Shown: positions 1-32,000 of the stretch, in pieces | How the letters are laid out: every line of letters starts with the position of its first letter | Numbering within the stretch: position 1 is the stretch's first letter | DNA from: Halorussus rarus | GTDB taxonomy: Archaea; Halobacteriota; Halobacteria; Halobacteriales; Haladaptataceae | DNA: 32,000 nt | Direction of reading: 5' to 3' | Assembly: GCF_003369835.1 (NCBI RefSeq) | Contig: NZ_QPMJ01000001.1 | Coordinates: 1,079,589-1,111,588, forward strand | Translations under genes and position numbers: made by a program | The notes under the pieces: model-generated | What the model was told of the DNA's origin: nothing | What the model saw: the letters and a program-made list of their open reading frames with translations, nothing else | Databases searched by the model: none

Positions 1-11
1 TGGCAACCGGT

Positions 12-1082
12 GTGACGGATTTCATTCAAATTGACGAAGTGCGGCACGAAATCGATTCTACGTATCCCAACCCTGGCACTGACGCCTCACGCGATCTTTC
101 GGTCCCGAACAACGGGTACAGTCACAAACTAATCGGACAGACTGTCGAATTCCTCTGCAAAGTCTGGTTGTACCGGAACAGTCAGGAAGTTATTCGACCG
201 TCAATCCACTCATCCAGAGAATTGGAAGACGATGATGGCGAGAAATGGGTTAGAGGCGCTCGACACCGTAAAATACCGGAAATCACCGTAACAGTATTCG
301 ACGGGAATAAATGGGAAGACCGTACTGGGGGCCCGTCAAATCAAACCGAATGGGATGCGATGAATGAAGACCGGCCCGACTGGGATCAACGAAGCTCGGT
401 TCAGTGGGCAGAAAATGAGGCCCTCTCTAAAATAGTCAATCAGTTCGTCGAGACAGGAATGAATACAGACGGTGTCGTGAAAGCCGCGCTACTCAACGCG
501 GGTTGGCAACCCGCTGACGCAATCCAAACTTGGATCAACCGTGAAGCGATTGAGAACGAACTCCTCCGTGAAATAGAAAAGCTATTCAGCCTTCTCCGTA
601 CCCAAGAATGGGGTGACGGCGGGGTAGTATTTGAAAAGCCCCGATTCGGAAACTACCGCCACATTCTCCCCGGGGAAGGCGACTTCATCGTTGATGATTT
701 ACTAGTTGACATCAAGACAACAGAGCGGAAATCATTCACGAACGCATTCTGGCGGCAACTCCTGTTGTACTACGTGCTGAATGACGTACAACGCGAACTG
801 TATGATGCAGAGACCGTCTCCCGAAGCGGCCGAGAGCGATTCAATGGCAAGTACCCCGAAATAACTCGCGTTGGAATCTATTTCGCCCGCCACGGAGAAT
901 TACAAACCGTTGATATCAGCGAACTCATCGATGATGCAGAACGGTACAAGGAGTTCCGAGCCTGGATCGTTGATCGGGCAATCGAAGAGAACCGGCATGC
1001 CCAAATCAATTACTCAGCAATCAGGGAAGTACTCACTAAACCATACGAGTACGAGCGGCAACAATCCCTCTTCGATTTCTAA
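12..1082 (+). CDS. PD-(D/E)xK nuclease-fold protein (RecB/Cas4-like motif set), function unknown; possibly 5'-truncated by the window edge
   Basis: 356-codon ORF starting at GTG 12. The frame stays open back to base 3, so the true start may lie upstream of the window. The C-terminal third reads GEGDFIVDDLLVDIKTTE...FWRQLLLYY, i.e. D / (D/E)-x-K / Q-x-x-x-Y in the order typical of RecB-family PD-(D/E)xK nucleases. Composition is acidic; competing ORFs are short and overlapping. Confidence 0.6.
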   Translation: MTDFIQIDEVRHEIDSTYPNPGTDASRDLSVPNNGYSHKLIGQTVEFLCKVWLYRNSQEVIRPSIHSSRELEDDDGEKWVRGARHRKIPEITVTVFDGNKWEDRTGGPSNQTEWDAMNEDRPDWDQRSSVQWAENEALSKIVNQFVETGMNTDGVVKAALLNAGWQPADAIQTWINREAIENELLREIEKLFSLLRTQEWGDGGVVFEKPRFGNYRHILPGEGDFIVDDLLVDIKTTERKSFTNAFWRQLLLYYVLNDVQRELYDAETVSRSGRERFNGKYPEITRVGIYFARHGELQTVDISELIDDAERYKEFRAWIVDRAIEENRHAQINYSAIREVLTKPYEYERQQSLFDF

Positions 1083-1137
1083 CACTACACTCCAAAGAAT
1101 CACTGAAGAATAACCGATTAACACTTCACCTCCCTAA

Positions 1138-1833
1138 ATGACAAATCAACCGACTACCTTCGATGATCACGACCCACTCGCTAACCACATCCTGAACGTT
1201 CTAGAGGACTTCATTGATGAGATCGGAGCACGCGAATGCACCGCACACTTCGACACTGTCGTTGACGGAAAATACTTTCTCAAAGGACAGAACCTCATCC
1301 AAAAACCAGAGCGTTTCATCGAAGACCATCTCGTGTTCCCGATGCTCCGACAGGCATTCGGGTACTCGTTGCGCCCACAACCGAAACAGTACGCGCCACG
1401 ATGGCCACGAGGCGGCGGCATCCCCGACTTCGCAATTACTTCGATTCCAATGGAAGCAGCGATGCAGCAGGACATCCGGTTTTTCGGCGAAGTAAAACCC
1501 CCAAAGAAAATCGAGAACGCCCGGAATGACATGGAGAACTATCTTGATAGCGACCTCGACATCCATGCAGTAGCAATTCTTTCTGACGGATTTGACTGGG
1601 AACTCTGGATTCGACCGAAAGGAGAATCCATCGACGATCTCGATAACCCGGTTCAAGAAGCCAGTCTCCGAGACTCGCTCAGAACCGTCCGCACACGAAA
1701 TATGCAGACCGCATCATATCGACCACACAAAGTCCGCAGCAACATTGACACAGAAGCATTCTCTGAATTCACTGCAGACGCAGTCCTCGACATAATCGAA
1801 GCAAAATTCGATGTCCCAGTCACTGACTTCTAA
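1138..1833 (+). CDS. restriction-endonuclease-like (HsdR_N/Mrr-type PD-ExK) domain protein, function unknown
   Basis: 231-codon ORF with ATG 56 nt after the previous stop. The core reads GGGIPDFAITS ... FFGEVKPPKK ... NYLDS ... AILSDGFDWELW, i.e. D ... E-V-K followed by the xDG-x-W-x-L strand pattern seen in HsdR N-terminal / Mrr-like nuclease domains. Confidence 0.55.
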   Translation: MTNQPTTFDDHDPLANHILNVLEDFIDEIGARECTAHFDTVVDGKYFLKGQNLIQKPERFIEDHLVFPMLRQAFGYSLRPQPKQYAPRWPRGGGIPDFAITSIPMEAAMQQDIRFFGEVKPPKKIENARNDMENYLDSDLDIHAVAILSDGFDWELWIRPKGESIDDLDNPVQEASLRDSLRTVRTRNMQTASYRPHKVRSNIDTEAFSEFTADAVLDIIEAKFDVPVTDF

Positions 1834-2028
1834 AACAAGTATCCCATCATCAGGTCTCACCCGAATCAAACGCAACTCGGCAAAGCTGAGCCTCCGCTTG
1901 TCAGCGGTGAACGAATCCACATTATCAGGAGTATCGACCCGGATGCGATCTCGCTTAATGAAACGCCGGATTATCAGATGAGACGGCAGTGATGGTAATT
2001 AGCACTCGGAGATCTATGGTGCTCGCAG

Positions 2029-3399
2029 TCAGATCGGGTGCCGAGTCGGTGTCACCCCCGCGTCAGAGAATGAGAGTTCTGTCACAAACCCGTCGTGATC
2101 ACGGTACGCTGGCCCGACACGTGCTGCTGGTCCCGTGTACAACACTGGTGTTCCGTCCATCGCCTCGAACGAGTACCCAGTCTCGAAGTCATCGCCGCGC
2201 GGCCGATGCTCATCACCCACTAGCACACAGTCGAACGAGACGCGTGACTGCGCGAGCAACTCATCGAGATCAACATCTGCAGTCGAACTGTCCCGGTACG
2301 GCGTCACCCCATCGTGTAGACACAGCACATTCGGCCCCGGCGACGCCGCGCCGAACGCAATCTCCGACGGACGCCACCCAAGCGACTCGTAGGTCCCGAC
2401 GTCATCGATTCCAACGTTCTCCGCCGAGACCCCGTACGCGTCAAGCGGCCCGCCAGCAACCGGCGTCGGATTAGTCGAGAGTTCAATCAGGTACTCGTTC
2501 CGCACTTGGTCTTTCATCCACGCAATCCCATCCACAGAATTCGAATAGAACGGATTCGCTGCGTTGTGGTCGTGCGTCCCGAGAATACAGTACACCGGGA
2601 TACCACAGAGCGTCAAATCACGCAAACTCGACTCTGCAGCATCAAGCGTCACCGCATCCACCTCGTGATCCAGCAAATCACCAGTGTGAATCACCGCATC
2701 AACGTCCCGCTCCATCGCAATCGTTCGAATCCGCCGCATCGTGTCCCGACTATTAATCTCCTCAATCCACGACACCGTCTTCCCACTCCCCGTCTCCGCA
2801 CGATTCTCGTACCCGAGATGCGCATCACTCACAAACAGGACCGTCGTCTCAGCGCCAATCCCTCCGCGTCCCGTGTTCTCTCGTGCCTGGCGAACCCGCT
2901 CCGGGTCGAGCAGCATCTCCACACCATCACCGGGTTGATCAGCTGCCGGTTCAGCTGGGAATTCCGCCAACAGCGAGATCGCCCAATCAACCTCCCCCGT
3001 CGAGACTTGTACTGGAAGCACTTCTCCTGACTCCGGTGCAACAGGCAACCTTGCACCCGCGGGTACATACCGACGATCCTCCTCTCGCGGCTTTGCCACC
3101 GTGATCGCCGAGAACTCCGTCACCCGATCACCATTCCCATGTCGCCGCGCGTAGTCCTTCCGCTTCCCAAAATTTCGCTCCTTCTGCTGAGCGCCGTAAC
3201 AAGACGCCTCATTAGCCAACAACTCATCACCGTACAGCACAGACCGCAACGCCAATTTCCACTCCGAATCGGCCCCAGAAGGCAGCGAACCATACAGGAC
3301 CGAGAGAGAATCGTACAGCTCAGTCAACTCATTCCCAGTACCCATCGTACACACTATCCCAATCCTGTCGGGCGATATTAAACCCGTGATGTACGGCAC
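2029..3399 (-). CDS. Mre11/SbcD-like calcineurin-fold metallophosphoesterase with an unrecognised ~190-aa N-terminal region
   Basis: 456-codon ORF (GTG at 3399; first ATG at 3345). The C-terminal part carries the ordered phosphoesterase motifs VLFVSDAHLG (D-x-H), VIHTGDLLD (GD) and ILGTHDHN (GNHD-like). Plus-strand ORFs across the same span are Arg/Pro/Ser/Thr/His-rich antisense artefacts. Confidence 0.75.
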   Translation of the reverse strand: MPYITGLISPDRIGIVCTMGTGNELTELYDSLSVLYGSLPSGADSEWKLALRSVLYGDELLANEASCYGAQQKERNFGKRKDYARRHGNGDRVTEFSAITVAKPREEDRRYVPAGARLPVAPESGEVLPVQVSTGEVDWAISLLAEFPAEPAADQPGDGVEMLLDPERVRQARENTGRGGIGAETTVLFVSDAHLGYENRAETGSGKTVSWIEEINSRDTMRRIRTIAMERDVDAVIHTGDLLDHEVDAVTLDAAESSLRDLTLCGIPVYCILGTHDHNAANPFYSNSVDGIAWMKDQVRNEYLIELSTNPTPVAGGPLDAYGVSAENVGIDDVGTYESLGWRPSEIAFGAASPGPNVLCLHDGVTPYRDSSTADVDLDELLAQSRVSFDCVLVGDEHRPRGDDFETGYSFEAMDGTPVLYTGPAARVGPAYRDHDGFVTELSFSDAGVTPTRHPI

Positions 3400-3465
3400 G
3401 TACCGTTTGCTCTTCAGAAAACGAAAGGCGTTGGTTCTAAGCCACCACCTCTTCTGGATGTATAT

Positions 3466-4116
3466 ATGACTTCAACTGATCTCGTCGATGGGTTCGTCTC
3501 GACTAAAGAAACTCTCAGTGACGCAGGTATTGATGACGAGTTCTTTCTTGACCTGATCGCCGCACGTCTGTTGATAGAGCGCGTGGGCGAGTCGAATAAC
3601 CAAGGTTGGTGGGACTCACGAGTTCTGTCCGAGACTGGGCGGGCACGACTCGAAGAAGTAACGCCGAAAACACAACTCCAATCTCGAATCACCCTCGCAT
3701 CGAAAGTCGGCCGGAAAGCAGAAGCAGACCGTCTTCCAGCAGATTCCATCTGTCTGTTCTCGTTCGGCCCACAAGTGGAATCACGTCTCTCGGCAGCCCT
3801 TGAAGACATCGATGCTGTCGACGACAATCCTCTAGAGGAACTTGAGAATGTCTCTGTGCAATCACTGGATGAAGGGTGGACGGACCGAATCATCGATGAA
3901 ACTGGATCAAATATCACAGCGGAGTCTACCACGCTCACCGAGCCAGGAACCGGTGGTTCATTCCAGATCGAGGAAGATGGGTACACACAGTCCGAAATTG
4001 AACCAGAGAAATGGCGGCTGCTGGTCACCCTTCTACAAGGGTACGGACAGAACACTGATCGCCTCCGTGTACCGTACTACCCCCTCAAGTCAGAGCTTAA
4101 ATCCGAAAACGCGTGA
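3466..4116 (+). CDS. acidic hypothetical protein, first gene of the BREX operon (BrxE-like by position only)
   Basis: 216-codon ORF. Its stop lies 9 nt before the brxA ATG on the same strand. It is divergent from the phosphoesterase gene across a 66-bp spacer. Composition is strongly acidic and coding-like. I recognise no catalytic motif. Confidence 0.6.
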   Translation: MTSTDLVDGFVSTKETLSDAGIDDEFFLDLIAARLLIERVGESNNQGWWDSRVLSETGRARLEEVTPKTQLQSRITLASKVGRKAEADRLPADSICLFSFGPQVESRLSAALEDIDAVDDNPLEELENVSVQSLDEGWTDRIIDETGSNITAESTTLTEPGTGGSFQIEEDGYTQSEIEPEKWRLLVTLLQGYGQNTDRLRVPYYPLKSELKSENA

Positions 4117-4125
4117 GATATTCAT

Positions 4126-4938
4126 ATGAGTAACGAGCATATCGAGCCGGGAGATGGCAAGGAAACAGATGCAGCGGCGAGTCTCGACCCGAAAATCGCC
4201 CACCACAGTACGTATATCGACGAAACCAAGACAATTCTCAGTACCTACGCTGAATGCGAATCCTACGAAGAGCTGGAGCGCCAAGTCGTAGAGGGGAACA
4301 TCCTAAACAAGAACACGGACGAATACCGGACAAATATTCTCCGGGAAGTAACGCGTCGCCATCTCCCTGACAAGGAGGAGTACACGGAAACCCCGCTGAT
4401 GCAGGTGGTGACTGCGGCCGTTCGTAGTGACGTGGTGGACTGGTGTCTTTATTACGAATTCGCCCAAGACCCGTTTATTCGACTCGTTACAACTGATTTC
4501 CTCTATCCAGAATTTGAGCGTGGAACGCTCGCAGTCCAAGCTGTCGACATCGTTGAATTCATCGAATCGATTCAAGAGAACTACGCGGATCTGCGAGAAC
4601 GTTCAGAATCAACGATCAACGAGGCCGCTACCAAATATCTCACCTCCCTCCGTAACTTTGGCCTCCTAGAGGGAACCCAACGGAAGGAATTCGCAGTCAC
4701 ATACATCCCGGATGAAACCATCGCCTATGTAGTGTATCGGCTCTTCCAGAAAGGCGCAAACTCCGCGTCGGAAATCATCGATCACGAAGACTGGAAGTTG
4801 TTCCTCATGAATGAGTCAGAGGTGCAGCGACGGATTCGGGATATCTCCCCGCAATACGTAACCTACGAGAAACGTGGCTCTACAGAACGACTCGTCAAAA
4901 AGTACGATAGTATGGAGAACCTCATCAATGCCTTCTGA
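4126..4938 (+). CDS. brxA: BREX protein BrxA (DUF1819-like)
   Basis: 270-codon ORF immediately upstream of brxB/brxC. Segments GNILNKNTDEYRTNILREVTRRHL and SESTINEAATKYLTSLRNFGLLEG resemble the conserved BrxA helices as I remember them (N-x-L-x-K-x-s...R...i..RL, then ...GLL). Position in the operon is canonical. Confidence 0.65.
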   Translation: MSNEHIEPGDGKETDAAASLDPKIAHHSTYIDETKTILSTYAECESYEELERQVVEGNILNKNTDEYRTNILREVTRRHLPDKEEYTETPLMQVVTAAVRSDVVDWCLYYEFAQDPFIRLVTTDFLYPEFERGTLAVQAVDIVEFIESIQENYADLRERSESTINEAATKYLTSLRNFGLLEGTQRKEFAVTYIPDETIAYVVYRLFQKGANSASEIIDHEDWKLFLMNESEVQRRIRDISPQYVTYEKRGSTERLVKKYDSMENLINAF

Positions 4939-5497
4939 CTTTCAGGAACGGCTCGAAGAGGTCGAACGGCTCGTTCGAGATGACCGGGACGAAGTCGGGA
5001 AGCGGGCAGGAGTACCCTTTATTGTATTCACATACGACCCGGCTGACGAGATCGAGGTCGATGAGGAAGTCCGGAATCTCATCGATAAACTAGAGTACCA
5101 TAATCAGAATGTCGCGGGAATCGATATGCGTGAACTAGTCCTTTCAACCCTCGAAGACCGTGGAATTCTGGACAGAGTTGCCGATCTCGAACGAAGAGAT
5201 AGAGACCAGCTACTTGATGGGCTGAAATCATCTCTATTGGACGGCGGAGAGATGGGAAAACTGGCGTCTGCGATTGCAGAACAGGCAGAGAAAGCTGACA
5301 CCGTCATTGTCTACCGAATGGGTATTCTCTACCCGTTCGCTAGCGCCTCCACTCTGATGGGGCAATTAGAAACGAACACGCCGGACGATACGCCAATCGT
5401 ATTCTGTTATCCGGCGAAAGTAGATGACAAGAGCTTAAGATTCCTCGATGAATCTGAAGGAACATATTACCGCGCAAGAGTGATCGGACATGAGTGA
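4928..5497 (+). CDS. brxB: BREX protein BrxB (DUF1788-like)
   Basis: The ORF is open from 4874, but the ATG at 4928 overlaps the brxA stop (4936-4938) by only 11 nt and gives a 189-aa product of typical BrxB size. It contains VPFIVFTYDPADE, matching the f-x-Y-d-P-x-d-E signature I associate with DUF1788. Its stop overlaps the brxC start (ATGAGTGA at 5490-5497). Confidence 0.7.
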   Translation: MPSDFQERLEEVERLVRDDRDEVGKRAGVPFIVFTYDPADEIEVDEEVRNLIDKLEYHNQNVAGIDMRELVLSTLEDRGILDRVADLERRDRDQLLDGLKSSLLDGGEMGKLASAIAEQAEKADTVIVYRMGILYPFASASTLMGQLETNTPDDTPIVFCYPAKVDDKSLRFLDESEGTYYRARVIGHE

Positions 5498-8400
5498 CAC
5501 TACCACATCACACCAGATACACGAAATATTCTACCGGCCGATCAACCGAAAGATCGACCGCGTCGTCAAAGTCGACAACGACGACCCAAGCGTCGTCAAA
5601 AAAGAACTCGAAGAGTACATCCTCACACCGCAGCTTGAACGGCACTTCTCGGAGGCCCTAGAGGCCGTCATCGACACTGAACACGCACAGACGGAAGACG
5701 TCGGTATGTGGGTTTCCGGCTTCTTCGGCTCCGGGAAGAGCCACTTCATGAAGATTCTCGGACACGTCTTGGAAAACCGCGAATTCGATGATACCCAGGC
5801 AGCCGATATGTTCCGAGATCGAATCGAGAACAACGAGATGCTCGACGGCGCGGTCGGCTCCGTAACTCAGAAATTCGACTCCGAGGTGTTGATGTTCCAA
5901 ATCGGGGCAAAAGCCGATGCATCCGGTAGCGAGTCGATCACGGAGATCATTCACCGGGAATTCAACATCTCACGTGGCTACGCGTCGATGCCCTGGGTTG
6001 CCCAGATGGAACAAGAACTCGAATCCCGAGACGTCTACGATGACTTCGTGGATGCTATCGAGAAAAACACCGGGAAAGACTGGGCCGAGGTGCGCAACGA
6101 GGCTATGTTCGTCCGGCCGGATATGAAGAAAGCACTCGTCGAAACCGGCGAGTACAGTAGTGAGGATGAAGCTGGCCGAGCAATTGACGACGTTCAAGAT
6201 AACGTCCTGATCAACGCTTCAACGCTGGCAGAAGATATCGTGGAGCACGTCGAAAAACGCGAAGCGGAAACAGGTGACAATTGTCGGTACTTTGTCTTCA
6301 TCGACGAGATTTCTCAGTTTATCGGTGACGACGGACAGCTCCTTTTGGAACTGCAGAGCATCGTTGAGGAGTTCGGACAGAAAGGAAAGGGAAAGATCTT
6401 CCTCGGCGTCACATCCCAAGAGCAACTCCAGCAACTGATTCCCGGTGTTCTTGAGAAGGAAGCTGAGGAGTCAAAGGTCATCGACCGCTTCCCCCATCGG
6501 TTCGATCTCACCTCCGAAAACCTCGATAAGGTCGTCCGTGACCGCGTTCTTAGCAAAAAAGGCGAGTTCAGAGGGGTACTCGGCGATCTCTACACCCAAC
6601 ACGAGGGAATCCTCTCAGCTCGCTACAAGCTGGACTCCGGTCAGAGTTTGAAATCGATCACCAGAAACAACTTCATCGACTGCTACCCCTTCCTCCCATA
6701 TCAACTGGATATCCTGCCGGAAATCTTCCAGGCACTCGGAAAGGGTTCGAGCGACCAGTTAACAGGAGGAGAACGAACCCTGATTGACGTCACACAAAGC
6801 GTTCTCAAAGACGAAGATCACCTCTACAACGACGAACTGGGGTCCCTTGTCACGATGGACATGATCTTCGACGAGATCAGTAACGATATCCCCAGTAGTG
6901 ACGTCAAATCCATCCGCGAGGCAAGTCCACAGAATGCTGCCGATGAAATCTCCCGACGTGTCCTGAAAGCACTTTACCTGCTCCAACAGCTGCCGTGGAT
7001 CCCGAACACTGCCGACAACATTGCGACGTCACTCCAGAGGGAACTCGGCCCCACCCAAGAGCTGGAGAGTGAAGTAGAAGACACCCTTGAAGCCCTCGTC
7101 GATGCGGGCTACGTCCGCCATGATGAGGAAGGATATCGGATCCTGAAAGAAACCGAGCAAGAGCTCGAAAACGAAATCAAAGGAATCGACGTCGGGCCAG
7201 GCGACATCCGTCGGTCGTCCAAGCGTTTCCTGAACGATATCCTCGACGACACCTCGCGCGTCAACTATGATGGGCAGACGTTCCAGTTGAACCTGACTAT
7301 TGACGACGAGCAAATCACATCCAAGGGATACATCGACCTCAAAACGTACTCTCCGATCTACCAGCGATACGAGGATATCGACCCTGATGGTCTGAAGACC
7401 CAGAGTTTCAGCGAGGACGATACTCTCTACTGGGTCGCAGACGACGCGAAACAGAACGATATCTACGAGAAGCTCAAGTCGATTTATCAGATCAACACTA
7501 TCGTCAAAGAGAAGCGCGGTGAGGAACTCAGCCAAGAAGAACAGGAAGCGCTCGGCCAGAAACAGGAAGATCTCCAGCGGCTCCGTAACGAAGTCAAACG
7601 GGAGTTCGAGCGCAGCTTCCAGCGAGGCAAGCTCATTTACAACGGGGAAACCGACGAATTTGACGCGACTAACACCTCGCTCAGCTCGCTCGTCGCACGG
7701 AAAGCCGATAACGCCATCCCGAAAGTCTTCACCAGCTTCAAGCACGGCTCCGCGACAGTCAAAGACCGACACATCTCAGAAATTTTCGGCGACCTACAAG
7801 GATCGTCGAATCCGTCGGTATTTTCCGAGTTAGGTGTCGTTCAGGACGGTGAACTCATCGCCGAAGCCCGCATCGCCTCCGAAATCGAGGACGAAATCCA
7901 ACGGCGCGAAAAAGCCGGCGAGAACCGCTCCGGTGGCGACCTGATCGACCATTTCGCCGAACCTCCCTACGGATGGAGTCGAGAGGTCGTCCGACTGGCC
8001 ACAGCGGTCCTCTTCCGGAACGGCTCTATCATTCCGACCTACAAGGAACGAACGTACGGCACGTACACAGAGGACGGCGCACAGGAACTGTTCACCCAGG
8101 TCACGAAGTTCAAGTCCACGTCCTTCGACGAGCGAGAAACCGTCGATGTCGAAACTCGAACCGACGCCAAGCAGCTACTCGACCGACTGTTCGACCGGAA
8201 GGTCAAATCCACTGACCAGGCAGTGGACGAGGGAATCCGAGAAGAAGCAAACGACTGGGAGTCAACGACGAGTACGCTGCTCTCCCAGCTACGGAGGTTG
8301 GATTTCCCGCTGGCCGATAATGTCGAGGACTTCCAGAACCGACTCAACAATTTGCTCCAGCAACCCACTTCCGCTAAGCGCATCAAGAAGTTCGTCGAGT

Positions 8401-9134
8401 TCGAGGACGAACTAGAGGATCTCACCAAATCTGCGAAAGCGGTCGCCGACTTCTGTGGCGAACCGGACGGTGAGAACCACTTAGAAGAGTACGAGACGAT
8501 TCAGGACTTCATCGCTGGAGAGTGGGAGACGCACGTCGACGAAGCAGCCGACCACCCAGAGCTCGTTGACATCAGTGACGAAGCACGCGAGGCCGCCGAC
8601 CGCGTCAAGAACACACTGGACACCGAGGGCGTCATCCAACAATGGAACGACGTCAAGACAGATTACCGGGCGGCGGCTGAAGCCTTCGTCTCGACGTACG
8701 AAGCGCTGTACGAGAAACGATACGAGACGTACACTGACTCCATCGAATCGGTGGAAGCATACGCAGGCCCCGACATCGATGAGAACGATCTCGACTCGGC
8801 CCTGTCGGACCTGGCGGAACGGCAGGGCAATGGGTCGGTCGATTTGGACATCTCGAACAAGGACCATATCAATCCGGATCCCTCGCTCACGCGCCTCATC
8901 GAACACATTCAGACCGTCGACGCATACGAGAACGGTGCGAAAACCGAAATCGACGATTTGGGTGGGGGCGGTGGCGGTGGTGGAACAGTCCGCGAGAGCG
9001 TAGATATCGACGACATCTTCGGGAGCGTCGTCGTAACTGATCCCGAAGATATCGAGGCACCAATTGACGAATTACGAGGTGAAATCGAGGATCTCCTCGA
9101 ACAAGACGGGGACGTAGAGATCCGGTTCCGGTAA
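5490..9134 (+). CDS. brxC: BREX ATPase BrxC/PglY (P-loop NTPase, DUF499-type)
   Basis: 1214-codon ORF. Walker A is GFFGSGKSHF (about 5721-5741) and a Walker B-like run is YFVFIDEISQF (about 6288-6320). Size and position between brxB and pglX are canonical. The C-terminus has an eight-Gly linker (8961-8984) followed by an acidic 50-aa tail. Confidence 0.9.
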   Translation: MSDTTTSHQIHEIFYRPINRKIDRVVKVDNDDPSVVKKELEEYILTPQLERHFSEALEAVIDTEHAQTEDVGMWVSGFFGSGKSHFMKILGHVLENREFDDTQAADMFRDRIENNEMLDGAVGSVTQKFDSEVLMFQIGAKADASGSESITEIIHREFNISRGYASMPWVAQMEQELESRDVYDDFVDAIEKNTGKDWAEVRNEAMFVRPDMKKALVETGEYSSEDEAGRAIDDVQDNVLINASTLAEDIVEHVEKREAETGDNCRYFVFIDEISQFIGDDGQLLLELQSIVEEFGQKGKGKIFLGVTSQEQLQQLIPGVLEKEAEESKVIDRFPHRFDLTSENLDKVVRDRVLSKKGEFRGVLGDLYTQHEGILSARYKLDSGQSLKSITRNNFIDCYPFLPYQLDILPEIFQALGKGSSDQLTGGERTLIDVTQSVLKDEDHLYNDELGSLVTMDMIFDEISNDIPSSDVKSIREASPQNAADEISRRVLKALYLLQQLPWIPNTADNIATSLQRELGPTQELESEVEDTLEALVDAGYVRHDEEGYRILKETEQELENEIKGIDVGPGDIRRSSKRFLNDILDDTSRVNYDGQTFQLNLTIDDEQITSKGYIDLKTYSPIYQRYEDIDPDGLKTQSFSEDDTLYWVADDAKQNDIYEKLKSIYQINTIVKEKRGEELSQEEQEALGQKQEDLQRLRNEVKREFERSFQRGKLIYNGETDEFDATNTSLSSLVARKADNAIPKVFTSFKHGSATVKDRHISEIFGDLQGSSNPSVFSELGVVQDGELIAEARIASEIEDEIQRREKAGENRSGGDLIDHFAEPPYGWSREVVRLATAVLFRNGSIIPTYKERTYGTYTEDGAQELFTQVTKFKSTSFDERETVDVETRTDAKQLLDRLFDRKVKSTDQAVDEGIREEANDWESTTSTLLSQLRRLDFPLADNVEDFQNRLNNLLQQPTSAKRIKKFVEFEDELEDLTKSAKAVADFCGEPDGENHLEEYETIQDFIAGEWETHVDEAADHPELVDISDEAREAADRVKNTLDTEGVIQQWNDVKTDYRAAAEAFVSTYEALYEKRYETYTDSIESVEAYAGPDIDENDLDSALSDLAERQGNGSVDLDISNKDHINPDPSLTRLIEHIQTVDAYENGAKTEIDDLGGGGGGGGTVRESVDIDDIFGSVVVTDPEDIEAPIDELRGEIEDLLEQDGDVEIRFR

Positions 9135-9273
9135 TCTACCGGTTCGGATTCGACCTTTTGCTGGTGGCCCGCTGTTAGATTCGGCAAACACTGGGCAGCA
9201 CGCTTTCCCACAATTATAAGACACGCCGAATACTTGCTCGTTGTATGTCATCGCGGGCGGGAATCCCGATACA

Positions 9274-9309
9274 GCGTACTGCCGTCCCGTCCGTTTCGTG
9301 GCAGTACGC
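9274..9309 (+). promoter_or_regulatory. perfect 10-bp stem / 16-nt loop hairpin 15 nt upstream of the pglX ATG
   Basis: GCGTACTGCC (9274-9283) is the exact reverse complement of GGCAGTACGC (9300-9309). The loop is gtcccgtccgtttcgt. It lies in the 190-bp brxC-pglX spacer, downstream of a TTATAA element (9214-9219). Confidence 0.5.
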
Positions 9310-9324
9310 GACCCTCTGATATCC

Positions 9325-12300
9325 ATGTCCACGACACACGGTCAACCTGGTCTCTCGTCGGATCAACGCTCAACCATCCGAAGCACTATCCTCAGCACTC
9401 GCCACACGCTCGAAGACGAACTTCGCCGCCAGCTCGAAAAATACGGTATCTACGAGGACAAGCGTCTCCCCCTTGAAGACCTCTCTCACTTGTCCACAGA
9501 AGAACGCCACACTCGACGAACGCTGGATGCTGCCATCGAACGGGAACTCGAATCTACGGAAGGCGATCTGGAGCGGTCAATCACTAATTACGTCCGCGAA
9601 GCAACGAAGACCTACCTCAACCGGTTTGTCGCGCTGAAGACCATCGAGGTTCGCGGCCTCGTCGAGGAAACCATCACCGAGCGTCCGGAGTACGGCAACC
9701 GGTCGTACATGCACCACACCGTGGCCGAAATCGCTGGCGAACTCACAAACGCACCTGATGACGGCTTCGATGCCGCCCTTGATCTTGCGTATCAGGAGAT
9801 CGGGGCGGAGATTCGAATGATCTTCGAGGAATCCGAACACACCGCTATCGACCTCGACGCGCAGGTTCGAGAACAGGTTCTCGACGAACTGGACGCAATC
9901 GATGACGATGCCTGGGAAAGCGACGAGGCACTGGGCTGGGTATACCAGTACTTCGGTGAGGAAGAACGTGAAGAGATCGACGACCGGGTTGATGAAGAGA
10001 ACTACAAGATCGCAGGAACAGACATCGCCACGAAGACCCAGCTGTTTACCCCCCGGTACATCGTCGAGTGGATGGTCGATAACTCACTGGGCCGGACGTG
10101 GCTCGAAATGCAAGGCGAACGGACGAATATCGACGACGAGGGCAACTGCTTCTATCTTGCACCGTTAGAAGACTCTCTGACTGATCGTGAGTCGAAACCG
10201 GTCGAAGAGATCACCGTGCTCGACCCAGCTTGCGGGAGCGGTCATATGCTGTTCTATGCGTTCGACGTTCTTTACCAGATGTATCTGGAGGAGGGTGAAA
10301 TCCCTGAAGAGTACATCCCACGTGAGATTCTTCGGAACAATCTCCATGGGATCGATATCGACTCCGGTGCAGTCCAGATCGCGGCGTTATCACTGTACCT
10401 GAAGGCGAAAGAGCACTCTCCTGACGTGGAAATACCGCAGTTGAACGTCGTGAGTGCAGACGCAGTCCTCATCAATGGCGAGCGGAAGGCAAAGGTCCTT
10501 GATCGTGCAGATTCAGATCTAGAGCAAGAAATACTCGAACAAATTTGGCAAAGTTTCGATGATATCCGTGAACTCGGGAGTCTCGTTCAGGTGGAGGACC
10601 GGATCGACGAACTGCTTGATGAGTACCGCGAGGAGCTTGAATTGGGCGGACAGACACAGATCACAAACCAGGGTGAACTAACAGGACAATCGACGTTCGT
10701 CTCCGGCGGGGAGGAACATTCGTGGGATACGCTGAGAGAGGATCTTTTAGAGAAGACTCGTGAGATCGCCCGCAATGGGTTGGAACAGGACGATCCCGTT
10801 GAGGAGATGTTCGCCAACGAGGTCGGGAAGACGGTGGAATTGCTCGATTTGCTGGTTGACGAGTACGACGTTGTTGTATCGAATCCACCCTATCTTAGTG
10901 ATCGAAAGATGTCTAATGAAGTGAAGGAATTCCTGAAGTCCGGATATATTTCTCACCAGAACCTCTATTCAGCATTTATCGAGAGAAATACCAAATTCCT
11001 TGCAGGCAATGGACTCTCGGCGATGATTACTCCTGAAGGATTTATGTTCCAGTACGATTTCAGGTCCCTCAGGCCATATCTTCTCGAAAATATGGCGATA
11101 CTCGATACAGTTCATCTGTCGAGATACGGATTCGCGCAGCAGAAGGATGTCTACACGGCTGCGTATGTGATGAGAAATCAATCTGAAGATAGTACAACAA
11201 CTAGCCGGTTCTTCAGAATGACACATGAGCAGGAAGAGTATGACACATATGAAAAGAAGGAACAAAAACTACCAGAGTTGATCAAAACTCAACGAAACCA
11301 AAAGTCCCACCCAGACGTGTTCGTCGTTGATCAGTCTACATTCTTCGATCTACCACGGACACCTTTTGTATATCGATTTGGCGACGAGATCTTGTCTGCA
11401 ATCTCTCAACACGATTCAGTTGAAGAGGTCTCAGAGGCTGTGCTTGAAGGTCTAAGCACGGGGGATGATGACCGGTTCCTCCGGTCATGGTGGGAAATCG
11501 ATTCAGAGGATATCGGCCCTGAAGAGAGATACCGATCCATTGCAATGGGTGGCGACCCAATGGAATATTTCGATTCGCCAGAAATGGTAGTCGATTGGGG
11601 TGATAAGGGAAAAGAACTTAGAAATTTCGAGGGGAGCCACCTCCGAAATGAAGGATATTATGGGAAAGAAGGAATCCACTTCCGCAAATTTGGGAACTAC
11701 TTTACTGTCAGGAAGCACGAATCAGGTTGGTTCTTCACACCGACGGCCCGTTTGATCAAAACTAGTAGTACCGAAGCAGATTTCACTGTTATGGCTATGC
11801 TCTGCTCGTCGATGAATAGGTACATTTTGAACGTTCTCAACCCACAAATACATTTCAATATATCTGCTGTTGAGTCTGTTCCAGCCGAACTATCCAAAGA
11901 AACACAGCGTCAGGTAACGGATTACGCCAAACGAGGTTTGGACGAGAGAAAAACACAGCAGTCATTGAAAGAGACAAAACTAGAGTTTGACCCCGATAAA
12001 TTTTATGATAATCTTGAGTCATTGATATATGAACGTGAACGAATGGAGTCTCTTGTTCAAATACACCACGGGATGATAGACAACGAAATATTCCGTGATT
12101 ATGAACTTAGCGAGGACACAGTTGAGCTAATCTATGATGAGGTTCCGAAAAACCTCGCTCGCCTCCCGATTGCAGACGTCAATTATACCACACAACCCGA
12201 CGTCGAAATAGGCAGTAAGCAGAAGATCGACGACCTCCCTTCGTTAATTAAATCTTCAGACGGAGAGGATTTGCGAGAAATTTCTGAAGACATAGATGTG

Positions 12301-13014
12301 TCCCCTATCTCAGTCGCAGAAATCAGACACGAGGAAGGATTGTACGCGTCTGAAGTAGAAGAAGGGTGGGGAGGGGACATCGTTTCGTTTGTTGTTGGAG
12401 TCCTGTTTGGAAGGTGGGAAATCAACGCTGAATTCGATACATTGCAAGATGAGCTATTAGTCTTCTCGTCGGACACTCACCTTGGCAAGGTTCAGGAGGC
12501 GTTGAACCAGTGTGATGACCAGATGAGCGCTCAGAGCCTCAACACCCTTCTCGGTCAAGATCCTGTTGAGTGGTTCAGAAACCGTTTTTTCCGCCACCAC
12601 CACTGCAAGGAATACCGTCGCCGAGGCCAGCGAATCCCCATCTACTGGCAACTAGAAAGCCCAGAGGGTGCGTTTAGTTGTTATGTCTACTACCACGGGA
12701 TTGATGAGACCACACTGCCGAAACTTCGGGGGCAGTACATCGATCCTAGGGTTGAAGAATTGGAGAATGAACGCGACACACTCCAAGCACAGACAAGCGG
12801 CGAGAATCCAGATCCGGAGCTCCTTGATCGCCTAGAAACTGTTGAGGAGGGTCTGTCCGACATTCGTGAGTTCGGCGATATGATCGATCAAATGATTGAT
12901 GACGGGGTTACAGTTGATACTGAGAGAGGTATCTGGGAGAATATCAAAGAGTGGGACCAGTACGAACTCCTCGAAACCGGACTCCCGAAACTAAAATCGA
13001 GCTATTCGAGGTGA
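9325..13014 (+). CDS. pglX: BREX N6-adenine DNA methyltransferase PglX
   Basis: The ORF is open from TTG 9241, but the ATG at 9325 follows a strong hairpin and gives MSTTHGQPG... (1229 aa). SAM-binding motif I is VLDPACGSGHMLF (10216-10254). Catalytic motif IV is NPPY (10882-10893, in VVVSNPPYL). Size and position are typical of PglX. Confidence 0.9.
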   Translation: MSTTHGQPGLSSDQRSTIRSTILSTRHTLEDELRRQLEKYGIYEDKRLPLEDLSHLSTEERHTRRTLDAAIERELESTEGDLERSITNYVREATKTYLNRFVALKTIEVRGLVEETITERPEYGNRSYMHHTVAEIAGELTNAPDDGFDAALDLAYQEIGAEIRMIFEESEHTAIDLDAQVREQVLDELDAIDDDAWESDEALGWVYQYFGEEEREEIDDRVDEENYKIAGTDIATKTQLFTPRYIVEWMVDNSLGRTWLEMQGERTNIDDEGNCFYLAPLEDSLTDRESKPVEEITVLDPACGSGHMLFYAFDVLYQMYLEEGEIPEEYIPREILRNNLHGIDIDSGAVQIAALSLYLKAKEHSPDVEIPQLNVVSADAVLINGERKAKVLDRADSDLEQEILEQIWQSFDDIRELGSLVQVEDRIDELLDEYREELELGGQTQITNQGELTGQSTFVSGGEEHSWDTLREDLLEKTREIARNGLEQDDPVEEMFANEVGKTVELLDLLVDEYDVVVSNPPYLSDRKMSNEVKEFLKSGYISHQNLYSAFIERNTKFLAGNGLSAMITPEGFMFQYDFRSLRPYLLENMAILDTVHLSRYGFAQQKDVYTAAYVMRNQSEDSTTTSRFFRMTHEQEEYDTYEKKEQKLPELIKTQRNQKSHPDVFVVDQSTFFDLPRTPFVYRFGDEILSAISQHDSVEEVSEAVLEGLSTGDDDRFLRSWWEIDSEDIGPEERYRSIAMGGDPMEYFDSPEMVVDWGDKGKELRNFEGSHLRNEGYYGKEGIHFRKFGNYFTVRKHESGWFFTPTARLIKTSSTEADFTVMAMLCSSMNRYILNVLNPQIHFNISAVESVPAELSKETQRQVTDYAKRGLDERKTQQSLKETKLEFDPDKFYDNLESLIYERERMESLVQIHHGMIDNEIFRDYELSEDTVELIYDEVPKNLARLPIADVNYTTQPDVEIGSKQKIDDLPSLIKSSDGEDLREISEDIDVSPISVAEIRHEEGLYASEVEEGWGGDIVSFVVGVLFGRWEINAEFDTLQDELLVFSSDTHLGKVQEALNQCDDQMSAQSLNTLLGQDPVEWFRNRFFRHHHCKEYRRRGQRIPIYWQLESPEGAFSCYVYYHGIDETTLPKLRGQYIDPRVEELENERDTLQAQTSGENPDPELLDRLETVEEGLSDIREFGDMIDQMIDDGVTVDTERGIWENIKEWDQYELLETGLPKLKSSYSR

Positions 13015-13020
13015 TTTGAC

Positions 13021-15447
13021 ATGGGAGATCTCGCGGACAGCATTATCACGGAACTCCGGCAAAAGTTCGATCGACACCCGGTCTGGGTGTGGTATGACGC
13101 CCAAGAGAAGTACAAGGGCGTCCTCGACGAGGTCGAAGTGGCCCTCGACGGCGTCACGCTCGCACGATACGATGGCAGCTACTTCGAACTGAAGCGCCGC
13201 CTCTACGAAGAGGATCCGAACTACGAGAAGGACTGGCTGTTCTACATTCCCGAGTCGCGAAACGATGCCGAGTGGTTCCGCGACGTCCACTCACTCGGGC
13301 GACAGTACCGCGTCGGCCAGGACATCGACGACACGCCCGTGACGCAGTTCCTCGTCGAGCACGACGAAGAGATCCCTGACGCGTACGAGGACTGGGGACA
13401 GAACCGCGAGGTTCAGCGCCTGGCCTTCTTCTGCGTTCTCTTCGACACCGCTGGCCCGGCAACCGACGACTGGGTCCGTGCCTACCTCTCGAATCCGGAA
13501 GAGTACCGTGAGACGATCGAAGAAAACGCGATGGCCGACGCCTGGGACGCCCAACTCCGAGAGGAATACGGTGTCACCGCGGGACTCGATCCGAAAGAGC
13601 TAGCGACCCAGCTCCTCTTTGGCGAAGTGGCCAGTCGGGCACCGACATCCCGGTACGACGAACTCGCGGCTGACGACACCCGCGCTGCTGCGGCATTTTG
13701 TGACGAGTGGCAACAATACGCCCCTGCCGAGTTCACACGCTATGCGCAGAAGATCGCGGAGGAATACGACCTTGCGAAGGCCGTCATCGACTCCGACCGC
13801 ATTCACTGGGACGCGACCGCGTTCAAGGGAATCGACATGGGCCTCATCCGGCTGGTGATGAAACGACTTGCCGAAGAGACCTACGCAGACCTCCCCGATA
13901 TCGCGGCAGATTTGCAGCAGACAGTCACTGAGAGACAGGACAGCTTCTGGAGCAACGAGGACCTTGTCGATTGGTCAGTCCCAGTCCTGGCGGTCGAAAC
14001 CCTCCAGCATATCGGAACTATCGACGCCGACGAAGCTAAGACGCTCTCATCGGTGGAACTCGCCCAGAAGTACACGAGTGACGATGGATGGTGGCAAGTC
14101 GATGCGGCCTATCGGCAGTATATCAATGCCACCCAGGAGGCTACCTTCCCATATCCGAACGAAACCACGGTGAAGGAGCGGGTCACTCAACACTACATGT
14201 CCTTCCTCCAAGGAGTGAACCGCCCGCTTGCGGACATTCTGAGTGACGACCCGACCCTCGGGACACCCCAGACTTCGTTCTACGATGAGTTCGCGGACCT
14301 TGACAACGGGACGGCGATCATCATCTGTGACGGGCTTCGCTACGAACTCGCCGAAGCGATCAAACAGAACCTCGGACGGCGGACGGACTTCGAGCAAGAC
14401 CTGAGCGCAGTCAGCGCGGCTCTCCCCTCGATCACCGAAGTTGGGATGGCCGCACACCTACCTGGAGAACTCGGCCTCTCTCTCGAAGATGATGACCTCG
14501 TCGTGACCAGTGGCGGTGAGGAGATGACCGGAAAGTCAGACCGCGTCGACAGACTCAGCGCCGCAGGCTTCGAGGTGGTAGATATGGACGAGGTGAGCAG
14601 CATCTCGTTGGAGAACCTGACGGAGTCTGACCCTGTCCCAAGAGTCGTCTACTCCGGAACGATAGACAAACTCGGTGAGAATCTCGACGACGACGCAGCC
14701 TTCAGCCAGGTGGACTCCCACGTTGACGACGTCGAACGGACTGTCCAGCGACTAAAGCAGGCCGGATACACTCGGTTCGTCATCACGAGCGACCACGGGT
14801 TCCTCTACACGGATCGGTTGTCCGACGACCTCAAAGTCGAATCACCCGACCTTGCTCCGGTCGTCAAACGACGATTCGCAGCCGCTGACAGCGATGCTCC
14901 ACTCGTCGATACGGGCGAATTCATCGAAGTCGATTCCGATGCGCTGTCTGATCTCGGCATCAACGCTCCCGAACTCAAGCTGCTCTTCCCTCGAAGTGTT
15001 GCCTGTTTCAAGGCTCAGGGTGGGAACATGCAGTACTTCCACGGTGGGATTTCGCTCCAAGAACTCCTCGTTCCGTGCCTCACGGTGACCACCGGCGAGA
15101 TAGAAGAAAGCGCGTCGATCAGTTATGACGTCTCGATCCCCGACCCGATCACGAACTCGATAATCTCCATTGAGATTGAGGCCAAGAGTGGACAAGTGGC
15201 ATTCGACCCAGCACCGATACTAGAGATCCGTGCGAACATCGATGACGAGGCGGTGGCGGACCCCGTAACGATGGAAATCTCTCCGGGGACCAATAGCGAA
15301 CGTATTCGTCTCAAACAGGGGGCAATCTCTGGAGAGAGCTCGGTCCAGTTCGAAGTTATTGACACCGACACCCGAGAAACGATCACGCGGAAAACGGTGG
15401 AACTTGATCTACTCTTTGGAGACGATGATATGGGATTTGACGTGTAA
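13021..15447 (+). CDS. pglZ: BREX alkaline-phosphatase-fold protein PglZ
   Basis: 808-codon ORF starting 6 nt after the pglX stop. It contains AIIICDGLRYELAE and FVITSDHGFLY, the two hallmark PglZ-domain segments (metal-binding D and DHG). Confidence 0.9.
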   Translation: MGDLADSIITELRQKFDRHPVWVWYDAQEKYKGVLDEVEVALDGVTLARYDGSYFELKRRLYEEDPNYEKDWLFYIPESRNDAEWFRDVHSLGRQYRVGQDIDDTPVTQFLVEHDEEIPDAYEDWGQNREVQRLAFFCVLFDTAGPATDDWVRAYLSNPEEYRETIEENAMADAWDAQLREEYGVTAGLDPKELATQLLFGEVASRAPTSRYDELAADDTRAAAAFCDEWQQYAPAEFTRYAQKIAEEYDLAKAVIDSDRIHWDATAFKGIDMGLIRLVMKRLAEETYADLPDIAADLQQTVTERQDSFWSNEDLVDWSVPVLAVETLQHIGTIDADEAKTLSSVELAQKYTSDDGWWQVDAAYRQYINATQEATFPYPNETTVKERVTQHYMSFLQGVNRPLADILSDDPTLGTPQTSFYDEFADLDNGTAIIICDGLRYELAEAIKQNLGRRTDFEQDLSAVSAALPSITEVGMAAHLPGELGLSLEDDDLVVTSGGEEMTGKSDRVDRLSAAGFEVVDMDEVSSISLENLTESDPVPRVVYSGTIDKLGENLDDDAAFSQVDSHVDDVERTVQRLKQAGYTRFVITSDHGFLYTDRLSDDLKVESPDLAPVVKRRFAAADSDAPLVDTGEFIEVDSDALSDLGINAPELKLLFPRSVACFKAQGGNMQYFHGGISLQELLVPCLTVTTGEIEESASISYDVSIPDPITNSIISIEIEAKSGQVAFDPAPILEIRANIDDEAVADPVTMEISPGTNSERIRLKQGAISGESSVQFEVIDTDTRETITRKTVELDLLFGDDDMGFDV

Positions 15448-15590
15448 CCTACAATCCCCTTGCATGTGTTAGAATAGATACCATTATATCCTGCCACCAG
15501 TCAATGATTGCTGAGAGTATGGATATAGGTACTACTAAATGAAAGGATGAAAAGCTAAAAATAGTGATCAGGGAGTTCCCCTGTAAGCAA

Positions 15591-15630
15591 AGGGCATAAG
15601 AATGTGGTGTTCCCACATTTTGTAGGCCCT
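15591..15630 (+). other. two-tier hairpin in the pglZ-brxL spacer
   Basis: Inner stem AATGTGG (15601-15607) / CCACATT (15613-15619) with a 5-nt loop. Outer stem AGGGC (15591-15595) / GCCCT (15626-15630). It sits in an AT-rich, non-coding-looking 390-bp gap. Confidence 0.35.
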
Positions 15631-15777
15631 GAGCCGGCTTCTAACTAAACGGATAGCGGTTAGTATGTGCTCGCTGTCAGTATTGTTGTGTATTAGCGAT
15701 AGCGCTTGAATCCTCAACCGAAGAGACTCTGCCGCCCGTATCTGAACTGAAGCCAATAGATGAGTATCGGTAACCGG

Positions 15778-15812
15778 TATTGGTGTTCCGCCTGGGATGA
15801 CCGACACCAATA
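15778..15812. promoter_or_regulatory. 9-bp perfect inverted repeat (TATTGGTGT-N17-ACACCAATA) 28 nt upstream of the brxL ATG
   Basis: 15778-15786 is the exact reverse complement of 15804-15812. Its position just upstream of the brxL start is compatible with an operator overlapping a promoter, or with a 5' RNA hairpin. Confidence 0.4.
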
Positions 15813-15839
15813 TGCCCCCGGCTCTGTTTCTTGAATATA

Positions 15840-17867
15840 ATGACTACTGAGGACGTCGATCAGAAAGCTCTCGACGTCTTTCCCGGACGCGTCGTCCGGA
15901 AGGATCTTGTTCAAGATATCAAGTCGGGAGTAAACGTCCCCACCTATGTTCTCGAATACCTCATCGGACAATACTGTGCCACAGACGATGAGGAATCGCT
16001 TGAGGAGGGGCTCGAAAAAGTCAAACAGATTCTGTCGAAGCACTACGTTCGCCCTGATGAGGCCGAGTACGTCAAAAGCGAAGTACGTGAACGTGGTCGA
16101 TACCGAGTCATCGACAAAGTAACCGTCAGACTCGACGAGCAGCAGGACGCCTACATCGGCTCGTTCGTCAACCTCGGGCTCAACGACGTCGAAATTAACG
16201 AACACCTCGTCAGCAAGCACCCGAAGCTTCTGGGCGGCGGTGTCTGGGCCATCATCGATCTGGAATACCTTCCCGACAACGCGAATAGTCCCAAGAGCCT
16301 GTTCGGCATCGACTCGTTCAAACCGATACAGGTATCGAATCTTGACCTGGACCAGTTGAAAGACCGTCGACAAGAATTCACGCGTGACGAGTGGATGGAC
16401 CTTCTCCTCCAGAGCGTCGGGTACGACCCTACCGCGTTCAGCGACCGCGAGAAACTGCTATTTTTGACTCGGTGTCTTCCCCTCGTCGAATCCAACTACA
16501 ATTACGTCGAGCTGGGCCCCCGCGGAACTGGGAAGAGTTATTTATATCGGGAAATCAGCCCGCACTCGATTCTCATCTCGGGTGGAAAAACCACCGTTGC
16601 GAAGCTCTTTCTGAACCTCAACACGGGGCGGATTGGACTCGTTGGCCGTTGGGATGTCGTTGCATTCGACGAAGTCGGTGGCCTCCAGTTCAGCGACTCT
16701 GAAGCGGTCCAGATGCTCAAAGACTACATGGAGTCTGGAAGCTTCTCTCGCGGCACTGAAGAACTCACAGCGCAGGCCTCGATGGTCTACGTCGGAAACA
16801 TCGATCTGGATGTCGAAGGCGTTCTCAAGAGCTCCCACCTCTTCGAGCCGTTCCCAGAAGATATGCAGGACCTCGCTCTCATCGATCGCTTCCACTACTA
16901 TCTCCCTGGCTGGGAAGTCCCGAAGATGCGCTCCGAATTCTTCGGCGACCAGTTCGGATTCATTGTGGATTACTTCGCCGAGTTTGTGCGCGAACTGCGG
17001 AAGGAATCTTACGGTGATGCGATCAACGAGGAGTTCGCGTTCGGAGACCACCTGAACCAACGAGACGAAAGGGCCGTCCGGAAGACGGTATCTGGCCTGA
17101 TCAAACTACTCCATCCGCATGGGGAATACACGAAAGAGGAACTCCGCGAATATCTTGAATTCGCTATGGAGGGGCGACGTCGTGTCAAGGAGCAGTTGAA
17201 ACGGATGGGTGGAATGGAGTATCGGGCAGTCGAATTCTCCTATCTGGACTTAGAAACGAAAGAAGAACTCTACGTTCAGGTTCCCGAGGAGGCCGATGAG
17301 GCGCTTATTCCGCCCGGTACACAGCAAGCAGGTACTGTCTACACCATCGGCGAAAGCGAAGGTCGTCACGCTCCGTTCCGTATCGAAACTCAAACGCTTC
17401 CCGGTTCCGGGAAGACGAACATCTCTGGAACCCCGGGGAAAAAGATGAAAGAGTCGTTCGAGACTGCGTGCGACTACCTTCAGGCGAATATGCGAGAACT
17501 CCGCCGCGATGAGACGCTGGATGAGTACAATATCAATGTACAGGTACTCAATCCAGCAGACGCGAGCGAAGGTGGTGAGACAAGTGTCGGATTACTTGTT
17601 GGGATCGTCTCCGGCATTCTCGACCGACCGGTCCGCCCACAAGCCGTAGTACTAGGTGCTATGAGTTTGATGGGAGAACTGGTTGCCGTGAGTTCATTAG
17701 TGGATAAACTCCAGTTAGCCGCTGATTCAGGAGCAAAGACGGTGTTACTCCCCGCGAAAAATAAAGAGGACCTAGCGAAGATACCCGATGAGCTCTTGGA
17801 TCAACTTCAACTCGTATTTTACACCAATCCGCTTGATGCAGCTAGTAAAGCGATAGAGTTGGAGTAA
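15840..17867 (+). CDS. brxL: BREX Lon-like protease/ATPase BrxL
   Basis: The ORF is open from TTG 15831; the first ATG is at 15840. The N-terminus FPGRVVRKDLV is typical of BrxL. Walker A is GPRGTGKSY (16515-16541). The C-terminal ~180 aa is a Lon-protease-like domain (VGLLVGIVSGIL...GAMSLMGEL...AKTVLLPAKN). Confidence 0.9.
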   Translation: MTTEDVDQKALDVFPGRVVRKDLVQDIKSGVNVPTYVLEYLIGQYCATDDEESLEEGLEKVKQILSKHYVRPDEAEYVKSEVRERGRYRVIDKVTVRLDEQQDAYIGSFVNLGLNDVEINEHLVSKHPKLLGGGVWAIIDLEYLPDNANSPKSLFGIDSFKPIQVSNLDLDQLKDRRQEFTRDEWMDLLLQSVGYDPTAFSDREKLLFLTRCLPLVESNYNYVELGPRGTGKSYLYREISPHSILISGGKTTVAKLFLNLNTGRIGLVGRWDVVAFDEVGGLQFSDSEAVQMLKDYMESGSFSRGTEELTAQASMVYVGNIDLDVEGVLKSSHLFEPFPEDMQDLALIDRFHYYLPGWEVPKMRSEFFGDQFGFIVDYFAEFVRELRKESYGDAINEEFAFGDHLNQRDERAVRKTVSGLIKLLHPHGEYTKEELREYLEFAMEGRRRVKEQLKRMGGMEYRAVEFSYLDLETKEELYVQVPEEADEALIPPGTQQAGTVYTIGESEGRHAPFRIETQTLPGSGKTNISGTPGKKMKESFETACDYLQANMRELRRDETLDEYNINVQVLNPADASEGGETSVGLLVGIVSGILDRPVRPQAVVLGAMSLMGELVAVSSLVDKLQLAADSGAKTVLLPAKNKEDLAKIPDELLDQLQLVFYTNPLDAASKAIELE

Positions 17868-17888
17868 TCTCGCAGAACGGGTGCGTAG

Positions 17889-18119
17889 TTATTCGTCTAA
17901 TTCCCAAAGAAGGGAATTTCCGACTTTTTTGCTTCTAATCTCCCCATCCTCTTCGATCGATTTTAATTTCAGATAGGCGGTTCGGCGATCACAGCCAACA
18001 TAATCCGAAATATCTGTAGTTCCACTTGGTCCGAGTTCTGCTAAGGCTTCCAGAAAATCCTGGTGAGGGTATTCCTCAGTAAACTTCCCACTTTTTTCGT
18101 CCCGGTCCCGGTCGCCCAT
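17889..18119 (-). CDS. small winged-helix-turn-helix DNA-binding protein (putative transcriptional regulator)
   Basis: 76-codon ORF with ATG at 18119. GPSGTTDISDYVGCDRRTAYLKLKSIEEDGEIRSKKVGNSLLWELDE fits helix-turn-helix plus wing (KKVGxxxxW). It is convergent with brxL and divergent from the RAMP operon across a repeat-bearing spacer. Confidence 0.7.
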   Translation of the reverse strand: MGDRDRDEKSGKFTEEYPHQDFLEALAELGPSGTTDISDYVGCDRRTAYLKLKSIEEDGEIRSKKVGNSLLWELDE

Positions 18120-18165
18120 AGTACTGGTGTGAGTGCCATTTCACATATGACTGCTGGATGACTCT

Positions 18166-18243
18166 CCATTAGTCGAGTGTCCAAAGGTTTATACCATTAG
18201 TCGAGTGTCCAAAGGTTTATACCATTAGACGAGCGACTAATGG
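18166..18243. repeat. two exact abutting 28-bp direct repeats followed by a related 22-bp palindrome (operator-like)
   Basis: CCATTAGTCGAGTGTCCAAAGGTTTATA occurs at 18166-18193 and again at 18194-18221. It is followed by CCATTAGACG-AG-CGACTAATGG (18222-18243), whose right arm is the reverse complement of CCATTAGTCG. The 10-mer CCATTAG(T/A)CG therefore occurs three times direct and once inverted. Confidence 0.9.
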
Positions 18244-18331
18244 ATGTGAACTCAGCCGTTGGGCACTGATCGACAGAAGTGCCCGGGTGTTGCAGCACCC
18301 AGGCTGGGTTCCGAATACCGTCCGAGAACCC

Positions 18332-18868
18332 ATGAAGAAATTAAATCCAGAAACACAAGAAGGCGACGACAGATCGCTAATTGAAGAAATAAATCAAATA
18401 AATTATATTTCGCTCGGGGAAGGGGCCGCGACGTGTCAAGCGTGCGGATCTCCTCTTCACGAGGGGGATTCGGTTGTTGCGTACGTGTTTCGCCCGGCTG
18501 GAGAGCTGCTTTTTCAGACTGGTTACGTGGTTTGCGGTGACGACGAACACGAACTTCCGAAGGAGTACCCGTTGGGTGTGCGGGAGTTGCTCGTCGAGGG
18601 GCGTGTTGGGTGGTGTTCGGATGGGGCGACGCAGTCGTCGTGGCCGGTGTTGCTTGCGCCTGAAGTGGTCGGTGTGAGCGCGGCAGCGACGAAGTCACTA
18701 CGTCTGATTCCGGATGGTGGTAGCACGGGGTCGAACGTTGCCTCCGGTGTTGAGGAGCGGGAGTCCGCCAAGGCATCGGAGAAGGTGTCTGTTGGTGAGA
18801 CGCGTCGTCGAGCTGACGGAGCGGATGGTGACGTGGTTCGCGGATTGTTCTGGGGTGAGCAGCGATGA
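18332..18868 (+). CDS. hypothetical protein, first gene of the RAMP operon (single CxxC plus C-x4-H; possible Zn-binding)
   Basis: The ORF is open from GTG 18287; the first ATG is at 18332. It contains CQAC (18434-18445), then VVCGDDEH. Its stop overlaps the next start (ATGA, 18865-18868). The first ~90 nt are conspicuously AT-rich compared with the rest. Confidence 0.55.
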   Translation: MKKLNPETQEGDDRSLIEEINQINYISLGEGAATCQACGSPLHEGDSVVAYVFRPAGELLFQTGYVVCGDDEHELPKEYPLGVRELLVEGRVGWCSDGATQSSWPVLLAPEVVGVSAAATKSLRLIPDGGSTGSNVASGVEERESAKASEKVSVGETRRRADGADGDVVRGLFWGEQR

Positions 18869-19830
18869 CGTCGGGCCTCGTGGATTCGCATCTTGATGTC
18901 GAGTTGGATGTGCCGCGGTCGGTGGAGGAGATGTTGCTGCCGGATGTGTACGTTGGGCTCGAAATCGACCTGCTGTCTCCAGGGGACGGCATCGTCACGG
19001 ATCGGCATCATGCGTCGGCGGATCGGTATGAGTCGGATGATCCGATGAATCAGATTGAAGGACAGATAAGCCCATTCACCCTGTCAGGCTGGCTGCGACA
19101 CGGGTGTGAGGAGGTCGTCCAGGTCGCTGGTGCGACGGCGTGTCACCCTGGTGAACCGAATGCGGACTACATGCGTGCGGAGACGTATGAGCGTGACTTG
19201 GAGTCCGGGTACCACGAGAAGGGAACTTGTCTGGATGAATACGATGATGGGTGTGTCGTCTACGACTTGTTCGGTGGGTTCGGTGCGCAGCCGGGGAAGT
19301 TGCTGCGCCGTCCGGTGTCGTTCTCCCCGATTCGGAGACAGGTGGATGTCCTGGACGGAGAGGCGGAAGCGCACTACCGACAGATCTCGAACCAAGTGCG
19401 GTCGCGGAACGAGGAGGACGGTGGGCAGCCGCTCCGCCAGGCGGATCGTGATGTGCTCGGGAACGTCGAGGGAACGTGGAAGTTGACGCTCCGGGAACTG
19501 AAGCCGGAGTTCGTCGGGTTACTCTTGGAAGCTGTGTCGTTCCTTGATGCGCATAGTGACCAGTTCGAGTTCCAGCTCGGCGGCGCACGGAATTTTGGGG
19601 CTGGTATCGCTGATGTGTGGGTGATAAATCCGCTGTACAGCGACCAGGAGGTGCGTCGCGTGTTTGACCGTGCGAAGGCGGTGACGTCTGCGATGGAGGA
19701 GAAGGATGAGGTGTGGCGGTCGGAGTGCCGGCCGGAGTTCGTCAGGGCGTTGCAGGCGCGGGTTGCGCAGCGTGATGGTGATGTGTCGTTCCCTGGTGCT
19801 GGTGACGGGGCAGGGGGTGGTTCGGCATGA
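18865..19830 (+). CDS. Cas7-like RAMP protein (Csm3/Cmr4/Csf2-like motif pattern)
   Basis: 321-codon ORF. It has an N-terminal beta-strand-like YVGLEIDLLSPG, then SGWLRHG (19084-19104; compare the S-x-x-K/R-G-x-x-R RAMP motif). A Cys/His-bearing insertion (ACHPGE...GTCLDEYDDGC) ends in DLFGGFG (19264-19284). A C-terminal glycine-rich loop reads LGGARNFGAG-IADVWV (19576-19605). Confidence 0.6.
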   Translation: MTSGLVDSHLDVELDVPRSVEEMLLPDVYVGLEIDLLSPGDGIVTDRHHASADRYESDDPMNQIEGQISPFTLSGWLRHGCEEVVQVAGATACHPGEPNADYMRAETYERDLESGYHEKGTCLDEYDDGCVVYDLFGGFGAQPGKLLRRPVSFSPIRRQVDVLDGEAEAHYRQISNQVRSRNEEDGGQPLRQADRDVLGNVEGTWKLTLRELKPEFVGLLLEAVSFLDAHSDQFEFQLGGARNFGAGIADVWVINPLYSDQEVRRVFDRAKAVTSAMEEKDEVWRSECRPEFVRALQARVAQRDGDVSFPGAGDGAGGGSA

Positions 19831-20162
19831 CTAGTGGGCGTGATGGTCGGGATGCGGGCGATGATGATTCGGGAAAGATGGATCAGGACGGTGCGGAACT
19901 GGACAAATTAGCCGAGCCAGCGACTGGTCTGCGGACTGCTCAAGAACGGGCGGCATCGAAGGAGTCGATTGTTGCGTCTGGTGGTGGGGAGGCGGGTGCT
20001 GCGAGTGATGGGTCCTCAGCGACTGGTGGCTCTGATACTGACGGTCTCGATGAGTTGATGGAGCCGTCGACGGGGCTCCGCACAGCCCAGGAACAAGAGA
20101 CGGAGACATCGACTGGTGATGAGGATGGTGAAGCTGGCCGGGCGGGTGATCGGGGTGCGTGA
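19827..20162 (+). CDS. small acidic Gly/Ser/Asp-rich protein with a duplicated L-D-x-L-x-E-P-x-T-G-L-R-T-A-Q-E motif
   Basis: 111-codon ORF. Its start overlaps the upstream stop (ATGA, 19827-19830). The motif copies lie at 19899-19946 and 20046-20093. They are identical in peptide over TGLRTAQE but differ at the third position in 7 of 8 codons, which argues for translation and purifying selection. Confidence 0.6.
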   Translation: MTSGRDGRDAGDDDSGKMDQDGAELDKLAEPATGLRTAQERAASKESIVASGGGEAGAASDGSSATGGSDTDGLDELMEPSTGLRTAQEQETETSTGDEDGEAGRAGDRGA

Positions 20163-20976
20163 TGCGATTTCGGATTCTGACGTAGAGGGTGACGCCGATG
20201 CGGTGGACCCGTTGGTGGCGGCGTATCGGCACGATGTGCATAAGCTGCGGGCGCGGGCGCATAGTCATGCAGTGGATTGGGTTGACGGTGTGCGGGTGAA
20301 TGAGCCGGTGCCGGACGGGGCGGACGGGGATGCGGCGTTGTTGAGTCGGCCGCGCGGTGACCCGGAGCAGACGTTGGATGCGCACGGGTCGTGGCGGCGC
20401 GTGTCGCTGCTGACCGGGGAGGTCGTATCGAGTGATTCGGTTGAGTCGCTGGACGGGCTGCTCGTGGCAGATGACGCCGAGGAGTTGCACGCGACGTGGT
20501 TGTCGGCGTCATTGCCGGCCGGGTTCAATGAGTCGCCGTACTACCCGTACACGTCGGTGAAGTACCACACGCTCTTGACGGCGGTGCTGTTGGATAATTA
20601 CCGGGGAGGTCACGAGTTCGGCGACCTGTTCCTCGCAGTTGAGGCTCCGGACACGGAGTCTGTAACCCCGCATCGAACAGTACTCTCGACGGGTGGGGTA
20701 TCGTTGGCTGTGACTGGGGAGCCGGGGGATCGGCCGGCAGCGCGGTTGGGTGACGCGCCAGCACGGTCGTTCGCAGACACGTGGGCGCGGCTCCCGGCGC
20801 TCCCGTTTGACGTGGCCGGGTCACGTCGGTGGCGCGTGCTGGATTCGCAGTTGCGGCGGATCCGTTCGTGGTCGGTGGCGCTACAGTTTATCGAGGACTA
20901 CGTCGCGGCGTTCGCACCGGCGCAGTGCGCTGGGCATGGTCGCCGTGGCCGTCGAGGTGGAGGTGAGGGTCGGTGA
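20116..20976 (+). CDS. hypothetical protein with an Arg/Gly-rich C-terminal tail; start uncertain
   Basis: The ORF is open from GTG 20116. Alternative starts are ATG 20119, ATG 20125 and GTG 20155; the last overlaps the upstream stop by 8 nt. It contains PYTSVKYHTLLTAVLLDNYRGGHEFGDLF and ends in GHGRRGRRGGGEGR (20932-20973). Its stop overlaps the next start (GTGA, 20973-20976). Confidence 0.5.
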   Translation: MMRMVKLAGRVIGVRDAISDSDVEGDADAVDPLVAAYRHDVHKLRARAHSHAVDWVDGVRVNEPVPDGADGDAALLSRPRGDPEQTLDAHGSWRRVSLLTGEVVSSDSVESLDGLLVADDAEELHATWLSASLPAGFNESPYYPYTSVKYHTLLTAVLLDNYRGGHEFGDLFLAVEAPDTESVTPHRTVLSTGGVSLAVTGEPGDRPAARLGDAPARSFADTWARLPALPFDVAGSRRWRVLDSQLRRIRSWSVALQFIEDYVAAFAPAQCAGHGRRGRRGGGEGR

Positions 20977-21905
20977 CGCGGCTCCAACAGGTTCTCTTCG
21001 AGTTGGAGTCGCCGTACTCCGGGCATCCGTATTTCGTGTCGGGTAACGCCGTGTTCAATGCGGTGGCGCGGCGTGTCGGTGCTGCGACGCGTGGGGCACT
21101 GCATGTGAGTCACGGCGTGTTTCTCCCGGGTGAGTACGGTGAGTACCCGGCAGGCGCGTCGCAGGATGGGTATGCGGGGAAGCTCGGGTTGTCGTTGCCG
21201 GACGTGGAGTCGTACGAGGACTTGTTCGTGTTTCGGGACGCGGCGCAGCGGTGGCTTCTGGATTCACGGCCGCGGGATGCGCATAACGTACACCCGTTGC
21301 AAACTCATGGTGGCCGTGTTGCGTTCGACGATTCGTGTTGGTTCGGGCGGCCGGCGGAGATGCGGGATCACCGCCGGTCCGTGTCGTGGTTCCTGCACTG
21401 CTACTTGCACGCCGGGCGTGACGGTGTCGTACCGGTCGCGGAGGATGTACTGGAGGGGATTCGTGTTGGTGGGTGGCGGAATTACGGGTTCGGGGATGTG
21501 TCCGTGGTGGAGACACAACTCGTGGATCTCGATGCGTTGGATTACGCTGGGGTGCGAGGGGCTGACGAGTTGCAGTTGGAGCTTGTGACGCCGTTCGTGC
21601 TGGTGAGTGAGGCTCCGAACGCGGATTCGCAGTCGGTGCCGTGGTGGTGGGACGTACCTACTGGCGGGTTGCGTCGCGGTGAAACGCGCCTCGTGAACGG
21701 TGACGAGTCGTACGCTGTGGCGACGGTTGATCACGGGCAGGTCGTCGAGTACGTCGGAGATGACGCGGGGAGAACGGCGAAGAACGGTGTGACGCGGGTT
21801 GGAACGCATTCTCGGTTCGGGTTCGGGGAGTTTCGGCTGCGCCCGAGTGACGCGGACCGGGTGCCGGAGCGTGCGGCGGCCGCGTCGGACGGAGGTGGTG
21901 TGTGA
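20973..21905 (+). CDS. Cas5-like (Csm4/Cmr3/Csf3-like) RAMP protein with two glycine-rich loops
   Basis: 310-codon ORF starting at GTG. The N-terminus VLFELESPY...VSGNAVFNAV resembles the RAMP beta1/helix1 pattern. Two G-rich loops, each closing a roughly 150-aa half, read IRVGGWRNYGFGDVSV (21462-21494) and RVGTHSRFGFGEFRL (21795-21827). This is the G-x-x-x-x-x-G-F-G loop characteristic of RAMPs. Confidence 0.55.
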   Translation: MTRLQQVLFELESPYSGHPYFVSGNAVFNAVARRVGAATRGALHVSHGVFLPGEYGEYPAGASQDGYAGKLGLSLPDVESYEDLFVFRDAAQRWLLDSRPRDAHNVHPLQTHGGRVAFDDSCWFGRPAEMRDHRRSVSWFLHCYLHAGRDGVVPVAEDVLEGIRVGGWRNYGFGDVSVVETQLVDLDALDYAGVRGADELQLELVTPFVLVSEAPNADSQSVPWWWDVPTGGLRRGETRLVNGDESYAVATVDHGQVVEYVGDDAGRTAKNGVTRVGTHSRFGFGEFRLRPSDADRVPERAAAASDGGGV

Positions 21906-22567
21906 TGGTGTTGGAGCAAGTGGCGTTCGATATTGAGACGACCGGGTTCGATGTTGATGACGAGGTGACGACGGTTGGGTTTGCGGTGCCGATGGGTGTA
22001 CGCGTGTTCCTGCAGACTGGCGAGCGGGACGCGTCGGGTATTGAGTCGCGTGTTGACTCAGCAGTGCCGGAGACGCTCGTGCGAGTATCTACGCACGCGT
22101 CTGAACGTGAGTTGCTGGTCGCGGTATCGGAGTTCGTTGCCGAGCGGTTCCGTGATGGTGACGTGTTGCTCGTGGCGTACAATGGGGAGCGGTGGAACGG
22201 CGGGTTCGATCTACCGTTCCTGCGAACGCGGTACGCGAAGTGCGAGTTGGCGTGGCCGTTCGATGTGCCGTACGCGGACGTGATGCCGCTCGTCACCGAC
22301 CGGTTCAACACGACTGTTGATGGTGGCGAGAACGGTGATCTCGTGACGGCGTACGACGTGTTGTGCGACGGATCGCACGGTGATCTCGACCCGTTCACGG
22401 ACAGCAAAGAGGCTGTGACATCGTTCGAGGACGGGCGGTTTGCGGAGCTCGTGTTGCATAACGTGGCGGATGTGCTGCGGACACGGGCGCTCGGCCGCGT
22501 TGCGGAGCGGTACTGTTCGAAATCCGAGTTCAAAGTGAAGTCGCTGACGCCGACGAGGTCGATCTGA
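21905..22567 (+). CDS. DEDD-type 3'-5' exonuclease (RNase H-like fold, PolB-exonuclease/COG3359-like)
   Basis: The ATG at 21905 shares its A with the upstream TGA (TGATG). Exo I is FDIETTG (D 21929-21931, E 21935-21937). Exo II-like is LVAYNGERWNGGFDLPFL. Exo III-like is LHNVAD (H-x3-D). Length is 220 aa. Confidence 0.7.
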   Translation: MVLEQVAFDIETTGFDVDDEVTTVGFAVPMGVRVFLQTGERDASGIESRVDSAVPETLVRVSTHASERELLVAVSEFVAERFRDGDVLLVAYNGERWNGGFDLPFLRTRYAKCELAWPFDVPYADVMPLVTDRFNTTVDGGENGDLVTAYDVLCDGSHGDLDPFTDSKEAVTSFEDGRFAELVLHNVADVLRTRALGRVAERYCSKSEFKVKSLTPTRSI

Positions 22568-22758
22568 GATGCAGGTGGATCGAGTCCTACGTGGGGTTCG
22601 CAGTAGGTGGGTTCGTGACTGGGTGGTGCCGCCGGATGCACTGTGAGCGGTACGCGGCGGCGACACGGGTACGACGAGCTGCGAATTGAAGCGATACTCC
22701 ACGACTTCCCGTTCAAGCGGTGTGAACAGTTGCAGAACCGACCACTGGAAATCAGCGA

Positions 22759-23826
22759 ATGACAGAAACAGAGTCACACAATCACGACGACGCGACGAGG
22801 ATGAGCGAATCGAGCGGTGAACGAACGGAGCGGTTGACGCCTGAGGAGTGCCACGAGACGGTTGATCCGAAGACGCGGGAAGCGGTGCTTGACGAGTACG
22901 CCCATCGCTGCCAGGTCTGCGGGCGACGCGGACCGGAGAAAGGCGGGTTAGCGACGCTGCATGTCCACCATATCGAACGCGACCCGGACGGGATGGGTGA
23001 GCATGATATGGAGAATCTGACGTTGCTGTGCCGGTCGTGCCACAGTTGGTTCCATCAACAGAGCACGCCTGACGACGCGCCCGTCGAGATCACGGAGGAA
23101 GACCAGAGCGTGTTGCTTCCGCAGGACATCGAGATCCTACGGTTCTTAGCAGATGCGGGTCCGGCGCGAACGGGTGATATTGCGTCCGGGGTGCCGACTG
23201 ACTTGACGGTGTCAGCGGTTCGTGAGCGGTTGTGGGTGCTGATGGGACTCGATAACTTGGTCGAAGCCCGCGACCGGCAGATCGTCGATAAGGACGTCGA
23301 GACCGGGGAATGGGGACTCACCGAACAGATCGAGAACTCCGCTCGCGGGCACATCCCGGACGACCCACAACTGTTGCTCCAGCGGATGGAGGACGAGAAA
23401 GTCCGACAGGCACTCGACCGCGGGTGTGATCGCAGTGACGTCATCAACGTGTTCGATGTCTCGCGGCGGACGACGTTCAACAAGCAGAAGCGAGCCTGTG
23501 CGTACGACTTCCCGTTGGCCGCGTTCAACCGCGGGGGACGGCCGACCGACAGCGAGCGGTCGGAACGCAGTCCGGGCACGACCGACACAGTAGAGGACGA
23601 CGGTGATGAACAGCAGCGACTTGACGCAGTCCCCGAACAGGACACAGACTCGTTGGGCCGGACAGAAACGTGGGGGACGACTGAGACCGCCCCCGAAGCG
23701 CGGCCCTCGAATGAGAGCGTGGAGGGTACTGATCAAGCGGTGAGTGAGAACGGTTCCGAGGAGGAGTTGCGTGTGCACCTACAGCAAGCAATTGAGGCGC
23801 TACAGGAAGTGAACTCGGAGTTGTAG
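22759..23826 (+). CDS. HNH endonuclease fused to a wHTH-like domain and an acidic C-terminal tail
   Basis: 355-codon ORF. CQVCGRRG...LHVHHIERD...NLTLLCRSCHSWFH is the full HNH/zinc-finger signature (CxxC ... HH ... N ... CxxC-H). It is followed by DIEILRFLADAGPARTGDIASGV...RERLWVLMGLDNLVEA (wHTH-like). Confidence 0.85.
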   Translation: MTETESHNHDDATRMSESSGERTERLTPEECHETVDPKTREAVLDEYAHRCQVCGRRGPEKGGLATLHVHHIERDPDGMGEHDMENLTLLCRSCHSWFHQQSTPDDAPVEITEEDQSVLLPQDIEILRFLADAGPARTGDIASGVPTDLTVSAVRERLWVLMGLDNLVEARDRQIVDKDVETGEWGLTEQIENSARGHIPDDPQLLLQRMEDEKVRQALDRGCDRSDVINVFDVSRRTTFNKQKRACAYDFPLAAFNRGGRPTDSERSERSPGTTDTVEDDGDEQQRLDAVPEQDTDSLGRTETWGTTETAPEARPSNESVEGTDQAVSENGSEEELRVHLQQAIEALQEVNSEL

Positions 23827-24132
23827 GGGTATATAGGGGTTCTGGAATGCGGAGGTGTCGGGGACTCTTTCAAAACAACACGCTCCATCAAATCTAAATG
23901 TGTCTGTTAAAGAAAGACTACTATTGATGAGTTCATTATGTTCCTTCGTGATCTATGTTGTTGCTCAACGGAAGGCTGGTGGTACTCATTTGAGTCATTC
24001 TAATAGACTTCAACTCTCGATTCCATCACCGAAGGAATTCACTGGACTTACACCTGACAGCGAAACGACTGTTGAAGAGCCCGCTTCTCGAATCGGTGCT
24101 ACGGCGCAAACAAGCGACTGACTCAGAGATAC

Positions 24133-27100
24133 ATGCCCGGAATTCCCCCAAATCACCCACAAACGCCGCGTGAAGCAAGAGAGCTCGTAGAGAAACGCCG
24201 GCAGACTCTCCTAGAGGGATACGAGAGTGACAACGAGGTCATTCAGGATCTCTTCCATAATTACGACCGGGATGTCAAGCGGGACCTTGACACTCCAGCA
24301 CAGGTGATTCCTGAGCTGTTGCAGAATGCTGATGACGTAAAGGAGTGTGAGACAGTCGAGATCCTAATCTCAGAAGATGAACTCGTTGTTCGGAACGATG
24401 GCCGACCACTTCTGGAAGATGAGTTCGAAGCCATATGTCACATCGGACAGAGTACAAAGCAGGAGCCGGGGTATATTGGCCACTTTGGCCGTGGGTTCAA
24501 GTCTGTTTTCAGCGTCTCGGATCACCCGCAGGTTCGTTCGGGATTCCTACGCTTCGGCTTCAAACGAGACCGATGCGTTCTACCCCTACATCTCGTAGAT
24601 GAGACGGCCGTTGATGAGATTAAGTACGCACCTGCGACCGAGGTTAGGTTGCCTTTCACTGACCTTTCGGAGTATGATCGGTCACAGCTCATGGGGCAGA
24701 TTGAGTCTCTCCCTCGATTGATGCCGTATCTCCGGAACGTCTCGAAAATCAGTGTCGTTGATCACGGCGAACGGACGACCTATCGACGGGAAGAAACGAC
24801 CAGGGGAGAGCTTACTGAGGTTGAGATTTACAAGAATGAAATTCTCTATGAGAGACGTCATATTTTCGGTATTGAGGAGGTACCACCGGAGGCTGAATTT
24901 TCCGAGCTAGTCAAGCATCGTGCTTTAGAAAACGAGGAGGAGTTCCGAGATGAACCGGTGCCGATCAAGATTTCGTTTCCCGTAGATGAGGATGGCAATC
25001 CAATCTCTGGAGACGAACCCAGTCGGCTGTTCAATTTTTTCCCCACAGAAACGGAACTGGATATTCCGTTCGATATTCAAGCCGATTTTCTTCTTGACTC
25101 TGACCGTTCAAGCCTGCATAATACCAAGAGCCCGTACAACCAGTGGATTTTCGGCCTCGTAAGTGCAGTCTATGAAAAGGCAGTTGAATATTATTTAGAG
25201 CGGGATTCACCCACAACCACTTTTTTGGAACTTGTTCCAACTCGAAGAACACTTGATTCCCATCTTAAACGCATTCAGGAAGATATCTTGGATGTCCTGA
25301 GGGAGCACGAATGCATTCTAGGTCAGGATGGGGAATACCACCTCCCAGAGCAGATCATTGTGCCCGATTCCCGACTGGAAGGGCTGCTCTCTGAGTCAGA
25401 TGTTCAAGAACTGTTCGGAGAGGCTACCAATTATCCTGCAGACTCGCTGACGCAGCGGTGTCTCAATGATCTCGTCGGGTTGGGTTTGATTGATGAGCTT
25501 ACGATTGCCAGTCTTGCCCAAGTTGAGCAGGATAGTAATGTTTACCGCGAAAAGTCAACTTCCGAGTTGTTACGTTTGGCTGCCCTTTTCAACGAATTGT
25601 GGGAAGACACATATCGGGATAAACGATCTTACAACGATGAACGGAGAGAGTTCCTTAGTGCAGTTAAGCAAATTCCGCTGGTTCCACTCCAAACCGGTGC
25701 TGTAGTCAGCAGTAACGACACGGACTCGGATCCGGTTCTTCCGCCCGATAGCGGGGGAGACGAGTATGAGATTTTCACTGATCGGATTACACTAGTAGAC
25801 CTGACTTTTGACGAGTCGGATGGCAATGGTAAGGTTGAGGATCACAAAGCAGTCGCAGCTGATGCTCGATCCTTTTTTGAGAACGCACTAGAGCTCTCGG
25901 TCGTTGAAGATGACTACATCATCACCGAGGTAATCGCAGAAGCTTTCAAAAATCCAAGCGCCGAGACTGATTCGACGTTGGATGCATTTCTAGAGTTTGT
26001 TATCAGTGACAAACACCGACGGAAGGTTGCGCGTAAGAAGAACGCAATTCGACTGAGGGTCAAATCGTCCAGCAGCGACGAGTCAGTATATAAAAAGCCA
26101 TCCGAGCTCTATCTCCCAAAGGCCTATGGCTTGGACTACGATCTGGAGATACTTCTTGAGGATATCGACTCTGCACAGTTCGTGACACCATCATACCGGG
26201 AGTTAGGGAACTCGCTGTCACCGTGGTCGAGTTTCTTGACGAAGGCGGGGGTGAGAGACAAACTCGAAGTAACGGAGGAAGGTGCGAAAACTCGTGAAAG
26301 ATTCCGTGATAAGGACGATTTAGAGACGGAACTTGAGTCGTGTGGTGACAGATCGACTAATATTCCGCAAGCACCGAGACACTCGGGGGATACCTACGAT
26401 ACGTGGCTGAGGGGGTATCGGTACGCGCTCTCGGATTACGAAATCAGCGACACATTCGAAGACTTGCTGGACATCATCCCAGAGAAAGGGAGAGAATCGG
26501 GAGCACAGGCGTGGGAGCTGGCAACGATGCTTGCGTCGTGCTGGGACTACTACGAGGATCGTCTGAATAAGGAACTCTACTACACAGCCCAGTATGGGAA
26601 AGGAAATCCGTTCCGCACCAAATCTCAGGGGACACAATGCCCGTCCAAATTCGCTAATCGGATTCGAAACACAGCATGGTGTCCAACAAAAACAGGGACA
26701 ATAAGCCCCCCATCAGTGTTGCTGGTTGAGATACCTCGAACACAGGGACAACCTGACGGGCGGTATCTCAATAATGATCTCCCGTTTTCGGAAGCGAATT
26801 ATAATGGTCTGAATATCAGCACCCGGTTAGATCCGTCGTCTGTCTTGAAATTACTCACACAGGCCCCCACGGTCTGGAGTGATGGAGAACCGAGTGAAAT
26901 ACGAACTGCAGTTAACGATCAGCTTGATCAGTTCAAAGCTGGTCTGGCCGATTGTTCGGACGACGAGGCTGAAAGGTTGCTCTCGGAACTCCGGAAGGCT
27001 CCGTTTCTATACGTCGAGGCAGCCGAGACACAATTCCGAACGTCGACACAAGTGGTGCTTGAGGGGATCAGTCTCGGTGACCAATTTGTCTCAATATCAA

Positions 27101-29163
27101 CGCTCTACACTCGTCACCACCAATTCCTGCAAGAGAGGGTCGGCGTACAGAGGCGGGTAGGAATAGAAGACTGTCTAGACTTCCTGGCCGGCCACTCCGG
27201 TACGGAGTTCACCGACGAGGAATCGAAAGCGTGGAACCAGACTCTTCGAGAACTGTTGAATGAATTTGATGAGTTGAGTGAGCATGAATTCCGTGATTTA
27301 GCTGTACTGAGGCGACTCAGCGAAGAGGCTGTCGTACCTACCTCCTCGGGAACAACAGGGCCACTCACCGAGATCGATTTTTATTGCTATGACGAGGGGC
27401 TTCTGGAGGCGACAGAACAAGAGATCGGTCACCGAGTAATTCAACAACCCGAGTCACAAAACCTGACACAGAAGCGGCTGATCCCTCTGTGGGAGGTTCT
27501 TGGGCTGGAAAATCTTCGAGCTGCCGTGGAACTTGATCTTGCCGATGCCGCTACTTTAGAACCGGCGGATGAGTGGGACAGGGTTGTTGACGATGACCGA
27601 CTCCGGAAGCTATTGACAGTCTCTCAAAGTTTTTTAGAGACGACCAATGGGAATCGAGACGACGAACTAAACGAGCTTACGACGCTCAGCCGGTATCACG
27701 TCGAACAGCATAATGAGTTACAGGGATACTATACGCTAAACAAACAGAATATCTCCAAGCGGCTTCCTTTGCAATCCTACATAGACCACACTAACACACG
27801 GATTCTCAGAGCATCCGGGGCCGAATCGTACTACGACATGGCAACGAAGATAGCAGATGAACTGCAACTTCCTTTAGACCAACATCGAGAACTCAGGTCG
27901 TTATTATCGGGGGCAGTCGGAGCAGAATCAGACTTTCTTGAGGCCTATCTCGACGATCACGACATCACTCTCGTTTGGTTCACTGACTATTCGACTGAGG
28001 AAGTCGAAACGGCCACACAAGAAAAAGAGACAGACACCAGGACGAAACCCTCCGGTTCAGAATTGAGTGAGTCGGTTACGAAGTCTGAGTCTGATGAAAT
28101 AGCTGCCACTGCCAACGAACCGCCCGAAAGAGACTCGAAAACAGCCACTGTCGAGGGTTCCGGGGAGGCTAACTCATCGCATGGATCCGTAGAAGCCTCG
28201 GACCCGCCTTCAGATTCGGAGCCAGCATCGGTCGAGCCCGAAACGCCGGGCCAGTCACCGTCGATGGACTCAGACACTTCTTCCCGGTCTCCAGTGGGAG
28301 ACAGTTCCTCTGGTAGGCGCTCGACAGCAGACTCGAATTCCAACTCTTCCGAAGCGATCTCCTCAAATCAGGAATCGAGGGACAGACATAATAGCGGGGC
28401 TCGGAATACGGACCCTCAGTCATCCACATTCGAATCGGAGGTTTCGCCGTCTTCGATAGGTAGTCGAACCGCTATTGAAAACAAACCGGATTCACGAAAT
28501 CGTTCCCAGGGTGAAGGGAGTAAATCCCGACGAGGCACTGGGAGCGGTGGTGGAGGCGGCGGTGGCGGATCTGCCGCTTGGGAAGCTGGGCTATGGGGTG
28601 AAGAGTTTGTGCTAACATCGCTGGTCGATGAGCTCCGGACTGCACTCGCTGAGGAGCAGTGCACAGTGACGTGGTTCTGGGATCCCACGTTTCTGGAACT
28701 TCCCGAGCATGCGCACGACTCCGACGGTCTTGAATCGCAATCACGGCTGTCAATGGACCGCTACGGGGCTACCGTGCCCGGAGTCGAAATCACAGGCCCT
28801 GATTGGACAGTTCGTGTTCTGCATATACGAGATACTAGCCTTGGTGCCGATATTTTGATTGAAGGCGCAGACTTCAGGATATCAAACGAGGCGAACAACT
28901 TATTGGCTCAGATTCAGCCTTCCGAAAATGCCGAAATATGGATTGAGGTGAAGTCGTCAGTCGGCACCATGGATGGATTCAATTTAACAATCCCAGAGTA
29001 TGGCCGGGCACGAGAGCAGCAAGATGACTACTGTATCGTCACGGTCTGTCAGGTTGGGACACCACATGTGTACATTGACCAGCGATTCACGAACTTAGCC
29101 GCTATGTCGGACAAGGGTGAAATCACTATCCAAAAGAATGGTGAGCTCCGGATAGACTACTGA
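24133..29163 (+). CDS. giant GHKL (sacsin/MORC-type, HATPase_c_3-like) ATPase with a C-terminal DUF3883-like PD-(D/E)xK domain
   Basis: 1676-codon ORF. An in-frame stop at 24073-24075 and no other start codon fix the ATG at 24133. The N-box is ELLQNADD (24313-24336). It is followed by VVRNDGRPL and IGHFGRGFKSVF (24475-24510). The C-terminus after an eight-Gly linker (28546-28569) reads GLWGEEFVLTSL ... GADILIEG ... IWIEVKSS (E-V-K at 28945-28953), a D/ExK nuclease core as in DUF3883. Confidence 0.85.
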   Translation: MPGIPPNHPQTPREARELVEKRRQTLLEGYESDNEVIQDLFHNYDRDVKRDLDTPAQVIPELLQNADDVKECETVEILISEDELVVRNDGRPLLEDEFEAICHIGQSTKQEPGYIGHFGRGFKSVFSVSDHPQVRSGFLRFGFKRDRCVLPLHLVDETAVDEIKYAPATEVRLPFTDLSEYDRSQLMGQIESLPRLMPYLRNVSKISVVDHGERTTYRREETTRGELTEVEIYKNEILYERRHIFGIEEVPPEAEFSELVKHRALENEEEFRDEPVPIKISFPVDEDGNPISGDEPSRLFNFFPTETELDIPFDIQADFLLDSDRSSLHNTKSPYNQWIFGLVSAVYEKAVEYYLERDSPTTTFLELVPTRRTLDSHLKRIQEDILDVLREHECILGQDGEYHLPEQIIVPDSRLEGLLSESDVQELFGEATNYPADSLTQRCLNDLVGLGLIDELTIASLAQVEQDSNVYREKSTSELLRLAALFNELWEDTYRDKRSYNDERREFLSAVKQIPLVPLQTGAVVSSNDTDSDPVLPPDSGGDEYEIFTDRITLVDLTFDESDGNGKVEDHKAVAADARSFFENALELSVVEDDYIITEVIAEAFKNPSAETDSTLDAFLEFVISDKHRRKVARKKNAIRLRVKSSSSDESVYKKPSELYLPKAYGLDYDLEILLEDIDSAQFVTPSYRELGNSLSPWSSFLTKAGVRDKLEVTEEGAKTRERFRDKDDLETELESCGDRSTNIPQAPRHSGDTYDTWLRGYRYALSDYEISDTFEDLLDIIPEKGRESGAQAWELATMLASCWDYYEDRLNKELYYTAQYGKGNPFRTKSQGTQCPSKFANRIRNTAWCPTKTGTISPPSVLLVEIPRTQGQPDGRYLNNDLPFSEANYNGLNISTRLDPSSVLKLLTQAPTVWSDGEPSEIRTAVNDQLDQFKAGLADCSDDEAERLLSELRKAPFLYVEAAETQFRTSTQVVLEGISLGDQFVSISTLYTRHHQFLQERVGVQRRVGIEDCLDFLAGHSGTEFTDEESKAWNQTLRELLNEFDELSEHEFRDLAVLRRLSEEAVVPTSSGTTGPLTEIDFYCYDEGLLEATEQEIGHRVIQQPESQNLTQKRLIPLWEVLGLENLRAAVELDLADAATLEPADEWDRVVDDDRLRKLLTVSQSFLETTNGNRDDELNELTTLSRYHVEQHNELQGYYTLNKQNISKRLPLQSYIDHTNTRILRASGAESYYDMATKIADELQLPLDQHRELRSLLSGAVGAESDFLEAYLDDHDITLVWFTDYSTEEVETATQEKETDTRTKPSGSELSESVTKSESDEIAATANEPPERDSKTATVEGSGEANSSHGSVEASDPPSDSEPASVEPETPGQSPSMDSDTSSRSPVGDSSSGRRSTADSNSNSSEAISSNQESRDRHNSGARNTDPQSSTFESEVSPSSIGSRTAIENKPDSRNRSQGEGSKSRRGTGSGGGGGGGGSAAWEAGLWGEEFVLTSLVDELRTALAEEQCTVTWFWDPTFLELPEHAHDSDGLESQSRLSMDRYGATVPGVEITGPDWTVRVLHIRDTSLGADILIEGADFRISNEANNLLAQIQPSENAEIWIEVKSSVGTMDGFNLTIPEYGRAREQQDDYCIVTVCQVGTPHVYIDQRFTNLAAMSDKGEITIQKNGELRIDY

Positions 29164-29352
29164 CTGCTATCCAGCAGCCTTGTTTGATGCGAACCTTCCT
29201 TCTCTAAGCAATCATAGAGATGACGAGGCATAGCCTCTGGTGGGGGAAGGCAAGGATAATCTAATTGGGGAACAGGACGCGCGGGAGCAACAGATCAATC
29301 CGCCAATCCAACACAAAGTTAATGTCTTTCAGGCATATATCTGGTATTGATT

Positions 29353-29709
29353 ATGTTCAAAGGGCATTTTGAATCGTCGGGGGCGAGTATCGAGTACGGT
29401 GCTGCTGGCTGTCTTTTCCCCGTCGATGACCTGGATGCGACGGTGCTCCAGTACCGAGATGCCCAACTCGCGCTCGACGACGTCGATGGTTCAGACGTCA
29501 TCGTCGTCGCCCCGACGAGTCTTGCAACCAGTTACTTCCTCACCCAGCACACGCTCACCGCAATGCCCGTCGACAGTCTCTCCACTGCAGTTCAGACCCA
29601 ACTCGCCAACGAGCTTGACGATTCCTTAGACACGTTCGAGCTCATCCAGATCGGCAAGTGGAACCGAGACAGTCCAAACCACTCGCTTACTGAATTCACA
29701 AACGCCTGA
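29353..29709 (+). CDS. small acidic hypothetical protein
   Basis: The ORF is open from TTG 29347; the ATG is at 29353. Composition is acidic (DDLDATVLQYRDAQLALDDVDGSDVIVV). No motif recognised. Competing ORFs on both strands are shorter or Ser/Arg-rich. Confidence 0.4.
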   Translation: MFKGHFESSGASIEYGAAGCLFPVDDLDATVLQYRDAQLALDDVDGSDVIVVAPTSLATSYFLTQHTLTAMPVDSLSTAVQTQLANELDDSLDTFELIQIGKWNRDSPNHSLTEFTNA

Positions 29710-29760
29710 ACCCGATCTGCAGACGCACAGAACCCAAGAGGCCCTACCACACGACTCCCA

Positions 29761-30030
29761 ATGACTGAGACACTCGCCGACGAGTACCCGGAAGCTGCCC
29801 CGTACATCCAGCAAGCTGTCGACGAACACGGCGAAGACTGGGTGCTGGAGAATTACTACCAGCAACTCTACCCACTCGGGAGACTCATGAAGATGCCCGA
29901 AAAGGACGAACTCCCGTTCTACGACGCGGACGAGCACGACACGATGACCGAAGAGGAACGGACCGAAATGTACCAGGCGTGGGCTGGGTACCGGGAGAAC
30001 CTCCGTACCGGAACGAAACCTGGCGAGTGA
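29761..30030 (+). CDS. small acidic hypothetical protein
   Basis: 89-codon ATG ORF with a strongly acidic, coding-like composition (EYPEAAPYIQQAVDEHGEDWVLENYYQQLYP...). No motif recognised. Confidence 0.45.
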   Translation: MTETLADEYPEAAPYIQQAVDEHGEDWVLENYYQQLYPLGRLMKMPEKDELPFYDADEHDTMTEEERTEMYQAWAGYRENLRTGTKPGE

Positions 30031-30072
30031 CTGCTACCCTACATTTTTCGCAGCGGTAGTCGTTGGTGACGT

Positions 30073-30981
30073 ATGGATTTGGATCGGGCGCGTGGTGCGT
30101 TACTTGGATTAGCGTGTGGGGATGCGCTTGGCCGGCCAGCCGAGTTTACGTCTGCGTCGGGGATCTCCGCTGAGTACGGACGGCTTGACGAGATGGTCGG
30201 GCACGGCACGTGGAACCAACCGGCTGGGACGATCACGGACGACACCGAACAGGCGCTGTGTATTGCTCGAAGTCTCGTCGAACACCAAGCGTTCGATCCG
30301 GCGGATGTCGCTGATCGGTTCGTCGCGTGGTACGACAGTGGCCCGTTCGATATTGGAGGAATGACGAGGCGGTCGCTTACCCGGCTCAAACGCGGCGACG
30401 CGTGGGACGAGGCAGGTCAGCACGTGTGGGAGAACAGTCCGGAAGGGCAAAACGCGGGGAATGGGAGTGTAATGCGGTGTCCGCCGCTCGCCATCCCGTA
30501 CGCGACGGACTGGGACCGACTCGCCGAAGTGAGCCGGAAGTCCTCGCAGATCACGCACGCTGACCCGCGCTGTACCGACGGCTGTGCGATTCTGAATCTC
30601 ACGATAGCTGGTCTGCTTGAAGACGCGGACAGACCGTTGCAGGATGCCCTCGATGATGTTGGGTCGGACGCGCCTGATGAGCTTGTGACGGCACTCCGAC
30701 CGCTTGCGCGTGGCGACTCGCCCGATACGTTGGAAACGTCGGGGTACGTTGTGCATTCGCTGCAGACGGCACTCCACGATGGGTTATTCGCGGACAGTGC
30801 CGAGGAAGCGATTGTGACGGCGGTGAATCGTGGCGGTGATACGGATACGATTGGGGCGATTGCTGGTGCAGTCGCTGGGGCGCGGTTCGGAGCGTCACAG
30901 CTTCCGGATCGATGGTTGGGTGCTATCGATGAGGTCGACGAACTCGAAGGACTGGCAACCCAGCTTACCAACGTAGGGTAA
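30073..30981 (+). CDS. ADP-ribosylglycohydrolase family protein
   Basis: 302-codon ORF. The N-terminal DRARGALLGLACGDALGRPAEF and the C-terminal GGDTDTIGAIAGAVAGARFG are the two hallmark metal-binding segments of the ADP-ribosylglycohydrolase (DraG/ARH) family. Confidence 0.9.
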   Translation: MDLDRARGALLGLACGDALGRPAEFTSASGISAEYGRLDEMVGHGTWNQPAGTITDDTEQALCIARSLVEHQAFDPADVADRFVAWYDSGPFDIGGMTRRSLTRLKRGDAWDEAGQHVWENSPEGQNAGNGSVMRCPPLAIPYATDWDRLAEVSRKSSQITHADPRCTDGCAILNLTIAGLLEDADRPLQDALDDVGSDAPDELVTALRPLARGDSPDTLETSGYVVHSLQTALHDGLFADSAEEAIVTAVNRGGDTDTIGAIAGAVAGARFGASQLPDRWLGAIDEVDELEGLATQLTNVG

Positions 30982-31156
30982 CTCAGGGGAAATGTGTTGG
31001 CCAGGCTCTGGATGCGGTGTGTTTTAATTCGGTCTGTCACCTACGCTGATATGATGACTGCCTGCGTCTATTACCATCATCCCGAGGATTCTCAGTATTC
31101 TCTCGCATATGTTACTCAGGACAGGGATGAGATAACGACGCCTGGGCAAGATGCAA

Positions 31157-31354
31157 TTATCGGCTGGAGTCGTTTCGCATCTCCTCTTCCAAGGCAGTGA
31201 GTTCTGCGTCGAGTTTAGACTCGTCCACCTGTACCGGTGTCTTGTTCTCTTCATCCTTGGCAGAATCGCCGATTGGACGTCTAAGCAGTCGGTCTAACTG
31301 ATTGAGGCTGGCAATGAAGCGCCGGAACTCCTCAACGTCCATACTGGAAGGCAT
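31157..31354 (-). CDS. small hypothetical protein (about 65 aa), low confidence
   Basis: The ORF is open from 31435; internal ATGs lie at 31354 and 31342. The product from 31354, MPSSMDVEEFRRFIASLNQLDRLLRRP...DESKLDAELTALEEEMR, is helical and acidic. No motif recognised. Confidence 0.3.
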   Translation of the reverse strand: MPSSMDVEEFRRFIASLNQLDRLLRRPIGDSAKDEENKTPVQVDESKLDAELTALEEEMRNDSSR

Positions 31355-31463
31355 GTGCCCTATTGACAAAAACGTCGGTATCGGTTGCTGGCGGAGCAAC
31401 TTGCGTTGGTATGATACAGGTGATGGAAGGAACACTCCTGTTTTGTGTCGGTATCGAAGGTAT

Positions 31464-31577
31464 ATTTAGATTCTATGTACGCTGGGCGGCTATGAGGACA
31501 ACTTTACTAAAAACAATTCTCAACAACCACATTTATACCGAGGGAGATTTAGACTCTATGTACGCTGAGCGGCTATG
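31464..31577 (+). repeat. 31-nt imperfect direct repeat (2 mismatches), each copy being a TATA-like box plus spacer plus ATG
   Basis: ATTTAGATTCTATGTACGCTGGGCGGCTATG (31464-31494) and ATTTAGACTCTATGTACGCTGAGCGGCTATG (31547-31577) lie 83 nt apart. The second copy ends exactly on the ATG of the AbiEi-like gene. Confidence 0.85.
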
Positions 31578-32000
31578 GAGTCAACAAACGACGAAGAGAC
31601 TCAACGAAAGAGCCTGTCGACGCGCGAGTCGCAGGCACTGTCACGGCTCGCAAGCGAGAACCGGCAGGTCATCAGTATTAGTGACATCGCGGACGCGCTT
31701 GACATTCCGCGGAAGTCGGCCAAGGACATGGCGTATGCGCTTAAGGAGAAAGGGTGGCTTGAGCGGATCGCGCACGGGAAATATCTAATTCTCCCGCTCG
31801 CTGCCGGTGAGAACGCCGTGTATACCGAACACGAGTTCGTGATCGCGTCAGCACTCGTAGAGCCGATGTACATCGGGTACTGGAGTGCGTTGAATCACCA
31901 CGGGCTGACCGAGCAGATGTCCCGCACGGTGTATGTCGTGACGACAGAGCGCGCCCAGGAGCGTGAAATCCACGGTGTCCCGTACCGTCCGGTGACGGTC
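31575..32000 (+). CDS. AbiEi-like antitoxin / wHTH transcriptional regulator, 3'-truncated by the window end
   Basis: This frame is not in the ORF track because no stop is reached. ATG 31575 opens 142 codons to base 32000: MESTNDEETQRKSLSTRESQALSRLASENRQVISISDIADALDIPRKSAKDMAYALKEKGWLERIAHGKYLILPLAAGENAV... This is the wHTH plus GxYxxxPL pattern typical of AbiEi (type IV TA antitoxin) N-terminal domains. Confidence 0.6.
   Translation, partial: MESTNDEETQRKSLSTRESQALSRLASENRQVISISDIADALDIPRKSAKDMAYALKEKGWLERIAHGKYLILPLAAGENAVYTEHEFVIASALVEPMYIGYWSALNHHGLTEQMSRTVYVVTTERAQEREIHGVPYRPVTV

Follow-up and report, generated by a model that had tools for sequence, protein, structure and literature searches.

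Does an operon that encodes two diverged RAMP proteins in a region lacking a CRISPR array represent a new defence system? The question is raised by six same-strand open reading frames (ORFs A-F) in a 32-kb stretch of haloarchaeal DNA, hereafter called the window, which a preliminary description had presented as a candidate novel module fitting no named subtype. This claim fails because the whole operon matches an already named, predicted system, HRAMP ('haloarchaeal RAMP'). The locus is almost certainly a member of that family, as judged by its fit to the descriptions in PMC8730458 and PMC12669027. HRAMP loci encode Cas5 and Cas7 homologues, nucleases and uncharacterised proteins, are array-less and closest to type III, and typically feature HNH and PD-(D/E)xK nucleases (PMC8730458; PMC12669027). 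The present locus has a Halobacteria host, diverged Cas7 and Cas5 proteins, a conserved uncharacterised protein and nucleases including HNH, is devoid of array and adaptation genes, and is likewise closest to type III; nothing in it contradicts membership.

The view that the system is CRISPR-derived but unnamed draws on standard libraries, which return nothing significant for the window ORFs A-D, and on the NCBI label 'hypothetical protein' carried by nearly all homologues. However, the name and first description of HRAMP date from 2019, and the 2025 CRISPR classification includes the family (PMC8730458, PMC12669027). The preliminary description had itself given a match to a named system as grounds for abandoning its reading, and such a match was found. 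The unnamed-system view, rejected on this literature match by description, is extremely improbable. The best overall explanation, which we regard as probable, is an HRAMP locus, a highly derived relative of type III that is restricted to Halobacteria and lacks both array and adaptation genes, acting by the mechanism proposed below; the mechanistic part, taken separately, is tentative.

The genes of the module are as follows.

17889-18119, - strand: small winged-helix (wHTH, TrmB-like) regulator gene (Pfam, position, covariation with operator)
18332-18868, + strand: ORF A, specific to the large variant (tblastn, family alignment)
18865-19830, + strand: ORF B, putative Cas7-group RAMP (Csm3-like), HRAMP Cas7 homologue (homologue profile matches)
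19827-20162, + strand: ORF C, hypervariable acidic protein (motif copies)
20116-20976, + strand: ORF D, DUF8168 (Pfam PF26506), conserved 'signature' core protein (78/79 loci)
20973-21905, + strand: ORF E, Cas5-group RAMP (Cmr3-like), HRAMP Cas5 homologue (PADLOC, AlphaFold fold matches)
21902-22567, + strand: ORF F, DEDD-type 3'-5' exonuclease (Pfam, PADLOC)
22759-23826, + strand: gene G, HNH endonuclease with a C-terminal wHTH-like/acidic region (Pfam HNH, 3.6e-11)

Much of the preliminary description stood. All six ORFs lie on the + strand where they had been placed, from ATG 18332 (revised start of A) to the end of F at 22567. Overlapping stop/start junctions occur at 18865-18868 and 19827-19830 (ATGA), 20973-20976 (GTGA) and 21903-21907 (TGATG), and the GTG/ATG start of ORF D (20116-20155) sits within the end of ORF C, as had been noted; the operon genes are translationally coupled. 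The peptides quoted from ORF B (SGWLRHG, DLFGGFG, QLGGARNFGAG) and the loops quoted from ORF E (GGWRNYGFG, GTHSRFGFG) are present, and the RG-rich tail belongs to ORF D. No CRISPR-like array was detected in the 32-kb window (TRF; k-mer array scan), and none of 26 window ORFs matched cas1, cas2, cas3, cas6 or cas10 models in Pfam and PADLOC (NCBIfam also being searched with the six ORFs); within these 32 kb, the reported lack of array and adaptation module holds.

We identified 79 related loci, all in Halobacteria. ORF B is present in 79, D in 78, E in 73, A in 56 (tblastn), F in 45, the wHTH gene in 43 and the HNH gene in 39. B, D and E, conserved across these loci, form the HRAMP core; at least four loci without E (L003, L054, L058, L069) stop within or just past D. 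The larger variant, found here, adds A, F, the divergent wHTH regulator, the downstream HNH nuclease and the acidic C. B-D-E synteny in 73-78 of the 79 loci marks a unit conserved far beyond chance. A true CRISPR array occurs within 10 kb in a single locus (L075). The functional unit reaches past 22567 to take in the HNH gene and, on the upstream side, the divergent wHTH gene. The operon had been placed in a defence island between BREX and HNH/GHKL nucleases, and the setting is indeed such an island; BREX (BrxA/B/C, PglX, PglZ, BrxL) does lie upstream, but HNH is a member of the module rather than its neighbour. Tiamat TmtA (8.6e-239) is found downstream, and BrxL adjoins the module in 8 loci (88-98% identity). 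From gene content and neighbourhood, we infer a defence function.

Profile matches among homologues agree with the earlier reading of ORF B as Cas7-like and ORF E as Cas5-like. The 557 ORF B homologues are all haloarchaeal where the organism is named, and the 120 listed show 67-90% identity. Pfam RAMPs (PF03787) is matched by 14 of 32 homologues (best 3.7e-5) and PADLOC Csm3 by 12 of 32 (best 7.5e-5), while the window's own ORF B scores below E = 1. Weak Csm3 HMM matches in about 40% of homologues suggest that ORF B is a Cas7 protein rather than a generic RAMP. PADLOC Cmr3 is matched by all 36 ORF E homologues (best 1.1e-6). The AlphaFold model of ORF E (pLDDT 66.6, pTM 0.71) has as its top PDB fold matches (E 2e-3 to 6e-2) Cas6, chain 6mus_E from a type III-A Csm complex, and Cmr1. 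The glycine-rich loops and the SGxLRH helix, which touch RNA in known RAMP complexes, are invariant in B and E.

ORF D homologues carry a precomputed PF26506 assignment and have 146 representatives in 1.84 billion proteins, none longer than 418 aa. HDxHK, D70, S77-R78, E139, S147, H151 and W252 are invariant across 24-67% identity. The motifs HDxHK, AD..A..SR and TSLKYH follow the order of the Cas10 N-terminal motifs, colinear with HDIGK, ADNIASG.DRR and SLYDHS of S. epidermidis (sequence checked against PDB 7uzw_F). Exactly these blocks are selected by hhalign (E 0.2-0.3 over 13-14 columns). In Foldseek searches of PDB with the AlphaFold model (pLDDT 69, pTM 0.74), Cas10/Csm1/Cmr2 chains account for 10 of the best 12 matches, all with E >=1.2, and none of the Cas10 HMMs is matched by ORF D. 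The protein is possibly a Cas10-derived remnant large subunit with an HD-type motif; the link, suggestive only, lies below statistical significance.

The affinity to type III (Csm/Cmr) systems extends from the Csm3 and Cmr3 matches to the adjacent Cas7 and Cas5 genes, the presumed large subunit and its Cas10-like motifs and fold matches. In contrast, the Cas10 Palm/GGDD cyclase, Cas11, Cas6, array and CARF effectors of type III are missing, ORF D has 286 aa versus about 750 aa in Cas10, and HNH and DEDD nucleases replace the known type III effectors. ARAMP (Asgard archaeal RAMP) modules are distant, array-less, type III-derived and associated with nucleases (PMC8730458; PMC12669027); compared by description, they usually feature a distinct Cas1 (PMC8730458), absent here. 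Type IV-B likewise combines Cas7 and Cas5 with a 'large subunit' that is small and non-enzymatic, is usually array-less and often plasmid-borne, and binds heterogeneous small RNAs. However, the sequence affinity here is to Csm3/Cmr3 and not to Csf families, and Csf1, Csf2, Csf3, CysH and Cas11 models were not matched.

The last ORF had been called a DEDD exonuclease, and model matches support this: ORF F features FDIETTG, GFDLPF and HNVAD motifs and matches Pfam RNase_H_2 (1.4e-5), DNA_pol_B_exo1 (4e-5) and PADLOC DEDDh (2e-5). It is restricted to the large variant. The HNH endonuclease, encoded directly 3' of F in 39 of the 79 loci, is an accessory nuclease of the module. The spacer between the two genes holds a further element.

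22685-22703, + strand: non-coding motif ATTGAAGCGATAC(T/A)CCA(C/G)G (F-G spacer comparison)

This motif, 74 nt before the HNH start, is the sole invariant block in the spacer. Of the 25 loci that contain its exact 12-mer, 24 carry it between F (or E) and HNH; L040 and L043 have a copy just past the start codon of A, and L043 has no other. When up to two mismatches are allowed, the number of loci is about 40; in the 13 measured, the motif lies 66-82 nt from the HNH ATG, and it was found in no locus devoid of HNH. The 3' terminus of haloarchaeal I-B repeats has the same letters as the ATTGAAGC motif. A conserved 'seed-like' block of 11 nt comes after the motif, and the sequence beyond this block varies; the CRISPR repeat of L075 ends in GTTGAAGC. 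Two readings suit the element, as an internal promoter of atypical form or as an RNA element resembling a crRNA handle. A solitary repeat-like handle and a seed-like block next to a potentially toxic gene recall, by analogy only, CreTA, the CRISPR-resembling toxin-antitoxin RNAs of haloarchaea. In contrast to CreTA, there is neither a second pseudo-repeat nor a matching cis target or PAM, and such a handle would need processing by host Cas6. The promoter reading is at least as likely as that of a CreTA-like handle.

Expression of the operon appears to be controlled at its 5' end.

18166-18243, no strand assigned: promoter and operator (TRF, half-site matches, 10-locus alignment)

The inverted repeat CCATTAGTCG ... 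CGACTAATGG, with arms at 18194-18203 and 18234-18243, flanks BRE/TATA AAAGGTTTATA, so that the palindromic operator straddles the operon TATA box (18216-18221). Only in this window are the left arm and TATA doubled as a 28-bp tandem repeat (18166-18221; TRF period 28, 2.4 copies, 97% matches), with a second TATA at 18188-18193. The palindrome is kept in the 10-locus alignment, L001 and L007 altering both arms (CCATTATGAG / CTCATAATGG). The wHTH gene occupies the equivalent divergent position in 43 of the 79 loci, its product matches Pfam TrmB at 4.6e-4, under the family's own cut-off, and its variants shift in step with the operator half-sites. The divergent protein is probably the operon repressor.

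Tight repression, by an operator over TATA and a structured leader, would suit toxic cargo. The module might be an addiction or inter-element competition device of plasmids and islands, rather than host antiviral immunity, in which the RAMP complex and the wHTH repressor restrain the HNH, DEDD and HD nucleases, as in type IV or CreTA-style safeguarding. The module is present on 23 haloarchaeal (mega)plasmids; across about ten genera, ORF B keeps 86-93% identity, and such near-identity implies frequent transfer; CRISPR variants of the derived, array-less kind are frequently 'guns for hire' borne by MGEs (PMC8730458). However, most loci are chromosomal and adjoin bona fide defence systems (BREX, Tiamat), and the search gave no antitoxin-like partner or self-target. 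We consider this role distinctly unlikely as the explanation; it can also coexist with an antiviral one.

The remaining proteins are less uniform. ORF A has a conserved N-terminal domain of about 130 aa with a CxxC...C...H pattern that may form a zinc-binding module, followed by a tail that varies; C..C, GR.G and W.VL..P are conserved in the family alignment, and the zinc-ribbon match is weak. ORF C, the repeat-motif protein that had been called disordered, probably is so. It contains two copies of P[AS]TGLRTAQE, extended as L(D/M)EP.TGLRTAQE at 19917-19946 and 20064-20093. Among the 79 loci, it is detectable by sequence only in L001/L002; acidic ORFs with LDEL.P....LR(T/S)AQE occupy its position in L010, L012 and L018, and L029 has a longer acidic ORF in which the motif is not visible. 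ORF C is joined to D in L004 and missing in L007. A second hypervariable small gene, X, encoding a G/R/C-rich basic protein, is found in relatives and missing here.

Acidic C and basic X evolve fast, as arms-race proteins would, and array, Cas6 and adaptation genes are all missing. The RAMP proteins could then work guide-free, forming a protein scaffold or sensing, for example, a viral protein or the acidic, nucleic-acid-mimicking protein C, and so activating the nucleases. Yet many loci can do without C and X, and the RNA-contacting loops and helix of B and E do not vary; a guide-free device is very unlikely.

The sequence between promoter and ORF A encodes an RNA element.

18246-18334, + strand: structured 5' leader RNA, about 90 nt, three-way junction (fold, covariance model, covariation)

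Its helices are P0 (18248-18257 with 18302-18311), P1 (18261-18267 with 18278-18284) and P2 (18285-18290 with 18295-18300), and a 20-nt tail ends in GAACCC (18326-18331), abutting AUG 18332. The window sequence folds at an MFE of -38.5 kcal/mol (z = -3.5). Covariance model R1 has a single match in the window (+ strand, 109 bits); it likewise matches once per locus in all 53 large-variant loci for which upstream sequence is available, and model R2 detects the leader in at least 8 small-variant loci. Across the alignment, 92.8% of cells are paired and both sides changed in 18 of 23 pairs; none of 500 shuffles equals this, and slid controls are 25-45% paired. No Rfam family matches the leader. 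The start of ORF A was moved from GTG 18287 to ATG 18332 because the intervening 45 nt are conserved non-coding leader, with 1-2-nt indels among relatives; ATG 18332 is most likely the true start. The 3' strand of P0 (GGGUUC) is able to pair with GAACCC near the AUG, and this alternative helix is conserved, with little covariation.

For an HRAMP locus derived from type III, we tentatively propose that B, E and D, as a shrunken large subunit, would build a Csm/Cmr-like backbone binding single-stranded nucleic acid, D possibly being what is left of a Cas10 whose HD-type site has been kept. Upon recognition of an invader, DNA would be destroyed by recruited nucleases (HNH and DEDD, perhaps also D through its HD site), which would stand in for Cas10 signalling and crRNA-guided cleavage. 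The wHTH repressor and the leader, by alternative pairing of GGGUUC with GAACCC, would hold expression low.

To our knowledge, all known Cas7/Cas5 backbones of class 1 effectors assemble on RNA. The leader (18246-18334), or RNA from the ATTGAAGC motif (22685), might hence supply the effector with its RNA subunit. Fixed and genome-encoded, this would serve as scaffold or guide, with E bound to it and B coating it. No other RNA structure of the locus covaries strongly, and the leader accompanies B, D and E in both variants, including loci with a different first ORF. Moreover, P2 and its 3' flank can be aligned over their full length to Rfam CRISPR-DR29, at 15.1 bits for the window and 10.9 bits for L040, and ATTGAAGC, which precedes the seed-like block, equals the 3' terminus of haloarchaeal I-B repeats. 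However, the DR29 scores are far under the gathering score of 39, and L022 has no match. The leader always stops at the start codon with a conserved GAACCCAUG, which has the look of a cis-regulatory 5' UTR; neither a complement of the leader nor a repeat of the seed-like block was found elsewhere in the window. ATTGAAGC is tied to the presence of HNH, has no conserved second repeat and is readable as a BRE/TATA-like promoter, and a Cas6-type processing enzyme is not encoded. An RNA subunit of this kind is unlikely.

The primary HRAMP paper is that of Makarova et al. (2019, FEMS Microbiol Lett 366:fnz079). The accounts of HRAMP in PMC8730458 and PMC12669027 are silent on the leader RNA, the operator, the HD-type motifs of DUF8168, the C and X genes and the ATTGAAGC motif, some of which the 2019 original may cover. 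The conserved structured leader RNA before the operon appears to be new, and could either control the operon or be its RNA partner. Should the effector carry such an RNA subunit, 'array-less' HRAMP would still be a ribonucleoprotein.

The preliminary description had read six reading frames as one translationally coupled operon encoding a Cas7-like protein, a Cas5-like protein and a DEDD exonuclease, and had proposed a novel CRISPR-derived or RNA-guided defence module. The array-less anatomy was confirmed, including the Cas7-like, Cas5-like and DEDD assignments; the novelty was not, as the locus is a further member of the already described HRAMP (haloarchaeal RAMP) family, named earlier. All six ORFs lie on the + strand of the window. 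Junctions overlap at ATGA (twice), GTGA and TGATG, the start of D falls within the 3' end of C, and every peptide motif quoted in that description was found in the window ORFs. The features are as follows.

17889-18119, - strand, divergent TrmB-like wHTH regulator gene
18246-18334, + strand, leader
18287-18868, + strand, ORF A, 193 aa as first annotated, start revised to ATG 18332
18865-19830, + strand, ORF B, Cas7/Csm3-like, 321 aa
19827-20162, + strand, ORF C, 111 aa
20116-20976, + strand, ORF D, DUF8168, 286 aa
20973-21905, + strand, ORF E, Cas5/Cmr3-like, 310 aa
21902-22567, + strand, ORF F, DEDD exonuclease, 221 aa
22759-23826, + strand, HNH nuclease gene (Pfam 3.6e-11)

HRAMP modules combine Cas5 and Cas7 homologues with extra nucleases and uncharacterised proteins, and are expected to act by mechanisms distinct from CRISPR; their divergence makes the origin hard to trace, type III being somewhat nearer (PMC8730458). 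The associated nucleases are most often HNH or PD-(D/E)xK (PMC8730458, PMC12669027). In the related loci, the HNH nuclease and the DEDD exonuclease F are present in 39/79 and 45/79 cases, respectively. A haloarchaeal host is common to all 79 loci and to all homologues bearing organism names. The primary paper on the family is that of Makarova, Karamycheva, Shah, Vestergaard, Garrett and Koonin (2019, FEMS Microbiol Lett 366:fnz079), and its abstract is said to assign an additional conserved uncharacterised protein to HRAMP. A conserved extra protein is indeed encoded between Cas7 and Cas5 in 78/79 loci; this is D, the homologues of which carry Pfam PF26506 (DUF8168).

Profile searches of the window ORFs (Pfam, PADLOC, NCBIfam) returned a weak Cmr3 match for E and DEDD exonuclease matches for F, and no match for the window copies of A-D; F had no match among PDB sequences. 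B has 557 homologues, the organism-named ones all haloarchaeal; identity is 67-90% among the 120 matches listed, and NCBI gives one of them the name "RAMP superfamily CRISPR-associated protein". Pfam RAMPs are matched by 14 of 32 B homologues (best 3.7e-5) and PADLOC Csm3 by 12 of 32 (best 7.5e-5), the window copy falling below threshold. When PDB sequences were searched with a profile of the B family, no relevant match emerged, and hhalign against S. epidermidis Csm3 gave no meaningful alignment, both profiles being too shallow. For E, all 36 sampled homologues match PADLOC Cmr3 (best 1.1e-6). The best PDB matches of the E AlphaFold model (pLDDT 66.6, pTM 0.71) are Cas6, 6mus_E (a chain of a type III-A Csm complex), Cmr1 and Cascade RAMP chains, with E values from 2e-3. 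The model thus shows E as a predicted double-RRM RAMP, with fold matches that leave Cas5 and Cas6 unseparated.

Unlike in type III CRISPR-Cas, a Cas10 with a Palm/GGDD cyclase is absent here, no Cas10 model matching any ORF, and neither an array nor a Cas6 for crRNA production was found within the window. The lack of a CRISPR array, already noted in the preliminary description, was borne out by TRF and a k-mer array scan of the 32 kb. No cas1 or cas2 was detected among the window ORFs scanned with Pfam and PADLOC, some also with NCBIfam. As for type IV, PADLOC matches of the B, D and E families are limited to Csm3, Cmr3 and III-D, with none to Csf1, Csf2 or Csf3.

D relatives number 146 among 1.84 billion representatives; all are small, and identity drops to about 25%. 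HDxHK, D70, S77-R78, E139, S147, H151 and W252 are invariant. The residues H39, D40, H42, K43, D70, S77, R78, E139, S147 and H151 are noted together with the invariant motifs HDxHK, AD..A..SR and TSLKYH, which follow the order of the HD region and the SLYDHS motif in Cas10. In the AlphaFold model of D (pLDDT 69, pTM 0.74), the N-terminal 165 aa are modelled as helical, with a small sheet and more helices after them. Cas10/Csm1/Cmr2 chains account for ten of the 12 top PDB matches of this model; these matches are weak (E >=1.2, probability <=0.15). The D blocks HDVHK, GADGDAALLSRP and TSVKYHTLLTAVLL run in the same order as HDIGK, IADNIASGIDRR and ISLYDHSRITCAIA in S. epidermidis Cas10 (the sequence used is identical to PDB 7uzw_F), and hhalign of D against Cas10 selects exactly the second and third motif blocks, at E 0.2-0.3. 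Candidate residues for a possible HD-type metal-binding signature (H...HD...D in an all-alpha domain) are HDxHK, H49, D70 and H151, which vary little or not at all. Cas10 models and HD Pfam models do not match the D family. The colinear motifs and fold matches are suggestive of D being a shrunken Cas10-derived large subunit that keeps an HD-type site.

Conservation was assessed by a locus scan with one genome per species, which yielded 79 loci, all in Halobacteria; the window proteins were then compared by tblastn. The conserved core of the gene neighbourhood is B, D and E.

Table. Presence of window proteins in the 79 related loci (tblastn).
B: 79/79
D: 78/79
E: 73/79
A: 56/79
F: 45/79
wHTH, upstream divergent: 43/79
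HNH, downstream: 39/79
BrxL: 8/79
C: 2/79

Two variants are recognized. The large variant (the window and L001-L053) has the organization wHTH / A-B-(C)-D-(X)-E-F-HNH, X being an extra gene between D and E in relatives. The small variant (L055-L079) consists of B-D-E only, with B about 57% identical, and has no consistent partner genes, only transposase-like ORFs. Across about ten genera B keeps an identity of 86-93%, and it occurs on 23 haloarchaeal plasmids, Halobacterium salinarum megaplasmids among them; this near-identity and the presence on plasmids indicate that the module moves horizontally.

The defence-island setting reported earlier was also found, with BREX upstream and Tiamat TmtA downstream of HRAMP in the window. 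The neighbouring features are the following.

12-1082, PD-(D/E)xK protein (DRT-associated model, 1.7e-9)
4126-17867, complete BREX type 1 set (BrxA, BrxB, BrxC, PglX, PglZ, BrxL)
24133-29163, Tiamat TmtA (PADLOC 8.6e-239)
30073-30981, ADP-ribosylglycohydrolase

BrxL copies 88-98% identical to that of the window adjoin HRAMP in eight loci from different genera (L010, L013, L031, L032, L035, L036, L042 and L046). BrxL lies about 1 kb upstream of the wHTH gene in seven of these and about 4 kb upstream in L042. This recurrence suggests that BREX and HRAMP may travel jointly as one island. Base composition was also inspected. Over 18000-23000, G+C is 55-65% in 1-kb windows (61-65% at 19000-23000), compared with 45-60% in the flanking BREX genes. 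In the same interval the GC skew has a strongly positive value (+0.19 to +0.30), and AT skew is negative through 22000. The raised G+C and the skew are consistent with a possible separate acquisition of this segment.

A CRISPR array is found within 10 kb of HRAMP in only one of the 79 loci, the small-variant locus L075 of Halarchaeum sp. P4. This I-B-type array (13526-14394), about 1 kb downstream of the Cas5-like gene, features about 14 repeats GTTACAGACGAACCCTAGTCGGGTTGAAGC. A tandem repeat of another kind was seen in L030 (18309-18507), about 5 kb downstream of HRAMP, where a 51-nt unit AAAAACACCGCTGTTTCACGAACACACCCCAATCCTGCAACAACAGCGGTA is present in 3.9 copies that are 96% identical.

C and X are hypervariable genes. 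Acidic C-like ORFs are found between B and D in L010 (10957-11205), L012 (10948-11211) and L018 (10927-11220), and share with the window ORF C the short linear motif LDEL.P....LR(T/S)AQE, which is repeated. A longer acidic ORF occupies the same position in L029 (10978-11511), with no visible motif; in L004 the C-like ORF forms a fusion with D, and L007 lacks it. The acidic C-like protein might mimic nucleic acid or serve as a docking peptide.

A D-E gap of 150-600 nt is present in about 29 relatives, for instance at L004 11853-12283, L012 12040-12467, L018 12055-12507 and L050 11814-12271, with about 25 others. It carries 2-7 copies of the 18-nt repeat CACTGGAAACGGGGTGTG, which was considered as a mini CRISPR array. 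This reading was ruled out on two grounds. The spacing is divisible by three in 43 of 48 cases, and in about 29 of 32 loci the gap is open throughout in the frame that has its TGA over the start of E. The per-locus chance of such an open frame is 0.00-0.27 in 31 of 32 loci, mostly 0.01-0.05. The spacings and the open frame identify the gap as gene X, which encodes a G/R/C/V/W-rich product of 100-200 aa and has a stop overlapping the start of E. Different lineages read CACTGGAAACGGGGTGTG in two frames (TGNGVC and TLETGCV), and the variable positions are synonymous in one of these frames but not in the other; in sequence, the repeat is similar to the X/E and E/F junctions. The window has neither X nor a copy of CACTGGAAACGGGGTGTG. 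A different repeat of about 155 nt occupies the D-E gap in a Halorubrum subgroup (L040, L044 and others).

G-rich C-terminal tails directly precede the stop in B (GGGSA), D (GGEGR), E (GGGV) and X (GGVCG); A ends in GEQR. In the window the tails are coded by the gene ends at 19815-19830, 20960-20976 and 21890-21905, which have equivalents in relatives. The tail-coding DNA (GGxGGTG-like) resembles a Shine-Dalgarno sequence of the overlapping gene that follows.

Aligned across ten loci, the wHTH-A spacer (window 18166-18243) shows an inverted repeat, CCATTAGTCG ... CGACTAATGG, flanking the BRE/TATA element AAAGGTTTATA. In L001 and L007 both arms are altered in step, to CCATTATGAG / CTCATAATGG. 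From its symmetry across the promoter, the repeat looks like a site for a putative dimeric repressor, and the divergent 76-aa TrmB-like wHTH protein is the obvious candidate for binding this predicted operator. In the window only, the left arm and the TATA box are duplicated as a 28-bp tandem repeat (18166-18221, 2.4 copies), giving two TATA boxes 28 bp apart.

Past the TATA box, some 90 nt leading to ATG 18332 are better conserved than the A protein; the transcription start is predicted near 18245. Indels of 1-2 nt between relatives rule out that this stretch is the N-terminus of A; it is non-coding, and A starts at 18332. The window sequence folds as a three-way junction of helices P0 (18248-18257/18302-18311), P1 (18261-18267/18278-18284) and P2 (18285-18290/18295-18300), with an MFE of -38.5 kcal/mol (z = -3.5). 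With a covariance model derived from 12 sequences, a single strong match is obtained in the window, on the + strand (18246-18334, 109 bits), and one match in each of the 53 large-variant loci with upstream sequence, the 3' end always being the first ATG. A second covariance model detects the leader in at least eight small-variant loci. There it lies 0.6-0.9 kb upstream of B (five loci with a tabulated B position) and precedes small ORFs without similarity to A (four loci inspected).

In a 52-sequence alignment, which was fitted to the covariance model and is to that extent biased towards the structure, 92.8% of cells pair, and both partners have changed in 18 of 23 pairs (140 cells). No single measure is matched by any of 500 shuffles, and sliding the partner strand reduces pairing to 25-45%. 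Compensatory changes in P2 are plain in the raw sequences (CGGGTG/CACCCG, CGAGTG/CACTCG, CGCGTG/CACGCG, CGGATG/CATCCG and CGCCTG/CAGGCG). An alternative helix pairs GGGUUC, in the 3' strand of P0, with the invariant GAACCC abutting the AUG; it is paired in 92.6% of cases and almost invariant, so that its covariation is thin.

This position and structure would suit a cis-regulatory 5' UTR, the reading towards which we lean with some reserve. The leader might also serve as an RNA partner of the complex, which we regard as rather unlikely. In its full form, this proposal makes the leader a dedicated RNA partner of Cas7/Cas5/DUF8168, perhaps descended from a CRISPR repeat, acting as an invariable scaffold or guide, or else as the point at which the complex senses and controls its own nuclease-laden operon; we consider the full form improbable. 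P2 and its 3' flank align end to end with Rfam CRISPR-DR29 (15.1 bits in the window, 10.9 bits in L040); both scores are far below the gathering score, and the L022 leader does not match. This likeness is weak and inconsistent between loci, and is a lead only. No Rfam family scores above threshold for the leader, and neither matches nor complements of it occur above chance elsewhere in the window. If the leader were the RNA partner, HRAMP would be the first effector derived from class 1 to rely on a single, hard-wired RNA that does not come from an array. A role other than 5' UTR or RNA partner is likewise doubtful.

The F-G spacer (G being the HNH gene) contains a single conserved block, ATTGAAGCGATAC(T/A)CCA(C/G)G (window 22685-22703), located 74 nt before the HNH ATG. 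Within the motif ATTGAAGCGATACNCCA lies the 8-nt handle of haloarchaeal I-B repeats; the 3' end of such repeats is ATTGAAGC, from which the crRNA handle of 8 nt derives. The L075 array repeat ends in GTTGAAGC. Of the 25 loci with the exact 12-mer, 24 have it between F (or E) and the HNH gene; in L040 and L043 a copy lies just past the A start codon, and this is the only copy in L043. Variants with up to 2 mismatches occur in about 40 loci, always on the + strand, and none was seen in loci without HNH. The distance to the HNH start is 66-82 nt in the 13 loci measured. No conserved second repeat and no Rfam match accompany the motif, and the 11-nt seed-like block beside ATTGAAGC has no second copy in the window. 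A crRNA-like RNA would be one explanation of the motif; an atypical promoter explains it at least as well, with GAAGC and GATACT in place of the CAAAGG and TTTATA of the A promoter. As far as we can tell from PMC8730458 and PMC12669027, the non-coding elements and the D motifs are unreported.

B and E would build a Csm/Cmr-like backbone with D in the position of the large subunit. Nucleolytic output would come from the HNH and DEDD nucleases, and perhaps from the HD site of D, while expression would be restrained by the wHTH repressor and the leader. HRAMP is a Cas7/Cas5 machine that lost arrays, adaptation and Cas10. The family-wide structured 5' RNA is a candidate ligand or regulator for pull-down and mutation, and the operator/wHTH pair offers a route to derepression. 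In DUF8168, the invariant HDxHK, AD and KYH residues are point-mutant targets for a possible surviving Cas10-like HD nuclease, and the small variant on Halobacterium salinarum megaplasmids places the module in a genetically tractable host.

What the first reader, a model, noticed from the sequence alone, without database searches (positions are those of the whole stretch)
19827..20162. Small disordered protein with a duplicated peptide motif conserved only at the amino-acid level
ELDKLAEPATGLRTAQE (19899-19946) and GLDELMEPSTGLRTAQE (20046-20093) are embedded in Gly/Ser/Asp/Glu-rich low-complexity sequence. Over TGLRTAQE the two copies use ACT GGT CTG CGG ACT GCT CAA GAA versus ACG GGG CTC CGC ACA GCC CAG GAA. 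Seven of eight codons differ, all synonymously. This is not a recent DNA duplication. It is a peptide motif kept by selection. The two copies could serve as bivalent docking sites, protease cleavage sites or modification sites, analogous to substrates or adaptors attached to some RAMP effectors. I know of no described Cas small subunit that looks like this.
Basis: seen in the sequence. Interest (0 to 1): 0.65.

Follow-up and report, generated by a model that had tools for sequence, protein, structure and literature searches.

The report
Disordered two-motif protein in HRAMP operon
A small, acidic, unstructured protein with two copies of a conserved 17-residue peptide is a real but optional gene inside a haloarchaeal CRISPR-derived (HRAMP) defence operon, where it probably works as a two-handed docking adaptor whose partner is still unknown.

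Summary
ORF C (19827-20162, +) encodes a 111-aa protein with no aromatic residues. It carries two 17-aa motif copies with 13/17 residues identical. Over TGLRTAQE, 7 of 8 codons differ, all synonymously.

The gene is real. Only its own frame shows purifying selection, and the motifs are more constrained than the linkers. Its start and stop overlap the neighbouring genes behind Shine-Dalgarno-like sequences.

The operon is HRAMP, the array-less, type III-derived haloarchaeal RAMP system. It has a Csm3-like Cas7, a Cmr3-like Cas5, DUF8574, a DEDDh exonuclease and an HNH nuclease. It lies between a BREX system and a Tiamat gene.

Two-motif ORF C occurs in at least nine genera. It is optional: 14 of 50 related operons have it and 31 have no motif. 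The motif is portable. It occurs once fused to the N-terminus of DUF8574 in two genomes and once on the C-terminus of DUF8112 in one genome.

Best reading: a bivalent short-linear-motif adaptor that docks on HRAMP core subunits. The partner and role are inferred, not shown.

Side observation: many HRAMP operons, but not this one, carry a conserved repeated 22-nt element just upstream of the cas5-like gene.

The parts
19827..20162 (+). ORF C: 111-aa acidic, predicted disordered protein with two motif copies.
   Evidence: Translation. Ten homologues at 48-99% identity. dN/dS is 0.22-0.46. It is the only frame with both a low pN/pS and no stop codons. Charge-hydropathy analysis predicts disorder.
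19896..19946 (+). Motif copy 1, ELDKLAEPATGLRTAQE (residues 24-40).
   Evidence: Motif HMM score 28.9 bits.
20043..20093 (+). Motif copy 2, GLDELMEPSTGLRTAQE (residues 73-89).
   Evidence: Motif HMM score 33.3 bits.
19813..19830 (+). B/C junction. Shine-Dalgarno-like GGGGGTGG (19813-19820), then a 6-nt spacer, then ATGA in which the ORF C start overlaps the B stop.
   Evidence: The same SD-like sequence plus ATGA/GTGA overlap occurs in all 15 loci examined.
20144..20162 (+). C/D junction. SD-like GGGTGATC (20144-20151) and GTGcgTGA, in which the likely D start (GTG, 20155) overlaps the ORF C stop (20160-20162).
   Evidence: An ATGnnTGA overlap is seen at this junction in most of the other loci. 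D homologues start at the equivalent position.
18287..18868 (+). ORF A, DUF8112 protein with a Cys-rich N-terminal part. The likely start is ATG 18332.
   Evidence: Pfam PF26417 is recorded on the orthologues. In L030 its C-terminal tail carries one motif copy.
18865..19830 (+). ORF B, HRAMP Cas7-like RAMP (Csm3-like).
   Evidence: 10 of 21 homologues hit Pfam RAMPs, best E 4e-5. 10 of 21 hit PADLOC Csm3 (PDLC01407); the best Csm3 E-value is 4.6e-6, from PDLC01016. It has a G-rich loop, GGARNFGAG.
20155..20976 (+). ORF D, DUF8574 protein, the conserved uncharacterised HRAMP component. It has an invariant N-terminal YRHDxHK.
   Evidence: Pfam PF26506 is recorded on the homologues. Alignment. 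AlphaFold2 model, mean pLDDT 72. The only structural lead is Csm1/Cas10 at E=0.46. In L050 and L051 one motif copy is fused to its N-terminus.
20973..21905 (+). ORF E, HRAMP Cas5-like RAMP (Cmr3-like).
   Evidence: 21 of 21 homologues hit PADLOC Cmr3, best E 1.1e-6. AlphaFold2 model, mean pLDDT 67. Foldseek matches Cas6 (4ilm, probability 0.98-1.0) and subunits of Csm complexes.
21902..22567 (+). ORF F, DEDDh / RNase H-like exonuclease.
   Evidence: Pfam RNase_H_2 and DNA_pol_B_exo1. PADLOC DEDDh.
22759..23826 (+). HNH nuclease with an acidic C-terminal tail.
   Evidence: Pfam HNH, E 3.6e-11. It is conserved downstream in most related operons.

Best explanation
ORF C is a translated, intrinsically disordered, acidic accessory subunit of an HRAMP module, the haloarchaeal, array-less, type III-derived RAMP system.

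Nearly all of its sequence information lies in two copies of a short linear motif of about 17 residues. The family consensus is [GE]-L-[DN]-E-[LV]-x-[EP]-[PV]-x-[ST]-x-[LI]-R-[TSP]-[AV]-Q-E. The copies are separated by a variable acidic, Gly/Ser-rich linker of 33-58 residues.

The proposed mechanism is as follows. Each motif folds on binding to a surface of a structured HRAMP core subunit. The two-motif protein therefore holds two such surfaces together, or occupies two equivalent sites. Possible partners are two Cas7-like backbone subunits, or the DUF8574 protein (D) and a RAMP.

Shown: the gene is real and under purifying selection, the motif is the constrained part, the motif is specific to this operon slot, and it is portable onto proteins D and A.

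Inferred: that the motif is a docking peptide, that its partner is an HRAMP subunit (D is the most suggestive candidate), and that bivalency matters.
For: Coding and selection:
- dN/dS is 0.22-0.46 among four orthologues. Pooled pN/pS is 0.16 in the motifs and 0.41 in the rest.
- Only the +0 frame combines a low pN/pS (0.28-0.38) with no stop codons.
- SD-like sequences and overlapping start/stop codons at both junctions are conserved in 15 loci.

The motif is the functional unit:
- In 79 loci from Halobacteria, a motif HMM scores 19 bits or more only on the coding strand inside the operon. The best antisense hit scores 15.4.
- The sites lie between genes B and D, except one on the C-terminal tail of A.
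- The linkers differ in length and sequence while the motifs persist.
- The window's ORF C has no aromatic residues and 10% hydrophobic residues, most of them inside the motifs.

The duplication is old and selected:
- In the window, L002 and L008 most identical residues use different codons. In L008, 16/17 residues are identical and 12 of those 16 use different codons.
- Six further family clusters recovered by a profile search are 91-111 aa, and each has two copies.

Portability:
- A single copy is fused in frame to the N-terminus of D in L050 and L051.
- A single copy lies on the C-terminal tail of A in L030.
- Degenerate copies lie on the N-terminus of D in L013 and P0153.

Context: the operon is HRAMP (PMC8730458).

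Weak lead for D as the partner: the alignment columns that best track motif presence lie in a loop of D, TGEPGDRPAARLG (p=3e-6, not corrected for phylogeny). That loop also differs between motif classes.
Against: - No binding was tested.
- The gene is dispensable. 31 of 50 related operons and all 21 operons of the second clade have no motif, and close relatives differ in having it.
- Sequence-unrelated acidic modules occupy the same slot in some loci: L036 and L044, L025 and L033. Bulk acidity or disorder, rather than the specific motif, could therefore be part of the function.
- In the Halorubrum loci and L022 the two copies are nearly identical in DNA. Some of the within-genome similarity may therefore come from recent duplication or gene conversion.
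- The association with D is confounded by phylogeny. Motif-less operons such as L007, L009 and L034 carry the same D loop.
Confidence: 0.45

Rival explanations
1. Acidic autoinhibitor or nucleic-acid mimic. ORF C, or the equivalent acidic tail on D, sits in the nucleic-acid-binding groove of the RAMP complex or of an associated nuclease (DEDDh, HNH, or a possible HD site in D). It keeps the nuclease off until a trigger displaces it. The motifs would serve as anchors.
For: - The protein is strongly acidic: 26-48 D+E against 2-11 K+R across homologues.
- Unrelated acidic repeat modules occupy the same slot in L036 and L044. An acidic ORF lies between D and E in L067.
- In the fused forms the motif lies 25-35 residues upstream of D's invariant YRHDxHK.
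Against: - Haloarchaeal proteins are acidic in general, so charge alone says little.
- The constrained part is a specific hydrophobic/polar motif, not the acidic stretches.
- Most operons work without it.
Confidence: 0.2
2. Recruitment of a host factor. The motif would be a docking peptide for a cellular protein outside the operon, for example a replication, repair, transcription or proteolysis factor. It would be carried by whichever HRAMP protein is convenient.
For: The motif appears on three different carriers: stand-alone C, the N-terminus of D and the C-terminus of A. This is the pattern of client-recruiting tails such as the SSB C-terminus (general knowledge).
Against: - Over the 79 loci, each with up to 8 kb of flank on either side, the motif HMM finds nothing above background outside the operon slot.
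- The motif changes markedly between lineages (LRTAQE, LDPAQ, TDPVQDP). That fits co-evolution with a fast-evolving operon partner better than with a conserved host hub.
- It does not resemble the PCNA-interacting box (my recollection; not tested).
Confidence: 0.12
3. Protease substrate. The two motifs would be cleavage sites, as in type III-E Craspase, where the TPR-CHAT protease cuts Csx30.
For: Two identical sites in a disordered chain would suit a processing substrate. In the window and in L001 a Lon-like BrxL lies just upstream.
Against: No protease gene is conserved with the operon. In L003 the operon sits next to other genes, and BrxL belongs to BREX. No caspase, CHAT, Lon or SAVED-protease domain was found in A-F or HNH.
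Confidence: 0.05
4. Post-translational modification sites. The conserved Ser/Thr in the middle of each motif would be phosphorylated or otherwise modified to switch the system.
For: A Ser/Thr at motif positions 9-10 is kept in nearly all variants.
Against: No kinase or transferase is linked to the operon. The conserved hydrophobic positions are not needed for a simple modification site.
Confidence: 0.05
5. Not a functional protein. The ORF would be a chance open frame in GC-rich spacer DNA, and the repeat would reflect a DNA or RNA element.
For: Long spurious ORFs are common here, for example the antisense ORFs at 19831-20490 and 19940-20512. GC at codon position 3 is lower in ORF C (0.51) than in its neighbours (0.70-0.76).
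Against: - Synonymous differences dominate between orthologues and between the two copies.
- Antisense and shifted frames carry stop codons or have pN/pS above 1.
- Coupling signals at both ends are conserved.
- The peptide motif persists across genera where the DNA has diverged.
Confidence: 0.03

Closest known systems
HRAMP (haloarchaeal RAMP) system, Makarova et al. 2019 FEMS Microbiol Lett fnz079, as summarised in PMC8730458 and PMC12669027
   Same: It is found in Halobacteria. It has highly diverged Cas7 and Cas5 homologues closest to type III, no CRISPR array and no adaptation genes. It is associated with HNH and other nucleases and with uncharacterised proteins.
   Different: The two reviews I could read mention no small disordered protein with a duplicated motif. 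The primary paper is not in the library, so I cannot say whether it noted this gene. ORF C is present in only a minority of HRAMP operons.
Cas11 small subunits (Csm2, Cmr5, Cse2) of class 1 effector complexes
   Same: It is a small protein encoded inside the effector operon next to the Cas7 and candidate large-subunit genes. A multivalent contact along the complex is conceivable.
   Different: Cas11 proteins are folded helical bundles with basic nucleic-acid-binding faces (established knowledge). ORF C is acidic, has no aromatic residues and is predicted disordered. No sequence family matches it.
Short linear motifs on disordered tails that dock on partner proteins, e.g. the bacterial SSB C-terminal tail
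   Same: A conserved short hydrophobic/acidic peptide is embedded in a variable, acidic, Gly/Ser-rich disordered chain. The motif is portable between carrier proteins.
   Different: There is no sequence relationship. Here the motif is duplicated within one chain and restricted to one operon. The partner is unknown.
Csx30, the substrate of the type III-E Craspase (Cas7-11 with the TPR-CHAT protease)
   Same: It is a non-Cas accessory protein attached to a type III-derived RAMP effector.
   Different: No protease is linked to HRAMP. ORF C has no folded domain to release. No similarity was found.
Csx26 of subtype III-G, proposed as a hypothetical Cas11 counterpart (PMC12669027, Fig. 2 legend)
   Same: It is an unrelated small protein sitting in the small-subunit position of a derived type III system.
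   Different: In that paper Csx26 is modelled as a multi-copy subunit of the III-G effector complex. ORF C is predicted disordered.

Membership tests
HRAMP system (the operon) | Restricted to Halobacteria. | tested here: met
   The named homologues of E and D, and 79 related genomic loci, come from Halobacteria genera. The closest are Halorussus halobius (95% identity) and Halosimplex salinum (94% by tblastn). The window's own source is not given.
HRAMP system (the operon) | Highly diverged Cas7 homologue, closest to type III. | tested here: met
   For B, 10 of 21 homologues hit Pfam RAMPs (best E 4e-5) and 10 of 21 hit PADLOC Csm3 model PDLC01407. The best Csm3 E-value, 4.6e-6, is from model PDLC01016. 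The window copy itself is below threshold.
HRAMP system (the operon) | Highly diverged Cas5 homologue. | tested here: met
   For E, 21 of 21 homologues hit PADLOC Cmr3 (best E 1.1e-6; the window copy scores 0.0029). The predicted fold matches Cas6 and Csm complex subunits.
HRAMP system (the operon) | No CRISPR array and no adaptation module. | tested here: met
   The 32-kb window has no array-like repeats, no Rfam CRISPR-DR match and no Cas1 or Cas2 hit.
HRAMP system (the operon) | Associated nucleases (HNH, PD-(D/E)xK and others) and conserved uncharacterised proteins. | tested here: met
   A DEDDh exonuclease and an HNH nuclease lie downstream. DUF8112 and DUF8574 proteins are conserved in the operon.
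HRAMP system (the operon) | Identity with the protein families defined in the 2019 paper. | not testable with these tools
   The primary paper and its profiles are not held.
Cas11 small subunit (ORF C) | Compact all-helical fold. | tested here: not met
   The charge-hydropathy test predicts disorder. There are no aromatic residues and only 10% hydrophobic residues. No structure prediction of C was run.
Cas11 small subunit (ORF C) | Sequence or profile similarity to Csm2, Cmr5, Cse2 or other Cas11 families. | tested here: not met
   No hit in Pfam, NCBIfam or PADLOC.
Cas11 small subunit (ORF C) | Universal presence in the effector operons of its subtype. | tested here: not met
   It is absent from 31 of 50 type-1 operons and from all 21 type-2 operons.
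Craspase-type protease substrate (ORF C) | A dedicated protease encoded with the RAMP effector. | tested here: not met
   There is no protease domain in A-F or HNH. The adjacent BrxL belongs to BREX and is not conserved next to the operon.
Short-linear-motif docking peptide (ORF C motifs) | A short conserved island inside a variable disordered region, under stronger constraint than its flanks. | tested here: met
   Pooled pN/pS is 0.16 in the motifs and 0.41 in the flanks. Linkers vary in length (33-58 aa) and sequence.
Short-linear-motif docking peptide (ORF C motifs) | Demonstrated binding to a defined partner surface. | not testable with these tools
   No multimer prediction or experiment was available. 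There are only indirect leads: fusion to D and A, and association with a D loop.

The most novel reading that the evidence does not exclude
ORF C would be a disordered, bivalent functional replacement for the missing Cas11 small subunit. Its two docking peptides would clamp the DUF8574 protein, possibly a Cas10 HD-domain remnant, onto the Cas7-like backbone, or bridge two backbone subunits. This would set the stoichiometry or activity state of an HRAMP effector. It would be the first CRISPR-derived complex organised by a short-linear-motif protein instead of a folded small subunit.
Probability: 0.15. Interest if true: 0.65.

Novelty: new variant of a known kind. Interest (0 to 1): 0.45.

Why it matters
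HRAMP is one of the least understood CRISPR derivatives. The 2025 classification states that it is unclear whether it uses any RNA guide, and that if it does it could rank as a new CRISPR-Cas type (PMC12669027, supplementary note).

Any conserved component offers a handle for biochemistry. A two-motif disordered protein that is translationally coupled to the Cas7-like and DUF8574 genes, and sometimes fused to DUF8574, predicts a physical contact. That contact can be tested directly by pull-down or modelling, and the protein could serve as a natural affinity handle for purifying the complex.

Because the gene has been lost many times, matched operons with and without it are natural experiments on what it adds.

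The finding is modest on its own. The gene is accessory, it is confined to Halobacteria, and its role is inferred.

Tried and rejected
- **Family searches.** Pfam, NCBIfam and PADLOC scans of ORF C found nothing.
- **Sequence searches against solved structures.** Searches with B, E and D, as single sequences or as profiles, gave no significant hit. One call failed because of a wrong frame.
- **CRISPR array.** I looked for an array or other RNA partner in the window. Tandem-repeat, direct-repeat and Rfam searches found none. The only repeat near the operon is a 28-nt tandem upstream of gene A with no spacers.
- **Viral origin or mimicry.** Neither ORF C nor the Cas5-like protein has relatives in the viral contig collection.
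- **Motif elsewhere.** A motif HMM run over all six frames of 82 loci and over 259 fetched proteins found no copy outside the operon slot. One 868-aa hit in the representative search (P0257) is an unrelated repeat protein.
- **Antisense ORFs.** The long antisense ORFs at 19831-20490 and 19940-20512 were rejected as genes. They have stop codons in relatives or a pN/pS of about 1 or more.
- **D as a Cas10 remnant.** This is only a lead. Foldseek's best hit is Csm1 at E=0.46 and probability 0.2, with no profile hit.
- **Finding the partner by association.** Column-by-column association of motif presence with B, D and E points to a loop of D, but phylogeny confounds it.
- **The D-E repeat as a structured RNA.** Folding z-scores are not significant and Rfam finds nothing.
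- **Literature.** The primary HRAMP paper and the Asgard ARAMP paper could not be read.
Full report
**1. The observation**

The + strand ORF at 19827-20162 encodes a 111-aa protein. The two motif copies lie at 19896-19946 (ELDKLAEPATGLRTAQE) and 20043-20093 (GLDELMEPSTGLRTAQE).

The copies share 13/17 residues but only 32/51 nucleotides. Eleven of the 13 identical residues use different codons. Over TGLRTAQE, 7 of 8 codons differ, all synonymously, exactly as quoted. No shuffle of the protein out of 20,000 reached a 13/17 self-match; the best was 11.

The protein has no aromatic residues and 10% hydrophobic residues. It falls well on the disordered side of the charge-hydropathy boundary. Seven of its 11 hydrophobic residues sit inside the two motifs.

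**2. Is it a gene?**

Ten homologues were found. Most are 105-111 aa; one is a 78-aa internal-deletion variant, P0009. Nine keep both motifs, including one at about 50% identity. P0009 has lost half of the first copy.

Among the window and three orthologues, dN/dS is 0.22-0.46. Pooled pN/pS is 0.16 in the motifs and 0.41 elsewhere. Of the six frames, only the annotated one has both a low pN/pS (0.28-0.38) and no stop codons. The long antisense ORFs listed fail this test.

The start ATG overlaps the stop of the upstream gene (ATGA) and lies 6 nt after GGGGGTGG. The stop overlaps a GTG at 20155, which corresponds to the start of the downstream gene in its homologues. That GTG lies behind GGGTGATC. 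The same junction design occurs in all 15 loci examined. The gene therefore looks translationally coupled to both neighbours; this is inferred from sequence.

**3. What the operon is**

The genes on the + strand are:
- A, 18287-18868, a DUF8112 protein
- B, 18865-19830
- C, the finding
- D, 20155-20976, a DUF8574 protein
- E, 20973-21905
- F, 21902-22567, a DEDDh / RNase H-like exonuclease
- an HNH nuclease, 22759-23826

The window copies of B and E barely register in family scans, but their homologues do. Ten of 21 B homologues hit Pfam RAMPs (best E 4e-5) and PADLOC Csm3 (best E 4.6e-6). All 21 E homologues hit PADLOC Cmr3 (best E 1.1e-6). An AlphaFold2 model of E (mean pLDDT 67) matches Cas6 with probability 0.98-1.0 and TM-scores of 0.33-0.43, and matches subunits of Csm complexes.

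D has no sequence relatives outside its own family. Its model (mean pLDDT 72) gives only a non-significant best match to Csm1/Cas10.

The 32-kb window has no CRISPR array, no cas1 or cas2, and no Rfam family at gathering threshold.

This is the published HRAMP system. Haloarchaeal RAMP is an array-less CRISPR derivative with diverged Cas5 and Cas7 homologues closest to type III, plus nucleases and uncharacterised proteins (PMC8730458 section 6; PMC12669027 Fig. 1 legend and supplementary note). The primary paper is not held.

Upstream lies a complete BREX system: BrxA, BrxB, BrxC, PglX, PglZ and BrxL. Downstream lies a Tiamat TmtA gene. The setting is a defence island.

**4. Distribution of ORF C and its motif**

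A scan of one genome per species returned 79 loci encoding a relative of E, all from Halobacteria. I mapped A-F and HNH on each locus. I then searched all six frames with an HMM built from 20 motif instances.

Scores of 19 bits or more occur only on the coding strand inside the operon. The best antisense hit is 15.4. Nothing inside the operons scores between 7.5 and 19.

Counting the window and removing duplicates gives 50 operons of the clade that carries F and/or HNH. Among them:
- 14 have a stand-alone two-motif ORF C between B and D
- 4 have one motif
- 1 has a degenerate copy
- 31 have none

All 21 operons of a second clade, which lacks F and HNH, have none.

The two-motif form occurs in Halorussus, Halosimplex, Halogeometricum, Natrinema, Salinadaptatus, Halorubrum, Salinibaculum, Salinarchaeum and Halovenus. 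Its presence is patchy within tight clusters, which points to repeated loss.

A profile search of 1.84 billion representative proteins found 12 proteins at E of 0.001 or lower. One is an unrelated repeat protein (P0257). The other 11 are short (34-111 aa). The six new full-length members, of 91-111 aa, each have two copies. No relative exists in the viral contig collection.

**5. Anatomy across the family**

Stand-alone ORF C homologues are 79-177 aa. They have 26-48 acidic and 2-11 basic residues, and the start-to-start spacing of the motifs is 33-58 residues. Linkers are not alignable between genera; the motifs are.

The motif classes are:
- L-D-E-L-x-E-P-x-T-x-L-R-T-A-Q-E (the window type)
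- ...L-R-S-[AV]-Q
- ...A-L-D-P-A-Q
- ...T-T-D-P-V-Q-D-P (Halorubrum)
- ...[IL]-R-P-[AVI]

Within a genome the two copies belong to the same class. In the window, L002 and L008 they do so despite near-saturated synonymous divergence. In L008, 16/17 residues are identical and 12 of those 16 use different codons. In L019, L022, L028 and L032 the DNA of the two copies is also similar, so recent duplication or gene conversion may contribute there.

**6. Portability**

- In L050 (Natronomonas gomsonensis) and L051 (Haloarchaeobius sp.) a single motif is fused in frame to the N-terminus of D, giving a 311-aa protein.
- In L030 (Halovalidus salilacus) a single motif sits on the C-terminal tail of A.
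- Degenerate copies (ESLQPPSESIRP) precede the D core in L013 and P0153.
- Other loci fill the B-D slot with unrelated acidic modules. In L036 and L044 it is a fourfold GGxPSEIGEENEDFPSKI repeat fused to D. L025 and L033 have a different ORF.

**7. Mechanism**

The data fit a short linear motif in a disordered chain: a constrained island, variable flanks, hydrophobic residues confined to the island, and portability between carriers.

I therefore propose that each motif docks on a structured HRAMP subunit, and that the stand-alone protein is bivalent.

The partner is not established. The fusions to D, the translational coupling to B and D, and the association of motif presence and class with a D loop point to D and/or the RAMPs. 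The D loop is TGEPGDRPAARLG (p=3e-6, uncorrected for phylogeny). These are leads only.

The rivals are an acidic autoinhibitor or nucleic-acid mimic, recruitment of a host factor, a protease substrate, a modification site, and a non-functional ORF. The last is nearly excluded. The protease idea lacks a conserved protease.

**8. Comparison and novelty**

The operon is a new member of the known HRAMP kind. ORF C is not a Cas11. It fails on predicted fold, on sequence similarity and on universality.

The reviews available to me do not mention it. Pfam has families for A and D but none for C. I could not check the 2019 paper. I rate it as a new variant within a known kind, of moderate interest.

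**9. Side observation: the D-E repeat**

In 25 HRAMP loci the D and E genes are separated by 180-600 nt. In the window they overlap. This gap carries 1-5 copies of a strongly conserved unit of about 22 nt, gaGGaCACTGGAAACrGGGTGTGTgg.

An nhmmer model of the unit finds every hit of 13 bits or more on the coding strand in that gap. The best hit elsewhere is 11.2 bits. The units are conserved at every position across genera, while the sequence between them varies.

No frame shows purifying selection, with pN/pS of 0.65-1.2. The frame left open differs between loci. Yet the unit spacings (33, 36, 45, 48, 51, 69, 93, 99) and the indels between relatives (3, 6, 12, 12, 36) are almost all multiples of three. 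I cannot explain this.

Rfam and folding tests are negative. HRAMP is described as array-less with an unknown RNA requirement (PMC12669027 supplement), so this element deserves RNA-level experiments.

Noticed in passing
Not in the window. L019:3432-3640, L013:7644-7950, L046:7680-7930, L021:7819-7910 and 21 further loci, always between genes D and E.: A conserved unit of about 22 nt (gaGGaCACTGGAAACrGGGTGTGTgg) is repeated 1-5 times on the coding strand just upstream of the cas5-like gene in 25 HRAMP operons. It is highly specific: every nhmmer hit of 13 bits or more is there. It shows no coding signature, yet the spacings and indels are nearly all multiples of 3. It contains TTGAAAC / CTGGAAAC, which resembles archaeal crRNA 5' handles (my recollection). 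It is a candidate RNA or DNA component of a system described as array-less.
   Followed up: partly
window 18166-18249 and 17889-18119 (-): A 28-nt tandem repeat (CCATTAGTCGAGTGTCCAAAGGTTTATA, two exact copies and one degenerate copy, no spacers) lies between the start of HRAMP gene A and a divergent 76-aa gene. That gene looks like a small helix-turn-helix protein and is also present in L001. Together they may be an operator and a repressor for the operon.
   Followed up: no
window 20155-20976 (protein D, DUF8574): The invariant YRHDxHK lies a few residues from the true N-terminus, and further invariant His, Asp and Asn residues follow. Foldseek's only leads are Csm1/Cas10 chains (E 0.46). This is reminiscent of the N-terminal permuted HD domain of Cas10, but it is not significant.
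   Followed up: partly
window 19800-19830, 20130-20162, 20950-20976, 21880-21905, and the same junctions in the loci: Proteins B, C, D and E all end in Gly-Gly-Asp/Glu-type tails. These tails are Shine-Dalgarno-like GGnGGnGA sequences for the next gene, whose ATGA/GTGA start overlaps the stop. Part of the apparent protein conservation at the C-termini is therefore a translation signal.
   Followed up: partly
L001:9375-12468 (CP040678.1, a 3.2-Mb chromosome): This is a degraded HRAMP operon next to BREX. A is intact, only the last 50 codons of B remain, ORF C is intact, a D/E remnant of 84 codons follows, and F and HNH are intact. ORF C has survived a deletion that removed both RAMP genes.
   Followed up: no
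L036:6808-8001 and L044; L067:7534-7998; L025 and L033 B-D gaps: The junction slots of HRAMP operons hold other, sequence-unrelated acidic modules. In L036 and L044 a fourfold GGxPSEIGEENEDFPSKI repeat is fused to the N-terminus of D. L067 has an acidic DDSNSDVDV-repeat ORF between D and E. L025 and L033 have a different ORF. These slots appear hypervariable.
   Followed up: partly
L056-L082 (21 loci): A second HRAMP clade, with E about 46-51% identical to the window, has B, D and E tightly packed with no ORF C, no DEDDh and no HNH homologue. Its downstream genes were not examined. Two of these loci lie on plasmids (Natrinema sp. 74 p1; Natrinema gelatinilyticum).
   Followed up: no
window 4126-17867 and 24133-29163: The HRAMP operon sits in a defence island. 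A complete BREX system lies upstream (BrxA, BrxB, BrxC, PglX, PglZ, BrxL) and a 1676-aa Tiamat TmtA gene lies downstream. At 12-1082 there is a protein resembling an RT-associated PD-(D/E)xK nuclease (PADLOC RTasPDDEXK, E 1.7e-9).
   Followed up: partly
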